IMG/VR virus record: IMGVR_UViG_3300036861_000473
Direction: 5' to 3' (one strand)
Source of the DNA: a virus
Lineage: Duplodnaviria; Caudoviricetes
Length of the DNA: 60,029 nt
In this document: positions 1 through 60,029 of the stretch, piece after piece
Layout: each line of letters begins with the position of its first letter
How positions within the stretch are numbered: the first letter of the stretch is position 1
The notes under the pieces: generated by a model
Seen by the model: only the letters and a program-made list of their open reading frames with translations
Database searches by the model: none
What the model was told of the DNA's origin: nothing
Translations under genes and position numbers: made by a program

Positions 1-127
1 CATGCCGGGCGAGGGCTGTCGCCTGGGATGTCCCGCGGGTCGGGAACGCGCTCCAACCAGCGGCCGACCTGCAACGTGTATCCCTTGGCGTAACGGCGGG
101 TCGTGTTCGCCGATGCGTGGCCGAGGA
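1..127. repeat. 127-bp terminal overlap (identical to 59903-60029); circular assembly
   Basis: Exact duplicate of the last 127 nt; an ORF reads through the junction. Confidence 0.95.
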
Positions 128-1130
128 ACTGCTGCAGATGGTCAATGTTGGTGCCCTCGCCGGCCCGGTAGATCGCCGTGGCGATCGAGTGGCGCAGCTG
201 GTGCGCTGAGGCCGGGAAGCCGTTGGCGCGCAGCCATCGGCCCATCGTCACGCTGACGGTCGCCGGCTTCATCGGCCGGCCGGTCGGCTGCCCATTGTGG
301 TCGCGGCCCTCCACCAGCGGCCCGGTCTGCGGCCGCCTGATGAGGTACTTGCGGATGAACTGGTGGGCGGCCGGGTGCAGGGGGATGATCCGCTGTTTGC
401 GGCCCTTGCCGTGCACAAGCAGGGTGATTTCCTGCTCGCTGACGCGGAACCGTTCGATGCGGGCGCCGGCGATCTCCATGCAGCGCAGCCCCCCAGCCCA
501 GGCGAGCCAGCACATCATCCCCATCCGCTCGTCGGTCTTCTCGGCCAGCTCGAGGATCGCGGCGACCATCTCGTCGGGCAGGTCCCGCGGCGGGCCCTCC
601 CCCACCCGGGGGCTGATCACGCCGGCGAGCGGGTTGCGGGTGAGCAGCGGCGGTGCGCTGATCGATGAGCACCAGTGGTAGAAGCGGCGGGCGATCATGG
701 TCTCGTGGGCGCGGGTGGCGACCGACTTCGGCCCGCCCCGGTTCGGCCCGGACTTGGCCGGCTGGCCAAGCCATCGTTCCAGGTGTTTGGGGAGGTTGCG
801 TGCATGCCAGCGTGGCTCGCCCGAGCCGTCGCGGGGCAGCGTGTCGGTGAATGCCTTGAGCGTGCGGCTGTAGTCGGTGATGGTTCGCTGCTCATGGCCG
901 GCCATCCACATCCACGACCGGTAGCGGTCCAGGGCCGTGCCGAAGGTGACGATCCCCACCAGGGGGAAATCGTCGTCAAGGCCGAGGTTTTGGCGGACCC
1001 GGTCAGCCATCAGCAGCACCACAGCGCCGACGAACAGGTACAGCATGGTCCGGGGGTTCAGGTGGCCAACGTGGAGGTGCAGCGCGCGTCGCGCGCCGGG
1101 GTCAAGGAGATCCGTCCAGAGGGGGAGCAA
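1..1130 (-). CDS. int: Tyrosine recombinase/integrase (XerC-like), continues across the circular junction to stop at 59899-59901
   Basis: Manual translation gives GGLRCMEI (Arg), VHGKGRKQR (Lys), AHQLRHS (HxxR), FLGHAS, TTRRY (Tyr). TTG start at 1130 follows GGAAAGGGG; alternative ATG at 1214. Confidence 0.92.
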   Translation of the reverse strand, partial: MLPLWTDLLDPGARRALHLHVGHLNPRTMLYLFVGAVVLLMADRVRQNLGLDDDFPLVGIVTFGTALDRYRSWMWMAGHEQRTITDYSRTLKAFTDTLPRDGSGEPRWHARNLPKHLERWLGQPAKSGPNRGGPKSVATRAHETMIARRFYHWCSSISAPPLLTRNPLAGVISPRVGEGPPRDLPDEMVAAILELAEKTDERMGMMCWLAWAGGLRCMEIAGARIERFRVSEQEITLLVHGKGRKQRIIPLHPAAHQFIRKYLIRRPQTGPLVEGRDHNGQPTGRPMKPATVSVTMGRWLRANGFPASAHQLRHSIATAIYRAGEGTNIDHLQQFLGHASANTTRRYAKGYTLQVGRWLERVPDPRDIPGDSPRPA

Positions 1131-1279
1131 CGGTGCCCCTTTCCATGGGTTTGGGAAGACCGGCTGCCATGGGGAGAGTTTCCGATGCTCGTGCGATCCG
1201 GCCGCTTTCACCATATGAAAGCGACGTAATTCGAGTACGGCATTTGAGGAGTTGCCGGTGTTCGTGAGTAATTGGCTAC

Positions 1280-1783
1280 TCAGGCCGGGATGGGGAGTGC
1301 TTGGGTCTCTTCGGCCATCCGGCGCAGTTTGCGATGTCCCGACCGGGTAGGGCGCTGACCAGCGCGATCCCACAACCCGACCTTAGTGTGATCGTGCAGG
1401 TCAGAAGTCGCATCGGCGGCCGCCGCGAGCACCATGTCATAGCGGCGGAAGCCCATCGCTTCCCCCGACCGGCGTCGCCTCGCTTCCTCCCTGACCGCAT
1501 CCTTGAACGCCGGGGATGAGAGCGGGCTGACCGCGCGAGCCTCCTCCAGCAGCTTCCAGGCGTCGATCTCGGAGTACAGGTCCGCCAGGCGCCATGCCTC
1601 CTCGGCGGTGAGGTTGCGCTCCCCCGCCTCGAGCCGGCCGATCTGGGTGTCGCGTAGTCCCTTGGGTGGATTGCCGACTGGGCCGATCATCGTGGCCACG
1701 GTCGCCAGTGACCAGCCACGCCTCTTCCTGGCCGCCTCGAGCTTCCGACCAAGCTCCGGGTCGATGCGCAGGACCGTGGGCAC
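1280..1783 (-). CDS. Immunity repressor, XRE-family HTH
   Basis: LEAARKRRGWSLATVA...IGRLEAGERNLTAEEAWRLADLY; AAGGAGG RBS before GTG; divergent from cro-like gene. Confidence 0.85.
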   Translation of the reverse strand: MPTVLRIDPELGRKLEAARKRRGWSLATVATMIGPVGNPPKGLRDTQIGRLEAGERNLTAEEAWRLADLYSEIDAWKLLEEARAVSPLSSPAFKDAVREEARRRRSGEAMGFRRYDMVLAAAADATSDLHDHTKVGLWDRAGQRPTRSGHRKLRRMAEETQALPIPA

Positions 1784-1904
1784 CGTTCTGCCTCCTTGTT
1801 GCATCTAACACACTCTCGCGCGGTGCGCGCCGCGCACCACGTTAGCGTGACACACCCCTCGTGTCCACTGTGTACACGGGGCGAGTGTCGTTCGGGATAG
1901 GCTC

Positions 1905-1933
1905 TTGACAGCGGTGCGACGCGCACACATGAT
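1905..1933 (+). promoter_or_regulatory. Early rightward promoter with GTGCG..CGCAC operator-like dyad
   Basis: TTGACA-N17-CATGAT; the spacer GGTGCGACGCGCAC resembles the dyad GGTGCGCG-C-CGCGCACC near 1822-1838. Confidence 0.6.
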
Positions 1934-1955
1934 GTGTACCTCATTCGGGAGCGTG

Positions 1956-2198
1956 ATGTTGGACACCGAGCTCATGAAGACTCAGCGGAAGACTCTCAGG
2001 CTGTCCCAGGCGCAGGTCGCCGCCGCCGTTGGCCGTGACCGGTCGACCGTCACGTCGTGGGAGCTTGGCCGGCAACGGCCCGACGTGGACGTCCTGCCCG
2101 CGCTGGCCGCCGTGTTGCAGCTCACGATCGAGCAGCTGCTGGGCGCCGGGCCAACAGCGGGCGAGCCGGCCGGCGACCGGCAGGCGGTTGCCTCATGA
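1956..2198 (+). CDS. Cro-like XRE HTH regulator
   Basis: RKTLRLSQAQVAAAVGRDRSTVTSWELGRQRP. Confidence 0.85.
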   Translation: MLDTELMKTQRKTLRLSQAQVAAAVGRDRSTVTSWELGRQRPDVDVLPALAAVLQLTIEQLLGAGPTAGEPAGDRQAVAS

Positions 2199-2467
2199 CC
2201 CCGCTGGTCAGGCCTGCCCCCGCGGTGCGTAAGCCGCTCCGCAAGACCGTCGATGCGGAACGGCGGAGCGTCCGGAACGACCAGCGGCAACGGGTCCGCG
2301 CGCAGGACCGGTCACGCCCACCCCACGGCACCACCGCGGTGCCGCATGCCTGCTGGCGGGAACGTCCACGCCCGCGGGTGACCAGGCTGCCCGCGGGGTG
2401 GCGGTCGGAGAGCGAGAAGGCGCGGGCGCGCCGCCTCCGCAGGAAGCGAGCAGCCCGGCAGACCTGA
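2195..2467 (+). CDS. Hypothetical basic protein
   Basis: ATGA overlap with cro. Confidence 0.45.
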   Translation: MTPLVRPAPAVRKPLRKTVDAERRSVRNDQRQRVRAQDRSRPPHGTTAVPHACWRERPRPRVTRLPAGWRSESEKARARRLRRKRAARQT

Positions 2468-2538
2468 AACAGCAAGCGCCGCCCTTGTCCCCGACCAAGA
2501 GATCAAAGGCGGCGCCCCAAACGAAAGGACCATAGCCG

Positions 2539-2961
2539 ATGGACCTGGGTAGCCGCATCCGCAGCCTCCCCCGGGCTCTGGTGCGTAGACCTGACGAGCC
2601 GACGGTCCTGCCAACCGAGCAGCAGTTGTCGGAGCTCGCCGACCTGGCAGTCACGCGGCGGCAGCCGGCCCATTGGGCGACCGAAGCCGGCTACGTGCAG
2701 GCCGCGCGGCGGCTGCTCACCGTCATGGGTGCCCGTGTCGGAGGGAACAACCGGATCGCCGCGACGATGGCCAGGGTGATGGGTGCCAGCAACGACCCGG
2801 CCGGCCAGCTTGAGCGGCTCCGCGCCGAATGCCGCCAGATCGACTCCGCACTCAGCAAGCTCCGCACCCTGCACACCCAGGAGGCAGAGCGGGCCGGCGA
2901 GACCGACGGGATCGAACCGTTGGCCGAGGTCCGCCGCAAAGCGCGGGGGGCGACCCGGTGA
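2539..2961 (+). CDS. Hypothetical protein
   Basis: GAAAGGA RBS; coupled to next gene. Confidence 0.65.
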   Translation: MDLGSRIRSLPRALVRRPDEPTVLPTEQQLSELADLAVTRRQPAHWATEAGYVQAARRLLTVMGARVGGNNRIAATMARVMGASNDPAGQLERLRAECRQIDSALSKLRTLHTQEAERAGETDGIEPLAEVRRKARGATR

Positions 2962-3203
2962 TGCTCATCGTGCCGCTGGACGCCGCCGGCATCTTCCAGC
3001 GGCTCGCGGTCGTGTCCGGCTATCTGGGCGACGCCGGCTACCAGGCCGGCCTCACCGACGAGCAGGTCCGCGAAATCCACGACGGCATCCAGTCCATCGC
3101 GGCAGTGCAGGCGATGTGCGGCACGTTGCAGCGTGTCGGGACGCTGCAGCTCACCCTCGAAACGCCCACCCCGCCGCGGCGCTGGTGGAGGCGGTCGTCA
3201 TGA
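2958..3203 (+). CDS. Hypothetical protein
   Basis: GTGA overlap; GC3-rich frame. Confidence 0.6.
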   Translation: MMLIVPLDAAGIFQRLAVVSGYLGDAGYQAGLTDEQVREIHDGIQSIAAVQAMCGTLQRVGTLQLTLETPTPPRRWWRRSS

Positions 3204-3421
3204 CCGGGCGTGAGCAGCCCCGCCGCGTCCAGAGGTTGCGCATGGCCCCGACCTGCCGGGGCCACGGGCAGTTGCGTCCCGCACTGCTGGGCTGGCAGTA
3301 CCGGATCAGCTGGTCCGCCCTTGAGTGGAGCCCGTGGTGGTTCGCGTTCGGCCGGCGCGCCCGCGCGTTGGCGTTCCTCGAGCGGTTCCACCCGGTCTGG
3401 ATCGAGGAGCAGGTGCGCTGA
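3200..3421 (+). CDS. Hypothetical Trp-rich protein
   Basis: ATGA overlap, GGAGG RBS. Confidence 0.55.
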   Translation: MTGREQPRRVQRLRMAPTCRGHGQLRPALLGWQYRISWSALEWSPWWFAFGRRARALAFLERFHPVWIEEQVR

Positions 3422-3705
3422 TGGCGGGCACCGTGTACCTGCTGCATTTCGACCGCCCGATCGGCAACCCGGCCAACCCGCGGGCGATGGCCCAACACTA
3501 TTTCGGCTGGTCCGCGACGCCAGCCAGGAGGCTGGAGGCGCACACCACCGGGAACGGCGCGGCGATCATGCGTGCGATCCGCAACCAAGGGATCGGCTTT
3601 CAGGTTGCGCGCACCTGGTCGGGCACCCGCGCGTTGGAACGCCGATTGAAGCGGTGGCACAAGGCACGCCAGTTGTGCCCCATCTGCAGGGCGGCCAGGC
3701 CATGA
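3421..3705 (+). CDS. GIY-YIG-like nuclease domain protein
   Basis: GTVYLLHF...HYFGWS...RRLEAH...ERRLK, C-terminal CPIC. Confidence 0.65.
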   Translation: MAGTVYLLHFDRPIGNPANPRAMAQHYFGWSATPARRLEAHTTGNGAAIMRAIRNQGIGFQVARTWSGTRALERRLKRWHKARQLCPICRAARP

Positions 3706-3962
3706 CTTGGACCTGCCCGCGCTGCGGGACCGAGTTCGCCGATGGTCACCTCCTGGAATGGCTCACGTCGGCGGAGCGCCAGGTGCTGCAATGCCTCGTC
3801 AACGGTCGCAGGCCAGAGAAGATCGCCGCTGACCTCGGCATCAGTCGTCACACAATCCGCACGCACCTGCAGAATCTGTACGTCAAGCTCGACGTCCATT
3901 CACAGGTTGAAGCGGTCAACTTTGCCATCCGCAACGGCATGATGCCGGACGGTGCCCAGTGA
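3702..3962 (+). CDS. Solo LuxR-type HTH regulator
   Basis: LTSAERQVLQCLVNG...IAADLGISRHTIRTHLQNLYVKLDVHSQVEAV. Confidence 0.85.
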   Translation: MTWTCPRCGTEFADGHLLEWLTSAERQVLQCLVNGRRPEKIAADLGISRHTIRTHLQNLYVKLDVHSQVEAVNFAIRNGMMPDGAQ

Positions 3963-4345
3963 CCGCCCGCCAGTGGGTGAACATCGACCCGGTACAGGTG
4001 AGCGCCTACTGCGCCGACAAGGCCGACCGGTTGCGCGACCACGAGCACATCAGCCGCGACGCCTTCGGCCCCACATGGGCGGTGTACCTGGTGCTCGGCG
4101 ACCAGGGCCTGGTCTACCAGGTCACGGTGCGCCTATTCGCCGACCGGTGGACCGCCACCTGCGACCACCCCGCCCTGCTCCGCCAGCGCGAAGGCCTGCC
4201 GATCCGCACTGATCAGGCCTGTTCGCACATCCATGCCGCCGCCGGCGAAGAGGCCCATCACCGCGGCACCCACATCCCTGTCCCGCCCACGCCCGAACCG
4301 CCGCCGCAGCGTCCCGCCGAGGCGATGGCCGGCTTCTACGACTGA
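3959..4345 (+). CDS. Hypothetical protein, SWIM-like zinc finger
   Basis: YQVTV...TCDH...CSHIHAA. Confidence 0.55.
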   Translation: MTARQWVNIDPVQVSAYCADKADRLRDHEHISRDAFGPTWAVYLVLGDQGLVYQVTVRLFADRWTATCDHPALLRQREGLPIRTDQACSHIHAAAGEEAHHRGTHIPVPPTPEPPPQRPAEAMAGFYD

Positions 4346-4358
4346 CCCGGAGGCTCCC

Positions 4359-4769
4359 ATGCCCACGTCCACGCTCATCCTTGCCCTCGTGGCGGTCGTG
4401 CTCGTGCTGGTCTGCGGCCTGGCGGCCCTGTGGGATGGCCGCCGACGATACCGCCGGCTTGTCGAGGAGCTCCGCGGCCGGCTGGACCGGCAGACCGCCG
4501 CGACCGCCCGGGCGCTGGCCGCGACGATCGCCATCCCACCGCCACCGCCGGCCGCCCAGCTCCGTCCGGGGGCCGGGCGGCGCGCCCACACGGCCATCAG
4601 CGTGCTCGACGCGGCCGACCTGCTCCTCATCACCCGCTACGTACAACAGCGCGCCGAAGCTGGAAGCGCGCTGCACGAAGCGGCCGGCCGAGTCCGAATG
4701 ATCGGGGAGACCGCCGCCGCCGACCTTGGCATCCACGTGCATCTGCGCGGACGAGGACGGACCTCGTGA
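4359..4769 (+). CDS. Membrane-anchored hypothetical protein
   Basis: N-terminal hydrophobic helix; GGAGG RBS. Confidence 0.6.
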   Translation: MPTSTLILALVAVVLVLVCGLAALWDGRRRYRRLVEELRGRLDRQTAATARALAATIAIPPPPPAAQLRPGAGRRAHTAISVLDAADLLLITRYVQQRAEAGSALHEAAGRVRMIGETAAADLGIHVHLRGRGRTS

Positions 4770-4882
4770 AAAAGGACCTGCGGGCCGCCACAGGCTGCGT
4801 GACCGGGATCGGCGTTGGCCTCTGCTTCTGGCTGCTCCTCTTCCTGGCCATCTGGCTGACCAGGGGATGGTGGGGCGGATGA
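4766..4882 (+). CDS. Small membrane protein
   Basis: Single TM helix; overlaps both neighbours by 4 nt. Confidence 0.5.
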   Translation: MKKDLRAATGCVTGIGVGLCFWLLLFLAIWLTRGWWGG

Positions 4883-5958
4883 GCGGCGTGCTGCAGGATG
4901 GCCCGTACTGGCTGTCGCCGACCAAGATCAGCATGGCGCTTGGCTGCCCGCTGCGCGCGCAGCGCCGCTACAAGCTCAAGCTGCGCGAAAAGCCAGCCCT
5001 GCCCGCCTTCCGTGGCAACCAGCTGCATGCCGCGCTTGAGGCGACCAAGGGTCGCCCTGACCTGCCCGGCGTCGCCCACCTGACCACAGAGGTCAGGGAG
5101 GCGTGGCAGTTCAACGCGCCACCACCGTGGACAGGGCTGTTCAGCCAGTGGCTCGCGCTGCATGACGACATGGCCCCACAGATGGCCGAGCTGGACTCCA
5201 TCGCCGACCGGATCAAGACCGACGCCGAAGCCGGCCGGCGCAAGGGCGGCGCCCAGGCCCCCCGCATGACCAACGACTACCGCAAGGCCGAAGCGGACCT
5301 GATCGGCCCATGGCGCGACACCATCGACTCGTTGCGTGCCGCCGAACGCGAGTTGCTGGACGACCCTGAGCGCTCCCCCTGGGAGGCCACGACCAGGAGC
5401 GGGTTCGACGAGTACCAGTCGTCGCTGGACACCGCGCACGCCTACACGGCCTGGTGGCACAACACGCCCGCCGATGATCGGCCGGAGATCCTGCACTGCG
5501 AACGCCGCTTCGAGACCCTGCTGGACCGGGGCCACTTCAAGCTCGGCGGCCGGGTCGACCGCATCGACCTCGACCCGGTCCGGGACGCGCTGGTGGTAGT
5601 CGACTACAAGACCGGGTCGGGCAACTGGAGCAAGCACGAACGGTGGATTCAGGCTGCCTGCTACGCGCTCGGCGTCACCGAGGTGATCGGCCAGCGCCCA
5701 GACCTGGTCCGCTTCATCGACCTCGACAAGGGCCCGTCGACCGACACCTACCCGGTCAAGCCGATGTGGGACATCAAGCTGCTTGACACCTGCCGGTACG
5801 CCCGCGACCTGATCGAAGGCCCCCCGGTCGCCACCTTCGGACCGTGCGGGATCTGCTCCTACACGGACTTGTGCTTTGACCTAGCCGGCAACGGCTTCCA
5901 GTTCCAGGCGCTCGAAGACCTCGAGCAGCCCGCCGCAGAAGAGGTGACCCCAGCATGA
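4879..5958 (+). CDS. PD-(D/E)XK RecB/Cas4-like exonuclease
   Basis: LSPTKI..CP, GNQLHAALE, GRVDRID, VVVDYKTG, QAACYA, CGICSY..C. Confidence 0.88.
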   Translation: MSGVLQDGPYWLSPTKISMALGCPLRAQRRYKLKLREKPALPAFRGNQLHAALEATKGRPDLPGVAHLTTEVREAWQFNAPPPWTGLFSQWLALHDDMAPQMAELDSIADRIKTDAEAGRRKGGAQAPRMTNDYRKAEADLIGPWRDTIDSLRAAERELLDDPERSPWEATTRSGFDEYQSSLDTAHAYTAWWHNTPADDRPEILHCERRFETLLDRGHFKLGGRVDRIDLDPVRDALVVVDYKTGSGNWSKHERWIQAACYALGVTEVIGQRPDLVRFIDLDKGPSTDTYPVKPMWDIKLLDTCRYARDLIEGPPVATFGPCGICSYTDLCFDLAGNGFQFQALEDLEQPAAEEVTPA

Positions 5959-6878
5959 CCACCACGGACCGTCCACAGCTCGCCAGGCTGGCGCAGCGCA
6001 TCGACCAAGGGTTCATCCGCAACACCCGCGACGACGGCAAAGGGGAGGACTACGCGCCCCACCACGCCGTCAACCAGTTGCTGCTGCTGATCCTCGGCCC
6101 GTTCAGCTTCAAGCTCGTGCAGATCCACCGCGGTGATGTCCTCGAACGCATCCGCGAGGACCCGAACAAGGGCCGTTTCCTTGAGGGCAAGTCGGTGGTC
6201 AAGCTCCACAACGTGGTCGTGGGTGCCACCTTCCGGCTCGCCGCCACCGTGGACGGCGAGCGGGTGGTGATCGAGCAGACCGGTGATGTCGAGCACGCCG
6301 ACCTGTGGCAGCACGACGGTGCCCGCCTGAAAGATGCCGAGTCGGATGCGCTGAAACGGTGCGCGATGCGGCTCGGCCTGGGCCTGCACCTGTGGGCCGA
6401 CCGTGGCTACATCCTCGACAAGTGGCTCCCCGTCCCCAAGACACAGGGGAACGGGTCGGCGGCGCCAGCGGACTCGCGGACGCCGGCGCCAGCCGCCCCG
6501 CCCCCACAGCCTGCCACCACCCCACCACAGCAGACCCCCGCCGAACCGGCAGAGGCACCCCCCGCCTCGCCGACGGCGGACGCCCGGGCCACCTCGGCGA
6601 CTTCCCCCGCCGAGGAGGCCCGGGCCACCATCACCCCCGGCGGCCCCCTCGAAGCCGCACAGAACATCGAACAGCTCGCCACCGCGCTCAACCGGTCACT
6701 CACCAACGTGATGCTGCGCTTGCGCCGCGCCGGCCAGCTCCCCCCCAACCACCCCCAGAAACTGCCCGAACAGCCGTTCGCCAACATCGACACGATCGAC
6801 CAGCTCAAAGCGCTCGCCGGCGACGACTTCAACCTGGCCAAGGCGTGGCTGCTCGACGCCGCAGGAGCCCCAGCATGA
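5955..6878 (+). CDS. Rad52/Sak-like single-strand annealing protein
   Basis: KDAESDALKRCAMRLGLGLHLW motif; follows the exonuclease; Pro/Ala-rich linker. Confidence 0.75.
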   Translation: MTTTDRPQLARLAQRIDQGFIRNTRDDGKGEDYAPHHAVNQLLLLILGPFSFKLVQIHRGDVLERIREDPNKGRFLEGKSVVKLHNVVVGATFRLAATVDGERVVIEQTGDVEHADLWQHDGARLKDAESDALKRCAMRLGLGLHLWADRGYILDKWLPVPKTQGNGSAAPADSRTPAPAAPPPQPATTPPQQTPAEPAEAPPASPTADARATSATSPAEEARATITPGGPLEAAQNIEQLATALNRSLTNVMLRLRRAGQLPPNHPQKLPEQPFANIDTIDQLKALAGDDFNLAKAWLLDAAGAPA

Positions 6879-7474
6879 CCCGCCTCTGCTTCCTGGACAC
6901 CGAGACCACGTCGCTCGACCCGGACCGCGGCGAGGTCTACGAGATCGGACTCATCGTCCGCGACCCGGGCAGCAGTGCCCTCGATTTGGAGTGGCGCTGG
7001 TGGCTACCCATCGACCTCGGCCGCGCCGACCCGATGTCGCTTGAGGTCGGCCGCTACTTCGAGCGTCGGCCGCCGCAGAGCCGCACCTGGACAGGCGCGC
7101 TCCAGTGGGCACCCGATCAGGCCGGCCAGGTCGAGCAGGCCGACACCTGGGAGGTCGCCGCCTCGCTGATGGAACTGACCGCCAGCGCGCACCTGGTCGG
7201 CGCCGTCCCCTCGTTCGACGCGGCGTTCCTCTCGCCGTTCCTGCGCCAGCGGGGCTGCTGCCCGGCATGGCACTACCACCTTTGCTGCGTGGAAAACCTC
7301 GCCGTTGGCTATCTCGCAGCGCAAGGCAAACCTGTCGCGCCACCGTGGGTGTCGCACGATCTCTCTACAATGATGGGTGTCGATGTAGAGAGGTACGAGA
7401 AGCACACGGCATTGGGAGACGCGCGGTGGGCGAGAGACCTGTACGACGCTGTGATGAGTGCGGGAGGGAGATAA
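6875..7474 (+). CDS. DnaQ/DEDDh 3'-5' exonuclease
   Basis: FLDTETTSL, VGAVPSFDAAFL, HTALGDA. Confidence 0.88.
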   Translation: MTRLCFLDTETTSLDPDRGEVYEIGLIVRDPGSSALDLEWRWWLPIDLGRADPMSLEVGRYFERRPPQSRTWTGALQWAPDQAGQVEQADTWEVAASLMELTASAHLVGAVPSFDAAFLSPFLRQRGCCPAWHYHLCCVENLAVGYLAAQGKPVAPPWVSHDLSTMMGVDVERYEKHTALGDARWARDLYDAVMSAGGR

Positions 7475-7962
7475 CCCGTGCGAACTGCGCCAGGGGCCTT
7501 TGCACCGCCTGCTATGCGCGATGGCGGCGGAACCAGCCTGACCGATGCCGGTACTGCGGCGGGAAGCTCGGGGATGAGCCGCTGCGTGGCCGCTCGCACG
7601 AGCGGTGCCTCGCCAACCGACGGAAACGCTGGGGGCAGTACCGCATCCGTGTGCTCGCCGGCTATGGCGGGAAGTGCGCGTGCTGCGGCGAGGCCGACCC
7701 GAGGTTCCTCACCATCGACCACATCAACGGGGACGGTCGCCTTCACCGGGAAGCCCTCGGCAGGGGGTCAGGCCGCGTCTGGCTTGACATCCTCAAGCGA
7801 GGCTTCCCGCCCGAGTACCAAGTGCTCTGCTACAACTGCAATTCCGGTCGCTCAATCAATGGTGGCATCTGCCCCCACCTCGACCCGCTTGGCACTTCCG
7901 CTTGGCTGGAGGGCAAGCATCGTGAGGTCGAGCGCTGGATTCGCGAGCGACAGCGGACGTAG
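7426..7962 (+). CDS. HNH homing endonuclease
   Basis: CACCGE...LTIDHINGDG...QVLCYNCN; N-terminal Cys motifs; GTG start after GGGAGA. Confidence 0.85.
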   Translation: MGERPVRRCDECGREITRANCARGLCTACYARWRRNQPDRCRYCGGKLGDEPLRGRSHERCLANRRKRWGQYRIRVLAGYGGKCACCGEADPRFLTIDHINGDGRLHREALGRGSGRVWLDILKRGFPPEYQVLCYNCNSGRSINGGICPHLDPLGTSAWLEGKHREVERWIRERQRT

Positions 7963-8059
7963 CGCACCGGAGGACTTCGAGCGGCACACCGCGCTTGGCG
8001 ACGCCCGCTGGGTGCGCGCCATCTACGACGCGGTCATGGCTGAGAGGCGGCAGCCATGA
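7963..8059 (+). pseudogene. Stranded original 3' end of the DnaQ exonuclease
   Basis: Encodes PEDFERHTALGDARWVRAIYDAVMAERRQP, a duplicate of the exonuclease C-terminus. Confidence 0.85.
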
Positions 8060-8400
8060 GCGCGCAGACGCCCGGGGCGCCTTCGCGGCGGGAGGTGCCC
8101 CGGGCCCAACCATCCCAGCCTCCCCGGTCCGAGGCTGGGCTGGTGGATGAGCACCTGCGGCACATGACCGACGGCCGCTGGCACGACGACTGCCGCTACT
8201 GCCGGCGACGCCGCGAAGAGGGCGGCACCGGCGTCCCCCCAGCCGAGATCCTTCGCAGTTACGAGCGGCGCAACGGGCCATCCCTCTTCCCCGATCTGCG
8301 GGTCGCACTGCTCGCCGGCGCCGACGCGCTCGAGCAGCTGGAGATCGGCGGCGACCTGGTCGCCATCATCGGCCACCTCGGCGGTGAGACCGATGGCTGA
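8056..8400 (+). CDS. Hypothetical protein
   Basis: ATGA overlap with the remnant stop; H..H..C..C motif. Confidence 0.6.
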   Translation: MSAQTPGAPSRREVPRAQPSQPPRSEAGLVDEHLRHMTDGRWHDDCRYCRRRREEGGTGVPPAEILRSYERRNGPSLFPDLRVALLAGADALEQLEIGGDLVAIIGHLGGETDG

Positions 8401-8695
8401 CGTGGAGGTGCACACCCTCGTGAGCGAGGTGTTGGTGGACGGCGACCCGATGGTGAAGATCACCCACACGCCCGACGGGCGCGCATGCCCATGGCGGGTC
8501 ACCGCGACCCCACCCGCAGGGCTCGGCGCCCCCGCCGACCGTGACCTGTTCGCCCTGTTCGACACCGAGCCGGCCGCGGTCCAGGCCGCCCAGGCCCTGG
8601 CACAGCGGCTGCATACCGCGCGGGAGCTGCTCCGCCAAGCCAACCAGCAGCTCCGCGAGGCCCGGGCAGGCCTCAAGGAGGCCGAGCATGGCTGA
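8393..8695 (+). CDS. Hypothetical protein, C-terminal coiled coil
   Basis: Coupled ORF, GC3-rich. Confidence 0.6.
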   Translation: MADVEVHTLVSEVLVDGDPMVKITHTPDGRACPWRVTATPPAGLGAPADRDLFALFDTEPAAVQAAQALAQRLHTARELLRQANQQLREARAGLKEAEHG

Positions 8696-8933
8696 CATCC
8701 TCGCCGCCCAAGCCCTCGATGACCAGCTCCTGGCCGTGTTGCGTGACGCGCAGGGGTTCCCGCTGTCCACCCGGCAGGTGTGTGAGGCGGCCGGGCCGAT
8801 GGCATGGCCACCCGACTACATCACCTGGAAGCGGCTCGACACGCTCGCCAAGGCGGGGCGGGTTGAGCGGGTCAAGCTGGCGGGCTGGCGGCAAGTCTGG
8901 TGGCGAGTCTCCGGGACGGTCGGCGATGGGTAG
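8688..8933 (+). CDS. Winged-helix-like DNA-binding protein
   Basis: LLAVLRDAQGFPLSTRQV...RLDTLAKAGRVERV; AAGGAGG RBS. Confidence 0.55.
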   Translation: MADILAAQALDDQLLAVLRDAQGFPLSTRQVCEAAGPMAWPPDYITWKRLDTLAKAGRVERVKLAGWRQVWWRVSGTVGDG

Positions 8934-9321
8934 GCCCAGCGCGGTCTACCAGCCGCAGCTCGCCGGCGAGCGGGAGTGCCTCAACTGTGGTGACCCGTTC
9001 ACGCCGCTCCCGCACCCGGCGTGGGCTGGCCTGTACTGCCAGGAGGCGTGCTGGATCGCCAACAACGGCGGGCCACGCCGCCACCGCACCGCCTACCGGC
9101 CCCGCCCCGCCGCCACACCCCCGCCGCCCCCGCCGCCCCCGCCGCCCCTGGCCACGCCTGTGGCGGATGCGGTGACGCTCGAGGAGGCCGTCGCGGCACT
9201 GGAGGTCCGGCTGCCGCACCTGCAGCCGCCACCGCCGCGCCGGCTGGTCGTGGTCGGCGTGACCGCCTGCCCGCGGTGTGACACCACCCACAAGGTCTAC
9301 GGCTACCGAGGTGCGCCATGA
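8926..9321 (+). CDS. Zinc-finger, Pro-rich hypothetical protein
   Basis: CLNCG...YCQEAC and CPRC motifs. Confidence 0.55.
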   Translation: MGRPSAVYQPQLAGERECLNCGDPFTPLPHPAWAGLYCQEACWIANNGGPRRHRTAYRPRPAATPPPPPPPPPPLATPVADAVTLEEAVAALEVRLPHLQPPPPRRLVVVGVTACPRCDTTHKVYGYRGAP

Positions 9322-9824
9322 ACCTGTGCGGACTCAGCCAGCCTAGCCAGCCAAAGCTGCCCGACGCCGGCCAGGGCACGTGCTGCTACGGCGCAGCGTG
9401 CATGGGGCCGGAGCGGTGCACGTGCTGGGAGCCCGTCTTCGAGGTGGAGCAGACCCCACCCGACTCCCAGACCGTCACCTTGCTCGCCGCCGGCGTCCAG
9501 CCGGTCACCCGCCAGCGTCCCTGCGACGACTGCGCCTACCGGCCCGACTCCCCAGAGCGCCGCGGCGACCCGAACGTCGCCGGCGACCAGGAGCTCCTCG
9601 AGCAGATCGTGCAGCGTGGCGAGCGGTTCTGGTGCCATCAGGGCATCCGCCGTCCGATCGCCTGGCGCCACCCCGCAGGCGTCCAAATCCCCGGCTCACC
9701 CGTCAACTATCAGCCGCCGATCATCGACGGCGTGCCGTACCGCGCCGATGGCACCCCCGCCGAAGTCTGTGCCGGCTGGGCGGCGCGGCGCCGCGCGCTC
9801 GAGACGCCGGAGCGGCAGCCATGA
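9318..9824 (+). CDS. Cys-rich hypothetical protein
   Basis: PCDDCAYRPDS, FWCH, CAGW. Confidence 0.65.
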   Translation: MNLCGLSQPSQPKLPDAGQGTCCYGAACMGPERCTCWEPVFEVEQTPPDSQTVTLLAAGVQPVTRQRPCDDCAYRPDSPERRGDPNVAGDQELLEQIVQRGERFWCHQGIRRPIAWRHPAGVQIPGSPVNYQPPIIDGVPYRADGTPAEVCAGWAARRRALETPERQP

Positions 9825-10309
9825 CCAGCCCGGCGCGCCGCCAGATCGACCTGGCCATGAGCGAGGCGCAATGGCAGGCCACCGTCCTCGACCTCGCACT
9901 CACCCTGCACTGGCGCGCCCTGCACCACCACGACTCCCGCCGGCAGGTCGGCACCGACAACAACGGCAAGCCGATCCTGGTCGGAGACAAGGACGCCGCC
10001 GGCCTGCCCGACTGGCTGTTCATCCGCGAACGACACTTCTTCGCCGAACTCAAAGCCGAAGGCAAACAGCCGACCGCCAAGCAGCTCGAGATCATGGACG
10101 GGCTGCGCAAGGCCGGCGCCGAAGTGCACCTGTGGCACCCCTCCGACTGGCCCGAGGTCGTCATCGCACTCACCGGCCGATGGCACGGCAGCCGCGGCCG
10201 CGTGCTCGAGCTTCCACCGGAGACGCCCCCCCGGCGGACCATCCCCGACGTCGACCACCGCCGCGGCGATAAAGGCGTCTCCCCCGTGGACACCGGAGGT
10301 GCGACGTGA
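9821..10309 (+). CDS. VRR-NUC domain nuclease (resolvase-like)
   Basis: MSEAQWQ, GLPDWL, FAELK, PTAKQ, WHPSDW. Confidence 0.8.
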   Translation: MTSPARRQIDLAMSEAQWQATVLDLALTLHWRALHHHDSRRQVGTDNNGKPILVGDKDAAGLPDWLFIRERHFFAELKAEGKQPTAKQLEIMDGLRKAGAEVHLWHPSDWPEVVIALTGRWHGSRGRVLELPPETPPRRTIPDVDHRRGDKGVSPVDTGGAT

Positions 10310-10965
10310 ACACGATCCCCGGCGTCACCTTCCGGCCGATCGACCGGTGGCCCGGGTCGATGACCCGGCCGTGGGAGCGCCGCGTCGGCCGCCAGTTCAG
10401 CGCCCCCTGGACATCCACCCTGGACCTCCTCGCGCTGGAGCTCCGCCAGCTCAAGGCGGAAGACATCGTGCTGCAACTCGACCTGACAGAGCGGGACATC
10501 CGCCAGGACGGGCTGCCCCGCGCCAACGCGCGGCCCCCCGGCCATCCCGGCGTGATCCTGTCGTTCACCAGCCGCCACGGGGCGTTGCAGTTCGCCTGCG
10601 ACACCTACACCTGGTGGGAGACCAACATGCGCGTCATCGCCCTCACCCTCCAGGCGCTGCGCGCCGCCGCACGGTATGGCGTGGTCAAGACCGACGAACA
10701 GTACCGCGGCTGGGCGCAGCTCCCACCGCCGGCGCCGCCCGACGGGCGCATGACGCCGGAGCAGGCCGCACGCATCGTCGCTGAGGGCGCTGACAACCCG
10801 GACGCCTGGGAGGACATCCTCGAGAACCTCATGGGCATCCGCCAGGCCTACTACCACGACGCGGCCCGCCGCCTCCACCCCGACGCCGGCGGCAGCCACG
10901 AGGCGTTCACCCGCATCCAAGCCGCCATGCGCGTCCTCGACCAGCACGCCAGGAGCCACACATGA
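10306..10965 (+). CDS. Protein with C-terminal J-domain
   Basis: AARRLHPDAGGSHEAFTRIQAA (HPD motif). Confidence 0.75.
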   Translation: MNTIPGVTFRPIDRWPGSMTRPWERRVGRQFSAPWTSTLDLLALELRQLKAEDIVLQLDLTERDIRQDGLPRANARPPGHPGVILSFTSRHGALQFACDTYTWWETNMRVIALTLQALRAAARYGVVKTDEQYRGWAQLPPPAPPDGRMTPEQAARIVAEGADNPDAWEDILENLMGIRQAYYHDAARRLHPDAGGSHEAFTRIQAAMRVLDQHARSHT

Positions 10966-11180
10966 GAGTGCCCCGCGTCGGGGAGCACCGCTGCCCCAAA
11001 CCTGAATGCCGCCAGATCGTCGGCAACCACCTGTTCGCCTGCGCCCCCCACTGGTACGAGCTGCCCCGCGACATCCGCCGCGCCATCTACGCGACCGCCA
11101 CCCGCCCACTCACCGACCCTGAGCGCGCCCAGATCGTCCGCGACGCGCTCACCGCCTGGGGCGCGGAGACCACGCCATGA
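10962..11180 (+). CDS. Small zinc-finger protein
   Basis: HRCPKPEC...FACAPHWYELP. Confidence 0.65.
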   Translation: MRVPRVGEHRCPKPECRQIVGNHLFACAPHWYELPRDIRRAIYATATRPLTDPERAQIVRDALTAWGAETTP

Positions 11181-11452
11181 CCTGCCGTGAGGATCCCGAC
11201 CAGCACCTGGTCACGTTGAACCTGCGGGCACGGCTCATGCGCCAAGCCGCCGACCAGGTGCGCAGCCCACTGCTCGCCGAGCATCTCCGTGAGACCGCCG
11301 AGCGGGTCGCCACCGAAGCGATGATGCTCGTCGCCGACTACGGCGCCGAACGGGCCGAGTGCCACTACCACGGTGACCCTACGTTCGGCGAGGACCCCGA
11401 CCAGGTGTATGTCGGTTGGGCGCTCCAAGAGGGCGAGGTGCGGACCGGATGA
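11177..11452 (+). CDS. Hypothetical protein
   Basis: ATGA-coupled ORF. Confidence 0.55.
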   Translation: MTCREDPDQHLVTLNLRARLMRQAADQVRSPLLAEHLRETAERVATEAMMLVADYGAERAECHYHGDPTFGEDPDQVYVGWALQEGEVRTG

Positions 11453-11820
11453 GCGTCCCCATCTTGCATGTGGCCACCACCTCGGCGCTCGCCCTTGACC
11501 CCGAGGTGCACACCGTCTACATGGGCCTGCTCCGCGAAGGCAACACTAAGGGCCGTGAGGTGTGGCACTGCGACCATGCCCACCCCAAACGCCCCGGCGC
11601 CCGCGCGTGCGCCCGCGGCGAGCTCCGCCAGCGTGCCTTCCCCGAAATGAAAGGCAACTGGGGTGGTGTGACCCGCAACACCGGCCGCCGCGACCCGATC
11701 TACCACGAGCTCATCCACGTGCCCATCTGCCCCATGTGCGCCAAGGCGCTGCTACACACCCAGCGCGAACATGAGCGGCTCGAAGCGGCCGCCACCGCGA
11801 AGAGAGCCGATCATGCCTGA
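11449..11820 (+). CDS. Hypothetical protein
   Basis: ATGA-coupled; CDHAH and CPMC motifs. Confidence 0.55.
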   Translation: MSVPILHVATTSALALDPEVHTVYMGLLREGNTKGREVWHCDHAHPKRPGARACARGELRQRAFPEMKGNWGGVTRNTGRRDPIYHELIHVPICPMCAKALLHTQREHERLEAAATAKRADHA

Positions 11821-12049
11821 CCCATCCCCCTTCGAGCTGTGGCGCCAGGCCGGCGGCGGCACCCCCGCCTACAGCCGTGAGGAATACCACCGGCTCATGG
11901 TCCAACACGGCCACCTCGTCCCCCGGCCAGCCTGCACCTGCGGCGCGGTCGACGCCGTTTCCGAGCACCATCAGGACTGCCCGCGCTACCAGGACAACGA
12001 CCGGCGACTCCCATGCGGCTGGCTCCCCGGGGAGGACCGGCGGCAATGA
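11813..12049 (+). CDS. Small Cys/His-containing hypothetical protein
   Basis: CTCG...HHQDCP. Confidence 0.5.
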   Translation: MPDPSPFELWRQAGGGTPAYSREEYHRLMVQHGHLVPRPACTCGAVDAVSEHHQDCPRYQDNDRRLPCGWLPGEDRRQ

Positions 12050-12864
12050 CGGTGAGCGCGCCACGGCAGACCGTCCGCGGCAACGGCCAGGCCAAGCTCC
12101 CCTCCGAGCCTTTGGTCGAAGCCATCCGCGCGTACACCCGCGCGCGCAATCTCCCCCTCACCGACATCCTCGGCCGCAACACCGCCGCCAAACGCGCCTT
12201 CGAACGTGCCGGCCACAACCCGACCGTGGCCGTCACCACCGTCGAGAAACTCTGCGCCGTGCTCGGCTGCCACCCCAGCGAGCTGTACGGCGACGCCTAC
12301 GACCCCAGCGCCGCCCGCCGCCAAGCGCGGCAGCGCCCGGGGTCACGCCACTGGGCCGCCCGCATCCCGCTTACCACCTACCAGGCCATCTACGACGCGA
12401 TGGCCGCCACGGCGGTCAACGGCCGCTGGACCGGCCACCTCACCAAGCTCGTCGCCGACGTCGCCCCCGACACCCCCTACAACGGCCTGCAACCAACCCT
12501 GACCGGACGCGGCTGGATCACCGTCGAACAGCGCGGCATGGGCGGCACCCGCGGCGACGGCCGCGTCACCGCTCGGCCGAGCATCTACCGGCTCGTCCGG
12601 CGTCCCGAGGCCGAAACCTGGCCATGCGAGACCTGCGGCGAGCCGATCACCAGCGTCACCGACGACGGCTACCTGATCTTCGCGCTCAAGCGCTACTGCT
12701 CCGAGCGGTGCGGCTGCCGCGCGCAGGAGGCCGCCTACGGCCGCAAGCTCGACCGGCTCCGCGAGACCGCCGGCCTGCCACGCACCGGCCGCCGGCGCCT
12801 GTCCGCTGCCGAAGTCGACGACGTCGTCCGGCTCCTGCGCCGCCTGCGAATGCGGAGCGGCTGA
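12046..12864 (+). CDS. Multi-domain DNA-binding protein (HTH plus zinc finger), possible replication initiator
   Basis: VEKLCAVLGCHPSELY (XRE-like), CETCG...YCSERC; upstream of helicase. Confidence 0.55.
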   Translation: MTVSAPRQTVRGNGQAKLPSEPLVEAIRAYTRARNLPLTDILGRNTAAKRAFERAGHNPTVAVTTVEKLCAVLGCHPSELYGDAYDPSAARRQARQRPGSRHWAARIPLTTYQAIYDAMAATAVNGRWTGHLTKLVADVAPDTPYNGLQPTLTGRGWITVEQRGMGGTRGDGRVTARPSIYRLVRRPEAETWPCETCGEPITSVTDDGYLIFALKRYCSERCGCRAQEAAYGRKLDRLRETAGLPRTGRRRLSAAEVDDVVRLLRRLRMRSG

Positions 12865-13106
12865 TGGTCACCTTGCTGAGTGTGGGCAACTCCGAGGGAG
12901 AGCGCCGCTGCGACGCCCGCTGCCACCAGGCCACCGAGCCCGACTGCGACTGTGTGTGCGGTGGCCGCTACCACGGCAAGGGTCTCGCCCAAGCCCGCGA
13001 GCAGATGAGCCAGGACCTCCAAAATGGCCGCTTCGGTGAGGAGATCCGGGTCGCCGTCGAAGCGCTCCGCGAGCAGCTCACTCTCCCACTCGGCGAGACG
13101 CCATGA
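12864..13106 (+). CDS. Small Cys-cluster protein
   Basis: CDARCHQATEPDCDCVCGGRYHG. Confidence 0.65.
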   Translation: MVTLLSVGNSEGERRCDARCHQATEPDCDCVCGGRYHGKGLAQAREQMSQDLQNGRFGEEIRVAVEALREQLTLPLGETP

Positions 13107-13387
13107 GCGCCCTCGTGGAGTGCCCCCGCTGCCAGGTGCTCCTCCGCGAGCATCCACTCCACGAGTGCCCAAGCTGCCACCGCTGGGCCAACCACCTCGA
13201 ACCCGACGGACGCTGCCTCGACTGCAACCTCCACTGGACCCACTGCCCCGAGCATGGCCGCCTCGAACACGCCGGCACCAACCACCAGCGGGTCACCGCC
13301 CACCAGATCCTCACCACCCTCCAACAACGTCAGCAGCAGCCCAGCAACGTCATCGTCGGCCCCTGGGGTGCCAGTGCCAGCCAATGA
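13103..13387 (+). CDS. Zinc-finger protein
   Basis: Three CxxC and one CPEH motif. Confidence 0.55.
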   Translation: MSALVECPRCQVLLREHPLHECPSCHRWANHLEPDGRCLDCNLHWTHCPEHGRLEHAGTNHQRVTAHQILTTLQQRQQQPSNVIVGPWGASASQ

Positions 13388-14843
13388 CCACCACCAGCCA
13401 CCCCGCAACCCCGACGCCGAGGCCGCGGTCCTGGGCGCCATGCTGCTGGACACCGCCGCCCTGGAGCGCGCCCTCGTCACCTTGGATGCCGGCGACTTCT
13501 ACAACCCCACCCACCGGCTCATCTTCACCGCCTGCGCGCACCTCGAAGCCGCCAGCCAGCCAGTCGACCCCGTCACCGTCGCCGCCCACTTGGCAGCCGC
13601 CGGCCAGCTCGAGCAGATCGGCGGCGCCACCTACCTCCACGACCTGCTCGAAGCCGTCCCCACCATCGCGCAGACCGCCACCTACCTCGACCTGGTCGCC
13701 CAGGCGGCCGCCGCGCGGCGCCTCATCGACGTCGGCCACCGCATCACCCAACTCGGCCACGAGCAGGGCCTCGACCCTGACAAGGCGCAGCAGATCGCTG
13801 CGGAGCTGCTGGAGCAGGTCGGCAACGCAAGACCGCACGCACTCGTCCGCGACCGCCGCCTCCAGGAGGCCCCCGTGTTCATCTTCGACCCGTTCGCCGA
13901 CCTGCCCGCCATCTGGGGCGACGGCCAGGAGGTCGCCTGGCCATCCGGCGAGAGCCTCGTCATCGCCGGCCCGCAGGGCGTCGGCAAGTCCACCCTGGCA
14001 CAGCGGCTCACGCTGGCCCGCATCGGTGTCGGCCCGGCCACGCTGCTTGGCATGCCCGTGGCTCCTACCGCCAGCCGCGTGCTCTATCTCGCCTGTGACC
14101 GGCCCGGCCAGATCGCCCGGTCCATGCGACGCATGGTCACCGAGGAGGACCGTGTCACGCTCGCCGAACGGCTGATGGTGTGGCGTGGACCGCCACCTGT
14201 CGACCTGGCCAAGGAGCCTCGCGCGCTGCTCAGCCTGGCCCGCAACGCCGACGCCGACACCGTCGTCATCGACTCCCTCAAGGACGCCGCGCTAGATCTA
14301 GTCAAGGATGAGGTGGGCGCCAGATACAACCAGGCCCGCCAAATCTGCCTGACCGAGGGTATCGACCTGCTGGAACTCCATCACCAGCGCAAAGCCGCAG
14401 CCGACAACAAACGGCCACGCAAGCTCGACGACGTGTACGGGTCGAATTGGCTGACCGCCGGTGCCGGCTCGGTGCTCCTATTGTGGGGTGAACCTGGCGA
14501 TCCGATCGTCGAATTGAGTCACCTGAAACAGCCCGTTGAGGAGATCGGGCCGATGAAGCTGCTGCACGACGCCGAGACCGGTGGCATCTCCGTCCAGCAG
14601 GGTGTTGATCTGCTTACCCTGGTGCGCACTCAGCCTGGCCTGACCGCCGCCGACGCCGCCCGGCTCCTGTTCGACGTGGAGGGCCGCTCCGCTGAGCCCA
14701 AAGAGGTGGAGAAGGCCCGTCGGCGGCTCGACTCGCTGGTGCGCCGCGGCCTCGTCAAGCAGCAGCCAGGCACGCGCGGCCGCGTCGGCGGTGCCATCAA
14801 CCCAGCGACCTACCACCCTGTCGTCGACCTGGACGCCCCATGA
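13368..14843 (+). CDS. Replicative helicase: DnaB N-terminal domain fused to RepA/AAA_25-like ATPase
   Basis: PPRNPDAEAAVLGAMLL...DFYNPTHRLIF...IGGATYL; Walker A GPQGVGKS; Walker B VVIDSL; HHQRK; YGS. Confidence 0.88.
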   Translation: MPVPANDHHQPPRNPDAEAAVLGAMLLDTAALERALVTLDAGDFYNPTHRLIFTACAHLEAASQPVDPVTVAAHLAAAGQLEQIGGATYLHDLLEAVPTIAQTATYLDLVAQAAAARRLIDVGHRITQLGHEQGLDPDKAQQIAAELLEQVGNARPHALVRDRRLQEAPVFIFDPFADLPAIWGDGQEVAWPSGESLVIAGPQGVGKSTLAQRLTLARIGVGPATLLGMPVAPTASRVLYLACDRPGQIARSMRRMVTEEDRVTLAERLMVWRGPPPVDLAKEPRALLSLARNADADTVVIDSLKDAALDLVKDEVGARYNQARQICLTEGIDLLELHHQRKAAADNKRPRKLDDVYGSNWLTAGAGSVLLLWGEPGDPIVELSHLKQPVEEIGPMKLLHDAETGGISVQQGVDLLTLVRTQPGLTAADAARLLFDVEGRSAEPKEVEKARRRLDSLVRRGLVKQQPGTRGRVGGAINPATYHPVVDLDAP

Positions 14844-14867
14844 GCGACACCAGCATTCCGCCTACGT

Positions 14868-15045
14868 CCGTAATCACGGGGGTGTTCACGGTATTCACGG
14901 CCAGCAAGGCACCCTCACAGAACGGTATACACGCGACATCACGAATCCGAGCGTTTATGCAGGTCAGGGTATTCATGCCACTAATCACGGTTTTCACAGC
15001 GGCTGCCCCCCGGGGGGTGCTGTAAAGCACACCCCCCGGGGGAGG
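14868..15045. promoter_or_regulatory. Putative replication origin (iteron-like TCACG repeats plus double palindrome)
   Basis: Lower-GC stretch after helicase with TAATCACGG x2, GTTCACGG, TATTCACGG and variants, then CCCCCCGGGGGG-TGCTGTAAAGCACA-CCCCCCGGGGG. Confidence 0.55.
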
Positions 15046-15086
15046 CACAGCACGCTACGAAACGGCCAGGAAGGACAACAAGCGCG

Positions 15087-15365
15087 ATGCCCACAATAAC
15101 CGGCGAGGAGTTCGAGCAGCACATGGACCTGCTCGCCGCAGCCGGCCGGATGCTGCTCCTCATCCCCGTCGACCAGCTCCTCGACATCGTCCACCGCGCC
15201 GAAACGCTCGGCCCCATCCTGGACCCGACCACCATGCAACAAGGCGGCTTCCGCCGGCTGCACGAGCAACGCCGCATGCTCGAAGCCGCCCAGGTGTTCT
15301 GCAACACCATCCGACAACTATGGCCCGACCAGGCCGCCGCACTCATGGCAAAAGCGGGTGGATGA
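15087..15365 (+). CDS. Hypothetical protein
   Basis: GAAGGA RBS; GC3-rich. Confidence 0.65.
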   Translation: MPTITGEEFEQHMDLLAAAGRMLLLIPVDQLLDIVHRAETLGPILDPTTMQQGGFRRLHEQRRMLEAAQVFCNTIRQLWPDQAAALMAKAGG

Positions 15366-15588
15366 CATGCCGCGCCAGCGGAAACTGCGGATCGAGCTGT
15401 ACGACGATGCGACCCCACCAGGCGGCAACCTCGACTACCAGACCATCGCCTCCGTCGAAATCGAATTGCCCGCCGGCACTGAGATCCCCGGTGAGCGGAT
15501 CATCGAGGCTGCCAGGCGCGCCTACGTGCACATGGTTGGTGCCGACTTCCCGGAGTTCGCCCGCCACGGGGGCGCCGATGCCGAGTAG
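15358..15588 (+). CDS. Hypothetical protein
   Basis: Coupled ORF. Confidence 0.6.
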   Translation: MDDMPRQRKLRIELYDDATPPGGNLDYQTIASVEIELPAGTEIPGERIIEAARRAYVHMVGADFPEFARHGGADAE

Positions 15589-16180
15589 GCGCCGCTGGAC
15601 CGCCGCGCACCGGGCCGCCCGCCGCCTGGCCGCCGCAGTCATGCTCCGCCAATGGAACCTTGACGCCGGCGCCGGCCGCTTCGACTCACCCGCCGGCCAC
15701 ATCGCCCGCCTCCTGGACGCCGTCGAGGCGACCGGGCTGCGCCTGCACATCCCACGCCGGCCAGGCACCAGCGCGCTGCTGGAGCGATGGGCGCGCGCCC
15801 TCGCGCTCCTGGATGTGCGTATCGCCCAGGCCGAGGACGCCGTCGCCGCAGGACGCGGCCAGGCAGACATGCGCACCTACCAGCGCGGCGGCGATCCCGT
15901 CGCCGCCCGCATCACCCCCGGCCAGGCTATGCAGTGTGCCGATTGCCCCTACCAGGCTGCCTGCGACTATGGCACCTGCCTGCATGTCGGCGAGCCCCGC
16001 ACCGGCCCCACCTGGCAGCGGCCGCCCGCCTTCACCGACAAGGACCTCGCCCACCTCCGCAGCATCCGCGACGTCGCCCACGACCGGCTCCGCTACGACC
16101 TACGCTGGCTCGAAGATGCAATTGCGAAAAGCGACAACCGGGACGCGCGTGGTGTCGCCGCAGGTCATGAGAGTCATTGA
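15578..16180 (+). CDS. Hypothetical protein (position typical of late-gene regulator)
   Basis: Coupled ORF with CxxC..C...C motif; last gene of the early operon. Confidence 0.55.
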   Translation: MPSRRRWTAAHRAARRLAAAVMLRQWNLDAGAGRFDSPAGHIARLLDAVEATGLRLHIPRRPGTSALLERWARALALLDVRIAQAEDAVAAGRGQADMRTYQRGGDPVAARITPGQAMQCADCPYQAACDYGTCLHVGEPRTGPTWQRPPAFTDKDLAHLRSIRDVAHDRLRYDLRWLEDAIAKSDNRDARGVAAGHESH

Positions 16181-16243
16181 CGTTTGCTATGCCGAGTGTT
16201 TCGATACCGGCCAGAAGTGCGCCCCTACGCTGAGTTGCCCCCA

Positions 16244-16531
16244 GTGAGCGATGGCGTGTTCTGGCCCGAGCTGGAAGCGTGGCTGCTGGAACACGGCATC
16301 CGGGTCGCCGACTGCTACCAGGTCGCTATCCGCTGGACCGTCGACAGCGTCCATGGCGGCCCGACCTGGAACGGCCCGGTCCGCATGCAGGTCGACCTGT
16401 GGCGCAACAACGAGCAGGGCCTCCGCTACGTCGGCCAGGACGGCGAGATCGCCAGCGAAACCCTGATGATCCCCATGCGGCGCCTGCCCGCCGTCGAGGT
16501 CGTCCGCTACCGCCCCGAGGCGCCACGGTGA
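16244..16531 (+). CDS. Hypothetical protein
   Basis: GC3-rich from GTG 16244; start uncertain. Confidence 0.55.
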   Translation: MSDGVFWPELEAWLLEHGIRVADCYQVAIRWTVDSVHGGPTWNGPVRMQVDLWRNNEQGLRYVGQDGEIASETLMIPMRRLPAVEVVRYRPEAPR

Positions 16532-16800
16532 GCGGCGTCATCGTCCACGGGCGGTGGGAGACCTACGGCGATCTCATCCTGCGCGGCTGGCGCCATCAGC
16601 GCCCCGAAGTCATCCAGGCTGACCCTCGCACGCTGATCGTTGACGAGCTGCTGGAGGAGATCCGCCAGGGCAAGGCCAGGCCATGGGTCACCCTGGACGG
16701 CGAGGTGCTCACCATCCGTGGCAGCAACCGCACCGTCATCTACCGCATCGGCGAGCACCTGGAGGACTACCGGTGCCACGTCCTAGAGTGGCCGGACTGA
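16528..16800 (+). CDS. Hypothetical protein
   Basis: GTGA overlap; loosely resembles 29737-30030. Confidence 0.6.
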   Translation: MSGVIVHGRWETYGDLILRGWRHQRPEVIQADPRTLIVDELLEEIRQGKARPWVTLDGEVLTIRGSNRTVIYRIGEHLEDYRCHVLEWPD

Positions 16801-16970
16801 TGGACGTGACCGGGTTCGCCCAGCTCCAGCCGGTCAACATCCGGAATGGCATCCCCTGCTGCCCCTGCTGCAACGAGCCGATGATCCAGGTCGGGGAGAA
16901 CGAGTGGCAGTGCGCCCTCGGCGTGGCGCTGTGGCGCTGGGTGCGGGAGCGGCTGGACGATGCCCAGTAG
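16800..16970 (+). CDS. Small Cys-containing protein
   Basis: TGATG overlap; CCPCC...WQC. Confidence 0.5.
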   Translation: MDVTGFAQLQPVNIRNGIPCCPCCNEPMIQVGENEWQCALGVALWRWVRERLDDAQ

Positions 16971-17313
16971 GCCCTGCCCCGGCCCCGCCAACGGCACCCC
17001 ACCCTGCCCTGCGGGTGCGATGGTGACGGTGCGTCGTAACGTCAAGCAGGCCGGCCGCTGCATCCTGTGCCGGGCGGAGCACAACGCCCGTCACAATGCG
17101 CGCCGGCCGGACCTGCATGATCCCGCCGAGAAGCGTCGGCGCGCGCAGGTGGTCGCCGCCGCTGGCGGCTGGTGCCAGGGCTGGCCTGGCCATCCGCGGC
17201 ATCCGAGCGCCGACCTGACCGCCCACCATGTCGACGGACCCGGCGGCGTCCGTCTCGTGGCGCTTTGCCGCTCCAAAAACAGCGCAATCGGGTCACCGAA
17301 CCGGTCACAGTAG
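16960..17313 (+). CDS. Terminase-associated HNH endonuclease
   Basis: MPSRPC start, WCQGW...DLTAHHV...LVALCRSKNS; typical of the HNH preceding cos/terS. Confidence 0.7.
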   Translation: MPSRPCPGPANGTPPCPAGAMVTVRRNVKQAGRCILCRAEHNARHNARRPDLHDPAEKRRRAQVVAAAGGWCQGWPGHPRHPSADLTAHHVDGPGGVRLVALCRSKNSAIGSPNRSQ

Positions 17314-17411
17314 ACCAAACGGACGACCAGATTGACCGGAAAGATACGATTATACCCTAATTTTGGGGTGGTTTGGGATAGTTTAGACCGATTTTCCCTG
17401 TGGAGTGTCGC

Positions 17412-17424
17412 CAAGCAAGACAAG
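17412..17424 (+). repeat. 13-bp direct repeat CAAGCAAGACAAG, left copy
   Basis: Identical to 21339-21351. Confidence 0.85.
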
Positions 17425-17470
17425 CACCACGCTCAAACGTCTGAATCCGGTCGATCCGGCTGGTGGTTGG

Positions 17471-17500
17471 TTGACATGGTGTCGGACGTTGGCCTACGGT
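17471..17500 (+). promoter_or_regulatory. Promoter with embedded operator
   Basis: TTGACA-N18-TACGGT; operator TGTCGGACGTTGGCCTACG at 17480-17498. Confidence 0.65.
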
Positions 17501-17537
17501 GGTCGGGACACTACCCGCCACGTCGGAGGCCTCCACC

Positions 17538-17816
17538 GTGACCGCCCAGACCGCCCAGACCACACCTGGTGAGCGCGAGGATTTCGGGCACGCGGAACAT
17601 GCCGCCTGTGGCTGCGAGCCGGTCGGGCAGAAACAGATAGCCGATCGGCTGGGCGTGAGCGCGAAGACTCCCAACACCTGGTACGTCCGCGGCCTACTCC
17701 CCAAGCCTTGGGGGCGGGTAGGGAACGGCCCGGCATGGTGCTGGCCCCATCAGATTGTCCCGTGGGCGAAACAGACCAGGCCGAGCCGTTGGGATCGGAG
17801 CGGCGCGAGGGCATGA
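17538..17816 (+). CDS. Small HTH regulator (MerR/AlpA/excisionase-like)
   Basis: PVGQKQIADRLGVSAKTPNTWYVRGLLPKP...PAWCW; GGAGG RBS. Confidence 0.78.
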   Translation: MTAQTAQTTPGEREDFGHAEHAACGCEPVGQKQIADRLGVSAKTPNTWYVRGLLPKPWGRVGNGPAWCWPHQIVPWAKQTRPSRWDRSGARA

Positions 17817-17881
17817 CAGCCTAGGCGCCTACGCGCCCAGCTGCTGCCGCCCTGCTGCCGCCCTGCTGGGCGCGTGCCAAA

Positions 17882-17907
17882 GGGCCCGGGCGCGCGGCCC
17901 GGGCCCC
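17882..17907. terminator. GC hairpin between convergent genes
   Basis: GGGCCCGGGC...GCCCGGGCCC. Confidence 0.5.
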
Positions 17908-17920
17908 AAGGGTGAAGCGG

Positions 17921-19063
17921 CTAGGGGATGCGAACGGGCATGATCAGGCCGCGGAAGCCGTTACCATCGGTCACCAAAGCCGGCTTGAGGCTATCCCGGA
18001 GCTGCATCGTCCCGTGGTCGACCGCGGCCAGCAGCTCACGTAGGTACAGCGGCTTGAAGCTGGTAGGGGTGAACGGCGTGTAGCCTGCCAGTTTCAGGCC
18101 TGGTAGTTCCGCCTCGACCTTGCCGATGTCCTGCCGCTTGCACGAGGCGGCGATGGTCGCGCCGCTCGCCTCGAGGATGATCGGCTCGCGTCCGAACGAT
18201 GCCACGATCGCCGCGGCGGCCGCCGCACCATCGGTGACGTCGATGGTTGGCACATCGCCCGTCATGGTCGGGATCAGCCGCTCCCAAGTGGAGGGAAACT
18301 CGCCCTCTATGGCCCGGGCCCAGAACATCGACGGCCCAACCTGCACGCGCACCTCGCCCGTGCCGTGTGTGTCGGTGCCCGTGCCATGCCACCAGGCGCC
18401 GCCCTCGGTCGCCTTGTACAGCGCGATGGCCTGCTTGACCAGGGTGAGCGCCCGGGCGGGTAGCAGGAAGCAAAACGCCGAATCGTCTAGCTGTTCGGTC
18501 TGGTAGGTGTGGAGGCGATAGGAATCGGTCGCGGTCGCGGTCAGCGTGCCCTGGTCGCGCTTGACCTGGACCGCGGTCAACACTGGGCGAGCCTCATCGC
18601 CGCTGGTCGCTGGCAGTACCCGCCGCGCCCACGTGCCAAGCAGGCCGAGGTCGGAGGTCACGCGCACCTCGCCCTCTGAGACCTCGCCGCGCAACGTCGG
18701 ATAGTCCTCGAGCGCGTTGACGTGGAGCGCCGCATGCAGGCCGCCAGCATGCATGCGCAGCAGGCCGGCTTCCTGGTCGAGCTCGAGCCGCGCGAGTGTT
18801 CCCTTTGGCTGGCGTCCCTTGAGGGTTGCGGCGAGCTCGCGCAACGGCACCACGACGGCACCAGTGTCGACCACCAGCGACGAGTCAAGCCGCGTCGTGC
18901 TGGTCAACTCAAGGTCCGTCGTGGTGATCGTGACCGGGCGGCCCCAGCCGGCCGCCTCGATCTTCACTCCGCCCAGAACGGGCAGGGTCGGACGACGCGA
19001 GCACGTGCCAGCCGCGACTTTGAGCGCGCGGACGAGCTCGGCATGGTCAACGTCGAAATGCAA
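17921..19063 (-). CDS. dnaN: DNA polymerase III beta sliding clamp homologue
   Basis: RPTLPVLGGV, TTDLE, EDYPTL, DEARPVLTAV, ATDSYRL, IEGEFP, KPAL, LIMPVRI; TTG start after AAGGGA, but may be frameshift-fused to the upstream ORF. Confidence 0.88.
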   Translation of the reverse strand: MHFDVDHAELVRALKVAAGTCSRRPTLPVLGGVKIEAAGWGRPVTITTTDLELTSTTRLDSSLVVDTGAVVVPLRELAATLKGRQPKGTLARLELDQEAGLLRMHAGGLHAALHVNALEDYPTLRGEVSEGEVRVTSDLGLLGTWARRVLPATSGDEARPVLTAVQVKRDQGTLTATATDSYRLHTYQTEQLDDSAFCFLLPARALTLVKQAIALYKATEGGAWWHGTGTDTHGTGEVRVQVGPSMFWARAIEGEFPSTWERLIPTMTGDVPTIDVTDGAAAAAAIVASFGREPIILEASGATIAASCKRQDIGKVEAELPGLKLAGYTPFTPTSFKPLYLRELLAAVDHGTMQLRDSLKPALVTDGNGFRGLIMPVRIP

Positions 19064-19169
19064 ACCGCCTGTCCCTTGGGTAGCCGGCTTCGGCGGGGTA
19101 GGTGGCGGGGTAGGCCGCGGCGGAGTAGCCGGCTGGGCAGGCTTCGGTGGCTGGGCGGGCTTCGGTGGG

Positions 19170-19535
19170 CTAGCCGGCTTGCTTGGCGCCGCGCTCGAGA
19201 TTGGCCGCTTGACCGCTGGCCGCTTGCTTGGCTGCTGCCTGCTTGGCGGCCTCGCGCTTGACCTCCGCGGCGGCCGCGTTGTAGTCGGTTTGGGACTTGC
19301 GGTAGTTGCGGCCCGTGTACCGTTTGACGTAGCGGTAGGTGACGCGGCCACCCTCGAGGCGAATCCACGCAACCCATGCTGCCGGGCGCGGTCGATAGTC
19401 GGTTTGGTAGCCGTCCGAAGCCTCACCAGACCAGAGCTCGACTTTGACTGTGCGGCCGCCAGCAATCGTGACCTCTGCACGGTCGACAAGGCTTGCCCTG
19501 GCAGGAACCGCCGTATTGTTACCATCGCGCATCAT
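19170..19535 (-). CDS. Hypothetical protein (possible N-terminal part of clamp fusion)
   Basis: AGAAGGGG RBS; MMRDGNN...AEVKREAAKQ. Confidence 0.6.
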   Translation of the reverse strand: MMRDGNNTAVPARASLVDRAEVTIAGGRTVKVELWSGEASDGYQTDYRPRPAAWVAWIRLEGGRVTYRYVKRYTGRNYRKSQTDYNAAAAEVKREAAKQAAAKQAASGQAANLERGAKQAG

Positions 19536-19713
19536 CCGCCCCTTCTGGTGGCGTTTCGTCGTCGGTCTCGTCGTCGTCGGTCCAGCAGCGGGCATGGAGG
19601 CGGCCGCCCTCAAGCCGTAGTTCCACGTGCAAGCCGGATAGGGGATCCGCCCAATGCAGAACGCCCTCCAAGCCCCGTAGCAGGGCCCAGAGGGCGAGCA
19701 GGCGACTACGCAC
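19519..19713 (-). CDS. Small protein with acidic tail
   Basis: Overlaps both neighbours; DDDETDDETPPEGADD. Confidence 0.5.
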   Translation of the reverse strand: MRSRLLALWALLRGLEGVLHWADPLSGLHVELRLEGGRLHARCWTDDDETDDETPPEGADDARW

Positions 19714-20677
19714 CTTGCACCGTTGGCGGGATCGAGGCCTCGCGGCGGCCGCGCACCTCGGGATAGGGGATTTTGTCGTTCCACGTGTAGCCGCTCGGGA
19801 CAGTGAGTGACTTCGGATTCACCCGAAGCACTGGGCGCCAACGATTCCAGCGGTCCAGCACCTCGTCGCCCTTGGCGAAATCGCCCGGGCCCCACACTTT
19901 CGCGCCGCTCGCCTGCTTGGCTGCCACCACTTGGCGCCAGTGCTCGAGCTCGTCGGCGTTCTGCTGCTGCTGGGCTTGCAGCTGCTCCGCCCATTGGCCA
20001 GTAGCCGCCTCATGGTCTTCGACGTAGGCGACCTCGCCGCGCCCGTTCCGGTACTGCCGCTGGTAGCCCTGCAGCTTCCGGGCGATGTCGCGCTGCTCCG
20101 CCTCCAGCCGCTCAATCCGCCGCAACGTCGTGCCGAGAGACTCGCGCCGCTGCTTGTACCGCTCCGATGTCGCGGCCGCCTGCTGGTAGTGGCTCGCCTT
20201 GCCGTCTTCCTCGATCGAGCGGCGGATAGCGTTGTCGGCCCGCTTCAAAGCGGCCCGATGGCCACGCTCGGAGTGATGGCCGATCAGGATCGGCTGACCA
20301 GGCGGGATCGGCTCGAGGATGTCATGGAAGCGCTGGAATGCGGCCGCGGCCGCAGACTCCGCCCGTTCGGCCCGATCGGCGTAGGTGTCCGCGCGCTGTT
20401 CCGCCCGGGCCTCCCGTTCCGCCTCCGCCTCCGCGAACGCTCGAGGTGTCTCGTCAATCGACACCTCGACCTGGAAGCCTGCCGCGCGCAGCTGCTTGGC
20501 GGCCTGGTCGATGCGCCAGGTCTTCGCGGCCCGATCCCTGGACTGTTGGATGATCCATGCGCGGATACCGGGCGCCCAGCGGAAACCGGCCGTCTTGAGG
20601 ATCGGCGCCGAACCATCGCCGCGGGCAGTGCCCTCGACAATGGTTCCCTCCGGGCGAGTATGGGTGATGGTGATCAT
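19706..20677 (-). CDS. DUF3560-like protein
   Basis: MITITHTRPEGTIVEGTARGDG...IPPGQPILIGHHSERGHR...RRIERLEAE...VLRVNPKSLTV. Confidence 0.82.
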   Translation of the reverse strand: MITITHTRPEGTIVEGTARGDGSAPILKTAGFRWAPGIRAWIIQQSRDRAAKTWRIDQAAKQLRAAGFQVEVSIDETPRAFAEAEAEREARAEQRADTYADRAERAESAAAAAFQRFHDILEPIPPGQPILIGHHSERGHRAALKRADNAIRRSIEEDGKASHYQQAAATSERYKQRRESLGTTLRRIERLEAEQRDIARKLQGYQRQYRNGRGEVAYVEDHEAATGQWAEQLQAQQQQNADELEHWRQVVAAKQASGAKVWGPGDFAKGDEVLDRWNRWRPVLRVNPKSLTVPSGYTWNDKIPYPEVRGRREASIPPTVQGA

Positions 20678-20787
20678 GCTTCGGGCCCTTCCTGGTCTTC
20701 CTGCTCGAGGTCGCTCGAATCGGGCACCCAAGGGTTGGGGATACCGCCGTACTCGCGGTCATAGGTGGAGGTACGGTCGATCACCAT
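20674..20787 (-). CDS. Small acidic protein (37 aa)
   Basis: TGATG/ATGA coupling on both sides; MVIDRTSTYDREYGG... Confidence 0.55.
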   Translation of the reverse strand: MVIDRTSTYDREYGGIPNPWVPDSSDLEQEDQEGPEA

Positions 20788-20963
20788 CACCTCGCCCTGC
20801 CATGGTTGGCGGCCTTGTAGCCCTCGTCGTAGGCACGGTGCAGGTCGGCATGTTCGGGATCGGACGGCACCATGCGCTTGAAATGGCGGACTAGGGCCCA
20901 GTCGCCATGCTTGGCGGCCTGCCCTGCCCGCTTGCCGATGTCGTAGGCTTCCTGCTCTGTCAT
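20787..20963 (-). CDS. Small hypothetical protein (58 aa), absent from ORF track
   Basis: MTEQEAYDIGKRAG...AYDEGYKAANHGRAR; GAGG RBS. Confidence 0.65.
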   Translation of the reverse strand: MTEQEAYDIGKRAGQAAKHGDWALVRHFKRMVPSDPEHADLHRAYDEGYKAANHGRAR

Positions 20964-20966
20964 GGC

Positions 20967-21116
20967 CTACCTCGCTCTGCCGTGGTTGGCGCCGCCGCAA
21001 TGGCAGTCACAGGCCGGGCCTTGTGCTGCCATGCAGGCCGCGGCGCATGGCTCCGGCTTGCTGGTGAAGATCGCCCAGCCCTTGACCGCCTCGAGCACCC
21101 AATCGAGCCTGCTCAT
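20967..21116 (-). CDS. Small Cys-cluster protein (49 aa), absent from ORF track
   Basis: CAAACMAAQGPACDCHCGGANHGRAR; AGAAGGG RBS; first gene after the promoter. Confidence 0.65.
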   Translation of the reverse strand: MSRLDWVLEAVKGWAIFTSKPEPCAAACMAAQGPACDCHCGGANHGRAR

Positions 21117-21130
21117 CCTGTCCGCCCTTC

Positions 21131-21183
21131 TGTAGGTCAACTACCGACAGTCACAGTGTAGGACAACCACCTACAGTAGTCAA
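21131..21183 (-). promoter_or_regulatory. Near-consensus leftward promoter with two operators
   Basis: TTGACT-N17-TACACT (21183-21155); operators at 21157-21175 and 21131-21149. Confidence 0.75.
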
Positions 21184-21338
21184 CTGCAAACCTACAGGTC
21201 AGAGCGGGGATGGGCCTCGAAAATCACGATCGCAAACGCCCTGCTGACACCCCGGCCGACCTGTCTCGCACCATGTACGCATCGGCCCGGGCCGCCCTGG
21301 CGGGCATGATCGGTTCGACAGGAGCGGGAAGTTTTGGG

Positions 21339-21351
21339 CAAGCAAGACAAG
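21339..21351 (+). repeat. 13-bp direct repeat CAAGCAAGACAAG, right copy
   Basis: Identical to 17412-17424. Confidence 0.85.
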
Positions 21352-21389
21352 TAACGTGGGCGGCGACCGAGCGTTCCAGCGAGAGTGAA

Positions 21390-21490
21390 GATATGGGCCT
21401 ATTTGTTCTAGTTTATACCCATATTTTCGTCCAATATGACAGGTTTACACCCTTCTGATCCTGTCAAACTGGACATTAACTCGGTCAATG
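21390..21490. promoter_or_regulatory. AT-rich putative terminase-binding/packaging region
   Basis: TAGTTTATACCCATATTTT resembles motifs at 17350-17395; inverted repeat GTCCA..TGACAGG...CCTGTCA..TGGAC; directly upstream of terS. Confidence 0.5.
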
Positions 21491-21534
21491 GAGACACGTT
21501 GGATGCCGCATAGCGGCCTAAAGGGGTGAACCGG

Positions 21535-21945
21535 ATGCCGACGGTGCCGAAGTTCGAGCCGCGCCGGCGCAACGCCCGCGTCGGCCCCGTCAAGCTCCCC
21601 CCGGAGGGCCGCAAGGGACGCGCGCCGACCTGGCCACTCGACACGGTCCTGACCGTCGAGCAGCGCAAGCTGTGGGCCAAGCTGTGGCGCACCCCGCAGG
21701 CGGTCGAGTGGCAGCGGCTCGGCTGGACCCGCGTGGTGGCCCGCTACGTCCGCGTCGTGCTCTGGGCCGAAGAGACGCTCGACTCCAAGGACCTGGCGCA
21801 GGCGAGTGCGCTGGAGGACCGGCTGGGGCTGACACCCAAGGCGATGCGGCTGCTGCTGTGGACGATCGGCGACGATGACGCCGGCGAGGAGCTGGAGCAG
21901 CAGCGCCCAGCGGACGTGCGCGCTCGCCTGCGAGCGGTCGACTAG
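21535..21945 (+). CDS. terS: Terminase small subunit
   Basis: GRAPTWPL...WAKLWRTPQAVEW...LEDRLGLTPKAMRLLLWTI. Confidence 0.85.
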   Translation: MPTVPKFEPRRRNARVGPVKLPPEGRKGRAPTWPLDTVLTVEQRKLWAKLWRTPQAVEWQRLGWTRVVARYVRVVLWAEETLDSKDLAQASALEDRLGLTPKAMRLLLWTIGDDDAGEELEQQRPADVRARLRAVD

Positions 21946-21946
21946 C

Positions 21947-22345
21947 ATGACCAAGGCGGCCATCTGCGCGGCCTGCTGGGACATCGTCTCGCCCCGTCGC
22001 GCGTGGGAGACGGACCGGTCGTGGCGCTGGTGCGAGTGCGACCACATCGGCGTCCGCTGGCGCGACGGCGCCCTCGGCTTGCTCGAGGTCGCCAGCCTGC
22101 ACGGCGCCGACGGTGTCCGCGTGCTCGGCCTGAACAACATGTTCCTCGAAGAGGGCATGCGCACGCGCGACGCGGACCCACAGGGCTGGCGCGCCTGGCA
22201 TGAGGCAACCTGCGAGCAGGTCGAACCGCACTACCTGTTCCACAAGGACAAGCGCAATTGTTGGGCGCTGTTGGTCCGCCCGGGCGAGAGCGGCGACGTG
22301 TTTCTCATGGACTACTTGACAGCCAAGCGTGAGGCGGTCGAGTAG
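21947..22345 (+). CDS. Hypothetical protein between terS and terL
   Basis: CAACWD...CECDH; GC3-rich. Confidence 0.65.
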   Translation: MTKAAICAACWDIVSPRRAWETDRSWRWCECDHIGVRWRDGALGLLEVASLHGADGVRVLGLNNMFLEEGMRTRDADPQGWRAWHEATCEQVEPHYLFHKDKRNCWALLVRPGESGDVFLMDYLTAKREAVE

Positions 22346-22348
22346 CCG

Positions 22349-24001
22349 ATGCCGTGGCGGGGCCCGGAAGTGCCGGGCGAGTTCCCCACGCTCGGCTACC
22401 TGATCGGCGAGTGGATCGAGGCGAACTGCGTCATCCCTGACGGGCTGCTGCAGGGCCGCGAGTACCGGCTGACCGACGAGATGTGGCGGTTCCTGCTGCG
22501 CTACTACCGCCTCCACCCCGACGCCCGGCCGATCGACGTGGCGATGCTCGAGGCGAAGCTCCGCCACCCCGAGCTCGAGCTGCCCCCCTCGCCGTTCTTC
22601 TACCGCGGCGGGCTGCTGATGCGCGCGCAGAAGTGGGGGAAGGGCCCGTTCGCCGCGTCCATCATCCTCGGGGAGACGTTCGGGCCGGTCAGCTTCGACG
22701 GGTGGGACGACAAGGGGGAGCCGGTCGGCCGGGAGCAGCCGACCCCATGGGTGCAGATCGTCGCCACGGCGGAGGAGCAGACCGACAACACCTGGCTGTG
22801 CGTGTACGAGATGGCCAGCCGCGGGGAGATCGCCAACACCCCCGGGATCGACATCGGCATCGAGGACATCAACCTGCCCAGCGGCGGGAAGATCGAGCCG
22901 CGCAGCTCCAGCGGCAAATCGCGGCTGGGCGCGCGGACCACCTTCGACCTGTTCGACGAGACCGGGCTGATGCTCGAGTCCAACGGCGGCGTCCACCTGG
23001 CCACCACGATGAAACGCAACATCGGCGGGATGCGTGGCCGGTGGCTTGAGACGACCAACGCCTACGACCCTTCCGAGCAGAGCGTCGCACAGCGCACCCA
23101 CACCTCCCCAGCCGAGGACGTGCTGATCGACTACCGGCCCCCGTCACGCCGGCCGGACCTCCGCGACGACCAGGGTTGCCTGGAGCTGCTCGACGAGGTG
23201 TACGGCGACTCGTGGTGGGTGGACCGCCGGCGGATCCTCGCGGACGCCCGTGACCCGGCGGTGTGCCCGACCCCGGCGGATGCGCTCAGGTTCTTCTTCA
23301 ACGTGCTCGAGGTTGGCCAGTCCTCTGCGGTGGACGGGGCCCGGTGGGACAGCAAGGCCCGGCCCGGCAGTCTGGTGCCGAACGAGCTGATCTGCCTCGG
23401 GTTCGACGGGTCACGCGCGCTCGACCTGACCAGCCTCATCGCCAGCCGCGTGACGGATGGCCGCTGGTTCCACCTGCGGTCGTGGAAGCCGTCCGAGTAC
23501 CCGGACCACAGGGTGCCGCGCGTGGAGGTCGACCAGGCCGTCACCGACGCGTTCGACGCCTACCAGGTGTGGTGCATGTTCGGCGACCCGTACCGGTGGC
23601 AGGAGTACTTCGACATCTGGGAGGCACGCTGGCCGACCCGCCTGGACGGCAAGCAGTCGACCCGGGTGATCGAGTTCCCCACCAACGTCGAGCATCGCAT
23701 GGACGACGCGATCACCCGGTTCCTTGAGCACTTCGCTGGCGGGTTCACCCACGACGGCGATCCGCTGCTCGCCGAGCATGCGAAGGCGGCGGCGCTGGCG
23801 AAGGGGAAGCGGCGGCAGCCCCGCCCGAACGAGGACCCATCCATTCCCCGGTTCTTCCAGCGGATCGTCAAGAAACGCGAGGTGGCCAACATCGACGCGT
23901 TCGTCGCTGGGCTGCTCGCCGAGGCGGCGCGTGGGCAGGCGATCGAGGATGGCGCGCTTGCCCAGCGTCGGGTGGTGCTTGAGGGTCCGCTGATGGTCTA
24001 G
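22349..24001 (+). CDS. terL: Terminase large subunit
   Basis: RAQKWGKG (Walker A), LFDET (Walker B), ETTNA, LGFDGS, IDAFVA. Confidence 0.93.
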   Translation: MPWRGPEVPGEFPTLGYLIGEWIEANCVIPDGLLQGREYRLTDEMWRFLLRYYRLHPDARPIDVAMLEAKLRHPELELPPSPFFYRGGLLMRAQKWGKGPFAASIILGETFGPVSFDGWDDKGEPVGREQPTPWVQIVATAEEQTDNTWLCVYEMASRGEIANTPGIDIGIEDINLPSGGKIEPRSSSGKSRLGARTTFDLFDETGLMLESNGGVHLATTMKRNIGGMRGRWLETTNAYDPSEQSVAQRTHTSPAEDVLIDYRPPSRRPDLRDDQGCLELLDEVYGDSWWVDRRRILADARDPAVCPTPADALRFFFNVLEVGQSSAVDGARWDSKARPGSLVPNELICLGFDGSRALDLTSLIASRVTDGRWFHLRSWKPSEYPDHRVPRVEVDQAVTDAFDAYQVWCMFGDPYRWQEYFDIWEARWPTRLDGKQSTRVIEFPTNVEHRMDDAITRFLEHFAGGFTHDGDPLLAEHAKAAALAKGKRRQPRPNEDPSIPRFFQRIVKKREVANIDAFVAGLLAEAARGQAIEDGALAQRRVVLEGPLMV

Positions 24002-24171
24002 CGGACCGGTGGCAGGCGGTGGAGCTGGGCTGGGGCTTGGCAGGTGGTGCAGACGCCCTTGATCTCCGGGTCCGCCTCGATGCCCAGTGCCGGGATGGCG
24101 ATGCCGGCCAGGCGCAGGAAGCTGCGATGCCCGTTCGGGCAGACGGCCAGGTAGTCAACCAGCGAGTTCAT
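23998..24171 (-). CDS. Antisense zinc-ribbon moron (57 aa), absent from ORF track
   Basis: MNSLVDYLAVCPNGH...GVCTTCQAP; TACGCT -10 box 6 nt before ATG. Confidence 0.55.
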   Translation of the reverse strand: MNSLVDYLAVCPNGHRSFLRLAGIAIPALGIEADPEIKGVCTTCQAPAQLHRLPPVR

Positions 24172-24201
24172 CCGCACAGCGTATTCCCAGGAGATGAGCC
24201 C

Positions 24202-24450
24202 ATGACGGTGCAGGCGTGGCAGCAGATCTTCGAGCGGGTCGAGCGGGAGGCACGCGGGCTGGATCCGGCCAAGGCGCTGCTGGCGGTGATCAGCGCGCCG
24301 CTGTTCGTGCTCGGCTTCCTGGCGGTGCTGATTCTCCAGGTCGCGTGGATGGCGGTGGCGTTCGCCTGGTCGGGTGCGCTGGTCGGGTGGCAGCAGGCCG
24401 GCGGCCTGGACGCGATCCGTGGCAAGCGGAAGGTGGACCCGTACGCATGA
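24202..24450 (+). CDS. Membrane protein
   Basis: Long hydrophobic stretch; AGGAG RBS. Confidence 0.65.
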   Translation: MTVQAWQQIFERVEREARGLDPAKALLAVISAPLFVLGFLAVLILQVAWMAVAFAWSGALVGWQQAGGLDAIRGKRKVDPYA

Positions 24451-24578
24451 GGTCCGTCGTCGCCAAGCGGCTGCGCTTCGAGCAGGCCCGGCTGCGCGCC
24501 GCCGGCATCACGGTGCCCCGCCGGCTTCGCACGTTCCGGCGGTGGCTGGGCCGCTACCAGATCGGGAGGCGACCATGA
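24447..24578 (+). CDS. Small basic protein
   Basis: ATGA-coupled on both sides. Confidence 0.5.
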   Translation: MRSVVAKRLRFEQARLRAAGITVPRRLRTFRRWLGRYQIGRRP

Positions 24579-24763
24579 GGCCGAGCGTCGGACGGATCGT
24601 CCACTACGTGTCCTATGGCACGCCAGGGCCGGTCGTCGGGCTGTGCGTGCTGAATCCGACCGGCCTGTTCTTCCACGCGATCGCCGACGGTGGCTGCCGC
24701 CAGGACGAGGACGGCAAGGCTGGCGGGACGTGGCACTGGCCCGAGCGGGTCGAGGAGAGCTGA
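24575..24763 (+). CDS. Conserved small phage protein
   Basis: PSVGRIVHY...GTWHWPERV. Confidence 0.7.
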   Translation: MRPSVGRIVHYVSYGTPGPVVGLCVLNPTGLFFHAIADGGCRQDEDGKAGGTWHWPERVEES

Positions 24764-24764
24764 C

Positions 24765-26207
24765 GTGGGCCTGGCCGAGCGCGTCCTGGAGGTTTACCGG
24801 AGCCGTCGTGGCGGCGCGGAGCTGGCATCCCCGGTCGCCGGCGCGATCGCCCCCCCGTTCGAGGGCCTGACCGGGCATGCGGCCAGTTACGACCCGGAGA
24901 AGTATGGCCAGTATCTGGCCACCTCCAACGAGGTCTACTCCGCGGCGGCGTTGCGCGCCCGGCACATGTCGAGCCTCAACCTGCAGGTCTTCAACGGCTC
25001 CGGCCCGGAGCGCACCGAGCTCACCAGCGGCCCCGCAGTCGACCTGCTCCGCCGGGTCAACCCGTTCTGGACCCGCCGGCGGCTCGACCGGATGGACGAG
25101 CTGGCCATGTGCCTGTGGGGGGAGTCGTTCTGGGCGGTCGAGGGCGCGCTGGAGGGCAACCCGCAGGAAATCTGGTGGTGCAAGCCCACCCAGATGCGCC
25201 CCGTCCCCCACCCGAAGTGGTATCTCGAGAAGTTCCTGTACCTGCCGCTCACCGGCGGGCCGACCATCGAGTTCGCCCCGGGCGAGGTGGTGTGGTTCCG
25301 CTACCCGAACCCGAACGACGAGTTCCAGTCGCTGTCGCCGCTGACCGCCGCGTTGCGGGCCGCCGACACCGGCTCGGCGATGCTGCAGGCCAACGCCAAC
25401 CTGTTCCGGCAGGGCCTGATGGCCGGCGGGCTGATCGTCCCCGACCACGACAAGGTCACCTTCTCCAAGCAGCAGCAGTTGGAGCTGGAGGAGATGCTGG
25501 AGCGGCGCTGGAGTGGCGTCGACAAGGCGCACCGCTGGAGCGTGCTCCGCTTCGAGGCGCAGCTCCGTGCGCTGAACGTCACCCCCAAGGATGCCCAGTT
25601 CGTCGAAGGCCTGGGGCTGATGGCCCGCCAGGTCTGGAATGCGCTGGGGATTCCCGCGCCGCTCATGAACGACCTCGCCTACGCCACGCTCAGCAACATG
25701 CGGGAGTTTCGTCAGCAGCTGTGGACCGACGCGCTCCGCCCGGACTCCCAGTTGCGCGCCGACGAGATCGTGCAGCAGTTCCTCCCCATGTTCGCCCGCA
25801 CCCGCGGTCGCCCAGCGACCGCCGATCATGCCGAGTTCGACTACTCCCAGGTGCCCGAGCTGCAGCAGCTCGCCAGCGAAGGGTGGGACCGGGACCGCCG
25901 GGCGATCGAGATCGGCGCGCTCACCATCAACGAGTGGCGGCGCCGCCAGGGCCTCCCCGAGGTCGCGTGGGGTGACGCCTGGTGGGCGCCGGTCAACAAG
26001 AGCGCCGTCACCGGCGCGACCAGCAAGCCGCAGGGCGACACCACGCCGACCGGCGGCAACGGCGGGGATGGCGGCAATGGCGGCGGCAACGGCCAGGTCG
26101 ACCAGCAGGAGGCGGCCAGCATGATGGCCGCCCTCGAGCTGGCGCAGATGGAGCTGCGGCACGGCCCATTCGCCCTCAACGGGCGCAACGGAAAGGGGCA
26201 CCGATGA
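24765..26207 (+). CDS. Portal protein, HK97 family
   Basis: LLRRVNP, LCLWGESF, EVVWFRYPNP, SLSPL, LGIPAPL, TINEWR..GLP. Confidence 0.93.
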   Translation: MGLAERVLEVYRSRRGGAELASPVAGAIAPPFEGLTGHAASYDPEKYGQYLATSNEVYSAAALRARHMSSLNLQVFNGSGPERTELTSGPAVDLLRRVNPFWTRRRLDRMDELAMCLWGESFWAVEGALEGNPQEIWWCKPTQMRPVPHPKWYLEKFLYLPLTGGPTIEFAPGEVVWFRYPNPNDEFQSLSPLTAALRAADTGSAMLQANANLFRQGLMAGGLIVPDHDKVTFSKQQQLELEEMLERRWSGVDKAHRWSVLRFEAQLRALNVTPKDAQFVEGLGLMARQVWNALGIPAPLMNDLAYATLSNMREFRQQLWTDALRPDSQLRADEIVQQFLPMFARTRGRPATADHAEFDYSQVPELQQLASEGWDRDRRAIEIGALTINEWRRRQGLPEVAWGDAWWAPVNKSAVTGATSKPQGDTTPTGGNGGDGGNGGGNGQVDQQEAASMMAALELAQMELRHGPFALNGRNGKGHR

Positions 26208-27301
26208 CCGAACCACGGCGCGCGCTGACCCGCGGGCTGCTGCAGTCGCCCAGCGACGACGAGGCGCTCACGTTCACCGCGAGCACGACCCGGCTGAACC
26301 GCTACGGGTTCCGGCTGCGCCACGAGGGCTGGCGGATCGACAACTACAACGCCAACCCGGTGGTCCTGTGGATGCACATCCCGTTCCTCCGCCCGATCGG
26401 CCGGGGCCGCGCGTCGCTGCGGGACGGTCGGCTGCTCAACACGATCACCTTCGACCGGGACAACCCGTTCGCCGCCGACGTCGAGCGGCAGTACCGCGCC
26501 GGGTTCCTCAACGCCGTGAGCGTGGGAATCGACTTCGTCGACAAGAACGGCGCGCCGCTCACCGGCCGGCTGACCGCGGAGCAGATCGAGAAGGAGGCCT
26601 ACTACGACCTCGCCGAGGTGTCGTCGGTGCCGGTCCCGGCCGACCCGGGCGCGCTCAAGGCCAGCCGCGTGTCGCTGGCGGCGCTCAGCATGTTCGGGCG
26701 AGAACTCCTGGAGGACTTCGGCGACCCCGAGCAGCTTGCCGGCTGGGAGGCGCTGATCGCCGACCCGAAGCTGCCCCCCGCCGGTGCGCCGCTGGCCCCA
26801 CCCGACTTCCCCGCCCCGCCAGCGCCGGGCATGACCGGTGATCGGCTCGACCGCATGGAGGCGACCGTCAACCGGCTCATGGACCTGCTCGAGCAGACGC
26901 TGGGCCGGGCGCTGGAGGTCCCCCGGATCCAGCAGGCGCTGGTGGCGATCCCCTCCCACACCACCGCAGTGGAGGACTCGGAGTGGGACGCCGACGCAGC
27001 CGTGTCGGGGATGCCGAACGAGGCCGCCACGCTGCGCTACTGCCACGCCTGGCGTGACGCCGCCGGCGACCAGGACGCCAAGGCCTCCTACAAGTTCCCC
27101 CACCACCGCGAGCAGGGCGGCCCCGCCAACCTCGGCGGCTGCCGCAACGGACTGGCGCGCCTGGAGGGCGCCGACATCCCCGAAGCCGACAAGACGGGTG
27201 TCAAGGCGCACCTGCAGAACCACCTCGACGCCCAGACCCAGGAGGGCTGGACGCCGGCACCCAACGCTGTGCAGGACTTCCTGGCAGCCATCCGCCTCTG
27301 A
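26204..27301 (+). CDS. Prohead maturation protease (HK97-type) with C-terminal extension
   Basis: NPVVLWMH..PIG, GFLNAVSVG, LAEVSSVPVPADPGA; extra SYKFPHH domain. Confidence 0.88.
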   Translation: MTEPRRALTRGLLQSPSDDEALTFTASTTRLNRYGFRLRHEGWRIDNYNANPVVLWMHIPFLRPIGRGRASLRDGRLLNTITFDRDNPFAADVERQYRAGFLNAVSVGIDFVDKNGAPLTGRLTAEQIEKEAYYDLAEVSSVPVPADPGALKASRVSLAALSMFGRELLEDFGDPEQLAGWEALIADPKLPPAGAPLAPPDFPAPPAPGMTGDRLDRMEATVNRLMDLLEQTLGRALEVPRIQQALVAIPSHTTAVEDSEWDADAAVSGMPNEAATLRYCHAWRDAAGDQDAKASYKFPHHREQGGPANLGGCRNGLARLEGADIPEADKTGVKAHLQNHLDAQTQEGWTPAPNAVQDFLAAIRL

Positions 27302-27321
27302 GCGGGAAAGGAGCACGGCAC

Positions 27322-28899
27322 ATGACCGTCACGCTCGACGCGCTGGCCCTGGACATCCGCCAGCGCCTGGACGGCATCAGCGAAGACCTGTCGGCGCGCA
27401 CCAGCGATGTGGCGCTCACCGGGATCGTCCGCGGCATCATCGAGAGCCTCGGCGACGACCCCGAGTTCCAGCGCAAGATGCGGTTCGGCGCCGGCGCCGA
27501 CGATGGCAAGCTGGTCGGCACCAAGTACCGCCGCTGGGGCCTGTCCGTTGCCGACATCGAGTTCCTCCACGAGCTCCAGACCTCGTTGAAGGGGCAGAAG
27601 AAGGTCAACGCCGTCGGCATCTACGAAGGCCCCTCGGAGACCCTGAACAGCACGTTCGGCCAGGTCACCGACGCCTACTACCTCCCGGAGGCGCAGGTCC
27701 GCGAGCTGGACCGCAAGGCGATCGACGACATGTTCCCTCGCCTCCCGCTGACCATGTTCCACGGCCCCGACCGGGCGCTTGCCCGTCGTGGCGCGTGGGA
27801 GCAGACCACCGCCTACCAGCAGGCCATGGTCGCCCTGGCCGACACCGGCGCGATGGACACCGCCGAATCCGGGTTCGGGCAGCAGCTGATCGGCGCGCAG
27901 TACGTCGGCACCCTGTGGGATGCGGCCCGCCGCGACTCCCGCGTCTTCGGCCTGATCGAGTCGTTCGAGATGACCGACCCGACCGCGTTCCTCCCGGTCG
28001 AGGTCGACATCCCCGAAATGCTGTTCGTGCCGGAGTCGACCACTTACGACAACACCACCGGCCTGCCCACCGCCGGTGCCTACGCCACCGTCAAGACCGG
28101 CTCCAACCGGGTGCAGGTCAACGCCAAGAAATTCCTCATCCACCAAGTCTGGTCCGGGGAGATCGACGAGGATTCGATCATCCCGTTCGTGCCGTTCCTG
28201 CGCCGCCAGGCGGCCACGTCGATCGCGCACTACAGCGACAGCCTCGTGCTGAACGGCGATGACACTGCCTCGGCGACCGGCAACATCAACAGCGACGACC
28301 AGACCCCAGGCGCCACCAAGCACTACCTCGCCTTCGACGGGATCCGCCACGCCTACATCGTCGACAACACCGCCAACGCCGTGGACGGCGCGGCCGGCTA
28401 CCCGACCCTGGTCAAGCTGCACACGCTGCGTGGGCTGATGCTGGACCGCCCGCGGCTGGTCGACTGGGGCCACCCCGCCGACCCCAACGACCTGGTGTAC
28501 GTGAGCGACCCGGAGACCGCCGACCGGATCGCCCTCATCGACGAGGTCCTCACCGTCGACAAGTACGGCCCCCAGGCGACCGTGCTCACCGGCGAGATCG
28601 CCAAGATCGCCCGCTACCCGCTGGTCGGGGCGATGGCGATGAACCTGACCGCTGCGGACGGCAAGAGCGACGCGGCCACCCCCGCCAACAACATCAAGGG
28701 TGGCTGCCTGGCATTCAACCGTCGCGGCTTCAAGACGGGCTGGCGCCGTCGGGTGATGGTGGAGACGGAGCGGCTCCCAGCGACCGACCAGACCCGCCTG
28801 GTCTACTCGCTGCGGCTGGGCTTCGGCCGGTTCTCGCCGACCGGTGCGGCCTCGGCGATCGAGGCGGTCGCGGCGCTCTACAACCTGCTCGTCACCTGA
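27322..28899 (+). CDS. Major capsid protein (HK97 fold)
   Basis: Follows protease; strong RBS; SGEIDEDSIIPFVPFLR...VLNGD. Confidence 0.9.
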   Translation: MTVTLDALALDIRQRLDGISEDLSARTSDVALTGIVRGIIESLGDDPEFQRKMRFGAGADDGKLVGTKYRRWGLSVADIEFLHELQTSLKGQKKVNAVGIYEGPSETLNSTFGQVTDAYYLPEAQVRELDRKAIDDMFPRLPLTMFHGPDRALARRGAWEQTTAYQQAMVALADTGAMDTAESGFGQQLIGAQYVGTLWDAARRDSRVFGLIESFEMTDPTAFLPVEVDIPEMLFVPESTTYDNTTGLPTAGAYATVKTGSNRVQVNAKKFLIHQVWSGEIDEDSIIPFVPFLRRQAATSIAHYSDSLVLNGDDTASATGNINSDDQTPGATKHYLAFDGIRHAYIVDNTANAVDGAAGYPTLVKLHTLRGLMLDRPRLVDWGHPADPNDLVYVSDPETADRIALIDEVLTVDKYGPQATVLTGEIAKIARYPLVGAMAMNLTAADGKSDAATPANNIKGGCLAFNRRGFKTGWRRRVMVETERLPATDQTRLVYSLRLGFGRFSPTGAASAIEAVAALYNLLVT

Positions 28900-29744
28900 T
28901 GAGCACGGTCGCTGGCGGGCTCGACCTCGACGCGCTGCACCTTGCAGCCGGTGCGCACGGGCGCCGCGCGGACGGGACCAGCCTGCTCGAGGCGGCCGCC
29001 TGGTGGGCCGGGGAGGCGCATTCGGACACGCCCGCATGCGTCTCCCCGGTGCTGGCCACCCTTGGTCGCAGTTGGGCGGCCGCGTTGAACGACGGACCCC
29101 GGCAGCGGCTCAAGCCGCTCATCCCGAAGCTGGCGACCAGCGCCGACGACGGGCGCGACCGGTGGCGGGCGCTGCAACTTGCCGACTGGCTGGTCCGCAG
29201 CGCCACGCCAGCGCTGCTGCGCTGCGCCAGCCTAGCCGGCCACGCCACCCCACTTGAGCGGGCCGCGCCGATCAGCGACTGGGAGTCGGCGCTTGCAGTC
29301 CAGCCGACCGTGGAGGCGGCCGGATATGCCGCGCGGAGCGGGCTGGAAGCCGCGTGGGCAACATCGAAGACGGCCAGCCAGGCGGTCGAGGCGTCCACCT
29401 GGGCGACCCATGCCGCTGGCGTGTTCTCCGCACGGGATGGGTGTCTGCTCGAGCTGGACCGCGCCGACGGGCTCACGCTGACCGGCGCGCTGGTCGCTGC
29501 GCTGCGGGCCAGCCAGCGGCAGCAGGCCGACGGTGGAGCGTTGGAGCGGGTCTGCTCGATCGGCGCCGCGATGGCGGTCCGCCAGGCGGTCGAATGCGTG
29601 AGCGCCACCGCGCTGACCGCCGCGCTCCGCGCACCATCCGACAGCGCGTGGGCGGTGCTGCGGCCCACCGTCCGCTACCTCCAGGACGCCATGTTTGGCC
29701 TGTTCGGACAGCTGTGCGAGGAGACAGGAGACCAGGATGAGTGA
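28899..29744 (+). CDS. Ala-rich hypothetical protein
   Basis: LLEAAAWWAGEAHSDTPACVSPVL motif. Confidence 0.7.
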   Translation: MSTVAGGLDLDALHLAAGAHGRRADGTSLLEAAAWWAGEAHSDTPACVSPVLATLGRSWAAALNDGPRQRLKPLIPKLATSADDGRDRWRALQLADWLVRSATPALLRCASLAGHATPLERAAPISDWESALAVQPTVEAAGYAARSGLEAAWATSKTASQAVEASTWATHAAGVFSARDGCLLELDRADGLTLTGALVAALRASQRQQADGGALERVCSIGAAMAVRQAVECVSATALTAALRAPSDSAWAVLRPTVRYLQDAMFGLFGQLCEETGDQDE

Positions 29745-30030
29745 GCTGCTTGAGGGTGAGGTCATCGTCCGGCGTGAGGCGGACGGGCGGGTGGTGGTCG
29801 AGCAGGCCCCGCCGATAGCGCGGATGAGCCTGGCGCTGCTGGCCAGTGCCGACCAGGTCACCATACGGGTCTCCGGCGACCGGCTGGTCCTCGGCGGCCA
29901 GGTCGTCTACCGCGTGACCGGCTGGGACCAGCAGTCCCACGCGCTGCTGCTCGAGCGGGTGCCCGGTCTCACCAACGCCGAGGCGGCGGCCGAGGCTTGG
30001 CCGGCCGGGTTCGGCACGAAAGGAGCATGA
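29737..30030 (+). CDS. Hypothetical protein
   Basis: Coupled ORF, AGGAG RBS. Confidence 0.6.
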   Translation: MSELLEGEVIVRREADGRVVVEQAPPIARMSLALLASADQVTIRVSGDRLVLGGQVVYRVTGWDQQSHALLLERVPGLTNAEAAAEAWPAGFGTKGA

Positions 30031-30033
30031 CCG

Positions 30034-30369
30034 ATGCCAAGAGAGAAGATCGCCACCTGGCCGAGCGATCGGGCCAGCCGGGTGACCGTGCGCGCCAGCG
30101 AATCCCTGACTGCCGACCGGGTGCTCACCGTCGCCGAGATCGAGCAGTTCCAGATGTTCGTGTTCGCGCCGACCGCGGCCCGCAACCTCGACCTGCCAGC
30201 CGAGGCGGCCAGCGCCGGCGCGTACCTGTTCATCTACAACGCCTCCGGCGGCGCGTTCTCGCTCACGGTCCGCAACCCAGCCGCCGCCACCATCGCCACC
30301 GTCGCGCAGAACAAGGCGGCGATCCTCTTTTGCGACGGCGCCGCCTGGCGTGCCCTGGTGGGAGCCTGA
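30034..30369 (+). CDS. Putative head decoration/fibre protein
   Basis: Beta-rich, ARNLDLPA...CDGAAW; AAGGAG RBS. Confidence 0.6.
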   Translation: MPREKIATWPSDRASRVTVRASESLTADRVLTVAEIEQFQMFVFAPTAARNLDLPAEAASAGAYLFIYNASGGAFSLTVRNPAAATIATVAQNKAAILFCDGAAWRALVGA

Positions 30370-30370
30370 C

Positions 30371-30667
30371 ATGCCCCGCTACGAGGTCCTCAAGGACTAT
30401 CGCAGCGGCGGTCACGGTCCGTGGGAGAAGGGCAGCAAGATCGAGCTCGACGCCGACGACGCCGAATGGGTCAACCGCGACTCCTCCGACACCCTCAAGC
30501 AGATCCCCGGGCTGGGCGAGGAGGCCAAGACCGGCACCCAGCCGGCGGGGGAGGAGACGGCGGGGGAGCGATCAGCAGGCAGCCAGGGCGCCATGACCAC
30601 CGCCGACCACCCCGGCATCACCCGTCCCAGCAGCAGCAGCCGCTCGAGCAACCGTCGGCGGGGCTGA
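30371..30667 (+). CDS. Small virion-associated hypothetical protein
   Basis: MPRYEVLKDY...GSKIELD with low-complexity tail. Confidence 0.6.
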   Translation: MPRYEVLKDYRSGGHGPWEKGSKIELDADDAEWVNRDSSDTLKQIPGLGEEAKTGTQPAGEETAGERSAGSQGAMTTADHPGITRPSSSSRSSNRRRG

Positions 30668-30679
30668 CCCGGGGAGGGC

Positions 30680-30731
30680 GGGCGGGCGCCCCATCCCAAC
30701 CCCAAGGGGGAGCGCCCACACACCGCCCAGC
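30680..30731 (+). repeat. Stem-loop element copy 1 flanking the secreted-peptide cassette
   Basis: GGGCGGGCGCCCC...AGGGGGAGCGCCC...CCAGC, similar to 31507-31554. Confidence 0.55.
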
Positions 30732-30799
30732 AACCGCATTATCGCAGGCCAACCGGCCCCCGTTCCCGTTCCATCCACATCCCAGAAGGGAGCAGCATC

Positions 30800-30976
30800 A
30801 TGCGAACCAAGCGCACGCTCGTCATCGCCGCGACCCTCGCCGCGCTGTTCGGCGCAGCCACCGTCGCCCACGCGGACTCGCCCCCGCCGACCAACGGCGG
30901 CAACGGCGCCGGCCAGTCTGGGCAGTGCACCGGCAACCCGGCCGACCGGCCGGAGGTGTGCCCGGCGACCAAGTAG
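30800..30976 (+). CDS. Secreted 33-aa peptide precursor (58 aa), absent from ORF track
   Basis: MRTKRTLVIAATLAALFGAATVAHA|DSPPPTNGGNGAGQSGQCTGNPADRPEVCPATK; AGAAGGGAG RBS. Confidence 0.75.
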   Translation: MRTKRTLVIAATLAALFGAATVAHADSPPPTNGGNGAGQSGQCTGNPADRPEVCPATK

Positions 30977-31045
30977 CAGTTCCCTGACCCCACGGTGGCC
31001 CGCTCAGCGGCCGCCCACCTGACCATGCCACCCGAAGGAGGCATC

Positions 31046-31465
31046 TTGAAGCGCATCCTGCTCGTCCTGGCCACGCTCGTCGGAGCGCTGACGCTGGCTG
31101 TGCCGGTCGCCCATGCCGGTGAGCCCCACTTCATCGACTCGGCATTCTCCGTGGCCCGCTCCGGCGACACGCTCACCGTCGGCGGCAAGGAAGCCGGCCT
31201 CGGCGACGAGGAGCAGATCGTCGTCACCGTGTCCGCCGACGCCGCCTGCCTCAACCCGGGGGAGAACTTCCCGCAGGCCGCCAACAAGCAGACATTCTCA
31301 ACCACCATCACGGTGCCCGTGCAGAACGGCAAGGCCGACTACCAGGTCACCCTGACCTTCGCCGTCCAGCCCAGGTGCAACCCGCCCATGTCGCTGGTGA
31401 TCGGCAACGTGACCGTGTTCGACAGCACCAACAGCCTCACGTTCACGTTCCCCGGCACGTTCTGA
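31046..31465 (+). CDS. Secreted beta-rich protein with two Cys
   Basis: Signal peptide ending VAHA; AAGGAGG RBS before TTG. Confidence 0.8.
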   Translation: MKRILLVLATLVGALTLAVPVAHAGEPHFIDSAFSVARSGDTLTVGGKEAGLGDEEQIVVTVSADAACLNPGENFPQAANKQTFSTTITVPVQNGKADYQVTLTFAVQPRCNPPMSLVIGNVTVFDSTNSLTFTFPGTF

Positions 31466-31506
31466 GCTGTCGCAGGGCGGGCGGCGGGCCGTGGCCGTGG
31501 TCCGCT

Positions 31507-31554
31507 GGGCGGGCGCTCAACCCTGCCCCCACAGGGGAGCGCCCGCCACCCAGC
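31507..31554 (+). repeat. Stem-loop element copy 2
   Basis: GGGCGGGCGCTC...AGGGGAGCGCCC...CCAGC. Confidence 0.55.
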
Positions 31555-31635
31555 GTCAGCGCCCAGCATGGCAGGCCAGCAGGCCGCCGTGACCTTCCCG
31601 TGATCATCTCGTGAGCAGTCCGAAAGGAATCGACC

Positions 31636-31953
31636 GTGGCCGACGTCTACCCCTATCTGGCGCCCGGCGACCCGGTCACCCTCGACCTGGTCACCGGTGC
31701 CAGCGGCATCACCGGCAAAGTCGTCGCGGTCGACCTGACCGACGACGGCAGCCTGCGCTGCTTGTCGATCATCGACGACCCGGGCCGCTCGGACCCGCTG
31801 CGCATCCGCGGCGATCTCGTCGCTCTCTGGCGGCGGGGCGAGCCGGTGCGTCGGACTGTCCCACAGGGCATCGCTGTGCCTGCTGGCAACCTGGAGCAGA
31901 TCCGCGCGGCGCTGCCCGGCCAGCCCAACGGCATGCAGGGGGGCCGCCAGTGA
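31636..31953 (+). CDS. Hypothetical virion-region protein
   Basis: GAAAGGAA RBS. Confidence 0.7.
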   Translation: MADVYPYLAPGDPVTLDLVTGASGITGKVVAVDLTDDGSLRCLSIIDDPGRSDPLRIRGDLVALWRRGEPVRRTVPQGIAVPAGNLEQIRAALPGQPNGMQGGRQ

Positions 31954-32582
31954 GCGCGATCCTCACCGACGTCTGCGTCAACGCGATGCTGGACTCGGCG
32001 GTCGCGGGCGCGCCCGGCACGGCGCTGTTCCTCGGCCTGCACACCGCCCTCGGCGCCGCCGGTGCCGAGGTGACCGGCGGCAGCCCGGCGTATGCGCGGA
32101 AGGCGATCACCTGGAACGCGGCCGCGTCCCGGGCCAAGGACATCGCCGCGGCGCAGACCTTCGACGTGCCGGCAGCCACGATCCGTGCTGTGCAGCTCTG
32201 GTCGGCGTCCACCGCCGGCACCAGCCGGGCGTGGCTGCCGGCAGGGAGCACGGCACGCCGCGCGTTCTCGGTCATCGCCGGGGACCTGGCCGGCAACACG
32301 ATCCAATCCCCAGCGCACGGCCTGTCCGCGGGCCAGTCGGTGGTGTTCTGGGCCACCATCGGCGCGGCCCTCCCGACTGGCCTGGCGGAGGACACCGAGT
32401 ACTTCGTCATCGCGGCCGGGCTGACCGCCGACGTGTTCGAGGTGTCGACCACCCTCGGCGGCTCCGCGGTGGACATCACCGCGATCGGGGATGGGGACGT
32501 GCAGAAGTTCACCCCAGAGGTGTTCGCCGCGCAGGGCACCTACCAGGTGAGCTCGTTCCCGATCAGCCTGCCAGCCGGATAA
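31950..32582 (+). CDS. Putative fibre/appendage protein
   Basis: LGLHTA..GAEVTGGSPAYARKAITW...FAAQGTY, with an inserted HGLSAGQSV...LPTGL..YFV domain. Confidence 0.7.
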   Translation: MSAILTDVCVNAMLDSAVAGAPGTALFLGLHTALGAAGAEVTGGSPAYARKAITWNAAASRAKDIAAAQTFDVPAATIRAVQLWSASTAGTSRAWLPAGSTARRAFSVIAGDLAGNTIQSPAHGLSAGQSVVFWATIGAALPTGLAEDTEYFVIAAGLTADVFEVSTTLGGSAVDITAIGDGDVQKFTPEVFAAQGTYQVSSFPISLPAG

Positions 32583-32642
32583 GAAGCGGCCCCGGCGGGC
32601 GACGCCGGTTGAGACCGCCGCCCACCAGGACCACCAGGGAGC

Positions 32643-32888
32643 CTACGGGGTGACGATGGCGGGGACCAGCTCATGCTGGGTGGTCCCGGTGGGGCAGTTC
32701 CCCTGGCTCTTGTCGAGCGCGTAGATCGTCTTGTACGGCTGCGGCTGGTTGGCGGTGCACACGTAGAACGTGTGGGACGGGTCGGGGCTGGAGGGGGTCG
32801 CGTCGGGGATGTCGGCCAGGGCCGTCCCACCGAGGGCAAGGACCGCCCCGACCAGCACGCCCAGCAGGGGGCCGCGCAGCTTCCGCAC
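32643..32888 (-). CDS. Antisense secreted protein moron with two Cys
   Basis: Signal peptide ending TALA; GAAAGGA RBS. Confidence 0.72.
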   Translation of the reverse strand: MRKLRGPLLGVLVGAVLALGGTALADIPDATPSSPDPSHTFYVCTANQPQPYKTIYALDKSQGNCPTGTTQHELVPAIVTP

Positions 32889-32947
32889 GTCAGTGTCCTT
32901 TCGTTGGGGTTCCTTGCGCTCACGTCGTACCCCGGGAGGGGTTGGGT

Positions 32948-35032
32948 ATGCCGCTGTCGCTTGACACGATCCAGGTGCAGCCGTCCAATTCGAGCAGCTT
33001 CACCGGGGCGTCGGGTAGCGCGACCCTGCCCAATGGCACTGCTGCCGGGTCGACGGTGCTGATCGTCGTCTCCACGAATTCGGTGCTGATGAGCTCGCCC
33101 GGGTTCACCGACGATTCCGGGTCGCAGAGCGGCAACTCGCGGGTGTTCATCCTCCGCAAGTCGAACGTGGGCGCCGGGGAGACCTCGTGGACGCTGACCG
33201 CCAGCGCTGGCACGTTCAGCCGCTGGACCGTCTATGAGCTGGCCGGCCTGGACCCTGTCGCTCCGGTCGATGTGAAGAAGACCTCCACCACCGCCACCAC
33301 GTCTGGGACCAGCGCGTCGACGGGGACGCTGCCCCGCTCCACCGCCTACGACGGGCTGGTGGTGGCCGCCCATGCCAGCTACAACTCGGTCTCGACGACC
33401 CCGACGACCTTCTCGGCCGACACCAACGGGTTCACGGAGGTGGATGAGGGGTCGGCCGACGATGGGGTGAGCAAGGCGGTCGACCTGTCGGTGTCGATGA
33501 AGACCACCGAGGTGCTGGACACGTTCGAGTGTGCCGCGACCGCCTCGGCCACGTTGACGGGGACCAGCTCGGCCAGCGCGACGATCGTGTGCTACGCCGC
33601 GGAGGGTGCCAAGCGTGAGCCGAACGTCGCGCACTTCTGGGGGTTCTTCCCAGGTGTGTCGTCGACACCGGCGGGCCTTAGCGTCGGCAACGCCGGCAGC
33701 CGCTATTTCGAGACGGTGGTCGGTGTCCCGGCGATCACCGCTGACGGGTTGCAGCTGACCGGGGCGGCGTCGGCGCAGAGTGTGGCGGCCGCGTCGATCA
33801 CCACCGCGTTGCAGGCCGCGAAGGCGCATGTGACCCGGATCCGGTTCCGGCTCGATTCGCTGTCGGGGGACCTGGAGCTAGCCACGCTGACCGACAGCGG
33901 CGGCGCCAGCACCGTCGTCCGCTACGTGAGCGCGAGCCAGAAGATCGGGGTGAAGGTCGGGACCGGCACCGAGGTCCTCTCCGACGCCACCGTGACGACC
34001 GGGGTGTTCTACAACCTTGATGTGCGGGCGATGGGGACCACGACCGCACGCACGGTCGACTGGCAGCTGGACTATGGGGCCGGCCCGGTCGTCCAGACCC
34101 AGGCGACCTTCACCGCCGGGGCGGTCCTCGGGTCGCTGGTCCCGGTGCTTGGCTGGTCGGCCGCGCAGACGGGGACGGTCACCTTCGCGTACGCGCTGTT
34201 CTCGATCATCGCGGGGCACTACCCGCTCGGCGACTGGACGATGGTGCTGCTGAAGCCGGATCCGGCCGGCACCCTCACCCTCTCGGGGACGGCCGCGAAC
34301 TTCGCGTTGATGGCCAGCAACGCTACGGGGGGTGCGTGGAACGCGACCACCGCCCGCGACTCGATCGACGAGGTCCCCCCGACGGTCGGCGCGTCCGCTG
34401 ACGGGTTCTGCCAGGTCACCGCCGCCGCCTCCGACTACGTTGAGATCCCGATGGAGACCTGGCAGGCCGCCCCCACCGGCAATATCCGGGCGGTGCGGAT
34501 GTGCGCGTGCGGGTGGGCGGCCTCGGCGACCGCCGCGACGATCGGGTTCCGCGGGTGGGAGGGGTCGGCTGAGACGATCCTGCTCGCCACCGTGGACACC
34601 AACTTCGACAACACGTCCACCCCCGGGTGGGTGTGCCAGATGTACCGGCCCGCGAACGGGTGGACACAGGCAAAGCTGGATGCGCTTGCGTTCCGGGTCG
34701 GGTTCTCCGACGACGCCACCCCCGACATCGGCATCCACGCGATCTACGCGGAGGTCGCCGTGCAGACCACCGCCACCCAAGCCATGTTCGGGACAAGCGG
34801 GGATGTGACGGTGAGCGCGTCCTATGACGCGGTGACCGGTGGGGTCAGCGGCCTGGCCACCGCCACCCCGGCGGAGCGGGGCGTCACGCTGCATTACGAG
34901 GTGAACGCCAGCCCGACGGATGTGGCCGTGGGCGCCGCCTCGTCCGACACGCAGGTGGTCGACGCGCCGGACCATCCGACCGTCAACTACGTGGCGATCT
35001 ACCCCGACCCCGAACCGACCCCCTCGAGCTGA
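32948..35032 (+). CDS. Large Thr/Ser-rich beta-sandwich virion appendage protein
   Basis: 694-aa GC3-rich ORF in the structural operon. Confidence 0.7.
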   Translation: MPLSLDTIQVQPSNSSSFTGASGSATLPNGTAAGSTVLIVVSTNSVLMSSPGFTDDSGSQSGNSRVFILRKSNVGAGETSWTLTASAGTFSRWTVYELAGLDPVAPVDVKKTSTTATTSGTSASTGTLPRSTAYDGLVVAAHASYNSVSTTPTTFSADTNGFTEVDEGSADDGVSKAVDLSVSMKTTEVLDTFECAATASATLTGTSSASATIVCYAAEGAKREPNVAHFWGFFPGVSSTPAGLSVGNAGSRYFETVVGVPAITADGLQLTGAASAQSVAAASITTALQAAKAHVTRIRFRLDSLSGDLELATLTDSGGASTVVRYVSASQKIGVKVGTGTEVLSDATVTTGVFYNLDVRAMGTTTARTVDWQLDYGAGPVVQTQATFTAGAVLGSLVPVLGWSAAQTGTVTFAYALFSIIAGHYPLGDWTMVLLKPDPAGTLTLSGTAANFALMASNATGGAWNATTARDSIDEVPPTVGASADGFCQVTAAASDYVEIPMETWQAAPTGNIRAVRMCACGWAASATAATIGFRGWEGSAETILLATVDTNFDNTSTPGWVCQMYRPANGWTQAKLDALAFRVGFSDDATPDIGIHAIYAEVAVQTTATQAMFGTSGDVTVSASYDAVTGGVSGLATATPAERGVTLHYEVNASPTDVAVGAASSDTQVVDAPDHPTVNYVAIYPDPEPTPSS

Positions 35033-35035
35033 GCG

Positions 35036-35740
35036 ATGCCGCCCACTGTCGTGGCCGTCGGCGTGGTCGACTCGGCCACCCCATGGGTTCCGGGCCTGCC
35101 AGCCGGGTGGGCGCAAGACGATGTTCTGCTGATCGTCGGGGAGAACACCGGCGGGGAGCCGGCGCAGGCGGCGACCGGGTACGCCCACGTCACCGGCAGC
35201 CCCGTCGTTGAGGGTGTCAACACGCAGCTCAACGTGCTGTGGAAACGCGCAACAGCATCGGAGTCCGCCCCGACCGTCACCGGTCCGAGCAACCACGCCG
35301 TCACCCGCATGATCGCCATCCGTGGCTGCCCGCTCTCAGGGAACCCGTGGAACGTGGTCGCCGCGGCGGTCGAGGCGACCTCGGACACGTCGGCGACCTG
35401 GCCGGGGGTGACGACCACCAGCGACGACTGCCTGATCCTGGAGATCATCGCCACCGGCGCGGACATCGCCACCGCACAGCTGGGTGCGCTCACCAACGCG
35501 AACTACTCGAACATCGTGGAGCAGATGGACAACTGGGTCACCACCGGCGCTGGTGGTGGGATCGGTCTGGTCTCGGCGACCAAGGCGACCAAGGGCGCGA
35601 CCGGCCAGAGTACGGCCACGATCACCACCGCGAGCAGCAAGGCGCTGATGACCCTGGCGTTCCCGCCCGGCCCACCACCACCCGCAGGGCGGTTCGGGCG
35701 CTACCACCCCCAGCAGCTCGGCTCCCAACCGTGGCGATAG
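35036..35740 (+). CDS. Putative virion appendage protein
   Basis: PAGWAQDDVLLI...WKRATASESAP; Thr-rich. Confidence 0.7.
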   Translation: MPPTVVAVGVVDSATPWVPGLPAGWAQDDVLLIVGENTGGEPAQAATGYAHVTGSPVVEGVNTQLNVLWKRATASESAPTVTGPSNHAVTRMIAIRGCPLSGNPWNVVAAAVEATSDTSATWPGVTTTSDDCLILEIIATGADIATAQLGALTNANYSNIVEQMDNWVTTGAGGGIGLVSATKATKGATGQSTATITTASSKALMTLAFPPGPPPPAGRFGRYHPQQLGSQPWR

Positions 35741-35749
35741 GAGGCCGGG

Positions 35750-35968
35750 ATGGTGGCGCTGCCGTACCTGTCGATGACCCTGCCGTGTGATGTCTGTGCT
35801 GGAAACGTACCGGTTCGTTCGACGTATGTGTGCTCGGCGTGTGGCGCGACCGTTCACCAGCGTTGTGGTCGGATGGTGGAGATCACCCCGGCGAGTGCTC
35901 ATTTTCTGTGTGCTGCATGCCTGGAGGGATGGAGGGCCCGCCGTGGATTTGCCGTTCGACCTGCCTGA
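35750..35968 (+). CDS. C4HC3 (PHD-finger pattern) zinc-finger protein
   Basis: CDVC-x11-CSAC-x4-H-x2-C-x12-FL-CAAC; AGGAGG RBS; lower GC. Confidence 0.65.
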   Translation: MVALPYLSMTLPCDVCAGNVPVRSTYVCSACGATVHQRCGRMVEITPASAHFLCAACLEGWRARRGFAVRPA

Positions 35969-36209
35969 TGGGTCCGCCCTGATCGAGTTGTCCCCCGATG
36001 TGTTCCCGCGGCTGGACGGCCATGAGCTGGTGGCGAGCTGGCATGTCGGCGGCCCCGACTACATGCTGCCTCCCGACCTGAGCGTCGCTGGTCTCCTCGG
36101 CGACGTGGACGCGGTGACGGTCACCGTGCATCAGCGGTACGAGACCGGACGGCTGGTCCCCAACACCTACGAGATCGGCGTGTGGAGGCGGGTGGCTGAT
36201 GGCGGCTGA
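35943..36209 (+). CDS. Hypothetical protein
   Basis: GGAGGG RBS before GTG. Confidence 0.6.
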   Translation: MDLPFDLPDGSALIELSPDVFPRLDGHELVASWHVGGPDYMLPPDLSVAGLLGDVDAVTVTVHQRYETGRLVPNTYEIGVWRRVADGG

Positions 36210-36651
36210 GCTCGGCAACGTCTACACCATCCGGCAGACCGCCACGATCTTGACCGCGATCACGATCATCCAGGCGGTGGCGTCCGCGACCAAGCCGCTG
36301 GTCATGATTCGCGGGTGGGTGACCGAGTCCGCGTCGCCGACCGCCGCGCAGGCCGGCATCGAGATCGTCCGCAAGAGCGCCGCCGGGACCACCACCGCGA
36401 TCACTCCCGTCCCGGTGCGCCCGTCGCAGGGCACCGTCAGCGCGACCGCGGGGCACAACGCCACCGCGGAGGGGACCGTCACTGACGTGCACGACGGGGA
36501 GGGCATGAACGTGGTCAACGGGTGGCTGTGGCTGCCAACCCCCGACGAGCAGATCGTCGTCCCGGCCTCCGGGATTCTTGGGAGCCGGTTCGCTGCGGCG
36601 CCGGCCACGCAGACGTGGCGGTATGGCTGGACGTTCGTGGAGATCGGCTAG
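36199..36651 (+). CDS. Putative virion structural protein
   Basis: Beta-rich, WLWLPTPDE motif. Confidence 0.7.
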   Translation: MAAELGNVYTIRQTATILTAITIIQAVASATKPLVMIRGWVTESASPTAAQAGIEIVRKSAAGTTTAITPVPVRPSQGTVSATAGHNATAEGTVTDVHDGEGMNVVNGWLWLPTPDEQIVVPASGILGSRFAAAPATQTWRYGWTFVEIG

Positions 36652-36670
36652 CCCAGGGGGAGGCTAGCCC

Positions 36671-38383
36671 ATGCCCGTCCGCGGCTACTACGGCAAGCTC
36701 CGCAAGCGGTATCAGGCCGAAGCTACCGCTGTCCGGAATCAGCGTCGCATGCGGGCGCTGGACCCGGGCATTCTCCCGGTCCCCCTGCAGGTCGCGGGGT
36801 TGCGGCTGTGGCTGGCCGCCGACCTGATCAGTGGCCTGTCCGGCGGTGCCGCCGTGGCGACTTGGGCGGATGCGAGCGGCCGCGCAAACGACGCGACGCA
36901 GGGGACCGGCGCCAACCAGCCCACCTACCAGACCGCCGTCATCAATGGCCTGCCGGTCGTCCGGTTCGACGGCAGCAACGACTGCCTGCTCCTAGCCACC
37001 AGCGACCTGCTCGCCGCGACCAACGCGATCGGTGCGATCAGCTTTTTCGCGGTCGCCAAGCTGAGCGCGACCGCCGCGACCACCAACGACTACCTGTCGA
37101 TCTCCACCGGCACCGCCGCCAACTCGGCCCGCCTCAAGGCGGGGCAGCGCGCCCCCGCCGGGTCGGGGGTGTGGGGGATGACCGCCCGCCGCCTCGACGC
37201 CGACGCGGCCGCCAACATCGAAGATGCAAACGACGACACCGCCTGGCATGTCCATTCGGCGATCATGGACTACGTCAACGGCGACGGGTTCCTCAACCTC
37301 GACGGGACGCAGATCGGGTCGAACCTGGCGCTGACCAGCTCGGGGACGACGTCGGCGACCAACGCGCTCGCCGCTGCGGTCGGTGGCCGCGCGGATGGGC
37401 TCGGGGAGTTCTGGGCTGGCGACATCGCCGAGCTGATCATGTACGTCGGCGCTGCCAAGATCGCCGACGCGGACCGGGACCTGGTCACCAACTACCTGCT
37501 CACCAAGTACGCCATCACCGGTGGTGGTCAGGCCAGCTCCGGCGCGGCATCCGGCGAGCAGCGCACCGCCGGCACCAGTGTGGGCGTCAAGGGCGCCGCC
37601 GGCGCCACGGCCAGCGCGCAGCGGGTGTCGGGGCTGTCGACCGGCAGCAAGGGCGCCGGCGGCGCCACGCAAGGGCAGGCCCGGACCGCAGGGCTGGTCG
37701 CGGGCCGCAAGCAAGCCGCCGGGGCGACGGTCGGGGAGCAGCGCACCACCGGGCTCGCGGTCCGTGGCGCGCCGTTCGCCACCGGAGCGACCAGTGGCCA
37801 GCAACGCGTCACCGGCCAGAGCGCCGGGACCAAAGGCGCCGCTGGCGCGCAGAGCGGCCAGCAGCGCACCGCCGGGCTGGTCGCGGTCCGCAAGCAGGCC
37901 CTGGCAGGCACCAGCGGCGCCCAGCGCAGCGTCGGTACAGCGTCGGCGCGCAAGCAGGCGCTCGGCGCGACCGTCGGGGAGCAGCGCACCACCGGGCTGG
38001 CCACGACCGCCCCACCGCCACCGTCGGCCGGGACGGTCGGGCAGCAGCGGGTCACCGGCCTGTCGACGGGCCGCAAGGGCGCCATCAGCACCCAGAGCGG
38101 CCAGCAGCGCACGACCGGCGCGACCGCGGGGATCCACCGCGCCGTCGGTGCCACCAGCGGCCAGCAGAGGATAGGCGCCACCACCGCCGGGGCGAAGGGC
38201 GGCCGGGGTGCGACGGTCGGGCAGCAGCGGACCGCAGGCACAGCAGGAATGGGGCTGCCGGTCGTCCCCGGCCACGGCACCATCACGCTCGGCCCGCCCG
38301 CCGGCGCCGGCGGTGTCGCCCTCCAGCCGGCCAGCGGCAGCGTCGCGTTGGAGCCTGCCAGCGGAAAGGTGACCATCGGATGA
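36671..38383 (+). CDS. LamG/concanavalin-like head plus about 12 x 20-aa repeat stalk (fibre)
   Basis: LRLWLAAD...VATWADASG...NGLPVVRFDG...GDIAELIMY...NYLLTKY, then GAxxGQQRxxG repeats. Confidence 0.75.
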   Translation: MPVRGYYGKLRKRYQAEATAVRNQRRMRALDPGILPVPLQVAGLRLWLAADLISGLSGGAAVATWADASGRANDATQGTGANQPTYQTAVINGLPVVRFDGSNDCLLLATSDLLAATNAIGAISFFAVAKLSATAATTNDYLSISTGTAANSARLKAGQRAPAGSGVWGMTARRLDADAAANIEDANDDTAWHVHSAIMDYVNGDGFLNLDGTQIGSNLALTSSGTTSATNALAAAVGGRADGLGEFWAGDIAELIMYVGAAKIADADRDLVTNYLLTKYAITGGGQASSGAASGEQRTAGTSVGVKGAAGATASAQRVSGLSTGSKGAGGATQGQARTAGLVAGRKQAAGATVGEQRTTGLAVRGAPFATGATSGQQRVTGQSAGTKGAAGAQSGQQRTAGLVAVRKQALAGTSGAQRSVGTASARKQALGATVGEQRTTGLATTAPPPPSAGTVGQQRVTGLSTGRKGAISTQSGQQRTTGATAGIHRAVGATSGQQRIGATTAGAKGGRGATVGQQRTAGTAGMGLPVVPGHGTITLGPPAGAGGVALQPASGSVALEPASGKVTIG

Positions 38384-39282
38384 GCGCCCCCACCAACCTG
38401 TCCTACGACATCGGCGACGCCGTCCCGCTCGTCTACACCATCAGCCAGGCCGCCACGGTCGTGCTCACGGTCACCGATCCTGACGGGGTCACGTCCACTC
38501 CGGGCACCACACAGGGTGTCGGCCCGCCGGCAACCCCAGGCGGCCCGGCGACGGTGACCTACACGGCCAACGTGCCCGCGACTAAGGCGGGCCCCTGGCG
38601 TGCCACGTTCGTGGCCACCGGCACGGTCACCGACACCGAAGAACAGATCTTCATCGTCCGCCGGCCGGTCGCCGCCGACATCTACTGCACCATCGGCCAG
38701 ATCCTCGAACAGGCCGGCGCCGACGCCGACAACCTGCCCGAGCCGCTGCTGCGCCGCGCCGTCCAGGCCACCTCCCGCGCGATCGACCGGGCCACCGGCC
38801 GCCGCTTCTGGCCCGACCTCACCCCAACCATCCGCCTGTACCGGCCCCGCAGCCACACCAGCGTGATCACCCACGACATCGCCACCACGACCGGGCTGGC
38901 CGTGGCGACCGACGAGGCCGGGAACGGCACCTACTCGACCATCTGGGCGCCCAGCGACTACCAGCTGGAACCGTTGGACGCGGCAGCGGACGGGGAACCG
39001 TGGTGGCTGATCCGCGCGGTCGGCGACCGCCGGTTCCCCGTCCGGGACCGGCGGCGTGCCACGTTGCAGGTGACCGCCCGGTTCGGCTGGCTGACCATCC
39101 CCGACGACGTCAACCAGGCCGCCATCTTGAAGGCCACCAAGCTGTTCAAACGGCGAGAGTCGCCGGATGGGTTCGCCTCGGGGATGGGCGAGTACGGCCC
39201 GGTCCGCATCAGCCGCTACGAAGACCCGGACGCCTGGCTGCTGCTCGGCAACGTCATGCGCTACTCGACCCCGGAGACCTAG
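38380..39282 (+). CDS. Head-tail adaptor/connector with N-terminal Ig-like extension
   Basis: YCTI...SRAIDRATGRRF...VTARFGW..IPDDVNQA...RRESPDG. Confidence 0.82.
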   Translation: MSAPTNLSYDIGDAVPLVYTISQAATVVLTVTDPDGVTSTPGTTQGVGPPATPGGPATVTYTANVPATKAGPWRATFVATGTVTDTEEQIFIVRRPVAADIYCTIGQILEQAGADADNLPEPLLRRAVQATSRAIDRATGRRFWPDLTPTIRLYRPRSHTSVITHDIATTTGLAVATDEAGNGTYSTIWAPSDYQLEPLDAAADGEPWWLIRAVGDRRFPVRDRRRATLQVTARFGWLTIPDDVNQAAILKATKLFKRRESPDGFASGMGEYGPVRISRYEDPDAWLLLGNVMRYSTPET

Positions 39283-39284
39283 AG

Positions 39285-39545
39285 ATGACCCTGCGGCAGC
39301 TCAAAATCACCGCTCCCACTGGCTTCGGCCGGCCCGCCACAGTCGAGCTCGATGGCGAGCCCATTGGGCAGGACCTGCGTGGCGTCGACCTGCGCATCGA
39401 CGCGGACGAGATCGTCACGGCGACGCTCCACCTACTCCATGTGGCCAGCGAGTTCAACGGTCAGGCCGCCGTGACGCTGCCGGAGGAGACCCAGGCGCTC
39501 CTCAAGCGGTTGGGCTGGACCCCACCGGCCGAGGACGGCGGCTGA
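39285..39545 (+). CDS. Hypothetical protein
   Basis: GC3-rich ORF in operon. Confidence 0.6.
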   Translation: MTLRQLKITAPTGFGRPATVELDGEPIGQDLRGVDLRIDADEIVTATLHLLHVASEFNGQAAVTLPEETQALLKRLGWTPPAEDGG

Positions 39546-39546
39546 G

Positions 39547-39963
39547 GTGCCCCCCCCGCCATCCCTCGAGGCGATCCTCGGGGCGATCGAGACACGCCTG
39601 GACACCATCCAGGGCCTGTCGGTCGGTGACATGGTGCCCGCCGCGATCAACCCGCCCCAGGCGGTGGTCGGCGTGCCCGAGATCGGCGACTACCACACCG
39701 GGGTGGCGGCGCTTCGGACGGTCCTGCGGCCCACCATCACCGTGCTGGTCTCCTCCGCGATGACCGCGCTCGGCCAGCATCAGCTGGCCCGCTACGCCGA
39801 CCTGGCCGGCCCCCAGTCGATCCCCGCGCTGATCCTGGCTGATCGCACGCTCGGTGGGGTGGTCAGCGACTGCCTGGTCCGCAGCTTCCGCCCGCTCGGC
39901 CTCCAGGATGTCGGCATCGTCGGCTACTTCGGCGGCGTGTTCACCCTCAGCCTCAACCCCTGA
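39547..39963 (+). CDS. Putative tail terminator/completion protein
   Basis: INPPQAVVG...ADRTLGGVV; position. Confidence 0.7.
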   Translation: MPPPPSLEAILGAIETRLDTIQGLSVGDMVPAAINPPQAVVGVPEIGDYHTGVAALRTVLRPTITVLVSSAMTALGQHQLARYADLAGPQSIPALILADRTLGGVVSDCLVRSFRPLGLQDVGIVGYFGGVFTLSLNP

Positions 39964-40092
39964 TCTGGCGCTGCCGGGCCCGGTCGCCCACCTCCGGGAT
40001 GGTGCGACACGCACCGGCCATCAGCCCGGGTCGCCCGCGGGCCTCCCGGCAGCAGGCGAAGCCTACCAGCCATACCACCTGAAAGGAGCAGC

Positions 40093-40443
40093 ATGGCTGC
40101 TTTGGTTACCAACGTTGCGCCGCTGAGCGGGCTCGCGCTGTCCACGCTGCTGGCCGCGGCCAGCACACCCGCCAACGGCGACGACTACGAGACCGGCCCG
40201 GGCCTGTTCCTGCTCGTGCAGAACGGCGGCGGCTCACCGATCACGGTCACGCTGGTCACCCCCGAGCTGGTCGACGGGGACCTGACCGTCGCCGACCGCA
40301 CCTCCGTGTCCATCCCGGCGACCGCTGGCCTGGCGATGATCCCGCTCACCCAGCGGTACCGCGACCCGGCCACCGGCCGCGGCACCGTGACCTTCTCCTC
40401 GACGACCAGCGTCAAGGCGATCGTCGTGCGGACGCTGATCTGA
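40093..40443 (+). CDS. Virion structural protein
   Basis: LLVQNGGGSPITVT; GAAAGGAG RBS. Confidence 0.7.
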   Translation: MAALVTNVAPLSGLALSTLLAAASTPANGDDYETGPGLFLLVQNGGGSPITVTLVTPELVDGDLTVADRTSVSIPATAGLAMIPLTQRYRDPATGRGTVTFSSTTSVKAIVVRTLI

Positions 40444-40444
40444 G

Positions 40445-40846
40445 ATGGGCGTCCGCATGCGCCACCCCGACCTCGAGCAGGAGATCGAGGTCGCCCCGTC
40501 GGCGGTGCCACATCATCAGCGGGTCGGCTGGGTGGAGATCGAAGGGCAGACCGAGCAGGGCGAGCGGTGGCCTGCGGAGCTGCAACGGTTCGAGGGGCAG
40601 CAGCAGATCCGCATGCGCCACCCCGACCTGGAGGGCACCCAGATCACCGTCGCCGCCTCAGCGGCCCCCATGCACCTGGAGCGCGGCTGGTACGTCGTCC
40701 CCGACGAAAACGCGCCGCCGGCGGCCCCACGTGAGCCGGAGGCGGGCGCAGACGACCAGCCGCACACTCCGGCACCCCCCGCTCGGGAGAAGCCCTCCAG
40801 TCGCCGCCGTGCCAGCAGCAGCAGCCAGTCCAGCAAGGAGGAGTAG
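40445..40846 (+). CDS. Protein with duplicated RMRHPDLE...GW domain
   Basis: Internal repeat visible in the translation. Confidence 0.7.
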   Translation: MGVRMRHPDLEQEIEVAPSAVPHHQRVGWVEIEGQTEQGERWPAELQRFEGQQQIRMRHPDLEGTQITVAASAAPMHLERGWYVVPDENAPPAAPREPEAGADDQPHTPAPPAREKPSSRRRASSSSQSSKEE

Positions 40847-41329
40847 ATGCCCGCCACTCCAATGACCGCGTCGGCCCGATACTCACCGATCGGGATCACC
40901 AAGGTCTACTTCTGCTCGGCGATCGCCAACAAGTCCGCCCCCACCCGCGCGGAGCTCAACGCCGGCACCGAGCTGAGCGGCGAGATCTCCGACATTGGCG
41001 GCTGGGAGCCGACCAGCGACTCGATCGACACCCCCGACCTGGCCAACCGGTTCGTCGGCAGCGTGCCCGGCCGGATCAAGGCCGACGAGTCCTCCCTCAC
41101 CTTCTACCGCTCCTCCAACTCGGTCGACGTGCGCGGCCTGCTCCCCCGCGACACGGTCGGCTTCATCGTGTTCCTCGACGAGGGCGACGTCGCCGCCCGG
41201 AAAATGGACGTGTTCCCGGTCACGGTCGCCTCCGCGCCGAAGGACCGCAGCATGGAAGAGGCGGGCCGGATCGTCGTCAACTTCAAGATCTCCAGCACCC
41301 CGGCCGAGAACGTCACCATCCCCGCCTAG
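40847..41329 (+). CDS. Major tail (tube) protein
   Basis: PTRAELNAG...IDTPDL..RF...GR...DVFPV. Confidence 0.85.
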   Translation: MPATPMTASARYSPIGITKVYFCSAIANKSAPTRAELNAGTELSGEISDIGGWEPTSDSIDTPDLANRFVGSVPGRIKADESSLTFYRSSNSVDVRGLLPRDTVGFIVFLDEGDVAARKMDVFPVTVASAPKDRSMEEAGRIVVNFKISSTPAENVTIPA

Positions 41330-41334
41330 CTCTG

Positions 41335-41802
41335 ATGGCGACAGTTCGGGTCAACCGCAACCTGGAGGCCGAGCTGACCGGCCACCTCGGGGAGGGTGGG
41401 CCGCTGGAGCGGGCGCTTGGCGACTTCGCCGACGAGATCGCCATCGAAGGGCAGTGGATCGCACGCCGCGAGTTCTACCGCACCGGCGCCTACATGGACT
41501 CCATCGAGGCCGAGAGCGGCATGAACGAGCATGGTGAGCTGGTTGGCCGGGTGTATGCGACCGATTTCAAGGCGCACTGGGCCGAGTTCGGCACCCAACA
41601 CATGGCCGCCCGTCACATCCTGGCCCGGGCCGCGCAGCGGGTCGGCTTCCGGGTCCTCGTCGAGGGGACGCTTGGCACGTTCGGCCCGCCGACGCTGCTT
41701 GCGGTCAAGGCGATCGGTAGGCGGCGCCGCCGGCAGATCGGCGGCCGCCGGCAACGCGCGATCAGCGGGTCAACCGGGCGCCGCGCGATCACAGGAAGGT
41801 AG
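41335..41802 (+). CDS. HK97 gp10-like tail protein
   Basis: RTGAYMDSI...HWAEFGT..MAARHIL. Confidence 0.75.
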   Translation: MATVRVNRNLEAELTGHLGEGGPLERALGDFADEIAIEGQWIARREFYRTGAYMDSIEAESGMNEHGELVGRVYATDFKAHWAEFGTQHMAARHILARAAQRVGFRVLVEGTLGTFGPPTLLAVKAIGRRRRRQIGGRRQRAISGSTGRRAITGR

Positions 41803-41807
41803 AAGCG

Positions 41808-42227
41808 ATGGCCACGCTGGATCTCAACGCACGACGGGCCGCCCGCAGCGAAGCCGAGAACACCCCACATGAGCTGACGCTCGGCCACGACAAGGACGGC
41901 AACCCGCTGGTGTTCAAACTCAAGCCGCGGATGCCGGTCGAGTACATGGATCTGCTCCAGGCGGACCGGGGCGGCGCGGCGTTGCAGCTGCTGCTGGTCG
42001 ACCCGGACCAGTGGGAGTTGCTCCGCGGGGCAGAACCCGACGTCGGCGAGCTGGAGGCGATCACCCGGCTGTACACGATGAGCTCGGGGGAATCCGCTGG
42101 CTCGCCGAGGTTCTCGACCAACGGTGGGCCGAACTCGAATGCGCCTTCCAGGCCTACTACCGACTCGATCTTGCCGGTGTCTGCTGGGGAGCGGGCGCTG
42201 TTGGCGTCCGACGGATCTTCACCCTGA
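41808..42227 (+). CDS. Tail assembly chaperone (G); -1 frameshift gives a G-T product ending at 42340
   Basis: Upstream of TMP; GGGGGAA at 42086-42092; the -1 frame reads ...ECAFQAYYRLDL...LIRGLP. Confidence 0.8.
   Translation: MATLDLNARRAARSEAENTPHELTLGHDKDGNPLVFKLKPRMPVEYMDLLQADRGGAALQLLLVDPDQWELLRGAEPDVGELEAITRLYTMSSGESAGSPRFSTNGGPNSNAPSRPTTDSILPVSAGERALLASDGSSP
42086..42092 (+). other. Programmed -1 frameshift slippery site GGGGGAA
   Basis: TCG GGG GAA in the chaperone frame, open -1 frame downstream. Confidence 0.75.
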
Positions 42228-42253
42228 TCCGTGGTCTGCCGCTGGACCTTGAG

Positions 42254-42433
42254 TTAGCGGGCTACCAGCAGCGCCACCCAGATCGCCGCGGCCACCCCCA
42301 GCACGATCGGTATGGCCATCAGTATCAGCGCGCACCCTGACCCGCGCACAGCCCACGTCGCCGACCGTTCCGCCTTGTGTGCCTGTCGTTCCACCTCGGC
42401 CAGGTGCTCGTCGCGGCTCTTGCCGTCTGCCAT
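42254..42433 (-). CDS. Antisense small membrane protein (candidate superinfection exclusion)
   Basis: 59 aa with C-terminal TM helix; GGAAGGGGG RBS; CATACT -10 upstream. Confidence 0.65.
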   Translation of the reverse strand: MADGKSRDEHLAEVERQAHKAERSATWAVRGSGCALILMAIPIVLGVAAAIWVALLVAR

Positions 42434-42517
42434 CTGATCCCCCTTCCCTCGTCCGCAGTATGACCCGTCCGCGTCGGCTGTGACGCTGGGGTCATTCGAC
42501 CATGATCGGGAGTCCCT

Positions 42518-45499
42518 TTGGCTGTTAGCGCCGGCGACGCCTACCTGGACATTCACCCGCAGCTGGCGACCGGCTTCGGGCCGAAGCTGGCCCAGCAGGT
42601 CCAGCGTCCGGCCACCCACGCCGGCGAGCAGGCCGGCCACCATTTCGGCCGGACGTTCGTGTCCGGGTTGAAGACCGCCGGCATCGCCATCGGCGCTGGC
42701 GTCGCCACGATCGGTGTGCTCGCCGGCCGCGGGATCCTCAAGTCGACTGCGGCCGCCTCGGACCTGAACGAGACTGTGTCGAAGACCAACGTGATCTTCG
42801 GCAAGAGCAGCCCGGTGATCCAGCGGTGGGCGCGTGGCACGACCACCTCGATGGGGCTGACCCGCAACCAGGCGCTGACCAACGCGGCCGCGTTCGGGGA
42901 CATGTTCCGCCAGCTCGGCATCGGCCTGCCGACCACCACCAAGATGTCGCAGAAGCTGGTCGGGCTGGCCAGCGACCTCGCGTCGTTCTCGAACGCGGAC
43001 ATCACCCAGGTCCTCGACGCCCAGCAAAGCGCATTCCGCGGCGAATACGACGCTTTGCAGCGGTTCATTCCGAACATCAACGCGGCGCGGGTGGAGCAGG
43101 AGGCGCTGCGGGAGACGCATAAGAAGAGTGCGAAGGACCTGACCGCCGCCGAAAAAGCGCAGGCCACGTACTCGATCATGCTCCGCGACACGACCCGAGC
43201 CCAAGGCGACTTCTCGAGGACGAGCCAGGGACAGGCCAACCAGCAGCGCATCCTCACCGCGCAGTGGGGCGGCCTGAAAACCGTCATCGGCCAAGGATTC
43301 CTCCCCGCACAATTGGCCGTGACCAGGGCGCTGACGAGCAAGCTCATGCCCGCCCTGACCGCCCTGGCCGGCAACCTCGCACCCCGAGTCGGCGGGGGGG
43401 TCACCCGCATCGCCCGCTCGTTCGCCGACGCGATCCCCACCTCGAAAGAGCTGGGCCTGGGCCTCAAGGCGCTCGACGCGGCATTCTCCGGCGAGGGGAT
43501 CACCACCGGCTCTGACTCGTTCGTCGGCAAGATGGAGCGGCTCGGCGTGTTCGGCCGCAAGGTGGTCGACTGGGCTGTCGACTTCCGAATCCACCTGAGC
43601 GGCCTGGGCAAGGAGGCCAGCAAGGCAGGGCCGGCGCTGGCAGCGCTCGGCGGCGGCGGCGGGGTGTTCACCAGCTCGCTGGCCATCCTCGCGCCGATCC
43701 TGGACGTGGTCGCCCGCAACATCCACAACCTGATCCCATGGCTGCCCGCCATCCTCGCCGGGTTCCTAGCCATGAAAGCGGTCCGCGAGGTGACCGCCCC
43801 CATCCGGGATCTGGGGCAAGTGGTCGCCAACATCTCGTCCCCGCTGACCGCCGTGGCGATGCTGGCCAACGCCCGCGGCAGCCGCGCGCTCGCCCTGGCG
43901 ATGAAAGAGCAGGCGGTCGCCAGCCGTGGCGTGGCGGTCGCGCAGACCGAAAGCAACGTGGCACAGAACGCTGGTGTGCTCGCCTCGGTCCGCGCCCGTG
44001 TGGCGGCCATCGCGCAGGGCCTGGCACAGAAGGCGGTCGCGGCAGCCACCAAGGTGTGGGCCGGGGCGCAGTGGCTCCTCAACGCCGCCATGAGCGCCAA
44101 TCCGCTGGTGCTTGTGGGCCTGCTGATCGCGGGTCTGGTGGCAGGCATCGTCATCGCCTACCAAAAATCGGAAACATTCCGCAAAGTCGTGCAAAGCGTG
44201 TGGAGCGGGATCAAGCAGGCGGTCGGTACGGCGGTGAACTTCATCATCGGGCTGCTGCGAGGCTGGCTGGACGTGCAGTTCAACGTCGTCGCCGGGATCC
44301 TGCGGGTCATGGGCAAGCTCCCCGGACCGATGGGCGCGCCGTTCCGCAAGGCAGAGGAGGCCGTCCGCTCCGCGAAGAAGACGGTCGACGAGCAGCTCGG
44401 CAAGATCCAGGAGCGGGTCAACCGGCTCACCGGCAAAGACATCCCGGTCACCGCCAGCTTGAAGTTGAATTTCTCCCCGACCTACACCCAGCAGGACTGG
44501 GTCGCCGACCGTGCCCGCGCCGGCAGGATGGCCGGCGGTGGCAGGCTCCGCGGCCGCGGCGGACCCCGCGCCGACCGGATCCCGCTGTGGGGCAGCAACG
44601 GCGAGTTCATGGTCAACGCCAAAGCCACCAACCGCTGGCTGCCAATGCTGCAATGGATCAACGCGCAAGGGCTCGCCGGCGGCGGACCGATCGGCCGGAT
44701 CGACACCCAGGGCCGCACGGTCAACAAGATCGAAGCGTTCGGGACCGGGGTGCGCCAGCATGCCGCCCTCGCCGCGTTCCTCAAAGCGTTCGGCGGCGGC
44801 GCGATCAAGGCGTTCATCCGCAGGACCGACAGCCACCCCTACATTTGGGGTGGGGTCGGCCCCGGCGGGTGGGACTGCTCCGGCATCACCGGCAGCGTGT
44901 ACGCGCTGATGCGGCACCTCAACCCCTACCGCCGCTACTTCACCACCGCCTCCAACTTCCTCGGCCTCGGCTTCCGACCGGGCGCTGGCGGGTCCTACAC
45001 GATCGGGGTGAACCGGGCCGGCGGCCACATGGCCGGCAACTACCGCGGCCTAGCGTTCGAGGCCGCCAACACCCGCGCCGGCATCCGGGTCGGCAGTGCC
45101 GCCCGCAGCGTCTCGTCGTTCCCAGCGCAATACCACATGGCCCGGGGCGGCCTGATCGGCGGGCTGGCCGACTGGCTGGGCCAGCAGCGTGGCCTCGCCG
45201 TCGGCGGGGATCCGGCCAAGCTCCGCATCGAAAGCCTCGACCAGGGCGGGATGCTCCTCCCCGGCCACCTCGGCTACAACGGCACCAGCCGCGCCGAACC
45301 AGTCGGCATCGACTACGACGCGCTCGCCGCGGCGATGCGGCGGGCCGGTGTCGGCCAGGTCGGCATCAACATGCGCGAGCTCGCCGACGTGATCGTGAAC
45401 GCGATGCGGCGGGCCGGTGTCGGCCAGGTCGTCATGGACGGCGCCCGGGTCGACCGGGTCCTGGCCACCGCAGCGACCCGCAACGCAAGGCTTCACTGA
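42518..45499 (+). CDS. Tape measure protein with NlpC/P60-like domain
   Basis: ASDLNETVSK..VIFG, LNAAMSANP, YQKSETFR, SNGEFMVNA, PYIWGG...WDCSG...GHM. Confidence 0.93.
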   Translation: MAVSAGDAYLDIHPQLATGFGPKLAQQVQRPATHAGEQAGHHFGRTFVSGLKTAGIAIGAGVATIGVLAGRGILKSTAAASDLNETVSKTNVIFGKSSPVIQRWARGTTTSMGLTRNQALTNAAAFGDMFRQLGIGLPTTTKMSQKLVGLASDLASFSNADITQVLDAQQSAFRGEYDALQRFIPNINAARVEQEALRETHKKSAKDLTAAEKAQATYSIMLRDTTRAQGDFSRTSQGQANQQRILTAQWGGLKTVIGQGFLPAQLAVTRALTSKLMPALTALAGNLAPRVGGGVTRIARSFADAIPTSKELGLGLKALDAAFSGEGITTGSDSFVGKMERLGVFGRKVVDWAVDFRIHLSGLGKEASKAGPALAALGGGGGVFTSSLAILAPILDVVARNIHNLIPWLPAILAGFLAMKAVREVTAPIRDLGQVVANISSPLTAVAMLANARGSRALALAMKEQAVASRGVAVAQTESNVAQNAGVLASVRARVAAIAQGLAQKAVAAATKVWAGAQWLLNAAMSANPLVLVGLLIAGLVAGIVIAYQKSETFRKVVQSVWSGIKQAVGTAVNFIIGLLRGWLDVQFNVVAGILRVMGKLPGPMGAPFRKAEEAVRSAKKTVDEQLGKIQERVNRLTGKDIPVTASLKLNFSPTYTQQDWVADRARAGRMAGGGRLRGRGGPRADRIPLWGSNGEFMVNAKATNRWLPMLQWINAQGLAGGGPIGRIDTQGRTVNKIEAFGTGVRQHAALAAFLKAFGGGAIKAFIRRTDSHPYIWGGVGPGGWDCSGITGSVYALMRHLNPYRRYFTTASNFLGLGFRPGAGGSYTIGVNRAGGHMAGNYRGLAFEAANTRAGIRVGSAARSVSSFPAQYHMARGGLIGGLADWLGQQRGLAVGGDPAKLRIESLDQGGMLLPGHLGYNGTSRAEPVGIDYDALAAAMRRAGVGQVGINMRELADVIVNAMRRAGVGQVVMDGARVDRVLATAATRNARLH

Positions 45500-46389
45500 T
45501 GGCGGGCCAATTCTGGCTTGGCCCGCCTGGCGCGCTCGTGCAGATCCGCGCGCCGTCCGCGTTGGACCCGACCCTGATCCGCAAGGGCGGCGCCCACGAG
45601 CTCCTCGCCGGCGGCAGCGTCCGCGACACGCTCGGGTATCGGCGGCGGTTCCAGTTTGAGTGGCAGAACCTGCTGACCACCGACGAACTCGCCCAGCTCG
45701 AGAACCTCTACCTGCTCGGCGGGCCACTTGTCTTCGTCGACCCCAGCCGGCGGAATCTGCTGACCGCCAACCAGTCGACCGGCACCGACGCGCTCGACAC
45801 GACCGAGGGGTTCTCCGCGCCGTTCCAGGGGACCGTCACCTCCGACACGACCCAGTTCAAGAGCGGCAGCCGGTCGTTGAAGTGGGACACGGTCACGTCG
45901 CTGACGGTGACCAACCGTGGGGTGTATCTGCCGACCACGGCCGGGTCGACACCGGATGCGACCTGGGCGGCGATCCTCCCCTCGACCGTCTACACGTTCT
46001 CGTCGTATGTCCGCGCGAACGCGGCGATCACCATGTACGCCGCGATTGACTGGCGGACCGCTGCCGGCGCGGCAACCGGGTCGACGGACTTCGGGAGTGC
46101 GGTGGCGGTGTCGACGACGGACTGGTCGACCCGGCTCACCTGCGCGAACAAAACCTCCCCCGCGACGGCCGCCTACGCGGTCCCCTCGGTGCTGGACTCG
46201 ACCGCCCCTGGAGCGATCCGCCTGGTATTCCACGACGAGCTCCAGCTCGAGCAGACCGCCGCAGCGTCGGCATGGGCGATCGGGACAGGCACCCCCCGGG
46301 TGTACTTCGACAGCTTCAGCTCCACGTTGGAGCGGGCGTGGGACGCCGACCCCCGCTGGAACGCAACTGCTGTCCTGGTGGAGGTCTAG
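45499..46389 (+). CDS. Minor tail protein (Dit-like with carbohydrate-binding insertion)
   Basis: Follows TMP; RNLLTANQS...YTFSSYVR...DELQLE. Confidence 0.75.
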   Translation: MAGQFWLGPPGALVQIRAPSALDPTLIRKGGAHELLAGGSVRDTLGYRRRFQFEWQNLLTTDELAQLENLYLLGGPLVFVDPSRRNLLTANQSTGTDALDTTEGFSAPFQGTVTSDTTQFKSGSRSLKWDTVTSLTVTNRGVYLPTTAGSTPDATWAAILPSTVYTFSSYVRANAAITMYAAIDWRTAAGAATGSTDFGSAVAVSTTDWSTRLTCANKTSPATAAYAVPSVLDSTAPGAIRLVFHDELQLEQTAAASAWAIGTGTPRVYFDSFSSTLERAWDADPRWNATAVLVEV

Positions 46390-46392
46390 CGT

Positions 46393-48660
46393 ATGCAGTC
46401 CGCTTCCGGTGCGCTCGCCACCGCGATCCTCGGGCAGGAACGCCGTCCCGTCTGGCGGCTCCGGGTCGACTGGAACCGGTCGGGGAGCTACACCGACCTG
46501 GCTGTCAAGGACCTGTCCGCCGACGTGGTCGACTGCACCATCACCCGGGAGCTCTCCACCGACCTCCCCGACGCGGCGAAGCTGTTCGCCGGCAGCGCCG
46601 CAGCCAGCGCCACCATCACGCTCGCGCACGGTGATCTGGCCGACCCGTCCAAACACACCGCCTGGTACTACTCACCCGCCAACGCCGCCAGCCCGCTGGC
46701 GGCCTATAAGCGGCGTGGCGCCCCCGCGACCCTGGAGGTCGGCTTCGTCGGCTCGAGCGGCCCCGAATACCTCCCCGCGCTGGTCGGGTCAGTCCGCACC
46801 CTCGAGGTTTCCTCCGGCGGCAGGACCGCAACATTGCAGCTGGTCGACCGGGCTGAGACGATGCGGCAGCAGGTCACCCTGCCGATGATCGTCGCCGATG
46901 GGGAGACCGCTGCGGGTCTGAAAGTCCGGCCGGGACTGCGGACCACGTTCCTGGCCGACTGGATCTTCCGGCAAAGCGGCTACTACTCGTCCCCACCTGC
47001 CCGGTCGGGCTGCCGGTTCCTGGCCACCATGCACGGGTCCGCCTGGCCGGAGATCGGCATCGCCTCGCAGCTGTACGGCGTCAACGGCCTCCAGGTCCCC
47101 TTCTCGGTCACCCCCGAGTTCCCAAGCTACGACGCCAAGTTCGTCCAGGCGACGATCACCAGCGCGCTGAGCGACCCGAGCCTGCGGTACCTGCTCGGTT
47201 CGGGGACCACCATGTCGGCCAACAACGGCGCCGAGCTGCTGTTCGAGGGCTGGTTCAAGCTGCGGAGCACCGCCCAGGACCAGCCGCTGTTCTGGGTGTT
47301 CCGTGGCGGGTCGGGCGCGACGTACGCCTCGCTGTACTGGCAGACCGGCAACAACCGGCTGGTGTTCACCACCAACCGCGGGCTCGGCAACGGGGCGGTC
47401 ATCGGCCCGACGGTCACCCCCGGGACCTCCAGCTGGCATTACATCGCCGTGCAAGCGTCGTTCACCTCCACCGGTGTCGACGTCACCTTCCGCTACGACG
47501 GGACCACCACCGGGCCGACGACCATAGCGACCTCATCGGTGACCGGGGCGGAGAGCTGGGACACCATCACCCTCGACCAGGGGATCATCACCGGGTTCGC
47601 GACCGGCGGGAACAATCTGTTCGCCGAGGCGGTCCAGCTCACCACCGAGTCGACCATCTCTACATGGAATGATGGGTTCGTCCCAACCGTCGACCTGCAT
47701 GTCTCCGCAGCGATCGACTCGAAGATCCTGGCGGTCCCCCCCGCCACTGAGGAAGCCTGGTCGCTGCTCCAAACCATCGCTGGTGCGGAGTTCGCCACCA
47801 CCGGGTTCGACGAGACCGGCCGGCCGTTCTGGTGGCCGCGGGACCGGTGGACGACCCCGCCGTACACCACCAGCCAACGCACCCTGTCATCCACCACCGC
47901 GCTCGAGGAGCTTGCAACCGTCGAAGCGGTCGACCAGGTCCGCAACAAGATCGTCATCCGTGCGAGCCAACCGCAGATCCAACCGTCGGGGATCGTGTGG
48001 CGGTCCGTGATGGCCCATCCGATCCCGACCAGCGGCCGGACCCTGTATGCACAATTCGACAATCCGGTCGCCAACCTCGACACCTCGGTCGCGCATCAGC
48101 TCGCCGGCGGGTCGAGCCGCTATCTGGCGTCCACCGCCCGCGATGGGGTCGGCGGGCAGATCTCCAACCTCGGGTTCACGGTCACTCCGTTTGCGACCAG
48201 CGCCCTGATGGCGGTCACTAATCCCAACGGCAGCCAGGTCTACCTGGTCGCCGACGACAACGACGGTGGCACCACCGGCGCGCCCTATCTCATCCTGGAG
48301 GGACAGTTCGTCCTGTTCGACCAGTCAGCAGACAACACCCGCCTGCGGGTCGAGGTGTCCGACGCAACCTCGATCAGCGACTACGGTGAGCAGCTGTTCG
48401 AGGTCCCCGACAATCCGTTCCGTCAGGACCCCGACCAGATCAACGGGATCGCCGCGGACCTGCTCACCGCGACGAAACAGCCGGGCCCTGCCTACAGCAA
48501 CGTCACCATCGTCGCCGACCCGCGGCTCCAGCTGGCCGACAGGGTCACCGTGCAGGACCCTGGCGGGCTGGAAGTCGCCGCCGACGCGCACCTGTCACGT
48601 ATCGAACTCACCCTCAATGAGAATGGGATGCGGCAGACCGTGAACTTGAGGAGTGCCTGA
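46393..48660 (+). CDS. Minor tail protein (hub/Tal-like with LamG-like insertion)
   Basis: RVDWN...FEGWFK...WHYIAV...GFDETG...ADPRLQLADRV. Confidence 0.8.
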   Translation: MQSASGALATAILGQERRPVWRLRVDWNRSGSYTDLAVKDLSADVVDCTITRELSTDLPDAAKLFAGSAAASATITLAHGDLADPSKHTAWYYSPANAASPLAAYKRRGAPATLEVGFVGSSGPEYLPALVGSVRTLEVSSGGRTATLQLVDRAETMRQQVTLPMIVADGETAAGLKVRPGLRTTFLADWIFRQSGYYSSPPARSGCRFLATMHGSAWPEIGIASQLYGVNGLQVPFSVTPEFPSYDAKFVQATITSALSDPSLRYLLGSGTTMSANNGAELLFEGWFKLRSTAQDQPLFWVFRGGSGATYASLYWQTGNNRLVFTTNRGLGNGAVIGPTVTPGTSSWHYIAVQASFTSTGVDVTFRYDGTTTGPTTIATSSVTGAESWDTITLDQGIITGFATGGNNLFAEAVQLTTESTISTWNDGFVPTVDLHVSAAIDSKILAVPPATEEAWSLLQTIAGAEFATTGFDETGRPFWWPRDRWTTPPYTTSQRTLSSTTALEELATVEAVDQVRNKIVIRASQPQIQPSGIVWRSVMAHPIPTSGRTLYAQFDNPVANLDTSVAHQLAGGSSRYLASTARDGVGGQISNLGFTVTPFATSALMAVTNPNGSQVYLVADDNDGGTTGAPYLILEGQFVLFDQSADNTRLRVEVSDATSISDYGEQLFEVPDNPFRQDPDQINGIAADLLTATKQPGPAYSNVTIVADPRLQLADRVTVQDPGGLEVAADAHLSRIELTLNENGMRQTVNLRSA

Positions 48661-49052
48661 TGCCGGAGACGGCCAAACTGTCGGACCTGCCGGTCGGCTC
48701 GACGCTGCTGCTGCCCTGCCGGCTCACCGCCCGCGGGACGGGTGGAGTCACCCTAGACGTGCTCGCCCCCGGCGGGGGTGGCGCGACCGTGACAGGGCAG
48801 GTCCAGATCGCCCGCCCGTCGGGGACGGTCACCGGCGCGTGGACCAGCGACCCGGCCGACCAGCCGGTGCGGGTGGTCGCCTATGCGCTACAGGTCGGCA
48901 ATGTGGTCCGCAACCGGGAGACCGGTGAGGTGCTGGTTGTGCAGGCCGTCGGACTCGGCCCGACGGCGGATCGCTGGTCGAGCGCGACGTCGGGGTCACC
49001 GTCGTATTCGGCGGACGGGTGGATGGTCATCGGGTCCGCGACGATCCCATGA
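48660..49052 (+). CDS. Hypothetical tail-region protein
   Basis: TGATG coupling. Confidence 0.6.
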   Translation: MPETAKLSDLPVGSTLLLPCRLTARGTGGVTLDVLAPGGGGATVTGQVQIARPSGTVTGAWTSDPADQPVRVVAYALQVGNVVRNRETGEVLVVQAVGLGPTADRWSSATSGSPSYSADGWMVIGSATIP

Positions 49053-49077
49053 CCCGTCGATGAAGGGCGTCAGCGTG

Positions 49078-49281
49078 ATGACGACCAACCGGCTCGACCG
49101 CAACGGCCTGCTCATCAGGGACGGCCTCATCCCGGGTCAGCCTCGGGGCTGGTTGCAGTTCCGCACATGTCGGCGTTGCGAGTGGTTCGGCCACGCCCCG
49201 ATCCATGTGCGGCTGCTGCAACTGACCCGCTGTAAGCGATGCGGGCTCGCCTTGGCCGTCGACGAACAGGATCCCGTATGA
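49078..49281 (+). CDS. Small Cys/His protein
   Basis: CEWFGH...CKRCG. Confidence 0.45.
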   Translation: MTTNRLDRNGLLIRDGLIPGQPRGWLQFRTCRRCEWFGHAPIHVRLLQLTRCKRCGLALAVDEQDPV

Positions 49282-49360
49282 GCCCGCTCGGCCTGCTGCT
49301 CCTGTGGGGCCTGCTGTGGATCGGGATCGCGGAGTGCATGGATGAGCGGATGGGCCGCCG

Positions 49361-49801
49361 ATGATCCGCGACTCGCTCCTCACCCTCGACCATCGGGTGG
49401 CGCTGCTGGCCGAGTGGATGCGGCGACGGGTCGGGTACCGTGGGGCCGCGCTCGGAGCGTTCGCCACCTTCGACCTCGTCTGGGCATGGTCGCTGATCGA
49501 CCCGACCGCCGCCCGACCCCTCAAACAGGCCCCCACCTACCATGTCGTCCTCGCGTTGGCACCACTCTGGGTATGGGCGCTGGGGATGGCCGCCATCGGG
49601 GTCCTGTTAGGGGTACAGGCGTGGATGGATGATGACCGGCTCGCCTACGCCGCCGCGATCGGGATCAAACTGATCTGGGCGACCGCGACGGTGGCGACAT
49701 GGCCGGTCGCACACTGGCAGATCCTACGTCCCACCGTGATCTTCCTCACCCTCGCCACCCTCGTCAGCGTGTGCGCGGCGGGCCTGCCGGTCAGAGAGTA
49801 G
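49361..49801 (+). CDS. Multi-pass membrane protein (lysis region)
   Basis: About four hydrophobic segments. Confidence 0.7.
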   Translation: MIRDSLLTLDHRVALLAEWMRRRVGYRGAALGAFATFDLVWAWSLIDPTAARPLKQAPTYHVVLALAPLWVWALGMAAIGVLLGVQAWMDDDRLAYAAAIGIKLIWATATVATWPVAHWQILRPTVIFLTLATLVSVCAAGLPVRE

Positions 49802-49807
49802 GCGAAC

Positions 49808-50143
49808 GTGCCAGCGTGGCTGCCAGGGATCCTCGTCGCGCTGGTCGGCATCATCCCCGCCTTCCTGGTCTTCCAGCAGGCCGACAGGGCTCGGAAGGAC
49901 ACCGCCAGCAAAGCCACCCGCGACGACGTCCGCGACGCGTTCGACACCGCCCGGAAACTCTACGAGGGCGGGATCGCGGAGGCCGAGCGGCGGATCGAGA
50001 ACTGCAACCGGCGGGTCACCGCGCTCGAGGGCGACCTCGAAGCCGCCCGGATCCGGGAGCGGAGCCTGCGCCGGTGGGTCGGCCAGCTCGAGGCCGCCCT
50101 CCGCGACGCTGGCGTCGCGACCCCCAACGGGGAACCGCTATGA
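49808..50143 (+). CDS. Membrane-anchored coiled-coil protein (lysis region)
   Basis: N-terminal TM, heptad-rich C-terminus. Confidence 0.72.
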   Translation: MPAWLPGILVALVGIIPAFLVFQQADRARKDTASKATRDDVRDAFDTARKLYEGGIAEAERRIENCNRRVTALEGDLEAARIRERSLRRWVGQLEAALRDAGVATPNGEPL

Positions 50144-50568
50144 AAGCAGCGCTCGGCATCGTCGCTGTGGTCGTGTTCGTGGTGGCCGTGGTCGTCTCGG
50201 CGAACACCTTCGAGCCGACCCTGCCGACGACGACCACGCTGCCGCCCATCACGACCGAGCCGGTGCCGTCGTCCGGTCGGGCGCCGCCGACGACCACGTC
50301 TCTGCCTTCGTCGACGGCCCCGGCCGGACCACCCGGGCCGCCAGTGCCGGGCCCGCCCGGCGCGCAGGGGCCGCCAGGACCGGCCGGAGCGTCAGGCATT
50401 GTCATCGTCGCCCTGCCACCGCCACCCACGACCGGGCCCGTGGCCACCACCCAGCCGGCGACCACGACCACGGTCGGGGCGACCACGACCACGACAACGA
50501 GACGATGCCGGGTGCCGCAGAGCACGGTGAACCCGGCGACGACACAGCGGCCCTGTCTGCCGCACTGA
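50140..50568 (+). CDS. Membrane-anchored Pro/Thr-rich collagen-like protein
   Basis: TM helix, GPP/GAQ triplets, Thr runs. Confidence 0.68.
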   Translation: MKAALGIVAVVVFVVAVVVSANTFEPTLPTTTTLPPITTEPVPSSGRAPPTTTSLPSSTAPAGPPGPPVPGPPGAQGPPGPAGASGIVIVALPPPPTTGPVATTQPATTTTVGATTTTTTRRCRVPQSTVNPATTQRPCLPH

Positions 50569-50595
50569 CGTAGGAGCCCGCTTCCCGGCGGGTTA

Positions 50596-50633
50596 GGCCG
50601 GCCCGGTTCCCATCGCCGGGCCGGCCGTCATTT
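50596..50633 (+). terminator. Hairpin before endolysin unit
   Basis: GGCCGGCCCGG-N9-CCGGGCCGGCC-GTCATTT. Confidence 0.5.
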
Positions 50634-50659
50634 GGGAGATGGGAGGATGGAGGAGAGCT

Positions 50660-50821
50660 ATGCCACGCCAACCTGATCTGCAAAGCCCCGCCGCGCAGCT
50701 CCCACCCCCGCAGGGTGACTGCATCGCCGACACCCCCGCGTTCCTGCTCGAGCAGGCGGCCGCCTACCACGGCAACGCCGAGCCGGAGCCGATCCCGGTC
50801 GACCCGGAGGAGCTGACCTGA
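50660..50821 (+). CDS. Small acidic protein
   Basis: GGAGGAG RBS; abuts endolysin. Confidence 0.55.
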   Translation: MPRQPDLQSPAAQLPPPQGDCIADTPAFLLEQAAAYHGNAEPEPIPVDPEELT

Positions 50822-51688
50822 ATGGCCCTCCTCGACTTCGCCGGCAGCCCACACGGCGGTGACCACTGGCTCCTCCCCGAGTGGAACACCCAAGGCAAGA
50901 TCACCCCGACCGCGATCATCGACCACTCCCAGGTCGGCTCCACCCTCGGCACCTACTGGTTCTTCCACGACTCCACAGGGGTCGAATCGCACTTCTCGGT
51001 CCGCGGGATCCGGTCCGGCGCCCAGGACGGCCAGATCATCCAGTTCATGGACACCGCCCGTCGCGCCGACGCGAACCTGGCCGCCAACGACGAGGCCATC
51101 TCGATCGAAACCGAGGATGGGGAGCTGGTCAACGGCACCTGGGTGCACGACCCGAACGTCCAGCCGTGGACCCGCGCGCAACTGGAAAGCCTCCGCTGGC
51201 TCCACGACAAGCTCGTCGAAGTGCACCCGACCATCCCACGGCGCACGGCCACCACCCCGTGGGACTCGCCGCGGGGACTGGGCTACCACAGCCTGCCGGG
51301 GATCAACACGTTCGCCCACCCGGACATCAACCCGTGGACGCCGGCGCTTGGCAAGACGTGTCCCGGGTCGGTTCGGATCAGCCAGTGGGGCTTGATCTTG
51401 CTGCCCGCGTTCCTGCACCCAGAGGAGGAGATCGACTTGACCAAGCAGGAGTTCAAGGAAGCGTGGAACGAGCTGACCGCGCAGGGAATCATCTACGGTC
51501 AGGACAACTGGGCGGACGCCTTTCGGGTGTATGCCGACAAGGGGGACAAGCTCATCGCGGCAGTGAAGGACACCAACCTCAAGCTGCAGGCGACGCTGGA
51601 CGCGCAGGCGGCCACCAACGCCAAGCTCGACCAGCTCATCTGGCTGCTCACCCCGGCGGCCCCGGCGGCCCCGCCGCCAACACCATGA
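50822..51688 (+). CDS. Endolysin, N-acetylmuramoyl-L-alanine amidase
   Basis: IIDHS, ESHFSV, AISIETE, LGYH, KTCPG. Confidence 0.9.
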   Translation: MALLDFAGSPHGGDHWLLPEWNTQGKITPTAIIDHSQVGSTLGTYWFFHDSTGVESHFSVRGIRSGAQDGQIIQFMDTARRADANLAANDEAISIETEDGELVNGTWVHDPNVQPWTRAQLESLRWLHDKLVEVHPTIPRRTATTPWDSPRGLGYHSLPGINTFAHPDINPWTPALGKTCPGSVRISQWGLILLPAFLHPEEEIDLTKQEFKEAWNELTAQGIIYGQDNWADAFRVYADKGDKLIAAVKDTNLKLQATLDAQAATNAKLDQLIWLLTPAAPAAPPPTP

Positions 51689-51776
51689 CCTCGCCTGGCG
51701 TCGACCGGTTGGCGGAGCGGCTGGCCCCTAGGATCGAGCGGCGCCTGCTCGAGCTTGCCCGGCGTCGGGGCGGGCG

Positions 51777-52070
51777 GTGACCACCACCTACGACCTCGGC
51801 AGCGGCCACCAAGCCCGTCTCTACCGCACGACGACCGCCGAGTGGCCGATCGGCGCGGTCGACCTGCACCAGGCGCCGGACGGGTCGCCGTGCGGATGCA
51901 GCCTGCCGTTTGCCGATAGCCCCGTGGCGTGGCGCACCCAGGCGGACGGGTCGGTGCATCCCGGCTGGCAGGTCATCTCCCACGACCCCCTCACCCTGGC
52001 ACCGTCGGTCGTGTGCCCGCGCTGTGGCGCGCACGGCTTCATCATCGACGGAAGGTGGCGATCAGCATGA
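51777..52070 (+). CDS. DUF6527-like protein, paralogue 1
   Basis: DLGSGH...WQVISHDPLTLAPSVVCPRCGAHGFIIDGRW. Confidence 0.75.
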   Translation: MTTTYDLGSGHQARLYRTTTAEWPIGAVDLHQAPDGSPCGCSLPFADSPVAWRTQADGSVHPGWQVISHDPLTLAPSVVCPRCGAHGFIIDGRWRSA

Positions 52071-52417
52071 CCCAGGCGCATCCGCCCGGGGTCGATGTGA
52101 CGACGCGGCTCACCTACGGGGATGTGCGCTGCCAGTGCGTCCGCTGGCACCGCCCGGTCCCGGCTGAGGAGGAGAGCCACCACATCATCCCGGTCGGTGC
52201 ACCGTTCCACGGCCCCGCCAACGGCGACCAGGTGCTGCTCTGCCCGACCTCCCACAGTGCCGTCCACGCCTGCTTGCGCGTGCATCTCAAGGCCCGCACG
52301 CAGGACCGGAAACCGACCAAGGCCGAGCTCCGGCCCTACACCCGCTACGTCCGGAAGCTGGCCCAGGTCGCCATGGACGCGCTCGGCCCGCAGGCCGACA
52401 TCCCGCTGGACCCGTGA
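52067..52417 (+). CDS. HNH-like protein
   Basis: CQC...HHIIP...GP...VLLCPTSHSAVH. Confidence 0.7.
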   Translation: MTQAHPPGVDVTTRLTYGDVRCQCVRWHRPVPAEEESHHIIPVGAPFHGPANGDQVLLCPTSHSAVHACLRVHLKARTQDRKPTKAELRPYTRYVRKLAQVAMDALGPQADIPLDP

Positions 52418-52728
52418 GCGCCCCGCTCGACCTCGGCCACGACCACACGCTCCGCTACACGAGCTGGGCGCCGGACCGGGAGCTCAACCCGCAGTATGCC
52501 GACCTCCCCGACGTGGAGCGGATCGGCGCGATCATCGCCCACCGCCGCCCGGACGGTTCGCTGTGCGAGGGCGCGATCTTCTTCGACGGCGACACTGCGC
52601 GGCGGGTGCTGCCAGACAAGCCGCGGTGGACGGTCGAGTCATGGGAACCGCTCACCCTGAGTCCGTCGCTGCTGTGCCACTGCGGCGACCACGGGTTCAT
52701 CCGGGAGGACCGATGGGTGCCAGCGTGA
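52414..52728 (+). CDS. DUF6527-like protein, paralogue 2
   Basis: DLGHDH...WTVESWEPLTLSPSLLCHCGDHGFIREDRWVPA. Confidence 0.78.
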   Translation: MSAPLDLGHDHTLRYTSWAPDRELNPQYADLPDVERIGAIIAHRRPDGSLCEGAIFFDGDTARRVLPDKPRWTVESWEPLTLSPSLLCHCGDHGFIREDRWVPA

Positions 52729-53000
52729 CATATCCCGAGGGCGAGCCCGGCGTGGTCGACCTCGGCGAGCGGCACTTCGCAATGGCCCTCATCACCAACG
52801 ACGCGGTCGTCGGCTATCTGTGGTGGCATGACTGCACGACGGAACCCAAGGGCTGGTCGTGGCTCGGGCAGTGGGGCGACCGTCGCTCAGGCCACCAGAT
52901 CGTGGACACAGACCCGGTCCACATCGAGCCATCCATCCTGTGCCCGCAAGGCTGCGGCGACCATGGCTTCGTCCGCGAGGGCCGCTGGGTCCCCGCCTGA
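52725..53000 (+). CDS. DUF6527-like protein, paralogue 3
   Basis: DLGERH...DPVHIEPSILCPQGCGDHGFVREGRWVPA. Confidence 0.75.
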   Translation: MTYPEGEPGVVDLGERHFAMALITNDAVVGYLWWHDCTTEPKGWSWLGQWGDRRSGHQIVDTDPVHIEPSILCPQGCGDHGFVREGRWVPA

Positions 53001-53014
53001 GAAGGGAGGGCATC

Positions 53015-53404
53015 ATGGACACCCCGAGCAGACGCCCGGAGCCGCTCCGCGCCCGGGCGCTCATCGTCGCCACGGCCGCCGCCGCCATCCACATCCTGGC
53101 CGTCAAAGGCTGGATTCCCGCCCTGAGCGATAACAGCGAGCAGGCGGCCGCGGCCGGCGTGGTCGACGTGGTCGGCGCGCTGGCCACCTGGTGGCTTGCC
53201 CGCTCGCACGTCACCCCGACGTCGGATCCGCGCTCCAGCGACGGCAAGCGGCTGGTGGTGGCCGGCTCGGAGAGCCCGCCGGCGGCGAGTCGAATCGCCG
53301 AGCAGCAGCCACCGCGACCCAAGCGTGGGGGCTACTCGTCCGGTGCGACGCGGGCCAGCGACCTGCCACCGCCCCCACCTGACCCAGGCAAGCCCAGCCC
53401 CTGA
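53015..53404 (+). CDS. Holin-like membrane protein
   Basis: EP...two hydrophobic helices...RSHVTPTSDPR; AAGGGAGG RBS. Confidence 0.68.
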   Translation: MDTPSRRPEPLRARALIVATAAAAIHILAVKGWIPALSDNSEQAAAAGVVDVVGALATWWLARSHVTPTSDPRSSDGKRLVVAGSESPPAASRIAEQQPPRPKRGGYSSGATRASDLPPPPPDPGKPSP

Positions 53405-53532
53405 CGGTAGAATCCGACCGCCACGGCTAGGCCATGGCTGGAGCCCCGGTGTCCGGGCGCACAGCGCCCCTGCCCTTCACGGGTGGAGGCGCTGCTGCTG
53501 TTAGAATCCTCGGCAGAATCGCCAAAGAGGGG

Positions 53533-53710
53533 GGCCACCATACCGCCGGGTCCTACCCGGGCTGGTGGTGGCCACGCTGAGAGAACGGTCGTTCAGGCGA
53601 GCTGCCCGCCGATCCTGACTCGCCGGGGATGGTGGGCCTGCCCGGCACCAGTGGGTGCCCGGTCGACAAGCTACGAGTGGCGAGGGGCGGCCGATCGAGC
53701 AGTCTCAGCA
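53533..53710 (+). ncRNA. Putative structured non-coding RNA
   Basis: Hairpin GGCCACCA...TGGTGGCC, then a multi-branched domain closed by GCTGAGA/TCTCAGC; TAGAAT upstream; terminator downstream. Confidence 0.45.
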
Positions 53711-53729
53711 CCCCGCCCACGAGAAAGAC

Positions 53730-53766
53730 AACGAGCGCCCCACCTTTTCGGGTGGGGCGCTCGTTG
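53730..53766. terminator. Intrinsic terminator-like hairpin
   Basis: AACGAGCGCCCCACC-loop-GGTGGGGCGCTCGTT. Confidence 0.7.
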
Positions 53767-53788
53767 GCGTTCGGGCTAGAATCTGGTC

Positions 53789-53863
53789 CGGCCCGTAGGG
53801 CAGGCTGGCCAGCCCGCTGGGTTCATAACCCAGAGGTCGAGGGTTCAAATCCCTCCGGGCCCA
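53789..53863 (+). tRNA. tRNA-Met(CAT), initiator type
   Basis: Cloverleaf: C1xC72 mismatch, GGCCCG/CGGGCC, D stem GGGC/GCCC, anticodon stem CTGGG/CCCAG with loop TTCATAA, T arm GAGGG-TTCAAAT-CCCTC; no encoded CCA. Confidence 0.88.
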
Positions 53864-53876
53864 CGACAACCAAATA

Positions 53877-53911
53877 GAGGAAGCGCCCCGGTCCCCACCG
53901 GGGCGCTTCTC
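53877..53911. terminator. Hairpin between tRNA and convergent operon
   Basis: GAAGCGCCCCGGT-CCCC-ACCGGGGCGCTTC. Confidence 0.7.
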
Positions 53912-53947
53912 ACGTTGCCTACTCGGCGGGCCGGTTGGGCTGCTCGC

Positions 53948-54145
53948 TCATGGTGTGCCTTCGGGGAGGTCGAACTCGCTGGCTTTCACCCCTGCCACGA
54001 ACGAGGCCCACTCCGCCGTGGTGAAGGCCAGGCGGGGCCCGCAGGGGTCTTTCGAGTCGCGCATGAGGACCACTGGCGGTTCGATGGCGACCTCCACGCA
54101 GCCGTTGCTGGCACTCCGCGAACTCTTCCGCCACTTCTCGGTCAT
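53948..54145 (-). CDS. DUF397 domain protein
   Basis: WRKSSRS..NGCVEVA...RDSKDP.GPRLAFTTAEWASFVAGVK. Confidence 0.92.
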   Translation of the reverse strand: MTEKWRKSSRSASNGCVEVAIEPPVVLMRDSKDPCGPRLAFTTAEWASFVAGVKASEFDLPEGTP

Positions 54146-54203
54146 GACCGGCCCTCGGTCGGGCTGATTCACCGGGTGCCTCTCCCCCATCGCTCTCCCC
54201 CAT

Positions 54204-54938
54204 CTACCTGCGGTGGTTCCCGTTGGTCGAGATCCCCCGTTCGGACTTCACCTCGGCGAGGGCTTTGGACGCCCATGAACGGTCCATGGTGATGCCCTCT
54301 GCCTTCAATTCTTTCATGACGCTCGAGTCGGTCGTCCTGGCGAGTGCCGTGTCCGACTTGAGACGGAGTTTCGCACGCGCAAACTCCGCAACCGACAGGT
54401 GTCCTGTTTGGCCGGCTTGCGGAGACGTCGGCCTGCGGATCTGCGCGGCCAACCGCCCCGGCACCTCACGAACCGGCGGAATCTCACCCGGGTCGAAGCC
54501 CATCAGGTGCGAGGTCCACCGGCAGATCGCCACAAGCACGTTGAACGCGAGAATCATCAGCACCGGGGGAAGCGCCGCGATCAGCATTCCCACCTTGTCA
54601 CTGCCGGCATGCAGGATGTTGATCCAGATGCTACCAACCGCACAGATCGTCATGATCGTCAGCGGCCCGAACGGGTAGCGGCTGATCTTGCGCGGATCCG
54701 GCGCCAATGGCCGCAACGCCACCGCGACGATCGCGGCGAATTCGGCGATCAGAAACCCGGCGTCCAGGATGAGCGGATAGACCTTGGCGGCCTTGGCGGA
54801 ATAGTGCCCGTGCGCGAGCACAAGATGGTAGGCGGCGTCGTAGCTCAATGCGACCGCCACGGCCGCAAGGCCGGCGGTGAGCACGGCCGCGCTGATGATG
54901 CCGACCTTGGCCAGCGGCGGGAAGTCGATCCACTGCAT
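54204..54938 (-). CDS. DUF2637-like / SpdA-like membrane protein with C-terminal HTH-like region
   Basis: ALSYDA...YPLILDA...SIWINILHA...IAALPPV; four TM helices. Confidence 0.75.
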   Translation of the reverse strand: MQWIDFPPLAKVGIISAAVLTAGLAAVAVALSYDAAYHLVLAHGHYSAKAAKVYPLILDAGFLIAEFAAIVAVALRPLAPDPRKISRYPFGPLTIMTICAVGSIWINILHAGSDKVGMLIAALPPVLMILAFNVLVAICRWTSHLMGFDPGEIPPVREVPGRLAAQIRRPTSPQAGQTGHLSVAEFARAKLRLKSDTALARTTDSSVMKELKAEGITMDRSWASKALAEVKSERGISTNGNHRR

Positions 54939-54943
54939 TCTGG

Positions 54944-55432
54944 CTACCTCCTTCTGGTCGTGGTGGTGGGCGGGCTGGTGGTGGGGGAGTGCTGCTTGAC
55001 CCAGGCGTTGGCCTGGTCGCGCAGATGGGTGAGCCAGGTCTGGATGGGACGGGTGAGGTCGGCAAGGTCGAGTGCCTGTGCCGGCGCGGGCGCGGCGGCG
55101 GCCGGCTTCGGTTTGGCGTCGGCCGGCTGTTGGGGGTGCGGCTGCGCGACGGTCAGCGTCACCACCGTGGCGATAATGACCACCAAGGCATATTCGGAGA
55201 GGGCGCGCAGGAGCGCACGCAACCCGCCGTTGGCGTGGTAGCTGCCGAGGATCGTCACGACCAGCCAGCCCAGCCCGATCACCAGCCAGCCGCCAAGCGT
55301 GCGGGTCAGCCCGATCGCCCCGCCGGCGGCGGCCAGGGCCAACACGAGGATGGCGTGGCGGAGCAGCCGCCGATGGCTGGCCTTTTCGGGGAACAGGGGA
55401 GTGGTGTTGATCTGGGATTGGCGGGTGGCCAT
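54944..55432 (-). CDS. Multi-pass membrane protein (Spd-like)
   Basis: Three hydrophobic segments; GGAGG RBS. Confidence 0.65.
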   Translation of the reverse strand: MATRQSQINTTPLFPEKASHRRLLRHAILVLALAAAGGAIGLTRTLGGWLVIGLGWLVVTILGSYHANGGLRALLRALSEYALVVIIATVVTLTVAQPHPQQPADAKPKPAAAAPAPAQALDLADLTRPIQTWLTHLRDQANAWVKQHSPTTSPPTTTTRRR

Positions 55433-55530
55433 CAGGACCTCCAACGGGGGAGCAGAACCCGCAGTGCCTGGCCGATGGCGAGGCCGATGGCGACAGCTGC
55501 GGCGAGATCGAGCGGGCTGAACCGGGTCAC
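55432..55530 (-). CDS. Small membrane peptide
   Basis: AGGAGG RBS; coupled on both sides. Confidence 0.55.
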   Translation of the reverse strand: MTRFSPLDLAAAVAIGLAIGQALRVLLPRWRS

Positions 55531-56084
55531 GGGTGCCTCCTCTGGTAGGAGCGGGCAAAGCCCAGGACCTGGCGGACGTACCACCAGGCGTGGTTGTAGG
55601 CGTAGATCGCTTGGCTGATGTTGCGTGGGGCGCCGTTGGCGCACAGCAGCCGCGCCGCCGCAGGGATCGCGTCGGCGGGGTCGTACACGTTGCCGCCCCG
55701 GCCGTAGGCATCCCACGTCGAGGGCGGACCGTTGCGGATGTTGAACTGCATCGGCCCCGAGCAGCAGCCGAACCGGTTGACCCCGGAGACGACGCCCGGA
55801 GCACGCGAGCGCCCATGGTTGGTTTCGACCTTCCCGATGCCGGCCAGCACCGCCCAGGACAGGCCCGGGCAGGCGTGGGCGCCCCGCTGGTACAGCACCA
55901 GGTAGGCCGGCGGGATGTCCGCCCGGCCGGTCGAGCTCGCCGCCGCCGGCGTCGGCGCTGGCGGGGGAGTGCGACGGTGGTGGGGTGTGGCGGCTTCCGC
56001 GGCAGGCTTGGCGCCCACCGCCAGCAGCACCAGGAACAGCATCAGCCACGGCCCCTCACCGCGGTGGTCGTCGCGGCGGCCCAT
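55527..56084 (-). CDS. Secreted lytic transglycosylase (SLT family)
   Basis: IPPAYL..Y...LSWAVLAGIGKVETNHG...GPMQF...TW...DPADAIPAAARLL...AIYAYNH...YV. Confidence 0.88.
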   Translation of the reverse strand: MGRRDDHRGEGPWLMLFLVLLAVGAKPAAEAATPHHRRTPPPAPTPAAASSTGRADIPPAYLVLYQRGAHACPGLSWAVLAGIGKVETNHGRSRAPGVVSGVNRFGCCSGPMQFNIRNGPPSTWDAYGRGGNVYDPADAIPAAARLLCANGAPRNISQAIYAYNHAWWYVRQVLGFARSYQRRHP

Positions 56085-56293
56085 CAGGCCACCTCACGCC
56101 ACCGCGGTGGCGGCTCCAGCTGCTCTCCCCGGCAGTCCGCGCACAGCCACCGGTCGCCGACCGGCCACAGCCGCCCCTCACCCAAGCATCCGTCGCACGG
56201 CTGCTCCAACAGGGACTGGCACCACGCCTCGACCTGGGCGTCCAGCGTGGGCCTGGCCGCGCGTGGCGGCAGGGTGGGACGATGCAGCGGCAT
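56084..56293 (-). CDS. Small zinc-ribbon protein
   Basis: CDGC...WLCADC; GGAGGT RBS; TGATG coupling. Confidence 0.6.
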   Translation of the reverse strand: MPLHRPTLPPRAARPTLDAQVEAWCQSLLEQPCDGCLGEGRLWPVGDRWLCADCRGEQLEPPPRWREVA

Positions 56294-56314
56294 TGGAGCG
56301 CAACCTCCGATGCG

Positions 56315-56352
56315 AAAGAAGCCCGGGCGGGAGATGGCACCTCCCGCCCGGG
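56315..56352 (-). terminator. Terminator/attenuator in the leader of the leftward operon
   Basis: CCCGGGCGGGAG-N7-CTCCCGCCCGGG followed by CTTCTTT on the minus strand. Confidence 0.6.
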
Positions 56353-56453
56353 TCGGTTTTGGAACGGGTTGCGGCGCACCCGCCTCGGATGCGCCCGCTA
56401 TGCAGTTGTCCGCAGAAGCATCGCGTGAGCTCTGCGCCGCCCCTCACCGGCGC

Positions 56454-56543
56454 GTCTAGGGCCTACTAGATTTCGCGGGTCAGAATACGATCTCCCCACG
56501 CTCGCGTCCAGTGCCCTCTAGACAAACCGGGTATGCTGTGCGC
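56454..56543. promoter_or_regulatory. Divergent promoters with two 18-bp operators
   Basis: GTCTAG-N6-CTAGAT (56454-56471) and GTCCAG-N6-CTAGAC (56506-56523); leftward TGGACG-N17-TATTCT; rightward TATGCT 6 nt before ATG. Confidence 0.68.
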
Positions 56544-56858
56544 ATGCCCAACCATGACCAGGTCGCCAGGCAGATCGCCGAAGCGCTGGAGGGACTCCAG
56601 GGCGCATTCCAAGCGGTCGAGCAGGTCACCGACCCGCAACAGGCGTTCGAGTTGGCCACCGAGCTCGTCGATGATCTCGGCCGGCTGGAAGGACAGGCCG
56701 CTGATCTGCGTGCCCGCCAGGTTGGCAGGATCTGGGCGAGCGAGACGATGACCCTGGAAGTGCTGGCGCAGCGGATCAGCGTCCGCAAGGCCCGCGCCGG
56801 CCAGCTCAAGCAGCGCGCGCTGGAGCTGGCCAACCGCCCGGAAGGAGAGCAGCCATGA
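56544..56858 (+). CDS. Putative HTH repressor (Kor-like), leaderless
   Basis: MTLEVLAQRISVRKARAGQL at C-terminus; adjacent to operators. Confidence 0.68.
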   Translation: MPNHDQVARQIAEALEGLQGAFQAVEQVTDPQQAFELATELVDDLGRLEGQAADLRARQVGRIWASETMTLEVLAQRISVRKARAGQLKQRALELANRPEGEQP

Positions 56859-57478
56859 CGGAGCACATCGGTCCCTGGCATGAGGTGCCCAACCCGAACG
56901 GGTGGGTGGACCCGGAAGCGGCCGACCTTCCGATCGGCGATGACGAGCCGGCAGGCGTGCTCGGTGAGGTGTGGCCGCTCACCATCGACCCGACCATCCC
57001 CGCCGAACAGGCGGGGATCTGGCTGTGTAGCGGCACGCTGCCGTGGACGACGCCATTCAAGAAGCAGGGTGTGCGGCTGCACGACCTGATCGTCCGGGAG
57101 CTTACCCGCCGGGACATCCCCGTCCGCCCCACCACGCCGCTGCACCAGACCTCCGATCGGGACATTGGCATCGGCGTGGTACACACCTACATGGCGGTCA
57201 TTCCCTGCGACGGGCCGGTCCGGGCCCGCTGGCCGCTCGCGCTGCCGGTCTCCACCCAGCTCGCCGCGATGGTCGGCCCGCCCCCCACCCATGCCTCCGG
57301 GGAGCGCCCACAACCGCGGGACTGGGATGTCCTGATCCATGGCCTCGGCCACCTGCACCGGCTCTACAACACCAACGCCACCTTCCGCCGCGACTTGGCG
57401 CCAGCGTTCGCATTCCATCTGGGGGAGTGGGAGGAGACGCTGTTCCAGCAGTTCGAGCGGGTCCACGGCACGACGTGA
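56855..57478 (+). CDS. Hypothetical protein, possibly degenerate Nudix-like fold
   Basis: LHQTSDR...HTYMAV...DVLIHGLGHL; ATGA-coupled to repressor. Confidence 0.55.
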   Translation: MTEHIGPWHEVPNPNGWVDPEAADLPIGDDEPAGVLGEVWPLTIDPTIPAEQAGIWLCSGTLPWTTPFKKQGVRLHDLIVRELTRRDIPVRPTTPLHQTSDRDIGIGVVHTYMAVIPCDGPVRARWPLALPVSTQLAAMVGPPPTHASGERPQPRDWDVLIHGLGHLHRLYNTNATFRRDLAPAFAFHLGEWEETLFQQFERVHGTT

Positions 57479-57503
57479 GCGACCGCCCGACGGCGGTGAC
57501 GCC

Positions 57504-57971
57504 ATGAGCGACCCGGCGCCGCTGCCCGCCGGCCCGGTCGACCGGGAGTGGGCGGAGCTCGCCCTCAACGTCTGCCAGTCCGCCTGGGAGCACGACCTGG
57601 CCGGCTGCGGCGACGAGCTGTCCCGCAGGGTCCTACGGGTGACGCTGGCCGCGCTGCGCCGCTACGAGCTGCGCACCGGCCAGCAGCGGCTCACCCACCC
57701 CTCGCTCGTCCGGCGCACCCCAGACGGTCGCCTGCCCGATCCTGGCATGGCCGTGCTGTGCGCCAGCTGCGACCAGCCACGCCAGGCGCATGGTGGCCGC
57801 CGGCATCTTGGCGCCTGCCCAGGACATGAGGGCCTGCATGCGCAACGATTCAGCCGGGTGGCCGTGGCTGCGCACTCTGAAGCGGTATCGGACCCCGGCA
57901 GCCCTGGGGACCACAACCCGACCGTCGACCCGAGTGTCACCGACCACCCGCCGCTACATCCTAGAATCTAG
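57504..57971 (+). CDS. Hypothetical protein
   Basis: CASC..PRQAH...C motif. Confidence 0.55.
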   Translation: MSDPAPLPAGPVDREWAELALNVCQSAWEHDLAGCGDELSRRVLRVTLAALRRYELRTGQQRLTHPSLVRRTPDGRLPDPGMAVLCASCDQPRQAHGGRRHLGACPGHEGLHAQRFSRVAVAAHSEAVSDPGSPGDHNPTVDPSVTDHPPLHPRI

Positions 57972-57991
57972 CGCCGGGAGAGGAGGCCACC

Positions 57992-58201
57992 ATGTCGCGT
58001 CCCGCGTTATGGCTGCTGCTCCTGATGGGCCTGTGCTTCTGGGTACTCGCCGCGCTCGTCCTGCCAGGCATCCTGCAGGTCGTCATGCTTGGTCGCGGCA
58101 AGGTGGTTTGGCTGGAGCTCTGCATCACCGTCGCCTACGGGATGTGGGGATGCGCGGCCTTCTGGGTCGCCATCCGACGGCTGGCCCGGGGGAGCCGCTA
58201 G
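57992..58201 (+). CDS. Small two-TM membrane protein
   Basis: AGGAGG RBS; TAGAAT upstream. Confidence 0.65.
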   Translation: MSRPALWLLLLMGLCFWVLAALVLPGILQVVMLGRGKVVWLELCITVAYGMWGCAAFWVAIRRLARGSR

Positions 58202-58479
58202 TCTCCCCCGGCGGGGGAGTGGCGGCGGCGCAGCCACTGCGAGAGCACATACTCCATGCCGGTCAGCTCGTTGGGCTGCGGGGTGCCGTCCCGTTCCATC
58301 ACGGCGGAAACCGCCATCATGCCCGCCAGTGCCGCCCGGGCCTGCGCGATGTCGTCCAGGTCGGTGTCGTAGGCTTTCAGGCAGTCGCGGAGGAGGGCGA
58401 CACCCTCGTCGAAGAAGCGCGCCTCGGCCGGGGTGGCGGGCGTCCCGGCGTCCTCGATGCACTGGTCGAGCAGGTTCAT
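58198..58479 (-). CDS. Hypothetical protein
   Basis: ATGA-coupled. Confidence 0.6.
   Translation of the reverse strand: MNLLDQCIEDAGTPATPAEARFFDEGVALLRDCLKAYDTDLDDIAQARAALAGMMAVSAVMERDGTPQPNELTGMEYVLSQWLRRRHSPAGGD
58203..58219. repeat. 17-bp palindrome CTCCCCC-GSC-GGGGGAG copy 1
   Basis: Also at 59222-59238 and 59515-59531. Confidence 0.75.
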
Positions 58480-58712
58480 GGCTGGTCGTGGATGACCGTG
58501 GCCGAGGTGATGTAGGGCGCCAGCTCGCGGCGCATTGCTTCCTCGGTCTCTCCGAAGAAGATCATCACATGGGGGCCGCGCTCGATCTTGAGTTGCTCTC
58601 GGAGGTCGACCGCGATCGGCTCTCCTGCCTGGAGTCGGCGGACGTTCTCGGCGCTGAGGCCGAGCCCCACAACCGTGCGGCCGTCCTTGGCGATGGTGGT
58701 GAACTTGATCAT
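58476..58712 (-). CDS. Conserved small phage protein
   Basis: GLGLSAENVRRLQAGEPI...IFFGETE; AGGAGG RBS. Confidence 0.7.
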   Translation of the reverse strand: MIKFTTIAKDGRTVVGLGLSAENVRRLQAGEPIAVDLREQLKIERGPHVMIFFGETEEAMRRELAPYITSATVIHDQP

Positions 58713-58746
58713 GGGGGAGTGCCTCCTACCAGGGCGAAAAGTCTCA

Positions 58747-58774
58747 GGTTTACATAATGTTTATTATGGGGGAG
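58747..58774 (-). other. dif-like Xer recombination site (candidate attP or resolution site)
   Basis: Minus strand CTCCCCCATAA-TAAACA-TTATGTAAACC, 11-6-11 architecture with CATAA/TTATG core. Confidence 0.72.
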
Positions 58775-59213
58775 ATGCGAGAGTGGTCTCGGCCGGCTTG
58801 AATCGACCCCCGCAGCCTGCATGCGGCGTCCCCTCGATCTGTGGGCACAGCGGGATCGTACGGTGGCCGCAGCGGTCGCAGACGAACTCGCGGTCATGCA
58901 TCTGCTCCGGCCACACTGGCACGGACTCTATGGGCGAAACACTGCCGTCCGCCTCGTAGCCCCAAGGGCTGTCATCATGCCGGTCCATATGGCAGTGAAA
59001 GCAGAGCGTGACCAGATCCTCCAACAGCTCCCTGCCGAGCCGAACATAGGTGATGTGGTGCACCTCGAGCCTATCGGCGCGGTGACACTCGGTGCACTGG
59101 TGCCCATCCCGCTCAAGCGCCAGGGCACGTTTTGCCTGCCACTCGGGGCTTTCCAGATATTCCTGGTAGCGCCAAGGCGGCAACCCAAGTTCGCCCAGCA
59201 GCTGCTCGCTCAT
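58764..59213 (-). CDS. HNH endonuclease
   Basis: YLESPEW..KR...RDGHQCTEC...LEVHHITY...DLVTLCFHCH. Confidence 0.88.
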   Translation of the reverse strand: MSEQLLGELGLPPWRYQEYLESPEWQAKRALALERDGHQCTECHRADRLEVHHITYVRLGRELLEDLVTLCFHCHMDRHDDSPWGYEADGSVSPIESVPVWPEQMHDREFVCDRCGHRTIPLCPQIEGTPHAGCGGRFKPAETTLASPP

Positions 59214-59509
59214 GGCTTGCTCTCCCCCGCCGGGGGAGTCGGCTCGCCCCAGCCCGTTTCGGGGTCGCCGACCAGCAGTCGGTACTGCTCGTTGCCTCCA
59301 GCGCCTTCGATCTCCTCCAGGGTGACGGGCACGGCCCGAGCCACCTCCTCGAAGTGGCCGGCGTGCTCGCCGAACACGGTCACCGCCCAGGTTTCGCCGC
59401 CATGCCGGTTGGGGCGGCCTTCCAGCCAATTGGCGTAGGCAGCAGTGTTGATCCACATGCGCATGCGCGCCTCGTCGGGCGCGGTGACCAGGAAGTAGCG
59501 GACGCTCAT
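59210..59509 (-). CDS. Hypothetical protein
   Basis: ATGA-coupled; GGGGAG RBS. Confidence 0.6.
   Translation of the reverse strand: MSVRYFLVTAPDEARMRMWINTAAYANWLEGRPNRHGGETWAVTVFGEHAGHFEEVARAVPVTLEEIEGAGGNEQYRLLVGDPETGWGEPTPPAGESKP
59222..59238. repeat. 17-bp palindrome copy 2
   Basis: CTCCCCCGCCGGGGGAG. Confidence 0.75.
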
Positions 59510-59859
59510 GGCCGCTCCCCCGCCGGGGGAGTGTGCCCGGGGGCGGCCGGCCGCTCGTACCGCTCGCGCACCTCCCGGGGAACGCCGGCGCTCTCGGGGA
59601 GCGGGATGCGCCCCGCCTCCTGCTCCGGCATGGTGCCGGATGCGCCGCGTGCTTCCGGTGTAGTGGTCCGCTCGAACCCGTGGGGGCCGGGCTGCTCGTA
59701 GCCGTGGGCGAGCACCATGGTGGCGGTGTCGCCCTGGTAGTGGTGCTTCAAGATCATCGCGCGGGCGGCCGCGTCGTGGCCGGGCCGGAAGAGGCTGCGC
59801 GGTGCGGTCGCTTCGCCGCAGCCGCACCAGCACCAGCCGGTCGGATAGGCCCTGTCCAT
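59506..59859 (-). CDS. CWCGCG...PGHD zinc-binding protein
   Basis: PTGWCWCGCGEAT...FRPGHDA; directly downstream of int. Confidence 0.7.
   Translation of the reverse strand: MDRAYPTGWCWCGCGEATAPRSLFRPGHDAAARAMILKHHYQGDTATMVLAHGYEQPGPHGFERTTTPEARGASGTMPEQEAGRIPLPESAGVPREVRERYERPAAPGHTPPAGERP
59515..59531. repeat. 17-bp palindrome copy 3
   Basis: CTCCCCCGCCGGGGGAG. Confidence 0.75.
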
Positions 59860-59898
59860 GCGCTCCGCTCCCTCAGCCGGGGTTCCCAGGGCGCTATC

Positions 59899-60029
59899 CT
59901 AGCATGCCGGGCGAGGGCTGTCGCCTGGGATGTCCCGCGGGTCGGGAACGCGCTCCAACCAGCGGCCGACCTGCAACGTGTATCCCTTGGCGTAACGGCG
60001 GGTCGTGTTCGCCGATGCGTGGCCGAGGA
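59899..60029 (-). CDS. int: C-terminal end of the tyrosine recombinase (includes terminal overlap)
   Basis: LGHASANTTRRYAKGY...PRPAC then TAG at 59901-59899. Confidence 0.85.
   Translation of the reverse strand, partial: LGHASANTTRRYAKGYTLQVGRWLERVPDPRDIPGDSPRPAC
59903..60029. repeat. 127-bp terminal overlap
   Basis: Identical to 1-127. Confidence 0.95.

Follow-up and report, generated by a model that had tools for sequence, protein, structure and literature searches.

The closest described counterparts of the arrangement reported here are the mORFs of fungal mitochondria, in which an inserted C-terminus, an endonuclease ORF and a native C-terminal remnant follow one another (Beaudet 2013, PMC3630166). 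In that account, the hybrid genes with a C-terminal duplication include atp6 of Allomyces macrogynus and atp6, atp9, cox2 and nad3 of Glomus, and the endonuclease activity of the Allomyces mORF is stated to have been shown biochemically. In T4-like phages, the free-standing Seg proteins and the HNH enzyme MobE are associated with 'intronless homing' (PMC2988022, PMC2790892, PMC2330249), and a free-standing HNH homing endonuclease has been described to move the DNA that flanks it (Wilson and Edgell 2009, PMC2790892). The HEG islands of ICP1-like phages hold nuclease genes at the boundaries of exchanged DNA with fragments of essential genes beside them; those fragments, homologous to full-length essential genes, were proposed as recombination substrates (Barth 2023, PMC10055350). 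The case of ShiLan concerns hidden HNH insertions in the methylase genes of actinobacteriophages (Arsenault 2025, PMC11855218). A literature search for a phage homing nuclease with a displaced 3' end returned, supplements aside, only the remark on gene fragments in Barth 2023 (PMC10055350).

The phage locus described here follows the order given for the mORFs: a gene core (of a DnaQ-like exonuclease), an in-phase foreign C-terminus, an endonuclease ORF and a native remnant. As there, relatives resemble the remnant more than they do the inserted copy, the differences are in many cases synonymous, and splicing is unnecessary. The host is a phage genome rather than mitochondrial DNA, however, and the endonuclease is of the HNH family rather than LAGLIDADG or GIY-YIG. 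Its ORF shares 49 nt with the host gene in another frame, whereas the described mORFs are fused in phase or separate, and its start signals lie inside a catalytic motif. Unlike the Allomyces mORF with its biochemical activity, the cassette is known from sequence alone. It shares the mORF layout and falls outside the mORF class: it works like mORFs but is not one of them.

With the T4 nucleases, as described, the HNH gene has in common that it stands outside any intron or intein, adjoins a conserved gene, is sporadic, and has flanks that would move by gene conversion. Nuclease genes of the T4 kind occupy intergenic sites or divide a host gene into two functional parts (nrdA, gene 60, gene 43); the cassette instead keeps DnaQ whole by means of a carried replacement end and leaves a remnant. 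The ICP1-like islands likewise place a nuclease gene at the boundary of exchanged DNA with a gene fragment beside it, but they involve other nuclease families and other phages, and the fragment in our locus, unlike those in the islands as described, is the displaced 3' end of the gene that the cassette completes. The locus resembles ShiLan, as reported, in having an HNH gene in an actinophage-type coding sequence, out of the host frame, with a GTG start and with no intron or intein signature. It differs in that the ShiLan insertion is read through in frame, whereas here the host frame stops and the cassette supplies the C-terminus.

Layout of the locus

The window, that is, the whole stretch of DNA analysed (60,029 nucleotides), is a complete phage contig of 60 kb that bears terminal repeats. 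Its relevant features are as follows.

5955..6878, + strand: upstream gene (from the ORF list), whose stop overlaps the DnaQ start (ATGA)
6875..7474, + strand: chimeric DnaQ-like 3'-5' exonuclease gene, complete, 199 aa
6875..7279, + strand: native 5' part of the DnaQ gene, by GC3, N-part identity and N-part tree
7280..7474, + strand: foreign DnaQ 3' module, about 65 codons, with ExoIII-type motif and SAGGR tail
7280..7963, + strand: inserted cassette (foreign DnaQ 3' module and HNH gene), about 684 nt
7414..7428, + strand: HNH start signals, GGGAGA at 7414-7419 and GTG at 7426-7428, in codons of the DnaQ ExoIII motif
7426..7474, + strand: dual-coding overlap of DnaQ and HNH, 49 nt, in two different frames
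7426..7962, + strand: HNH endonuclease gene, intact, 178 aa, with TAG stop at 7960-7962
7964..8059, + strand: orphan DnaQ 3' end, native, 31 codons and TGA, one base 3' of the HNH stop
8056..8400, + strand: downstream gene, with its ATG at 8056 overlapping the orphan TGA

The upstream gene gives a weak match to the Rad52/22-like Pfam family PF04098 (E 0.0078, below the curated cut-off), and its homologues lie 5' of DnaQ in the three loci L002, L003 and L006, which have no HNH gene. For the downstream gene, Pfam and PHROG searches returned no match.

The junctions were defined, as the sequence-only reading had proposed, by alignment to HNH-less relatives: the left one, at about 7280, from DNA and protein alignments, and the right one, at 7963/7964, from the start of homology to the relatives' 3' ends. 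Contigs of such relatives from the same soils jump from 7231, 7281 or 7317 to 7967, 7979 or 7978. Besides the main repeat described below, a repeat search at the cassette borders gave only short, weak matches, with no clear target-site duplication or microhomology. A scan of 6500-8800 for promoters and terminators found no sites of either kind, a result of little weight in a high-GC host.

Since the sequence comes from a metagenome assembly and HNH-less relatives of the phage occur in the same runs, two phages from one sample might have been joined during assembly. Logan contigs from two runs, which may themselves be source samples, nevertheless span 6603-9094 (with three differences) and 5500-9094 (with none), a contig from a third study spans the left junction (7227-7382) with no differences, and two contigs are on record with precisely this DnaQ protein. 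Run X3 lacks cover over 7383-8269 and hence is silent on the HNH gene. We consider an assembly chimera to be highly improbable.

The two parts of the DnaQ gene and the orphan 3' end

The ORF at 6875-7474 corresponds to PHROG 192 'DNA polymerase exonuclease subunit' (E 7e-22). Among the 260 matching phage records, 224 are annotated as DnaQ-like and match at least 80% of its length, and the protein keeps every residue that is invariant in a 22-row alignment (A1). Its end is written in lower-GC codons from about 7280, as had been noticed from the letters alone: GC content per 120 nt is 57-61% at 7280-7480 versus 68-73% on either side, and GC3 falls from 0.917 (codons 1-132) to 0.672 (codons 133-199). 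A GC3 as low as that of the module is reached by 58 of the genome's 9223 stretches of 67 codons, as counted on a crude gene set, and the 15 lowest all lie within one other gene. Identity to the DNA of L002 changes at the same place, being 85% (74/87) over 7190-7279 and 59% (115/195) over 7280-7474.

At the protein level, the N-part of the window DnaQ is 76-86% identical to those of P0002-P0005, P0008 and P0012, and the C-part is 83, 83, 77 and 72% identical to those of P0018, P0091, P0242 and P0042, whose N-parts share just 48, 30, 31 and 40% with that of the window. Throughout the family, conservation is higher in the C-terminal third than in the N-part, typical pairs having 64-70% identity in the former and about 35% in the latter; therefore this pattern of high C-part and low N-part identity is partly background. 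In the N-part tree, the window falls in starred clades with P0002 and P0005 (support 96) and with 13 rows (97); the C-part tree places it with P0018, P0242, P0042 and P0091 (support 85/65, with an inner fork at 94/90). AU tests rejected the five-row group of the window, P0018, P0242, P0042 and P0091 for the N-part (p 2e-39) and the group of the window, P0002 and P0005 for the C-part (p 6e-7); a placement of the short C-part within the whole 13-row N-part clade of the window was not rejected (p 0.12). The module also differs by five residues in length from P0002-P0005, P0008 and P0012, the nearest relatives. On codon usage, identity and phylogeny, these observations show 7280-7474 to be a foreign allele from another DnaQ lineage. 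The step in GC3, the step in identity and the conflict between the two trees together mark a recombination boundary beside the nuclease gene, as for a co-converted flank.

Downstream of the HNH gene, the orphan repeats the DnaQ C-terminus in the same mod-3 frame as DnaQ, with no start codon nearby. Together with the DnaQ end it forms a direct repeat of 61 nt with 72% identity and a spacing of 582. That this likeness is not due to chance follows from a tblastn search with the orphan peptide alone, which finds the DnaQ 3' ends of other phage contigs with E down to 5.6e-12. Over 96 positions, the orphan DNA matches the DnaQ ends of L002, L003 and L006 at 78, 77 and 80 (80-83%), while the cassette copy matches them at 59, 60 and 56 of 93 (60-64%); its tail agrees with those of P0003, P0005, P0007-P0009, P0011 and P0012. 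At the equivalent place, L002, L003 and L006 have a GTGA overlap of stop and start with the next gene. We conclude from these comparisons that the orphan is the native DnaQ 3' end, with the ancestral stop/start overlap kept.

Most of what the sequence-only reading had said of this region is borne out. The orphan is in normal codons (GC3 0.871) and is still ATGA-coupled to the next gene, its TGA lying over the ATG at 8056; six of the nine codons for HTALGDARW do differ synonymously between the two copies; the native 3' end survives as the orphan; and the cassette has taken the place of part of the DnaQ 3' region, for which it provides the ExoIII motif. What has to be given up is the idea that the cassette carries a recoded copy of the host's own end. 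Of the 22 codons that align, 7 are the same in both copies, 9 carry synonymous changes and 6 non-synonymous ones, and this, with the difference in length and the other place in the tree, points to a foreign allele instead.

The same evidence bears on the idea that the DnaQ 3' end was duplicated in tandem in situ, after which one copy diverged and the HNH gene was later inserted between the two. Such an event would yield two copies in direct orientation, as found, but the upstream copy has foreign codon usage, is of another length than its nearest relatives' and groups with another DnaQ lineage, and the foreign tract begins about 100 nt 5' of the duplicated part. We give this explanation very little credence.

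Phage group I introns are known to bear HNH ORFs, and the downstream copy lies in the DnaQ frame, so that splicing of an intron of this or another kind might be thought to join the upstream DnaQ exon to it. In-frame spacing nevertheless has a one-in-three chance, and an Rfam search of 6500-8800 with E up to 1 gave no match to an intron family. DnaQ is complete as it stands, having an ExoIII motif and a stop of its own, and the HNH ORF fills 7426-7962, leaving one base before the orphan. An intron is therefore hardly to be expected here, and the earlier proposal of an insertion without splicing holds.

The HNH gene and its association with DnaQ

The HNH protein matches PHROG 2255 'HNH endonuclease' (E 4.6e-10), PHROG 1271 (E 1.9e-5) and PHROG 3106 (E 0.0069), and by tblastn it matches annotated phage HNH endonucleases; a Pfam search returned no HNH family even at E 10, and the assignment therefore rests on the PHROG and tblastn matches. 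An N-terminal Cys-rich, zinc-ribbon-like part precedes the HNH core. All 29 invariant columns of alignment A3 are kept, including C84, C87, D98, H99, C135, N137, C138 and N139, and between two Cys-x-x-Cys pairs lies an Asp-His ... Asn ... Asn/His motif, whose residues we take to be catalytic. An AF2 model has a mean pLDDT of 76. With this model, a Foldseek search of the PDB ranks first the Gme HNH nicking endonuclease (4h9d, E 0.088), and no match reaches E 0.001; in a wide VIA-align search, Z scores were at most 3.6, the top rows were not nucleases, and HNH entries scored 2.5-2.8.

As first read from the letters, the gene begins inside the low-GC stretch and part of the cassette is dual-coding: over the 49 nt at 7426-7474, one frame encodes the DnaQ tail and the other the first residues of the HNH protein, as far as its first pair of Cys. 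At the equivalents of GGGAGA and GTG, the orphan has TGGCGA and CTG. The synonymous differences thus also create the Shine-Dalgarno-like site and the GTG start of the HNH gene, so that immunity need not be the only reason behind them. Among the homologues, P0121 and P0241 start where the window has its GTG, and P0122 carries an internal Met at that place; all three have the N-terminal extension that, in the window, overlaps the DnaQ tail. The gene call of the collection gives the HNH gene as 103 of its 178 residues.

The DnaQ frame contains no stop from 7478 to 8059, and a ShiLan-like insertion read through in frame was considered on this account. It was rejected: TAA at 7472-7474 ends the host frame, and the open stretch downstream is expected from composition. 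The +1 frame is as open in 197 of 5126 genome windows, and the amino acids and the codons of the HNH gene itself predict a stop-free frame with P 0.71 and 0.49; since HNH composition alone accounts for the open frame, the reading falls.

Among close DnaQ relatives the HNH gene is sporadic, as for a free-standing homing endonuclease gene: an HNH relative lies within none of 80 IMG/VR DnaQ loci, and the DnaQ proteins nearest to that of the window have the native tail at their ends, without HNH. Seen from the HNH side, a DnaQ gene is present at 2 of 215 loci of HNH relatives among the matches listed, and these are the two closest, L162 (59%) and L163 (53%); DnaQ lies directly 5' of HNH in both, with the HNH start at the DnaQ stop. 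Across the loci with at least 53% HNH identity and DNA to hand (the window, L162 and L163), DnaQ adjoins upstream in three of three, and among the matches listed it does so in none of the other 213, so that close relatives of this HNH gene stand next to one conserved gene. In P0122, whose HNH is 71% identical, a DnaQ N-terminus is fused upstream. A SAGGR or SAGVR tail, which the overlap imposes, occurs in four other DnaQ proteins of at least three distinct N-part lineages.

No orphan DnaQ end was found 3' of the HNH genes of L162 and L163; the remnant in the window may therefore be a one-off accident. On the 4800-bp contig of P0091, no HNH protein appeared among the 120 matches listed. P0042 and P0125 each come from a 4982-bp JGI contig and may thus share one. 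In a scan of metagenomes with the HNH alignment, the best of the matches listed was 59%, the 81-86% relatives known from the protein search being absent there, and a scan of genomes gave 55 loci (best 47%), none with DnaQ. Two IMG/VR scans, one with a single DnaQ protein and one with a degenerate DNA pattern for the dual-coded overlap, returned no match and no stretch, respectively.

Ordinary phage mosaicism would explain the chimera with no part for the HNH protein: illegitimate or short-homology recombination would have brought in a DnaQ 3' end and the adjoining HNH gene, whose product may be inactive or have another role, for example with DnaQ. Phage early regions are mosaic, P0002 and P0004, members of the same N-part clade, have a further type of C-part, so DnaQ 3'-end swaps recur, and DnaQ and HNH are translationally coupled in L162 and L163, as functional partners would be. 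However, the absence of HNH from all 80 IMG/VR loci and from the window's nearest DnaQ relatives does not fit the role of a needed partner. The invariant residues of the HNH protein are kept, moreover, and the recombination boundary falls exactly at the nuclease gene, a coincidence already described for homing endonuclease genes in phages (Barth 2023, PMC10055350). We regard this explanation as unlikely, while giving it some weight.

Probable gene conversion and its meaning

We think it probable that a free-standing HNH homing endonuclease gene, spreading by gene conversion, dragged the 3' end of a donor DnaQ gene along with it. The normal home of the HNH gene would be directly behind, and partly inside, the 3' ends of DnaQ-like exonuclease genes in phages. 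An ancestor of the present phage would have suffered a break in the 3' region of DnaQ, and a co-infecting donor phage with the HNH gene would have served as the template for repair. With the left crossover in conserved sequence just 5' of 7280, the repair would have copied the donor's last 65 or so DnaQ codons and the HNH gene, and the right end would have been joined one base 3' of the HNH stop. About 28 native codons would have been lost, the last 31 remaining as an untranslated remnant that would still hold the ribosome-binding region and the start overlap of the next gene. An ExoIII motif and a stop codon come with the cassette, which keeps the DnaQ gene whole without splicing; the HNH start signals lie inside this motif, so that any transfer of the nuclease gene must take the DnaQ tail along. 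The HNH enzyme would itself have made the break, the cassette allele would presumably resist it, and the right junction would have formed in the manner outlined.

We also entertain, tentatively and with some doubt, a self-contained mobile unit that would comprise the DnaQ 3' module with its embedded HNH start, the HNH gene and the leftover tail. Its left homology arm would be the conserved DnaQ stretch just before 7280 and its right arm the ExoIII motif of the remnant, the two being the most conserved coding stretches of DnaQ. Such a unit would home into DnaQ genes with N-parts as little as 30-48% identical, whatever the gene downstream, and its synonymous differences would give self-resistance and translation of the nuclease together.

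Gene conversion by a homing HNH gene, the reading that we favour, would be of practical use in annotation. It explains a short 'orphan' motif 3' of an HNH gene, a DnaQ gene whose halves differ in history, and an HNH gene that is called short; and a DnaQ tail of the SAGGR type may flag an overlapping HNH start at the protein level. The layout itself is already published for fungal mitochondria, and the HNH version in a phage is an addition to that kind. Two ways are known in which a nuclease gene can sit harmlessly in a phage coding sequence, namely by being spliced out, as in introns and inteins, or by splitting the gene into working pieces; the provision of its own replacement end would be a third. 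Its recurrence in a soil phage, with an HNH enzyme, suggests that the mitochondrial layout originates wherever homing nucleases meet conserved genes.

Layout of the DnaQ-HNH locus

The virus record is 60,029 bases long, carries direct terminal repeats and has a GC content of 69.7%. Matches to PHROG families place the locus in an early recombination and replication block, with genes for terminase, portal and tail proteins behind it. Cultured phages show only distant similarity: the top DnaQ matches are to Gordonia and Mycobacterium phages at 34-39% identity. The features are:

4726-5958, RecB-like exonuclease (PHROG match)
5955-6878, gene with a weak Rad52-like match
6875-7474, DnaQ-like exonuclease (PHROG match), whose start overlaps the upstream gene's stop
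7280-7963, cassette (DnaQ 3' module and HNH gene)
7426-7962, HNH open reading frame, GTG to TAG
7964-8059, orphan DnaQ end, whose TGA overlaps the next gene's ATG
13254-14843, DnaB-like helicase (PHROG match)
17921-19525, minus strand, opposite to its neighbours, sliding clamp (PHROG 947, E 5e-42)

Every element of the arrangement described in the sequence-only reading is present, including the start of the HNH gene within a low-GC DnaQ end and the orphan following the HNH stop. GC is 57-61% at 7280-7480 against 68-73% on the flanks, and GC at third codon positions (GC3) of DnaQ falls from 0.917 over codons 1-132 to 0.672 over codons 133-199, compared with 0.871 in the orphan and 0.86-0.89 in neighbouring genes. 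In a crude gene set from this genome, 67-codon windows have a mean GC3 of 0.889 (sd 0.063); 58 of 9223 lie at or below 0.672, the lowest 15 all in the clamp gene. The clamp gene may be another foreign segment, since its GC3 drops to 0.61 over 67 codons, the minimum for the genome.

The expressed DnaQ end in the cassette (the cassette copy) and the orphan form a 61-nt direct repeat with 72% identity, 582 nt apart. Comparing the two copies over 22 aligned codons gives 7 identical codons, 9 with synonymous and 6 with non-synonymous differences; within the nine-codon motif singled out earlier, six codons differ synonymously, as had been counted.

Descent of the two DnaQ 3' ends

We split homologous DnaQ proteins from a large collection at about 7280, where the window diverges from its relatives, and compared the N-part and C-part separately. 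Towards the relatives closest in the N-part (P0002-P0005, P0008 and P0012) identity is 76-86% in the N-part and only 51-63% in the C-part, and five residues of the module are absent from all of them. Towards P0018, P0091, P0242, P0025 and P0042, N-part identity is only 48, 30, 31, 48 and 40%, and C-part identity is 83, 83, 77, 73 and 72%, of which only what exceeds the usual 64-70% is informative, because the C-terminal third of DnaQ is more conserved than the remainder across the whole family. At the DNA level, identity to the HNH-less locus L002 drops from 85% over 7190-7279 to 59% over 7280-7474.

The trees show the same split. The N-part tree places the window in starred clades, one with P0002 and P0005 and one with 13 rows, and the C-part tree groups it with P0018, P0242, P0042 and P0091 (support 85/65, inner fork 94/90). 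AU tests reject this five-row group for the N-part (p 2e-39) and the grouping of the window with P0002 and P0005 for the C-part (p 6e-7); the whole 13-row N-part clade is not rejected by the 68-column C-part (p 0.12). By these comparisons the expressed 3' end is foreign. The earlier claim of a replaced 3' end is thus borne out, while the proposal that the phage carries a recoded copy of its own sequence is not, given the identity split, the five-residue difference and the trees. Duplication of the DnaQ end in situ is likewise contradicted by codon usage and the trees. P0002 and P0004, among the window's closest N-part relatives (86% and 81%), have C-parts of a third type (88% identical to each other) that fall with P0023, P0026 and P0043 in the C-part tree; because this type sits on a window-like N-part, exchange of the DnaQ 3' region seems to have happened on more than one occasion in this clade.

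The orphan, by contrast with the cassette copy, resembles the relatives. The closest DnaQ proteins in the collection (P0003, P0005, P0007, P0008, P0009, P0011 and P0012; 65-75% identity) have tails of the orphan type and not of the expressed type. The HNH-less loci L002, L003 and L006 have a DnaQ stop that overlaps the next gene's GTG, as the orphan stop overlaps the next ATG, and in DNA their DnaQ ends are 81, 80 and 83% identical to the orphan versus 63, 65 and 60% to the cassette copy; synteny with the window extends further downstream in L006. The orphan is the native 3' end of DnaQ. Its codon at 8009-8011 encodes Val, whereas column A186 of the DnaQ alignment is Ala in at least 90% of the proteins; this may be a first sign of decay in an untranslated remnant, although a few intact relatives (P0104, P0111) share the Val.

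The HNH gene and its overlap with DnaQ

A Pfam search of the HNH open reading frame gave no match, and PHROG 2255 'HNH endonuclease' matches it (E 4.6e-10), as do two more HNH PHROGs; tblastn also gives matches to annotated HNH endonucleases in phages of Streptomyces and Arthrobacter. The protein keeps each of the 29 invariant columns in the HNH protein alignment, among them two Cys pairs, an Asp-His and two Asn. An AF2 model (mean pLDDT 76) has no significant structural match in Foldseek or VIA-align (Z <=3.6), although HNH nucleases occupy the top of the Foldseek list, with E values of 0.088 and higher. The gene call in the collection (P0123) has just 103 residues, starting at Val76, and omits a conserved zinc-ribbon-like N-terminal part of 75 residues. 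This Cys-rich part is kept in P0121 (86% identity over 98% of the query), P0122, P0124, P0126-P0134 and the loci L162 and L163. The position of GTG 7426 is the exact first residue of P0121 and P0241 and an internal Met in P0122, and the sequence contains no alternative start codon between 7426 and the first Cys codon.

A Shine-Dalgarno-like GGGAGA (7414-7419) is separated by six bases from the downstream GTG 7426, and the two fall in codons of the DnaQ ExoIII-type motif, those for Leu-Gly-Asp and Arg-Trp. At the equivalent positions the orphan has TGGCGA and CTG; therefore, of the six synonymous differences in the motif, three (Leu, Gly, Arg) create the ribosome-binding-like site and start of the HNH gene. 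The region encoding the first Cys pair of the HNH protein is shared with the final six DnaQ codons, which explains the odd SAGGR or SAGVR tail common to DnaQ of the window, P0018, P0091, P0242 and P0042 across different lineages. Given this overlap, any transfer of the HNH gene must bring along no less than the final 49 nt of DnaQ.

Distribution, origin and precedents

No HNH relative or second DnaQ tail occurs in the 80 DnaQ loci listed from IMG/VR. Among 215 listed loci with HNH relatives (80 viral, 80 metagenomic, 55 genomic), found by HNH protein or alignment, only L162 and L163 contain a DnaQ gene. Both rank closest among those listed, and no others also match the HNH N-terminal part; in both the HNH gene starts where DnaQ ends, and neither has an orphan tail behind it. 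Directly behind the pair in L162, a second open reading frame (1636-2358) has Cys- and His-rich HNH-like motifs, so L162 may hold a small nuclease cluster. P0122, an HNH protein 71% identical to the window's, from a 2354-bp Logan contig, is fused at its front to a DnaQ N-terminus of about 50 residues with the ExoI motif (43% identity over 46 residues, E 9e-6), joined through an alternative reading frame of the DnaQ tail; this points to a large internal deletion or a frameshift in a DnaQ gene adjoining the nuclease gene.

The cassette form is found in Logan contigs of two soil runs with 0-3 differences (these runs may be the source samples), and a 156-base contig from a third study spans the left junction with 0 differences. 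At 80% likeness, three other contigs of the first two runs align as far as 7231, 7281 and 7317 and resume at 7967, 7979 and 7978. They belong to HNH-less relatives, with 3' ends like the orphan and unlike the cassette copy, and they are other phages rather than variants of the window phage. A repeat at 9095-9154, within a Pro-rich coding stretch (8719-9321 region), was skipped in read mapping, and contigs of all three runs break there.

An intron is rejected: no intron family matched, and the DnaQ reading frame needs no splicing. The DnaQ frame is stop-free across the HNH gene, suggesting a likeness to the ShiLan insertions (available text of PMC11855218); we rejected this reading, an open frame being expected from the HNH gene's own composition. 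The most economical account of the cassette is break repair from an HNH-carrying donor phage. The left crossover would have fallen in the conserved stretch immediately before 7280, the donor DnaQ end and HNH gene would have been copied in with loss of about 28 native codons (counted against P0005), and the right end would have been joined one base past the HNH stop, either through homology to a remnant already in the donor or illegitimately. Because the orphan shares a genome with the nuclease, the target would have to include the deleted sequence, unless the enzyme merely nicks.

In the available text of Beaudet et al. 2013 (PMC3630166), mitochondria of Glomus and Allomyces carry an inserted C-terminus, an endonuclease reading frame and a native remnant, in the same order as here, and there too the remnant is near the relatives whereas the inserted copy has diverged. 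For T4, the texts available describe free-standing homing nucleases, co-conversion of flanks and split genes (PMC2988022, PMC2790892, PMC2330249); gene fragments adjoining phage homing nuclease genes are proposed recombination substrates in the accessible part of Barth et al. 2023 (PMC10055350). No phage precedent in which an element brings a replacement 3' end and displaces the native tail was found in the literature searched, supplements aside. The cassette is a real, well-defined feature whose origin is largely explained. It represents, in a phage and with an HNH nuclease, a type of element familiar from organelles, to which the embedding of the HNH start signals in the DnaQ catalytic motif adds a small new twist.

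What the first reader, a model, noticed from the sequence alone, without database searches (positions are those of the whole stretch)
17412..21351. Self-regulated 3.9 kb module bounded by 13-bp direct repeats, sitting inside the packaging site
Seen: the terminase-type HNH (16960-17313) and terS (21535) are separated by a module bounded by CAAGCAAGACAAG (17412 and 21339). Outside each repeat is an AT-rich stretch with shared motifs (TTATACCCTAATTTT and TAGTTTAGACCGATTTT on the left, TAGTTTATACCCATATTTT on the right). Removing the module at the repeats restores a compact HNH-site-terS junction with a GTCGCC...GGCGAC dyad. The cargo is a leftward operon (three micro-ORFs, DUF3560-like, acidic ORF, unknown ORF, beta clamp) plus one HTH regulator. 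Known: HNH-cos-terS adjacency is common in HK97-like phages, and T5 and SPO1 keep host-takeover genes in long terminal repeats. Inference: this is either a collapsed ~4 kb terminal repeat/first-injected takeover module in a temperate actinophage, or an element that inserts at and duplicates the packaging site (satellite-like, possibly packaged separately). Best candidate here for an undescribed system.
Basis: partly seen in the sequence, partly recalled or inferred. Interest (0 to 1): 0.85.

Follow-up and report, generated by a model that had tools for sequence, protein, structure and literature searches.

The report
Accessory gene module beside phage cos
A 3.9-kb block of extra genes (a DNA sliding clamp, a plasmid-type protein of unknown function, small proteins and a regulator) lies at the very end of a soil actinobacterial phage's chromosome, next to its DNA-packaging cut site and not inside it, so it looks like a mosaic insertion that may be the first DNA to enter a host.

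Summary
The window is a complete, circularly assembled 59.9-kb phage genome. The exact 13-mer is real, occurs only at 17412 and 21339, and is beyond chance for the two non-coding stretches (2 of 5000 shuffles).

The repeats do not bound an element inside the packaging site. This terminase lineage has a conserved cos core, CTCGC-N4-TGTACG. It lies at the first bases of nine relatives' contigs and of isolated Streptomyces phage Kromp. In the window it occurs once, at 21265-21279, between the two 13-mers. Deleting between the repeats would therefore remove cos.

In relatives the HNH gene ends 37-222 nt before the core. Here the distance is 3951 nt. The segment is thus a lineage-specific insertion between HNH and cos, at the right end of the packaged DNA. 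It holds two convergent transcription units. None of its genes lies near terL in the 40 relatives.

I found no support for a terminal repeat or a satellite. A first-entering, plasmid-leading-region-like role is plausible but untested. This scan has noted similar HNH-to-terS arrays on other DNA. The meaning of the 13-mer remains unexplained.

The parts
16960..17313 (+). Terminase-associated HNH endonuclease gene (117 aa)
   Evidence: phrog_1271 HNH, E 0.0014. tblastn matches the HNH ORFs beside cos in L008, L035 and L209.
17314..17411 (.). AT-rich spacer (46-48% GC) with motifs at 17350-17364 and 17379-17395. Relatives have nothing like it after their HNH gene, so it is probably part of the inserted DNA.
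   Evidence: Relatives' HNH-to-cos spacers are G-rich.
17412..17424 (+). Left copy of the exact 13-mer
17471..17500 (+). Candidate promoter of the HTH gene (TTGACA, 18 nt, TACGGT), read by eye
   Evidence: Sequence. The consensus scan did not report it, so this is inference.
17538..17816 (+). Small HTH DNA-binding protein (92 aa from GTG 17538, preceded by GGAGG; the ORF is open from 17499)
   Evidence: phrog_597 DNA binding protein, E 3.8e-7 and 6e-6.
17831..17906 (.). Two GC-rich hairpins (17831-17874 and 17882-17906) between the convergent HTH and clamp genes; candidate two-way terminators
   Evidence: -71.2 kcal/mol, z -2.56 on the + strand; a 10-bp perfect stem on both strands.
17921..19063 (-). 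Full-length, very divergent beta sliding clamp (380 aa from TTG 19063)
   Evidence: Pfam DNA_pol3_beta 8.5e-13 and DNA_pol3_beta_2 3.8e-10. phrog_947 4.9e-42. 14 phage records match over at least 94% of the length at 21-27% identity.
19170..19535 (-). Unknown ORF (orfU, 121 aa) with a Lys/Ala-rich tail, followed by 27/18-nt tandem repeats at 19083-19187
   Evidence: No Pfam or PHROG hit. Repeats.
19519..19713 (-). Small ORF with an acidic C-terminus (64 aa)
   Evidence: No family hit.
19706..20677 (-). DUF3560 protein (323 aa)
   Evidence: PF12083, E 9.7e-27. 373 homologues, the best non-self at 72% identity. AlphaFold2 model pLDDT 89.4, with no PDB fold match at E <= 0.001.
20674..21116 (-). 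Three micro-ORFs: 20674-20787, 20787-20963 (weak RMF-like match below the cut-off) and 20967-21116 (Cys-rich, phrog_6842)
21155..21183 (-). Sigma-70-like leftward promoter (TTGACT, 17 nt, TACACT). The palindrome TGTAGG-N7-CCTACA (21157-21175) overlaps its -10 box and spacer.
   Evidence: the only promoter-like site in 16900-21700. Sequence.
21200..21285 (+). cos region: a G-tract, then ACCCCGGCC, then the core CTCGC-N4-TGTACG at 21265-21279. Predicted left end of the packaged DNA at about 21260.
   Evidence: The exact core occurs once in the window. It aligns with relatives' cos regions. The same core starts 5-8 nt from the first base of nine relatives' contigs and of phage Kromp.
21339..21351 (+). 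Right copy of the exact 13-mer, about 80 nt inside the predicted left genome end
21363..21513 (.). AT-rich spacer (39-46% GC) upstream of terS, with a motif at 21409-21427 and short repeats. Candidate terS-binding or late-promoter region.
   Evidence: The function is inference.
21526..21945 (+). Small terminase subunit gene (terL follows at 22349-24001)
   Evidence: Terminase_7, E 7e-4. tblastn matches the terS of 36 of 40 relatives.

Best explanation
The stretch is the right-terminal accessory region of a cos-packaging actinobacterial siphophage that uses an HNH-assisted, HK97-style terminase. About 3.9 kb of lineage-specific DNA (roughly 17314 to 21200) has been acquired between the terminase-associated HNH gene and the cos site. 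The cos site is intact at 21200-21285, with the predicted left end near 21260.

The insert holds two convergent transcription units separated by hairpin terminators. One is a rightward HTH regulator gene. The other is a leftward seven-gene operon: three micro-ORFs, DUF3560, an acidic ORF, orfU and a beta clamp. The operon is driven by a sigma-70-like promoter with an overlapping palindrome, only 80-105 nt from the right end of the packaged chromosome.

Inferred, not shown: if the last DNA packaged is the first to leave the capsid, this operon enters the cell first. It would then act as an early establishment or takeover unit, analogous to a plasmid leading region, switched off through the palindromic operator. 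The 13-mers are not target-site duplications. Most likely they are protein-binding sites or a relic of recombination.
For: Shown.
(1) The record is a complete genome with a 127-bp assembly overlap.
(2) A conserved cos core lies 44-273 nt upstream of terS in relatives. Nine contigs begin 5-8 nt before it. The exact pattern occurs once each in 10 terL-relative loci. It is at nt 6-20 of the isolated phage Kromp, whose record begins at terS and ends with an HNH gene.
(3) G001, a 54.2-kb linear relative, starts at the core and ends about 95 nt after its HNH gene.
(4) In the window the exact core occurs once, at 21265-21279, 261 nt upstream of terS. Its flanks align with the relatives' cos regions.
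(5) HNH-type ORFs end 37-222 nt before the core in 12 of 14 loci. Pfam finds an HNH family at E <= 0.01 in 8 of 10 ORFs tested. The prophage L209 shows the same arrangement. In the window the gap is 3951 nt.
(6) None of the eight module proteins is found in the 40 terL-relative loci.
(7) GC3 of the module genes is 0.71-0.84, against 0.91-0.94 for terS, orfX and terL.
(8) The leftward promoter and the hairpins are.
(9) X2 and X1 contigs bridge both 13-mers without a break.

For the leading-region analogy. DUF3560 matches at least 5000 plasmid records, and 3931 of the 5000 best are conjugative. Only 4 partial matches occur in 50,697 phage records. In the one IncF plasmid examined it lies among antirestriction, ssb, parB, psiB and psiA genes. 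In the one actinobacterial plasmid examined it lies 1.7 kb from a MobF relaxase. L044 and L045, which belong to another terL lineage, also have a DUF3560 operon divergent from their packaging genes.
Against: No raw reads were available, so the physical ends at about 21260 are inferred from homology, not observed. A 44-nt weight matrix built from the relatives scores the window site poorly: 1.2, against 20-46 for the training sites. Only the 15-nt core and about 12 nt upstream are conserved.

The exact 13-mer is non-random, and this explanation does not account for it. The relatives are only 40-70% identical in TerL. No close relative with or without the module was found, so neither the direction of the event (gain here or loss elsewhere) nor the exact borders of the insert are fixed.

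The module is not a conserved cassette. In 160 loci around DUF3560 homologues only 4 carry a clamp, and there it lies in the other order. 'Last in, first out' has been challenged for lambda in vitro (PMC10287942; abstract start seen). No anti-defence function is known for any gene in the module.
Confidence: 0.7

Rival explanations
1. A mobile, satellite-like element inserted into the packaging site and duplicated a 13-bp target. It can excise at the repeats and may be packaged on its own.
For: The exact direct 13-mers flank the segment and are beyond chance. The segment is absent from relatives and has lower GC3. An excised circle would carry the cos core.
Against: The conserved cos core and its upstream flank lie between the repeats. 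They sit at the same position relative to terS as in relatives. The right repeat therefore cannot be the right border of the insertion, and excision would leave a phage without cos. No integrase, transposase, replication initiator, terS or capsid-size gene was found among the 10 ORFs scanned. No inverted terminal repeats stand out. No relative has the 13-mer in its HNH-terS spacer. The same set of genes is not found together elsewhere. At 3.9 kb it is far below the size of known satellites (recalled).
Confidence: 0.05
2. The 3.9 kb is a collapsed long direct terminal repeat of the T5 or SPO1 type, present at both ends of the virion DNA.
For: The segment lies at the expected genome end. It holds early-looking, leftward, promoter-proximal genes. 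IMG/VR classes the record as having 'direct terminal repeats'.
Against: That terminal repeat is only the 127-bp overlap at 1-127 and 59903-60029, far from the module. The lineage uses a cos-type core at which contigs and Kromp begin. The relative G001 is classed linear, with no end repeats. In run X1 the contig covering 17276-21858 has a depth of 13.4, against 14.1, 16.3, 10.6 and 14.2 for neighbouring contigs. That is contig-level depth and a weak hint only.
Confidence: 0.04
3. The 13-mer, perhaps with the neighbouring AT-rich motif, is a functional binding site for the module's HTH protein or for TerS. One copy lies upstream of each inward-facing promoter. Together they would link the module to the late operon, or loop out the 3.9 kb. 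This adds to the best explanation and does not replace it.
For: The exact 13-mer is shared only by these two non-coding stretches. The AT-rich motifs are unique to the same two stretches. The left copy is 47 nt upstream of the by-eye HTH promoter. The right copy lies in the cos-to-terS spacer, where terS sites are expected by analogy with lambda cosB (recalled).
Against: There are no binding data. The motif order differs on the two sides: AT motif then 13-mer on the left, 13-mer then AT motif on the right. The AT-motif matches alone are near chance by my estimate, and the longer alignments are not significant. The word is built from CAAG units, so slippage could have made it twice.
Confidence: 0.3

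Closest known systems
HNH-cos-terS packaging module of HK97-like phages. The isolated example seen here is Streptomyces phage Kromp, MH744420.1.
   Same: The HNH gene is the last gene before the right end, and terS and terL are the first genes after the left end. The same cos core, CTCG(G/C)-N4-TGTACG, starts 5 nt from the left end.
   Different: In Kromp, HNH is the last annotated gene, 287 nt from the right end. In 12 of 14 metagenomic relatives the HNH-type ORF ends 37-222 nt before the core. Here 3951 nt with nine genes lie in between. The general role of HNH in cos cleavage is recalled (Kala et al. 2014, not seen).
cos-adjacent hotspots of accessory genes in P2-like phages and P4 satellites (Rousset et al. 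2022, PMC9122126; passages read)
   Same: A variable, horizontally exchanged gene block lies directly beside the cos site of a temperate phage.
   Different: Those hotspots hold anti-phage defence systems expressed from the prophage, in Enterobacteria. This block holds a clamp, DUF3560 and small ORFs with no known defence or anti-defence family, and it lies on the HNH side of cos.
Leading regions of conjugative plasmids (Samuel et al. 2024, PMC11541004; listing and abstract start only)
   Same: The block is predicted to enter first and has its own promoter. It contains DUF3560, which lies in the IncF leading region among antirestriction, ssb, psiB and psiA genes in the one plasmid examined.
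   Different: Entry here is as double-stranded DNA from a capsid, not single-stranded from oriT. No ssb, psiB, ardA or methylase is present. The entry order is inferred only.
First-step-transfer DNA and long terminal repeats of T5, and the SPO1 host-takeover module
   Same: Early genes are concentrated at a genome end.
   Different: There is no evidence of a terminal repeat. Packaging is cos-type.
Leading-region-like arrays between HNH and terS in Bradyrhizobium-type HK97-like prophages, noted earlier in this scan (e1-6219084, e1-5943728, e1-5936653)
   Same: Same place (between the packaging HNH gene and terS/cos) and same opposite-strand orientation. One has its own sigma-70-like promoter, and one contains a DUF3560 gene.
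   Different: Those arrays are 10-12 kb with 20-26 small genes and repeated hairpins. This one is 3.9 kb, lies in an actinobacterial phage, has a clamp, and has no repeated gene-start hairpin. Those notes are AI notes that I did not test.

Membership tests
cos site of HNH-assisted (HK97-style) terminase phages | Conserved cleavage-site core shared with relatives, upstream of terS | tested here: met
   The exact core is at 21265-21279 and occurs once in the window. It aligns with 8 relatives. The same core is at the start of Kromp.
cos site of HNH-assisted (HK97-style) terminase phages | HNH endonuclease gene immediately upstream of cos | tested here: not met
   The HNH gene ends 3951 nt before the core. 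In 12 of 14 relatives the distance is 37-222 nt. The gene is present but displaced.
cos site of HNH-assisted (HK97-style) terminase phages | Physical genome ends (cohesive termini) at the site | not testable with these tools
   Runs X1-X3 are held only as contigs. The ends are inferred from relatives' contig ends and from Kromp.
Long direct terminal repeat (T5/SPO1-like) | The repeat is present at both virion ends, giving two-fold depth with sharp borders | tested here: inconclusive
   Only contig-level depth is available. The X1 module contig has 13.4, against 10.6-16.3 for its neighbours. There are no raw reads.
Long direct terminal repeat (T5/SPO1-like) | Relatives with the same terminase package with terminal repeats | tested here: not met
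   G001 is classed linear, without end repeats. It starts at the cos core and ends after its HNH gene. Kromp begins at the core.
Transposable or integrative element with target-site duplication | A recombinase or transposase gene in the cargo | tested here: not met
   No such Pfam or PHROG family among the 10 ORFs of 16960-22345.
Transposable or integrative element with target-site duplication | The direct repeats are the borders of the inserted DNA, and relatives have an empty site with one copy | tested here: not met
   The ancestral cos region (21200-21285) lies between the repeats. No relative has the 13-mer at up to 2 mismatches in its HNH-terS spacer.
Phage satellite (PICI, cf-PICI, P4-like) | Integrase, replication module and packaging-redirection genes in an island of about 10 kb | tested here: not met
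   None was found. The segment is 3.9 kb. The typical size is recalled.
Beta sliding clamp (DnaN) | Three-domain clamp: N-terminal, central and C-terminal domains | tested here: met
   The Pfam N-terminal and central domains score over their cut-offs. phrog_947 covers positions 4-366 of 368. There are full-length matches to annotated phage clamps. The C-terminal Pfam domain was not detected on its own.
Plasmid leading region (works-like comparison, not membership) | It enters first, is expressed early, and carries establishment or anti-defence genes | tested here: inconclusive
   The position next to the predicted last-packaged end is met by inference. DUF3560 is a leading-region gene in 1 of 1 IncF plasmid examined. 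Timing and function were not tested.

The most novel reading that the evidence does not exclude
The module is a phage counterpart of a plasmid leading region. It would be a self-contained operon that enters first, placed at the last-packaged end between HNH and cos. It carries a plasmid leading-region protein (DUF3560, whose predicted fold has no solved relative), small RMF/CrpP-like and Cys-rich proteins, and its own sliding clamp with which to capture the host replicase. The phage has no DnaE or PolA. The two 13-mers would be sites for a regulator that loops out and silences the 3.9 kb once the phage is established.
Probability: 0.15. Interest if true: 0.6.

Novelty: new variant of a known kind. 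Interest (0 to 1): 0.3.

Why it matters
The finding corrects a tempting reading. The repeat-flanked block is not an element inside cos and not a terminal repeat. It gives a usable cos signature, CTCGC-N4-TGTACG about 5 nt from the left end, for a widespread group of soil actinophages. This signature lets genome ends be placed in metagenomic contigs.

Together with earlier notes of this scan on Bradyrhizobium-type prophages, it adds an actinobacterial case to a possibly general pattern. In that pattern plasmid-type 'establishment' genes sit between the packaging HNH gene and cos, at the end expected to enter the cell first. [quoted passage not shown] It also flags DUF3560, a very common leading-region protein, as having a confidently predicted fold with no solved relative.

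Tried and rejected
Read-level tests were not possible. The three runs that hold the stretch (X1, X2, and X3 at 0.25 of the words) are kept only as Logan contigs. No read starts, ends or true depth could be seen. Among the 15 joints listed (24 more were not shown) none joins 17424 to 21352. All have short sides of 21-42 nt and look like other organisms. This absence proves nothing. X3 holds scattered exact pieces of both the module and its flanks at low depth, so it is the same phage and not an empty-site relative.

No close relative was found. TerL relatives reach at most 70% identity in viral contigs and 50% in genomes (3 loci). An exact 34-nt stretch across the right 13-mer has no match in viral contigs (the window's own record may be left out). 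blastn against isolated phages matched only terL.

The search for the module elsewhere failed. The single DUF3560 protein found no viral relatives. With alignments, 80 viral and 80 metagenome loci were fetched. Only DUF3560 itself recurred, plus a distant clamp in 4 viral loci in a different order.

The 44-nt weight matrix of the relatives' cos region gave no strong hit in the window (best 6.3 at 27067; the true site scored 1.2). Only the short core is conserved. The HNH and clamp searches in five relatives' records found nothing. The HNH miss is a sensitivity failure, because L008 has the gene.

The 'same operator in both inward promoters' idea (e1-6259742) and a colinear duplication of the two AT-rich stretches were tested. 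Both alignments score 35, a value reached by 75 of 300 shuffles, so neither is significant.

The fold search of the DUF3560 model gave no match at E <= 0.001. 'DUF3560' occurs in only 5 papers of the library, never in a title or abstract. Supplements are closed, so the gene-family tables of Samuel et al. 2024, which may list DUF3560, could not be seen. PHROG scans of 10 other genes of the phage gave little: an exonuclease and the portal.

Full report
WHAT THE WINDOW IS. The window is one whole IMG/VR virus record, rated 100% complete and classed as having direct terminal repeats. Those repeats are only a 127-bp overlap, 1-127 = 59903-60029. That is the signature of a circular assembly, so the genome is 59,902 bp. 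G+C is about 70%. The nearest isolated phages by DNA match only in terL, and they are Streptomyces phages.

CHECK OF THE OBSERVATION. The 13-mer is exact at 17412 and 21339, with no other copy at up to one mismatch. The genome holds 343 exact direct-repeat pairs of 13 nt or more, so such pairs are common. This is the only pair with G+C below 0.5. When the two non-coding stretches (17314-17537 and 21141-21525) are shuffled in 40-nt blocks, only 2 of 5000 trials share a word of 13 or more. The repeat is therefore real and not chance.

The AT-rich motifs are present and unique to the two stretches, matching 11 of 13 and 13 of 15 bases. Longer alignments between the stretches are not significant: 75 of 300 shuffles reach the observed score.

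- HNH, 16960-17313
- a small HTH protein, phrog_597
- a beta clamp, 17921-19063
- orfU
- an acidic ORF
- DUF3560, 19706-20677
- three micro-ORFs
- terS (21526), an unknown ORF, and terL (22349)

WHERE COS REALLY IS. I fetched 40 loci that encode TerL relatives at 40-70% identity. Many of these contigs begin just upstream of terS. A loose pattern search in the 500 nt before terS in 36 loci showed a shared core, CTCGC-N4-TGTACG, often followed by GGTCTGG. It lies 44-273 nt before terS. Nine loci (L010, L013, L019, L020, L021, L024, L038, L039, L041) begin 5-8 nt before it.

The exact 15-nt pattern occurs once each in 10 of these loci. Otherwise it occurs only in my copy of the window and in one unrelated locus, among 203 loci.

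G001 is a 54.2-kb linear relative rated 91% complete. It starts at the core and ends, at its other end, about 95 nt after an HNH gene.

Streptomyces phage Kromp is an isolated phage. Its record begins at terS and ends 287 nt after an annotated HNH endonuclease gene. It carries the core at nt 6-20.

A Catenuloplanes prophage (L209) has HNH, the core and terS within 300 nt.

The core therefore marks the left cohesive end of this terminase lineage. That the record ends of Kromp are the physical ends rests on the usual practice for such isolates (recalled).

In the window the exact core occurs once, at 21265-21279 on the + strand, 261 nt before terS. Matches with up to one mismatch are expected 1.34 times in shuffles, so an exact match at this particular place is very unlikely by chance. 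Its upstream flank (ACCCCGGCC and a G-tract) aligns with eight relatives. A 44-nt weight matrix built from the relatives scores the site poorly, so only the core and its near flank are conserved. The predicted left end is near 21260.

The core lies between the two 13-mers, 60 nt left of the right copy. Recombination at the repeats would delete cos. It would not 'restore a compact HNH-site-terS junction'. The right 13-mer lies in the cos-to-terS spacer, about 80 nt inside the packaged DNA. It cannot be the right border of an insertion.

What is true is that extra DNA lies between HNH and cos. In 12 of 14 loci with upstream sequence, an ORF with an HNH-type C-terminus ends 37-222 nt before the core (I read the motifs from the printed C-termini, and my regular expression flagged 5). 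Pfam HNH families hit 8 of 10 of these ORFs at E <= 0.01, 6 of them over the curated cut-off. L023 and L029 show no such ORF. In the window the distance is 3951 nt.

None of the eight module proteins is found in the 40 loci at E <= 1e-4. The module genes have GC3 of 0.71-0.84, against 0.91-0.94 for terS, orfX and terL. The simplest reading is a gain of about 3.9 kb (about 17314-21200) in this lineage. Without close relatives, however, the direction of the event and its exact borders are not fixed.

ANATOMY OF THE INSERT. The only sigma-70-like site in 16900-21700 is a leftward TTGACT-17-TACACT at 21183..21155. It lies just upstream of the first micro-ORF, and a 6-bp palindrome (21157-21175) overlaps its -10 box and spacer. 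That places the promoter 80-105 nt from the predicted right end.

The operon runs leftward through seven ORFs to the clamp gene. The first micro-ORF region overlaps the start of DUF3560, as seen in the coordinates. The HTH gene is convergent, and I see a TTGACA-18-TACGGT upstream of it by eye only. Two strong hairpins fill the 104 nt between the converging genes.

TERMINAL REPEAT AND SATELLITE. No raw reads are held. An X2 contig covers 13000-22255 without a difference. An X1 contig covers 17276-21858. Both 13-mers are therefore bridged as in the record. The X1 contig's depth (13.4) equals that of its neighbours (10.6-16.3), which is a weak hint against a two-fold repeat. The lineage's defined cos ends argue against a long terminal repeat. 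No recombinase, replication or packaging-redirection gene is present, and no relative carries the 13-mer between HNH and terS.

WHAT THE GENES SUGGEST. The clamp is full-length but at most 27% identical to the 14 matching phage records. The phage has no DnaE or PolA family match, so the clamp would have to work with a host polymerase (inference).

DUF3560 has 373 homologues among the candidates scored, the best non-self at 72% identity, mostly actinobacterial. It matches at least 5000 plasmid records, and 3931 of the best 5000 are conjugative. It matches only 4 isolated-phage records, and those only partly. In the one IncF plasmid I opened it lies in the classical leading region. In a Pseudonocardia plasmid it lies 1.7 kb from a MobF relaxase. 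Its AlphaFold2 model is confident (pLDDT 89.4), but no solved structure matches at E <= 0.001. The term appears in 5 papers of the library, never in a title or abstract.

Two viral contigs of another terminase lineage (L044, L045) also have a DUF3560 operon divergent from their packaging genes.

The module as a set does not recur: 0 of 80 metagenome loci and 4 of 80 viral loci hold a clamp, and there it lies in a different order.

MECHANISM PROPOSED. Shown: the position next to cos, the promoter-like site, the palindrome, the convergent layout and the plasmid-type cargo. Inferred: packaging starts at cos and runs through terS, so this end is packaged last. If 'last in, first out' holds, the operon enters first and is read from its own promoter before the rest of the genome arrives. 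That would make it an establishment unit like a plasmid leading region. The rule is generally accepted but has been challenged in vitro for lambda (PMC10287942; abstract start only). The HTH protein or the phage repressor would shut the operon off at the palindrome. I put the structural part at 0.7 and the functional part at about 0.35-0.4.

WHAT STAYS UNEXPLAINED. The exact 13-mer. One copy lies 47 nt upstream of the by-eye HTH promoter. The other lies in the cos-to-terS spacer. Both are next to a similar AT-rich motif, but in opposite order. It may be a shared binding site for the HTH protein or TerS, a relic of the recombination that brought the insert, or independent slippage of CAAG units.

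COMPARISON WITH WHAT IS KNOWN. The packaging layout is the HK97 or Kromp type, with the HNH gene displaced. Variable accessory blocks beside cos are published for P2-like phages and P4 satellites (PMC9122126; passages read). Plasmid leading regions are described in PMC11541004 (listing only). [quoted passage not shown]

This scan has noted 10-12-kb arrays in the same place in Bradyrhizobium-type prophages, one of them with a DUF3560 gene. I did not test those AI notes. The present case is therefore a small actinobacterial variant of a recurring pattern. It is not a new kind of element.

VERDICT. This is a new variant of a known kind, with interest 0.3.

Noticed in passing
L013, L019, L021, L039 nt 6-21; L206 (Kromp) nt 6-20; window 21265-21279: A conserved cos core, CTCG(C/G)-N4-TGTACG, starts about 5 nt from the left genome end. 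It is shared from Kromp (36% TerL identity by tblastn) to relatives at 70% identity. It can be used to place genome ends in metagenomic actinophage contigs.
   Followed up: yes
window 19706-20677 (-): The DUF3560 protein gives a confident AlphaFold2 model (pLDDT 89.4): small beta domains at both ends joined by long helices. No solved structure matches at E <= 0.001. The family is very common in conjugative plasmids.
   Followed up: partly
L212 (NZ_CP035835.1), locus 8632-9993: In an IncF plasmid the DUF3560 gene lies in the leading region, between antirestriction/DUF1380 genes and a methyltransferase, ssb, parB, psiB and psiA. Only one such plasmid was opened.
   Followed up: partly
L045 4340-12001; L044 3061-10993: Two viral contigs with an unrelated large terminase (phrog_2) also carry a DUF3560 operon divergent from the packaging genes, with a small excisionase-type HTH gene downstream.
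   Followed up: partly
L012 3436-4873 (+): The closest TerL relative has two adjacent ORFs matching phrog_12598, a family that the window's clamp also hits. They lie about 3.5-5 kb upstream of its HNH gene. They may be a split or half-size clamp-like pair.
   Followed up: no
window 19083-19187: Four copies of a 33-nt unit at 27/18-nt spacing lie in the gap between orfU and the clamp start. In the clamp frame they read as a Pro/Lys/Ala-rich run. A longer clamp form or a frameshift link to orfU was not examined.
   Followed up: no
window 21126-21199: Around the leftward promoter, CTGTAGG and CCTACAG words and three GTTGAC/GTCAAC words recur. This looks like an operator array.
   Followed up: partly
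window 21439-21495: Between the right 13-mer and terS there is an inverted pair, TGACAGG and CCTGTCA, and two GTCAA-N2-3-G(A)GACA direct repeats (read). They are candidate terS sites.
   Followed up: no
window 17378, 17404, 17433: Run X1 holds a minor variant contig (depth 3 of 16) with three base changes spanning the left 13-mer. A second strain therefore has the same left junction.
   Followed up: no
window, whole genome: No DnaE (PF07733) or PolA (PF00476) match in the phage, although it encodes a clamp. An exonuclease (4726-5958, phrog_69) and the portal (24690-26207) were identified.
   Followed up: partly

Follow-up and report, generated by a model that had tools for sequence, protein, structure and literature searches.

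Several systems of actinobacterial conjugative elements resemble the locus analysed here. In the Spd operons of pSVH1 (spdB3-spd79-spdB2, with TraR/TraB) and pIJ101 (SpdA/SpdB/KilB), genes for small hydrophobic proteins adjoin that of TraB and diverge from a repressor gene. In the part of PMC4447253 available to us, SpdB2 is described as having four transmembrane (TM) helices, binding dsDNA and peptidoglycan, and forming pores. The same part reports SpdB2-like genes on the actinophages phiC31 and VWB and suggests that they serve phage DNA spreading; it describes no lytic transglycosylase (LT) or Nudix-fold partner for them. They are an earlier example of temperate actinophages with membrane proteins that resemble those of plasmid spread. 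On pSAM2, the gene of the DNA-binding regulator KorSA is followed by that of the Nudix protein Pif, next to the transfer genes. According to the available parts of PMC2440964 and PMC3218068, Pif acts together with the repressor KorSA to give conjugal immunity, and this immunity requires the Nudix motif (PMC2440964, same part). AICEs are recognised by the presence of Int, Rep and Tra (Ghinet et al. 2011).

The window, that is, the whole stretch of 60,029 nt that we analysed, is the complete circular genome of a temperate siphophage of about 59.9 kb. Bases 1-127 are identical to 59903-60029, and the IMG/VR record is classed as having direct terminal repeats and as 100% complete; an earlier sequence-only reading had spoken of a prophage, but the record is a free circular phage genome. 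We identified a TerL (phrog_19179, E 9.9e-64), a portal (PF04860, E 8.7e-49), matches to tape-measure families in the phrog search of the genome, and an integrase (PF00589, E 1.6e-21) whose ORF spans the genome junction. Terminase, portal, tape measure and integrase on one complete genome define a temperate tailed phage. The integrase feature fits an AICE and a phage equally. The FtsK/SpoIIIE-domain Tra of AICEs (PF01580) is absent: it had no match at E ≤ 1 in the complete genomes of this phage and of a second one described below (G000 and G004); the controls matched. The host is an uncultured soil actinomycetote, for which the term "intramycelial spread" may not apply.

The cassette of interest has the lysis genes on one side and the integrase on the other, and is about 2 kb from an amidase endolysin (50822-51688). 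Its features and immediate neighbour are as follows.

53789..53864, plus strand: tRNA-Met (CAT), found by ARAGORN; left neighbour of the cassette, given as context only
53880..53909, minus strand: terminator-like hairpin of 13 pairs just 3' of the DUF397 gene; pattern scan, consensus match only
53948..54190, minus strand: DUF397 protein, 80 aa if translated from the first ATG (PF04149, E 8.1e-22; phrog_10815, E 5.5e-20)
54204..54938, minus strand: DUF2637 membrane protein with 4 TM segments (PF10935; phrog_733, E 8.6e-11)
54944..55444, minus strand: 3-TM protein, "TM166 family", from TM-segment prediction; no Pfam match
55527..56084, minus strand: SLT-type LT, 185 aa, from SLT profile, orthologues and motifs
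56084..56293, minus strand: zinc-ribbon-like protein, 69 aa; ORF with two Cys-x-x-Cys pairs that opens the leftward operon
56322..56352, minus strand: GC-rich hairpin of 12-14 pairs, from a scan, 29 nt 5' of the start codon of the first leftward gene
56455-56470 and 56507-56522, no strand assigned: two 16-bp palindromes TCYAG-N6-CTRGA, candidate operators 5' of the HTH gene
56538..56858, plus strand: small protein of 106 aa, helical, with an HTH-like motif towards the C-terminus (ORF, alignment A5); the start could also be a GTG further upstream, at 56511
56855..57478, plus strand: Nudix-fold protein, 207 aa, without Nudix box (predicted model and fold search)
57504..57971, plus strand: protein of 155 aa, ORF 3' of the Nudix-fold gene; no family in the libraries searched
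57992..58201, plus strand: small 2-TM membrane protein, 69 aa (ORF, TM segments), last gene of the rightward arm; no family match in the libraries searched

All ORFs that the sequence-only reading had described at 53948-57478 are present, and its leftward operon does diverge from the HTH-like gene (56538-56858, plus strand) and its coupled gene. It had counted two membrane proteins beside DUF2637; there is a single one, with 3 TM segments, between the LT and DUF2637 genes (54944-55444). The left arm thus consists of genes for a zinc-ribbon protein, a predicted membrane-anchored SLT-type LT, a 3-TM protein, a 4-TM DUF2637 protein and an orphan DUF397 protein, and the hairpin at 53880..53909 is its probable end.

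The LT itself scored 12.5 bits against the SLT profile (PF01464), below the Pfam cut-off of 21.3, and its orthologues of 46-48% identity passed this cut-off (31.3 bits in locus L007, 24.6 in L005). SLT-type LTs are characterised by a catalytic Glu in an E-S/T motif, together with GxMQ and AYNxG-like motifs. The LT alignment carries this signature in 4/4 sequences, as GKVE[T/S], GPM[Q/P] and AYNH; the Glu of the first motif, which we take to be the catalytic residue, is invariant in all four. One N-terminal hydrophobic segment suggests that the protein is membrane-anchored or secreted. When plasmids were searched, 183 records matched the LT, and the best among the matches listed were LT or LT/NlpC-P60 genes. 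Both of the plasmid loci inspected had VirD4/VirB4-like genes alongside (T4SS loci). The bifunctional LT/NlpC-P60 hydrolases that actinobacterial T4SS conjugation loci on plasmids of Embleya and Streptosporangium encode next to T4CP- and VirB4-like genes have an N-terminal domain 52-59% identical to the phage LT; hydrolases of this category are of VirB1/TcpG/PrgK-type function. Judged by these matches, the phage LT is of the conjugation type. Unlike the T4SS hydrolases, it consists of just the LT domain and an N-terminal anchor, and it is embedded in a TraB-type system rather than a T4SS.

The DUF2637 protein reached 28.7 bits against PF10935 (gathering cut-off 22.8, E 1.4e-6; 27.7 bits in a six-frame search), and we found 12 relatives among 5.8 billion proteins. 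It has four hydrophobic segments, the same number of TM segments as SpdB2 of pSVH1, and a cytoplasmic tail (about 105 aa) that is conserved and has weak structural leads to HTH domains in the Atlas, all at a TM-score < 0.5. An hhalign comparison of the DUF2637 alignment (A1) with pIJ101 SpdB, the sole Spd reference, gave a probability of 0.2% over 11 columns. No Pfam family was found for pIJ101 SpdA, SpdB or KilB, and PF10935 has no match in pIJ101 or phiC31. Because there is no sequence similarity to pIJ101 SpdB, "Spd-like" is here a statement of analogy and not of membership; because PF10935 finds nothing in phiC31, the DUF2637 protein belongs to a different family from the SpdB2-like protein there. 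Thus, of the proposed similarity of the membrane proteins to Spd and DUF2637, the second half was borne out and the first was not, and the label "SpdA-like" has no support. Spd genes are also encoded beside and co-transcribed with traB, an arrangement that is absent from the window and found only in the relative L013. Compared with the Spd operons, the phage cassette adds a dedicated LT, has a repressor candidate without a GntR match, and lacks TraB.

The two outer genes of the left arm are less constant. The DUF397 protein is a clear member of its family (PF04149, 77.6 bits against a gathering cut-off of 24), has no XRE/DUF5753 partner in the genome (PF19054, no match at E ≤ 1), and its gene was not found in the related loci by tblastn. 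The zinc-ribbon gene (GC3 0.87), whose stop overlaps the LT start, gave only weak hints in Pfam (DnaJ_CXXCXGXG, E 0.026); L013 has one weak zinc-ribbon match, and in L024 and L025 the LT gene directly follows the hairpin. This hairpin (56322..56352) keeps its stem GGGCGGG/CCCGCCC in 4/4 aligned loci, with a variable loop and inner pairs, and could be a leader structure or a palindromic operator. The two TCYAG-N6-CTRGA palindromes are the sole matches in 60,029 nt (expected 0.09), and there are two in L024, two in L025 and one in L021, a cut locus; the pattern was derived from the same sequences in which it was counted.

In the right arm, the HTH protein belongs to no family in the profile libraries searched, including no GntR match in Pfam, and alignment A5 shows a conserved stretch L..LA.R..V.K.RA. 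Its gene adjoins the Nudix-fold gene in L013, L021, L024, L025 and L026, and in the window the two overlap by 4 nt, which points to translational coupling. We are confident that the coupled gene encodes a protein of predicted Nudix fold, which had been put forward as a possibility. Its AF2 model has a pLDDT of 87.4 and a pTM of 0.81, and the fold search gave Z 10.2 to 3i9x (rmsd 3.3 over 124 residues), 9.7 to AraR and 9.5 to NrtR. Of the 50 matches listed, 49 are titled Nudix or Nudix-related or are Nudix-domain proteins. The family comprises 229 representatives at E ≤ 0.001. The Nudix box has the form GX5EX7REUXEEXGU; strict, relaxed and core (REUxEE) patterns of it matched 0/85 family members, and Pfam NUDIX matched 0/85 at E ≤ 0.01. 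The 155-aa protein has counterparts directly after the Nudix-fold gene in L021, L022, L023 and L025; it is the N-terminal third that is conserved (residues 11-66, 43% identity by tblastn).

NrtR, AraR and NadQ, which are among the top structural matches (NadQ at Z 8.7), use a Nudix fold with a degenerate box as a ligand sensor. In them a winged HTH is fused at the C-terminus, whereas the HTH candidate of the phage is a separate upstream gene, and sequence identity is only 9-12%. The phage model ends in three short helices, and in the alignments the match extends to residue 174-185 of the AraR/NrtR chains. The proposed parallel with Kor and Pif was upheld in part: the order of a regulator gene and a Nudix-fold gene is as in KorSA-Pif, so that the likeness is one of fold and gene order, but the box that Pif needs, according to the available part of PMC2440964, is missing.

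We then examined the recurrence of the cassette. The triad of LT, TM166-family and DUF2637 genes was syntenic in 10 distinct loci (the window, L001, L004, L007, L010, L011, L012, L014, L015 and L024), down to about 40% identity, and in jackhmmer searches the TM166-family member always sat between the other two. Among the carriers of the triad are another complete phage and, in MAGs of uncultured Actinomycetota, small integrative elements. The second phage (L001, genome G004) is otherwise dissimilar over the 16 kb compared and has the triad at the same place. It carries the left arm without the HTH/Nudix arm, so that one arm can exist without the other. L024 has the two together, and in L025 and L026 the visible contig covers both arms only up to the LT. 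Most copies are in elements without virion genes within the stretch seen. In IMG/VR the cassette is present in only 2 viral records, and neither the LT nor DUF2637 matched any of 50,697 deposited phage records.

The link to conjugation is clearest in L013, where the triad is more divergent. Here an HTH (34%) and Nudix-fold (38%) pair is divergent from an operon that begins with DUF2637, continues with genes for small TM proteins (one of them of the TM166 family), NlpC/P60 and LT (51%), and ends with that of a TraB-like FtsK_SpoIIIE + wHTH protein, which is 32% identical to pIJ101 Tra over 224 aa (E 3e-17). As in the Spd operons, the homologues of the cassette genes thus share an operon with TraB, and the earlier description of an AICE-like module is supported in so far as conjugative elements of the TraB type have the cassette too. 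In L017 the LT and a TraB-like gene are on the same strand; in L012 the TraB-like gene is reduced to its C-terminal part. A separate NlpC/P60 gene precedes the LT in L010 and L013. No TraB is visible alongside the cassette in the window, L001, L004, L007, L010, L011 and L014. In both phages an FtsK-like gene is absent, as the sequence-only reading had noted for this one, and tblastn with the L013 TraB-like protein as the query found none in the phage. Because elements without a visible TraB keep the cassette, its function cannot depend on TraB in cis.

In 9/9 informative pairwise comparisons, dN/dS was 0.17-0.40 (LT 0.24-0.39, DUF2637 0.31, HTH 0.29-0.40, Nudix-fold gene 0.17-0.28), indicating purifying selection. 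These values argue against a decaying remnant.

We suggest, with about an even chance of being right, that this is a two-armed functional cassette common to this phage and TraB-type integrative conjugative (AICE-like) elements of uncultured soil Actinomycetota, in which the left arm forms an envelope complex, the right arm provides control, and the phage genome passes with a translocase in trans. The envelope complex would be analogous in function to the apparatus that Spd/SpdB2 proteins form for spread: the membrane-anchored LT would open peptidoglycan locally, the 3-TM and 4-TM DUF2637 proteins would form the membrane part, and the cytoplasmic tail of the latter may bind DNA. The small HTH protein probably binds the two candidate operators in the divergent promoter region, and its box-less Nudix-fold partner, in the KorSA/Pif position of pSAM2, is probably a ligand sensor or an immunity factor. 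Because the phage itself lacks a motor, the translocase is placed in trans; the phage genome would most likely pass between neighbouring cells or compartments by means of the TraB of a resident element or the FtsK of the host. The cassette may also tune such DNA traffic.

Three other explanations were weighed. The membrane and Nudix-fold proteins of the prophage could keep conjugative elements or other phages from entering or becoming established, through entry exclusion combined with a conjugal immunity like that of Pif, instead of moving its own DNA. A site between lysis genes and integrase is typical of accessory genes expressed in lysogeny, several elements keep the cassette without TraB, and Pif with KorSA gives a Nudix protein with such a role (PMC2440964; PMC3218068, available parts). 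However, the motif on which Pif immunity depends (PMC2440964) is found in none of the 85 family members, no PADLOC defence family was found at a meaningful level, the L013 genes are in one operon with TraB, and a peptidoglycan cutter, with NlpC/P60 in L010 and L013, is expected for building a channel and not for blocking one; exclusion or immunity is therefore unlikely. An accessory to infection or lysis, with the LT as an extra endolysin and the membrane proteins as holin-like proteins for wall crossing or dissolution, is given a low probability. The amidase endolysin is close by and LTs are common in phages, but the cassette is on the strand opposite the late genes with its own divergent regulator and terminator-like hairpin, deposited phages lack matches to its LT and DUF2637, and its copies are mostly in elements without virion genes in the stretch seen.

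We assign the smallest probability to a captured remnant or passenger without phage function, including a small integrative element nested at tRNA-Met. The layout of tRNA, cassette and integrase is superficially island-like, TraB is missing, viral records with the cassette number only two, and the truncated TraB-like gene of L012 shows that such elements decay. However, every ORF of the cassette is intact, the dN/dS values are those given above, the control region is conserved, the triad is at the same place in the dissimilar second phage, the tRNA-Met 3' end has no second copy elsewhere in the phage genome, and no further integrase was found among the ORFs scanned, so that the single integrase serves the phage. 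The one-off decaying fragment considered earlier is thus contradicted by the recurrence and the dN/dS values.

DNA spread, the use of TraB in trans, or exclusion are candidate roles of the cassette in the phage; the cross-wall remodelling and hitchhiking proposed in the sequence-only reading are likewise putative roles. A complete temperate soil phage carries a conserved envelope cassette of conjugation type, which conjugative elements of the same bacteria also have, next to a DNA pump that the phage lacks.

We examined the cassette of two divergent arms at window positions 53948-58201. A leftward operon divergent from a repressor-like gene and a coupled gene had been described in the sequence-only reading, and real, GC3-rich open reading frames (ORFs) were found there. 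Two membrane proteins had been placed between the lytic transglycosylase and the DUF2637 protein; a single one was detected.

Genes of the cassette (TM, transmembrane; HTH, helix-turn-helix)
56084-56293, leftward: zinc-ribbon-like protein, 69 aa, two CxxC pairs
55527-56084, leftward: lytic transglycosylase (LT), 185 aa, one N-terminal hydrophobic segment
54944-55444, leftward: 3-TM protein, 166 aa (TM166 family)
54204-54938, leftward: DUF2637 protein, 244 aa, four TM segments and a tail of about 105 aa
53948-54190, leftward: DUF397 protein, 80 aa, followed by a terminator-like hairpin
56538-56858, rightward: helical protein, 106 aa, C-terminal HTH-like motif
56855-57478, rightward: Nudix-fold protein, 207 aa, 4-nt overlap with the HTH gene
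after the Nudix-fold gene, rightward: 155-aa protein, then a 69-aa protein with two TM segments

The earlier remark that no FtsK/TraB ATPase is present holds for the whole genome, where FtsK/SpoIIIE profiles gave no match at E ≤ 1 and the controls matched. Comparison of the cassette proteins with NCBIfam and PADLOC yielded nothing useful. In Atlas searches the 3-TM protein had no match above the 0.9 bar, and the DUF2637 tail had HTH-like structural neighbours that were all sub-threshold. The DUF397 and XRE/DUF5753 families form partnerships of the WhiJ/BldB type; the DUF397 gene at the operon end (53948-54190) is an orphan, its DUF5753 partner being absent from the window.

The divergent spacer is 244 nt long; a GC-rich hairpin lies in it, 29 nt ahead of the start codon of the first leftward gene. 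The hairpin stem is kept in all four aligned loci, and the loop is variable. Two 16-bp palindromes, TCYAG-N6-CTRGA, lie in the spacer and nowhere else in the 60 kb (0.09 expected genome-wide; none of 100 shuffles reached two). The same palindrome occurs twice each in two related loci (L024 and L025), a recurrence that is partly circular because the pattern was derived from those sequences; its genome-wide uniqueness is free of that circularity.

The phage record carries an exact direct repeat of 127 nt (1-127 = 59903-60029). Because both ends are this repeat, the linear record joins up as a circle of about 59,902 nt. IMG/VR lists it as 100% complete, in the class with direct terminal repeats; the repeat and this class together indicate that the genome is whole and assembles as a circle of about 59.9 kb, rather than being a piece of a chromosome. 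The integrase ORF crosses the junction and appears truncated at each end of the linear window.

Other features of the phage genome
1373 down to 1, across the junction, stop at 59899: tyrosine integrase (ORF and profile searches)
1929-2198, divergent from the integrase: XRE-type regulator
in the window, by profile matches: DnaB helicase, PD-(D/E)XK nuclease, clamp
in the window, by profile matches: large terminase, portal, tape measure
50822-51688: amidase endolysin
53789-53864: one tRNA-Met

A nested integrative element at the tRNA-Met was considered and rejected, a second copy of the tRNA 3′ end being absent. A 60,043-nt contig in a bacterial metagenome-assembled genome (MAG; G171:C311) is 100% identical to the phage over the 4 kb compared. 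Since the phage contig is binned in a MAG whose class counts just 22 genomes in the set searched, the host is probably an uncultured soil actinobacterium, binning being weak evidence. Four soil metagenome DNA runs contained the cassette (two possibly the source runs), with no RNA runs among those listed.

Several other loci of this genome deserve mention. Three small paralogues (51777-52070, 52414-52728 and 52713-53000) share the C-terminal motif CG(A/D)HGF..(D/E)GRW; weak DUF6527 and phrog_15183 matches were found in two of them, and a 49-nt repeat marks the 3′ ends of all three. The 120-aa protein at 52055-52417 has His-rich motifs (HHI.P.G....LLCP.SH..VH) and no family match, has a 79% identical counterpart in syntenic position behind the endolysin of a second phage (L001), and could be a small HNH-like nuclease. 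An array of eight repeats of about 60 nt (20 aa; 63-84% identity) at 37550-38244 sits within a 570-aa ORF of the tail region (36671-38383), which is probably a repetitive fibre-like protein. A sliding-clamp gene (phrog_947, E 7.5e-43) and a DUF3560 gene on the minus strand (17921-20677) oppose the surrounding rightward early region at its middle. The HNH endonuclease ORF at 58764-59456 (PF01844) overlaps a GC3-rich ORF in another frame (59210-59509), leaving the gene boundaries ambiguous.

The sequence-only reading had asked whether the module recurs in phages or in actinomycete integrative conjugative elements (AICEs), and we found genes of its left arm in two phages, in TraB elements and in integrative elements where no TraB was visible. 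DUF2637 matches (E ≤ 1e-5) numbered 57 in 19 of the 22 genomes of the host-type class. A class-level search centred on G001 covered another group, in which 2 of 151 genomes had DUF2637. Nine of the 57, one being the phage contig itself, lay within 5 kb of an LT of the same family on the same contig, and one was on a contig with a PF01580 match; both counts are lower bounds because many contigs are short. Local profile searches found the order LT, TM166, DUF2637 (the triad) in 10 distinct loci: the window, L001, L004, L007, L010, L011, L012, L014, L015 and L024, with L005 and L014 being one contig. Four of them lie in small integrative elements: behind the triad, L007 and L012 have a DnaB_N/DUF3987 helicase and an integrase, L014 has the helicase before its contig ends, and L004 has a DUF3987 fragment only. 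No virion genes were found within the stretch seen of these four loci. L013 is a TraB-type element with both arms, and L017 combines an LT with a TraB-like gene. Both arms are also present in L024 and, to the limit of short contigs, in L025 and L026. Pairwise dN/dS was 0.17-0.40 in all nine informative comparisons (DUF2637, LT, HTH and Nudix-fold genes); a tenth, of the 3-TM protein with that of L012 (39% identity), gave 1.12 but was saturated and not interpretable.

Two of these loci have further features of their own. In L012, a TraB-like gene reduced to its C-terminal part (16946-18142) stands directly after the DnaB/DUF3987 helicase and is 38% identical to residues 422-520 of the L013 TraB-like protein; it is either a decayed TraB or the product of an assembly break. 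In L010, an HD-domain phosphohydrolase gene and an XRE-type HTH gene (1777-3551) adjoin the LT/NlpC-P60/DUF2637 element, and recall the mdp-nud-xre cluster that excerpts of two articles describe in several AICEs (PMC2440964, PMC3218068).

The second phage, L001 (43.7 kb, direct terminal repeats, 100% complete, IMG/VR), carries the LT (65%), a TM166-family protein and DUF2637 (81%) in the equivalent position, flanked by lysis genes and a serine integrase. The Nudix-fold gene is absent from L001. Beside the L001 operon stands a DUF6879 and XRE/DUF5753 pair instead (L001 3698-5320). Profile-guided scans of 2.9 million viral contigs gave no further viral record with the cassette. By tblastn, DUF2637 and the LT had no match in 50,697 deposited phage records, and DUF2637 had none in 72,556 plasmids. 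The left-arm triad is a portable unit: two phages carry it, as do TraB elements and integrative elements in which no TraB is visible. It has at least two alternative neighbours, of which the HTH/Nudix-fold arm is one.

The window LT scores below the Pfam SLT cut-off, and orthologues at 46-48% identity pass it; the motifs GKVE[T/S], GPM and AYNH are invariant in the LT alignment. The LT matched 183 plasmid records, the best among the matches listed being LT or bifunctional LT/NlpC-P60 genes, and the two plasmid loci inspected adjoin VirD4-like, VirB4-like and PrgI-family genes. A separate NlpC/P60 gene stands immediately before the LT in L010 and L013. A sequence search of the LT profile against the PDB gave no match. 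Judged by its relatives, the LT is a predicted conjugation-type wall hydrolase.

A Nudix-like fold had been proposed for the gene coupled to the HTH gene, and the AlphaFold2 model and structure search agree with it. Word-based search found 7 relatives, and exhaustive HMMER search found 229 representatives (E ≤ 0.001). With an 85-row alignment the model reached pLDDT 87.4 and pTM 0.81, superseding a poor 7-sequence model (pLDDT 53.7). The top Foldseek rows were Nudix proteins with weak E-values (best 1.3e-3), and VIA-align gave Z 10.2 to a MutT/Nudix protein (rmsd 3.3, 124 residues) and 9.7, 9.5 and 8.7 to the Nudix-related regulators AraR, NrtR and NadQ. Of the 50 VIA-align entries listed, 49 were Nudix or Nudix-related by title or are proteins that we take to have a Nudix domain. 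Pfam NUDIX matched none of the 85 aligned members, none fitted the strict, relaxed or core pattern of the Nudix box, and the profile of the family itself had only chance-level sequence matches in the PDB. The protein is probably not a Nudix hydrolase of the classical kind; it is nearer to ligand-sensing Nudix-related regulators than to Pif, whose Nudix motif is required according to excerpts of PMC2440964; a Streptomyces ICE gene with fused HTH and Nudix domains is noted in part of PMC9513070. Complex prediction for the Nudix-fold and HTH proteins scored 0.00, which is evidence neither way.

To our knowledge, no bacterial DNA-transfer system is less well understood than Streptomyces-type (TraB) conjugation, and we know of almost no recognisable relatives of its plasmid spread (Spd) proteins. 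Pfam has no families for the pIJ101 Spd proteins, and a profile search found PF10935 absent from phiC31, pIJ101 and two large T4SS plasmids. The sequence-only reading had named a DUF2637/SpdA-like protein within a spread module. DUF2637 was borne out and the cassette is shared with TraB elements, but the DUF2637 alignment shows no similarity to pIJ101 SpdB, so the claimed likeness to Spd finds no support at the sequence level. According to excerpts of PMC4447253, SpdB2 is a pore-forming protein of four TM helices that binds both DNA and peptidoglycan, and the authors suggested that actinophage homologues might aid the spread of phage DNA. The left arm would fit these published properties by analogy of function alone. 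Lacking a Tra protein, which is a defining component by the criteria of PMC3218068, the phage does not count as an AICE. By name, DUF2637 was found in two papers, neither of which describes a function, and no description of such a cassette in phages appeared among the 15 matches listed, of 271, for AICE, prophage and TraB literature.

A position beside lysis genes might suggest a lysis or defence set. Because the LT is of the conjugation type and TraB is co-operonic in L013, we read the left arm as a putative envelope-breaching DNA-traffic complex. It may spread phage DNA with a motor supplied in trans, ride on resident elements or exclude incoming ones. The triad might even be a self-sufficient minimal device that moves naked dsDNA from one actinobacterial cell or compartment to the next, needing at most a host FtsK-type motor and with opening timed by the Nudix-fold sensor, which we consider improbable. 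If this were true, temperate phages and small TraB-less integrative elements would have a way to spread that depends on neither capsid nor TraB.

The cassette represents a phage-borne set of transfer or spread genes of the conjugative-element kind, from families without a functional description in the literature searched. The analysis defines a conserved portable set of four families (LT, the 3-TM family, the DUF2637 subfamily and the Nudix-fold family, whose 229 representatives have no Pfam name) that moves among TraB elements, TraB-less integrative elements and tailed phages. It provides a first context for DUF2637 and for the box-less Nudix family, and shows that phages and conjugative elements exchange modules in an uncultured class of actinobacteria. 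The suggestion made in 2015, that phages could borrow plasmid spread machinery, gains a concrete and testable gene set.
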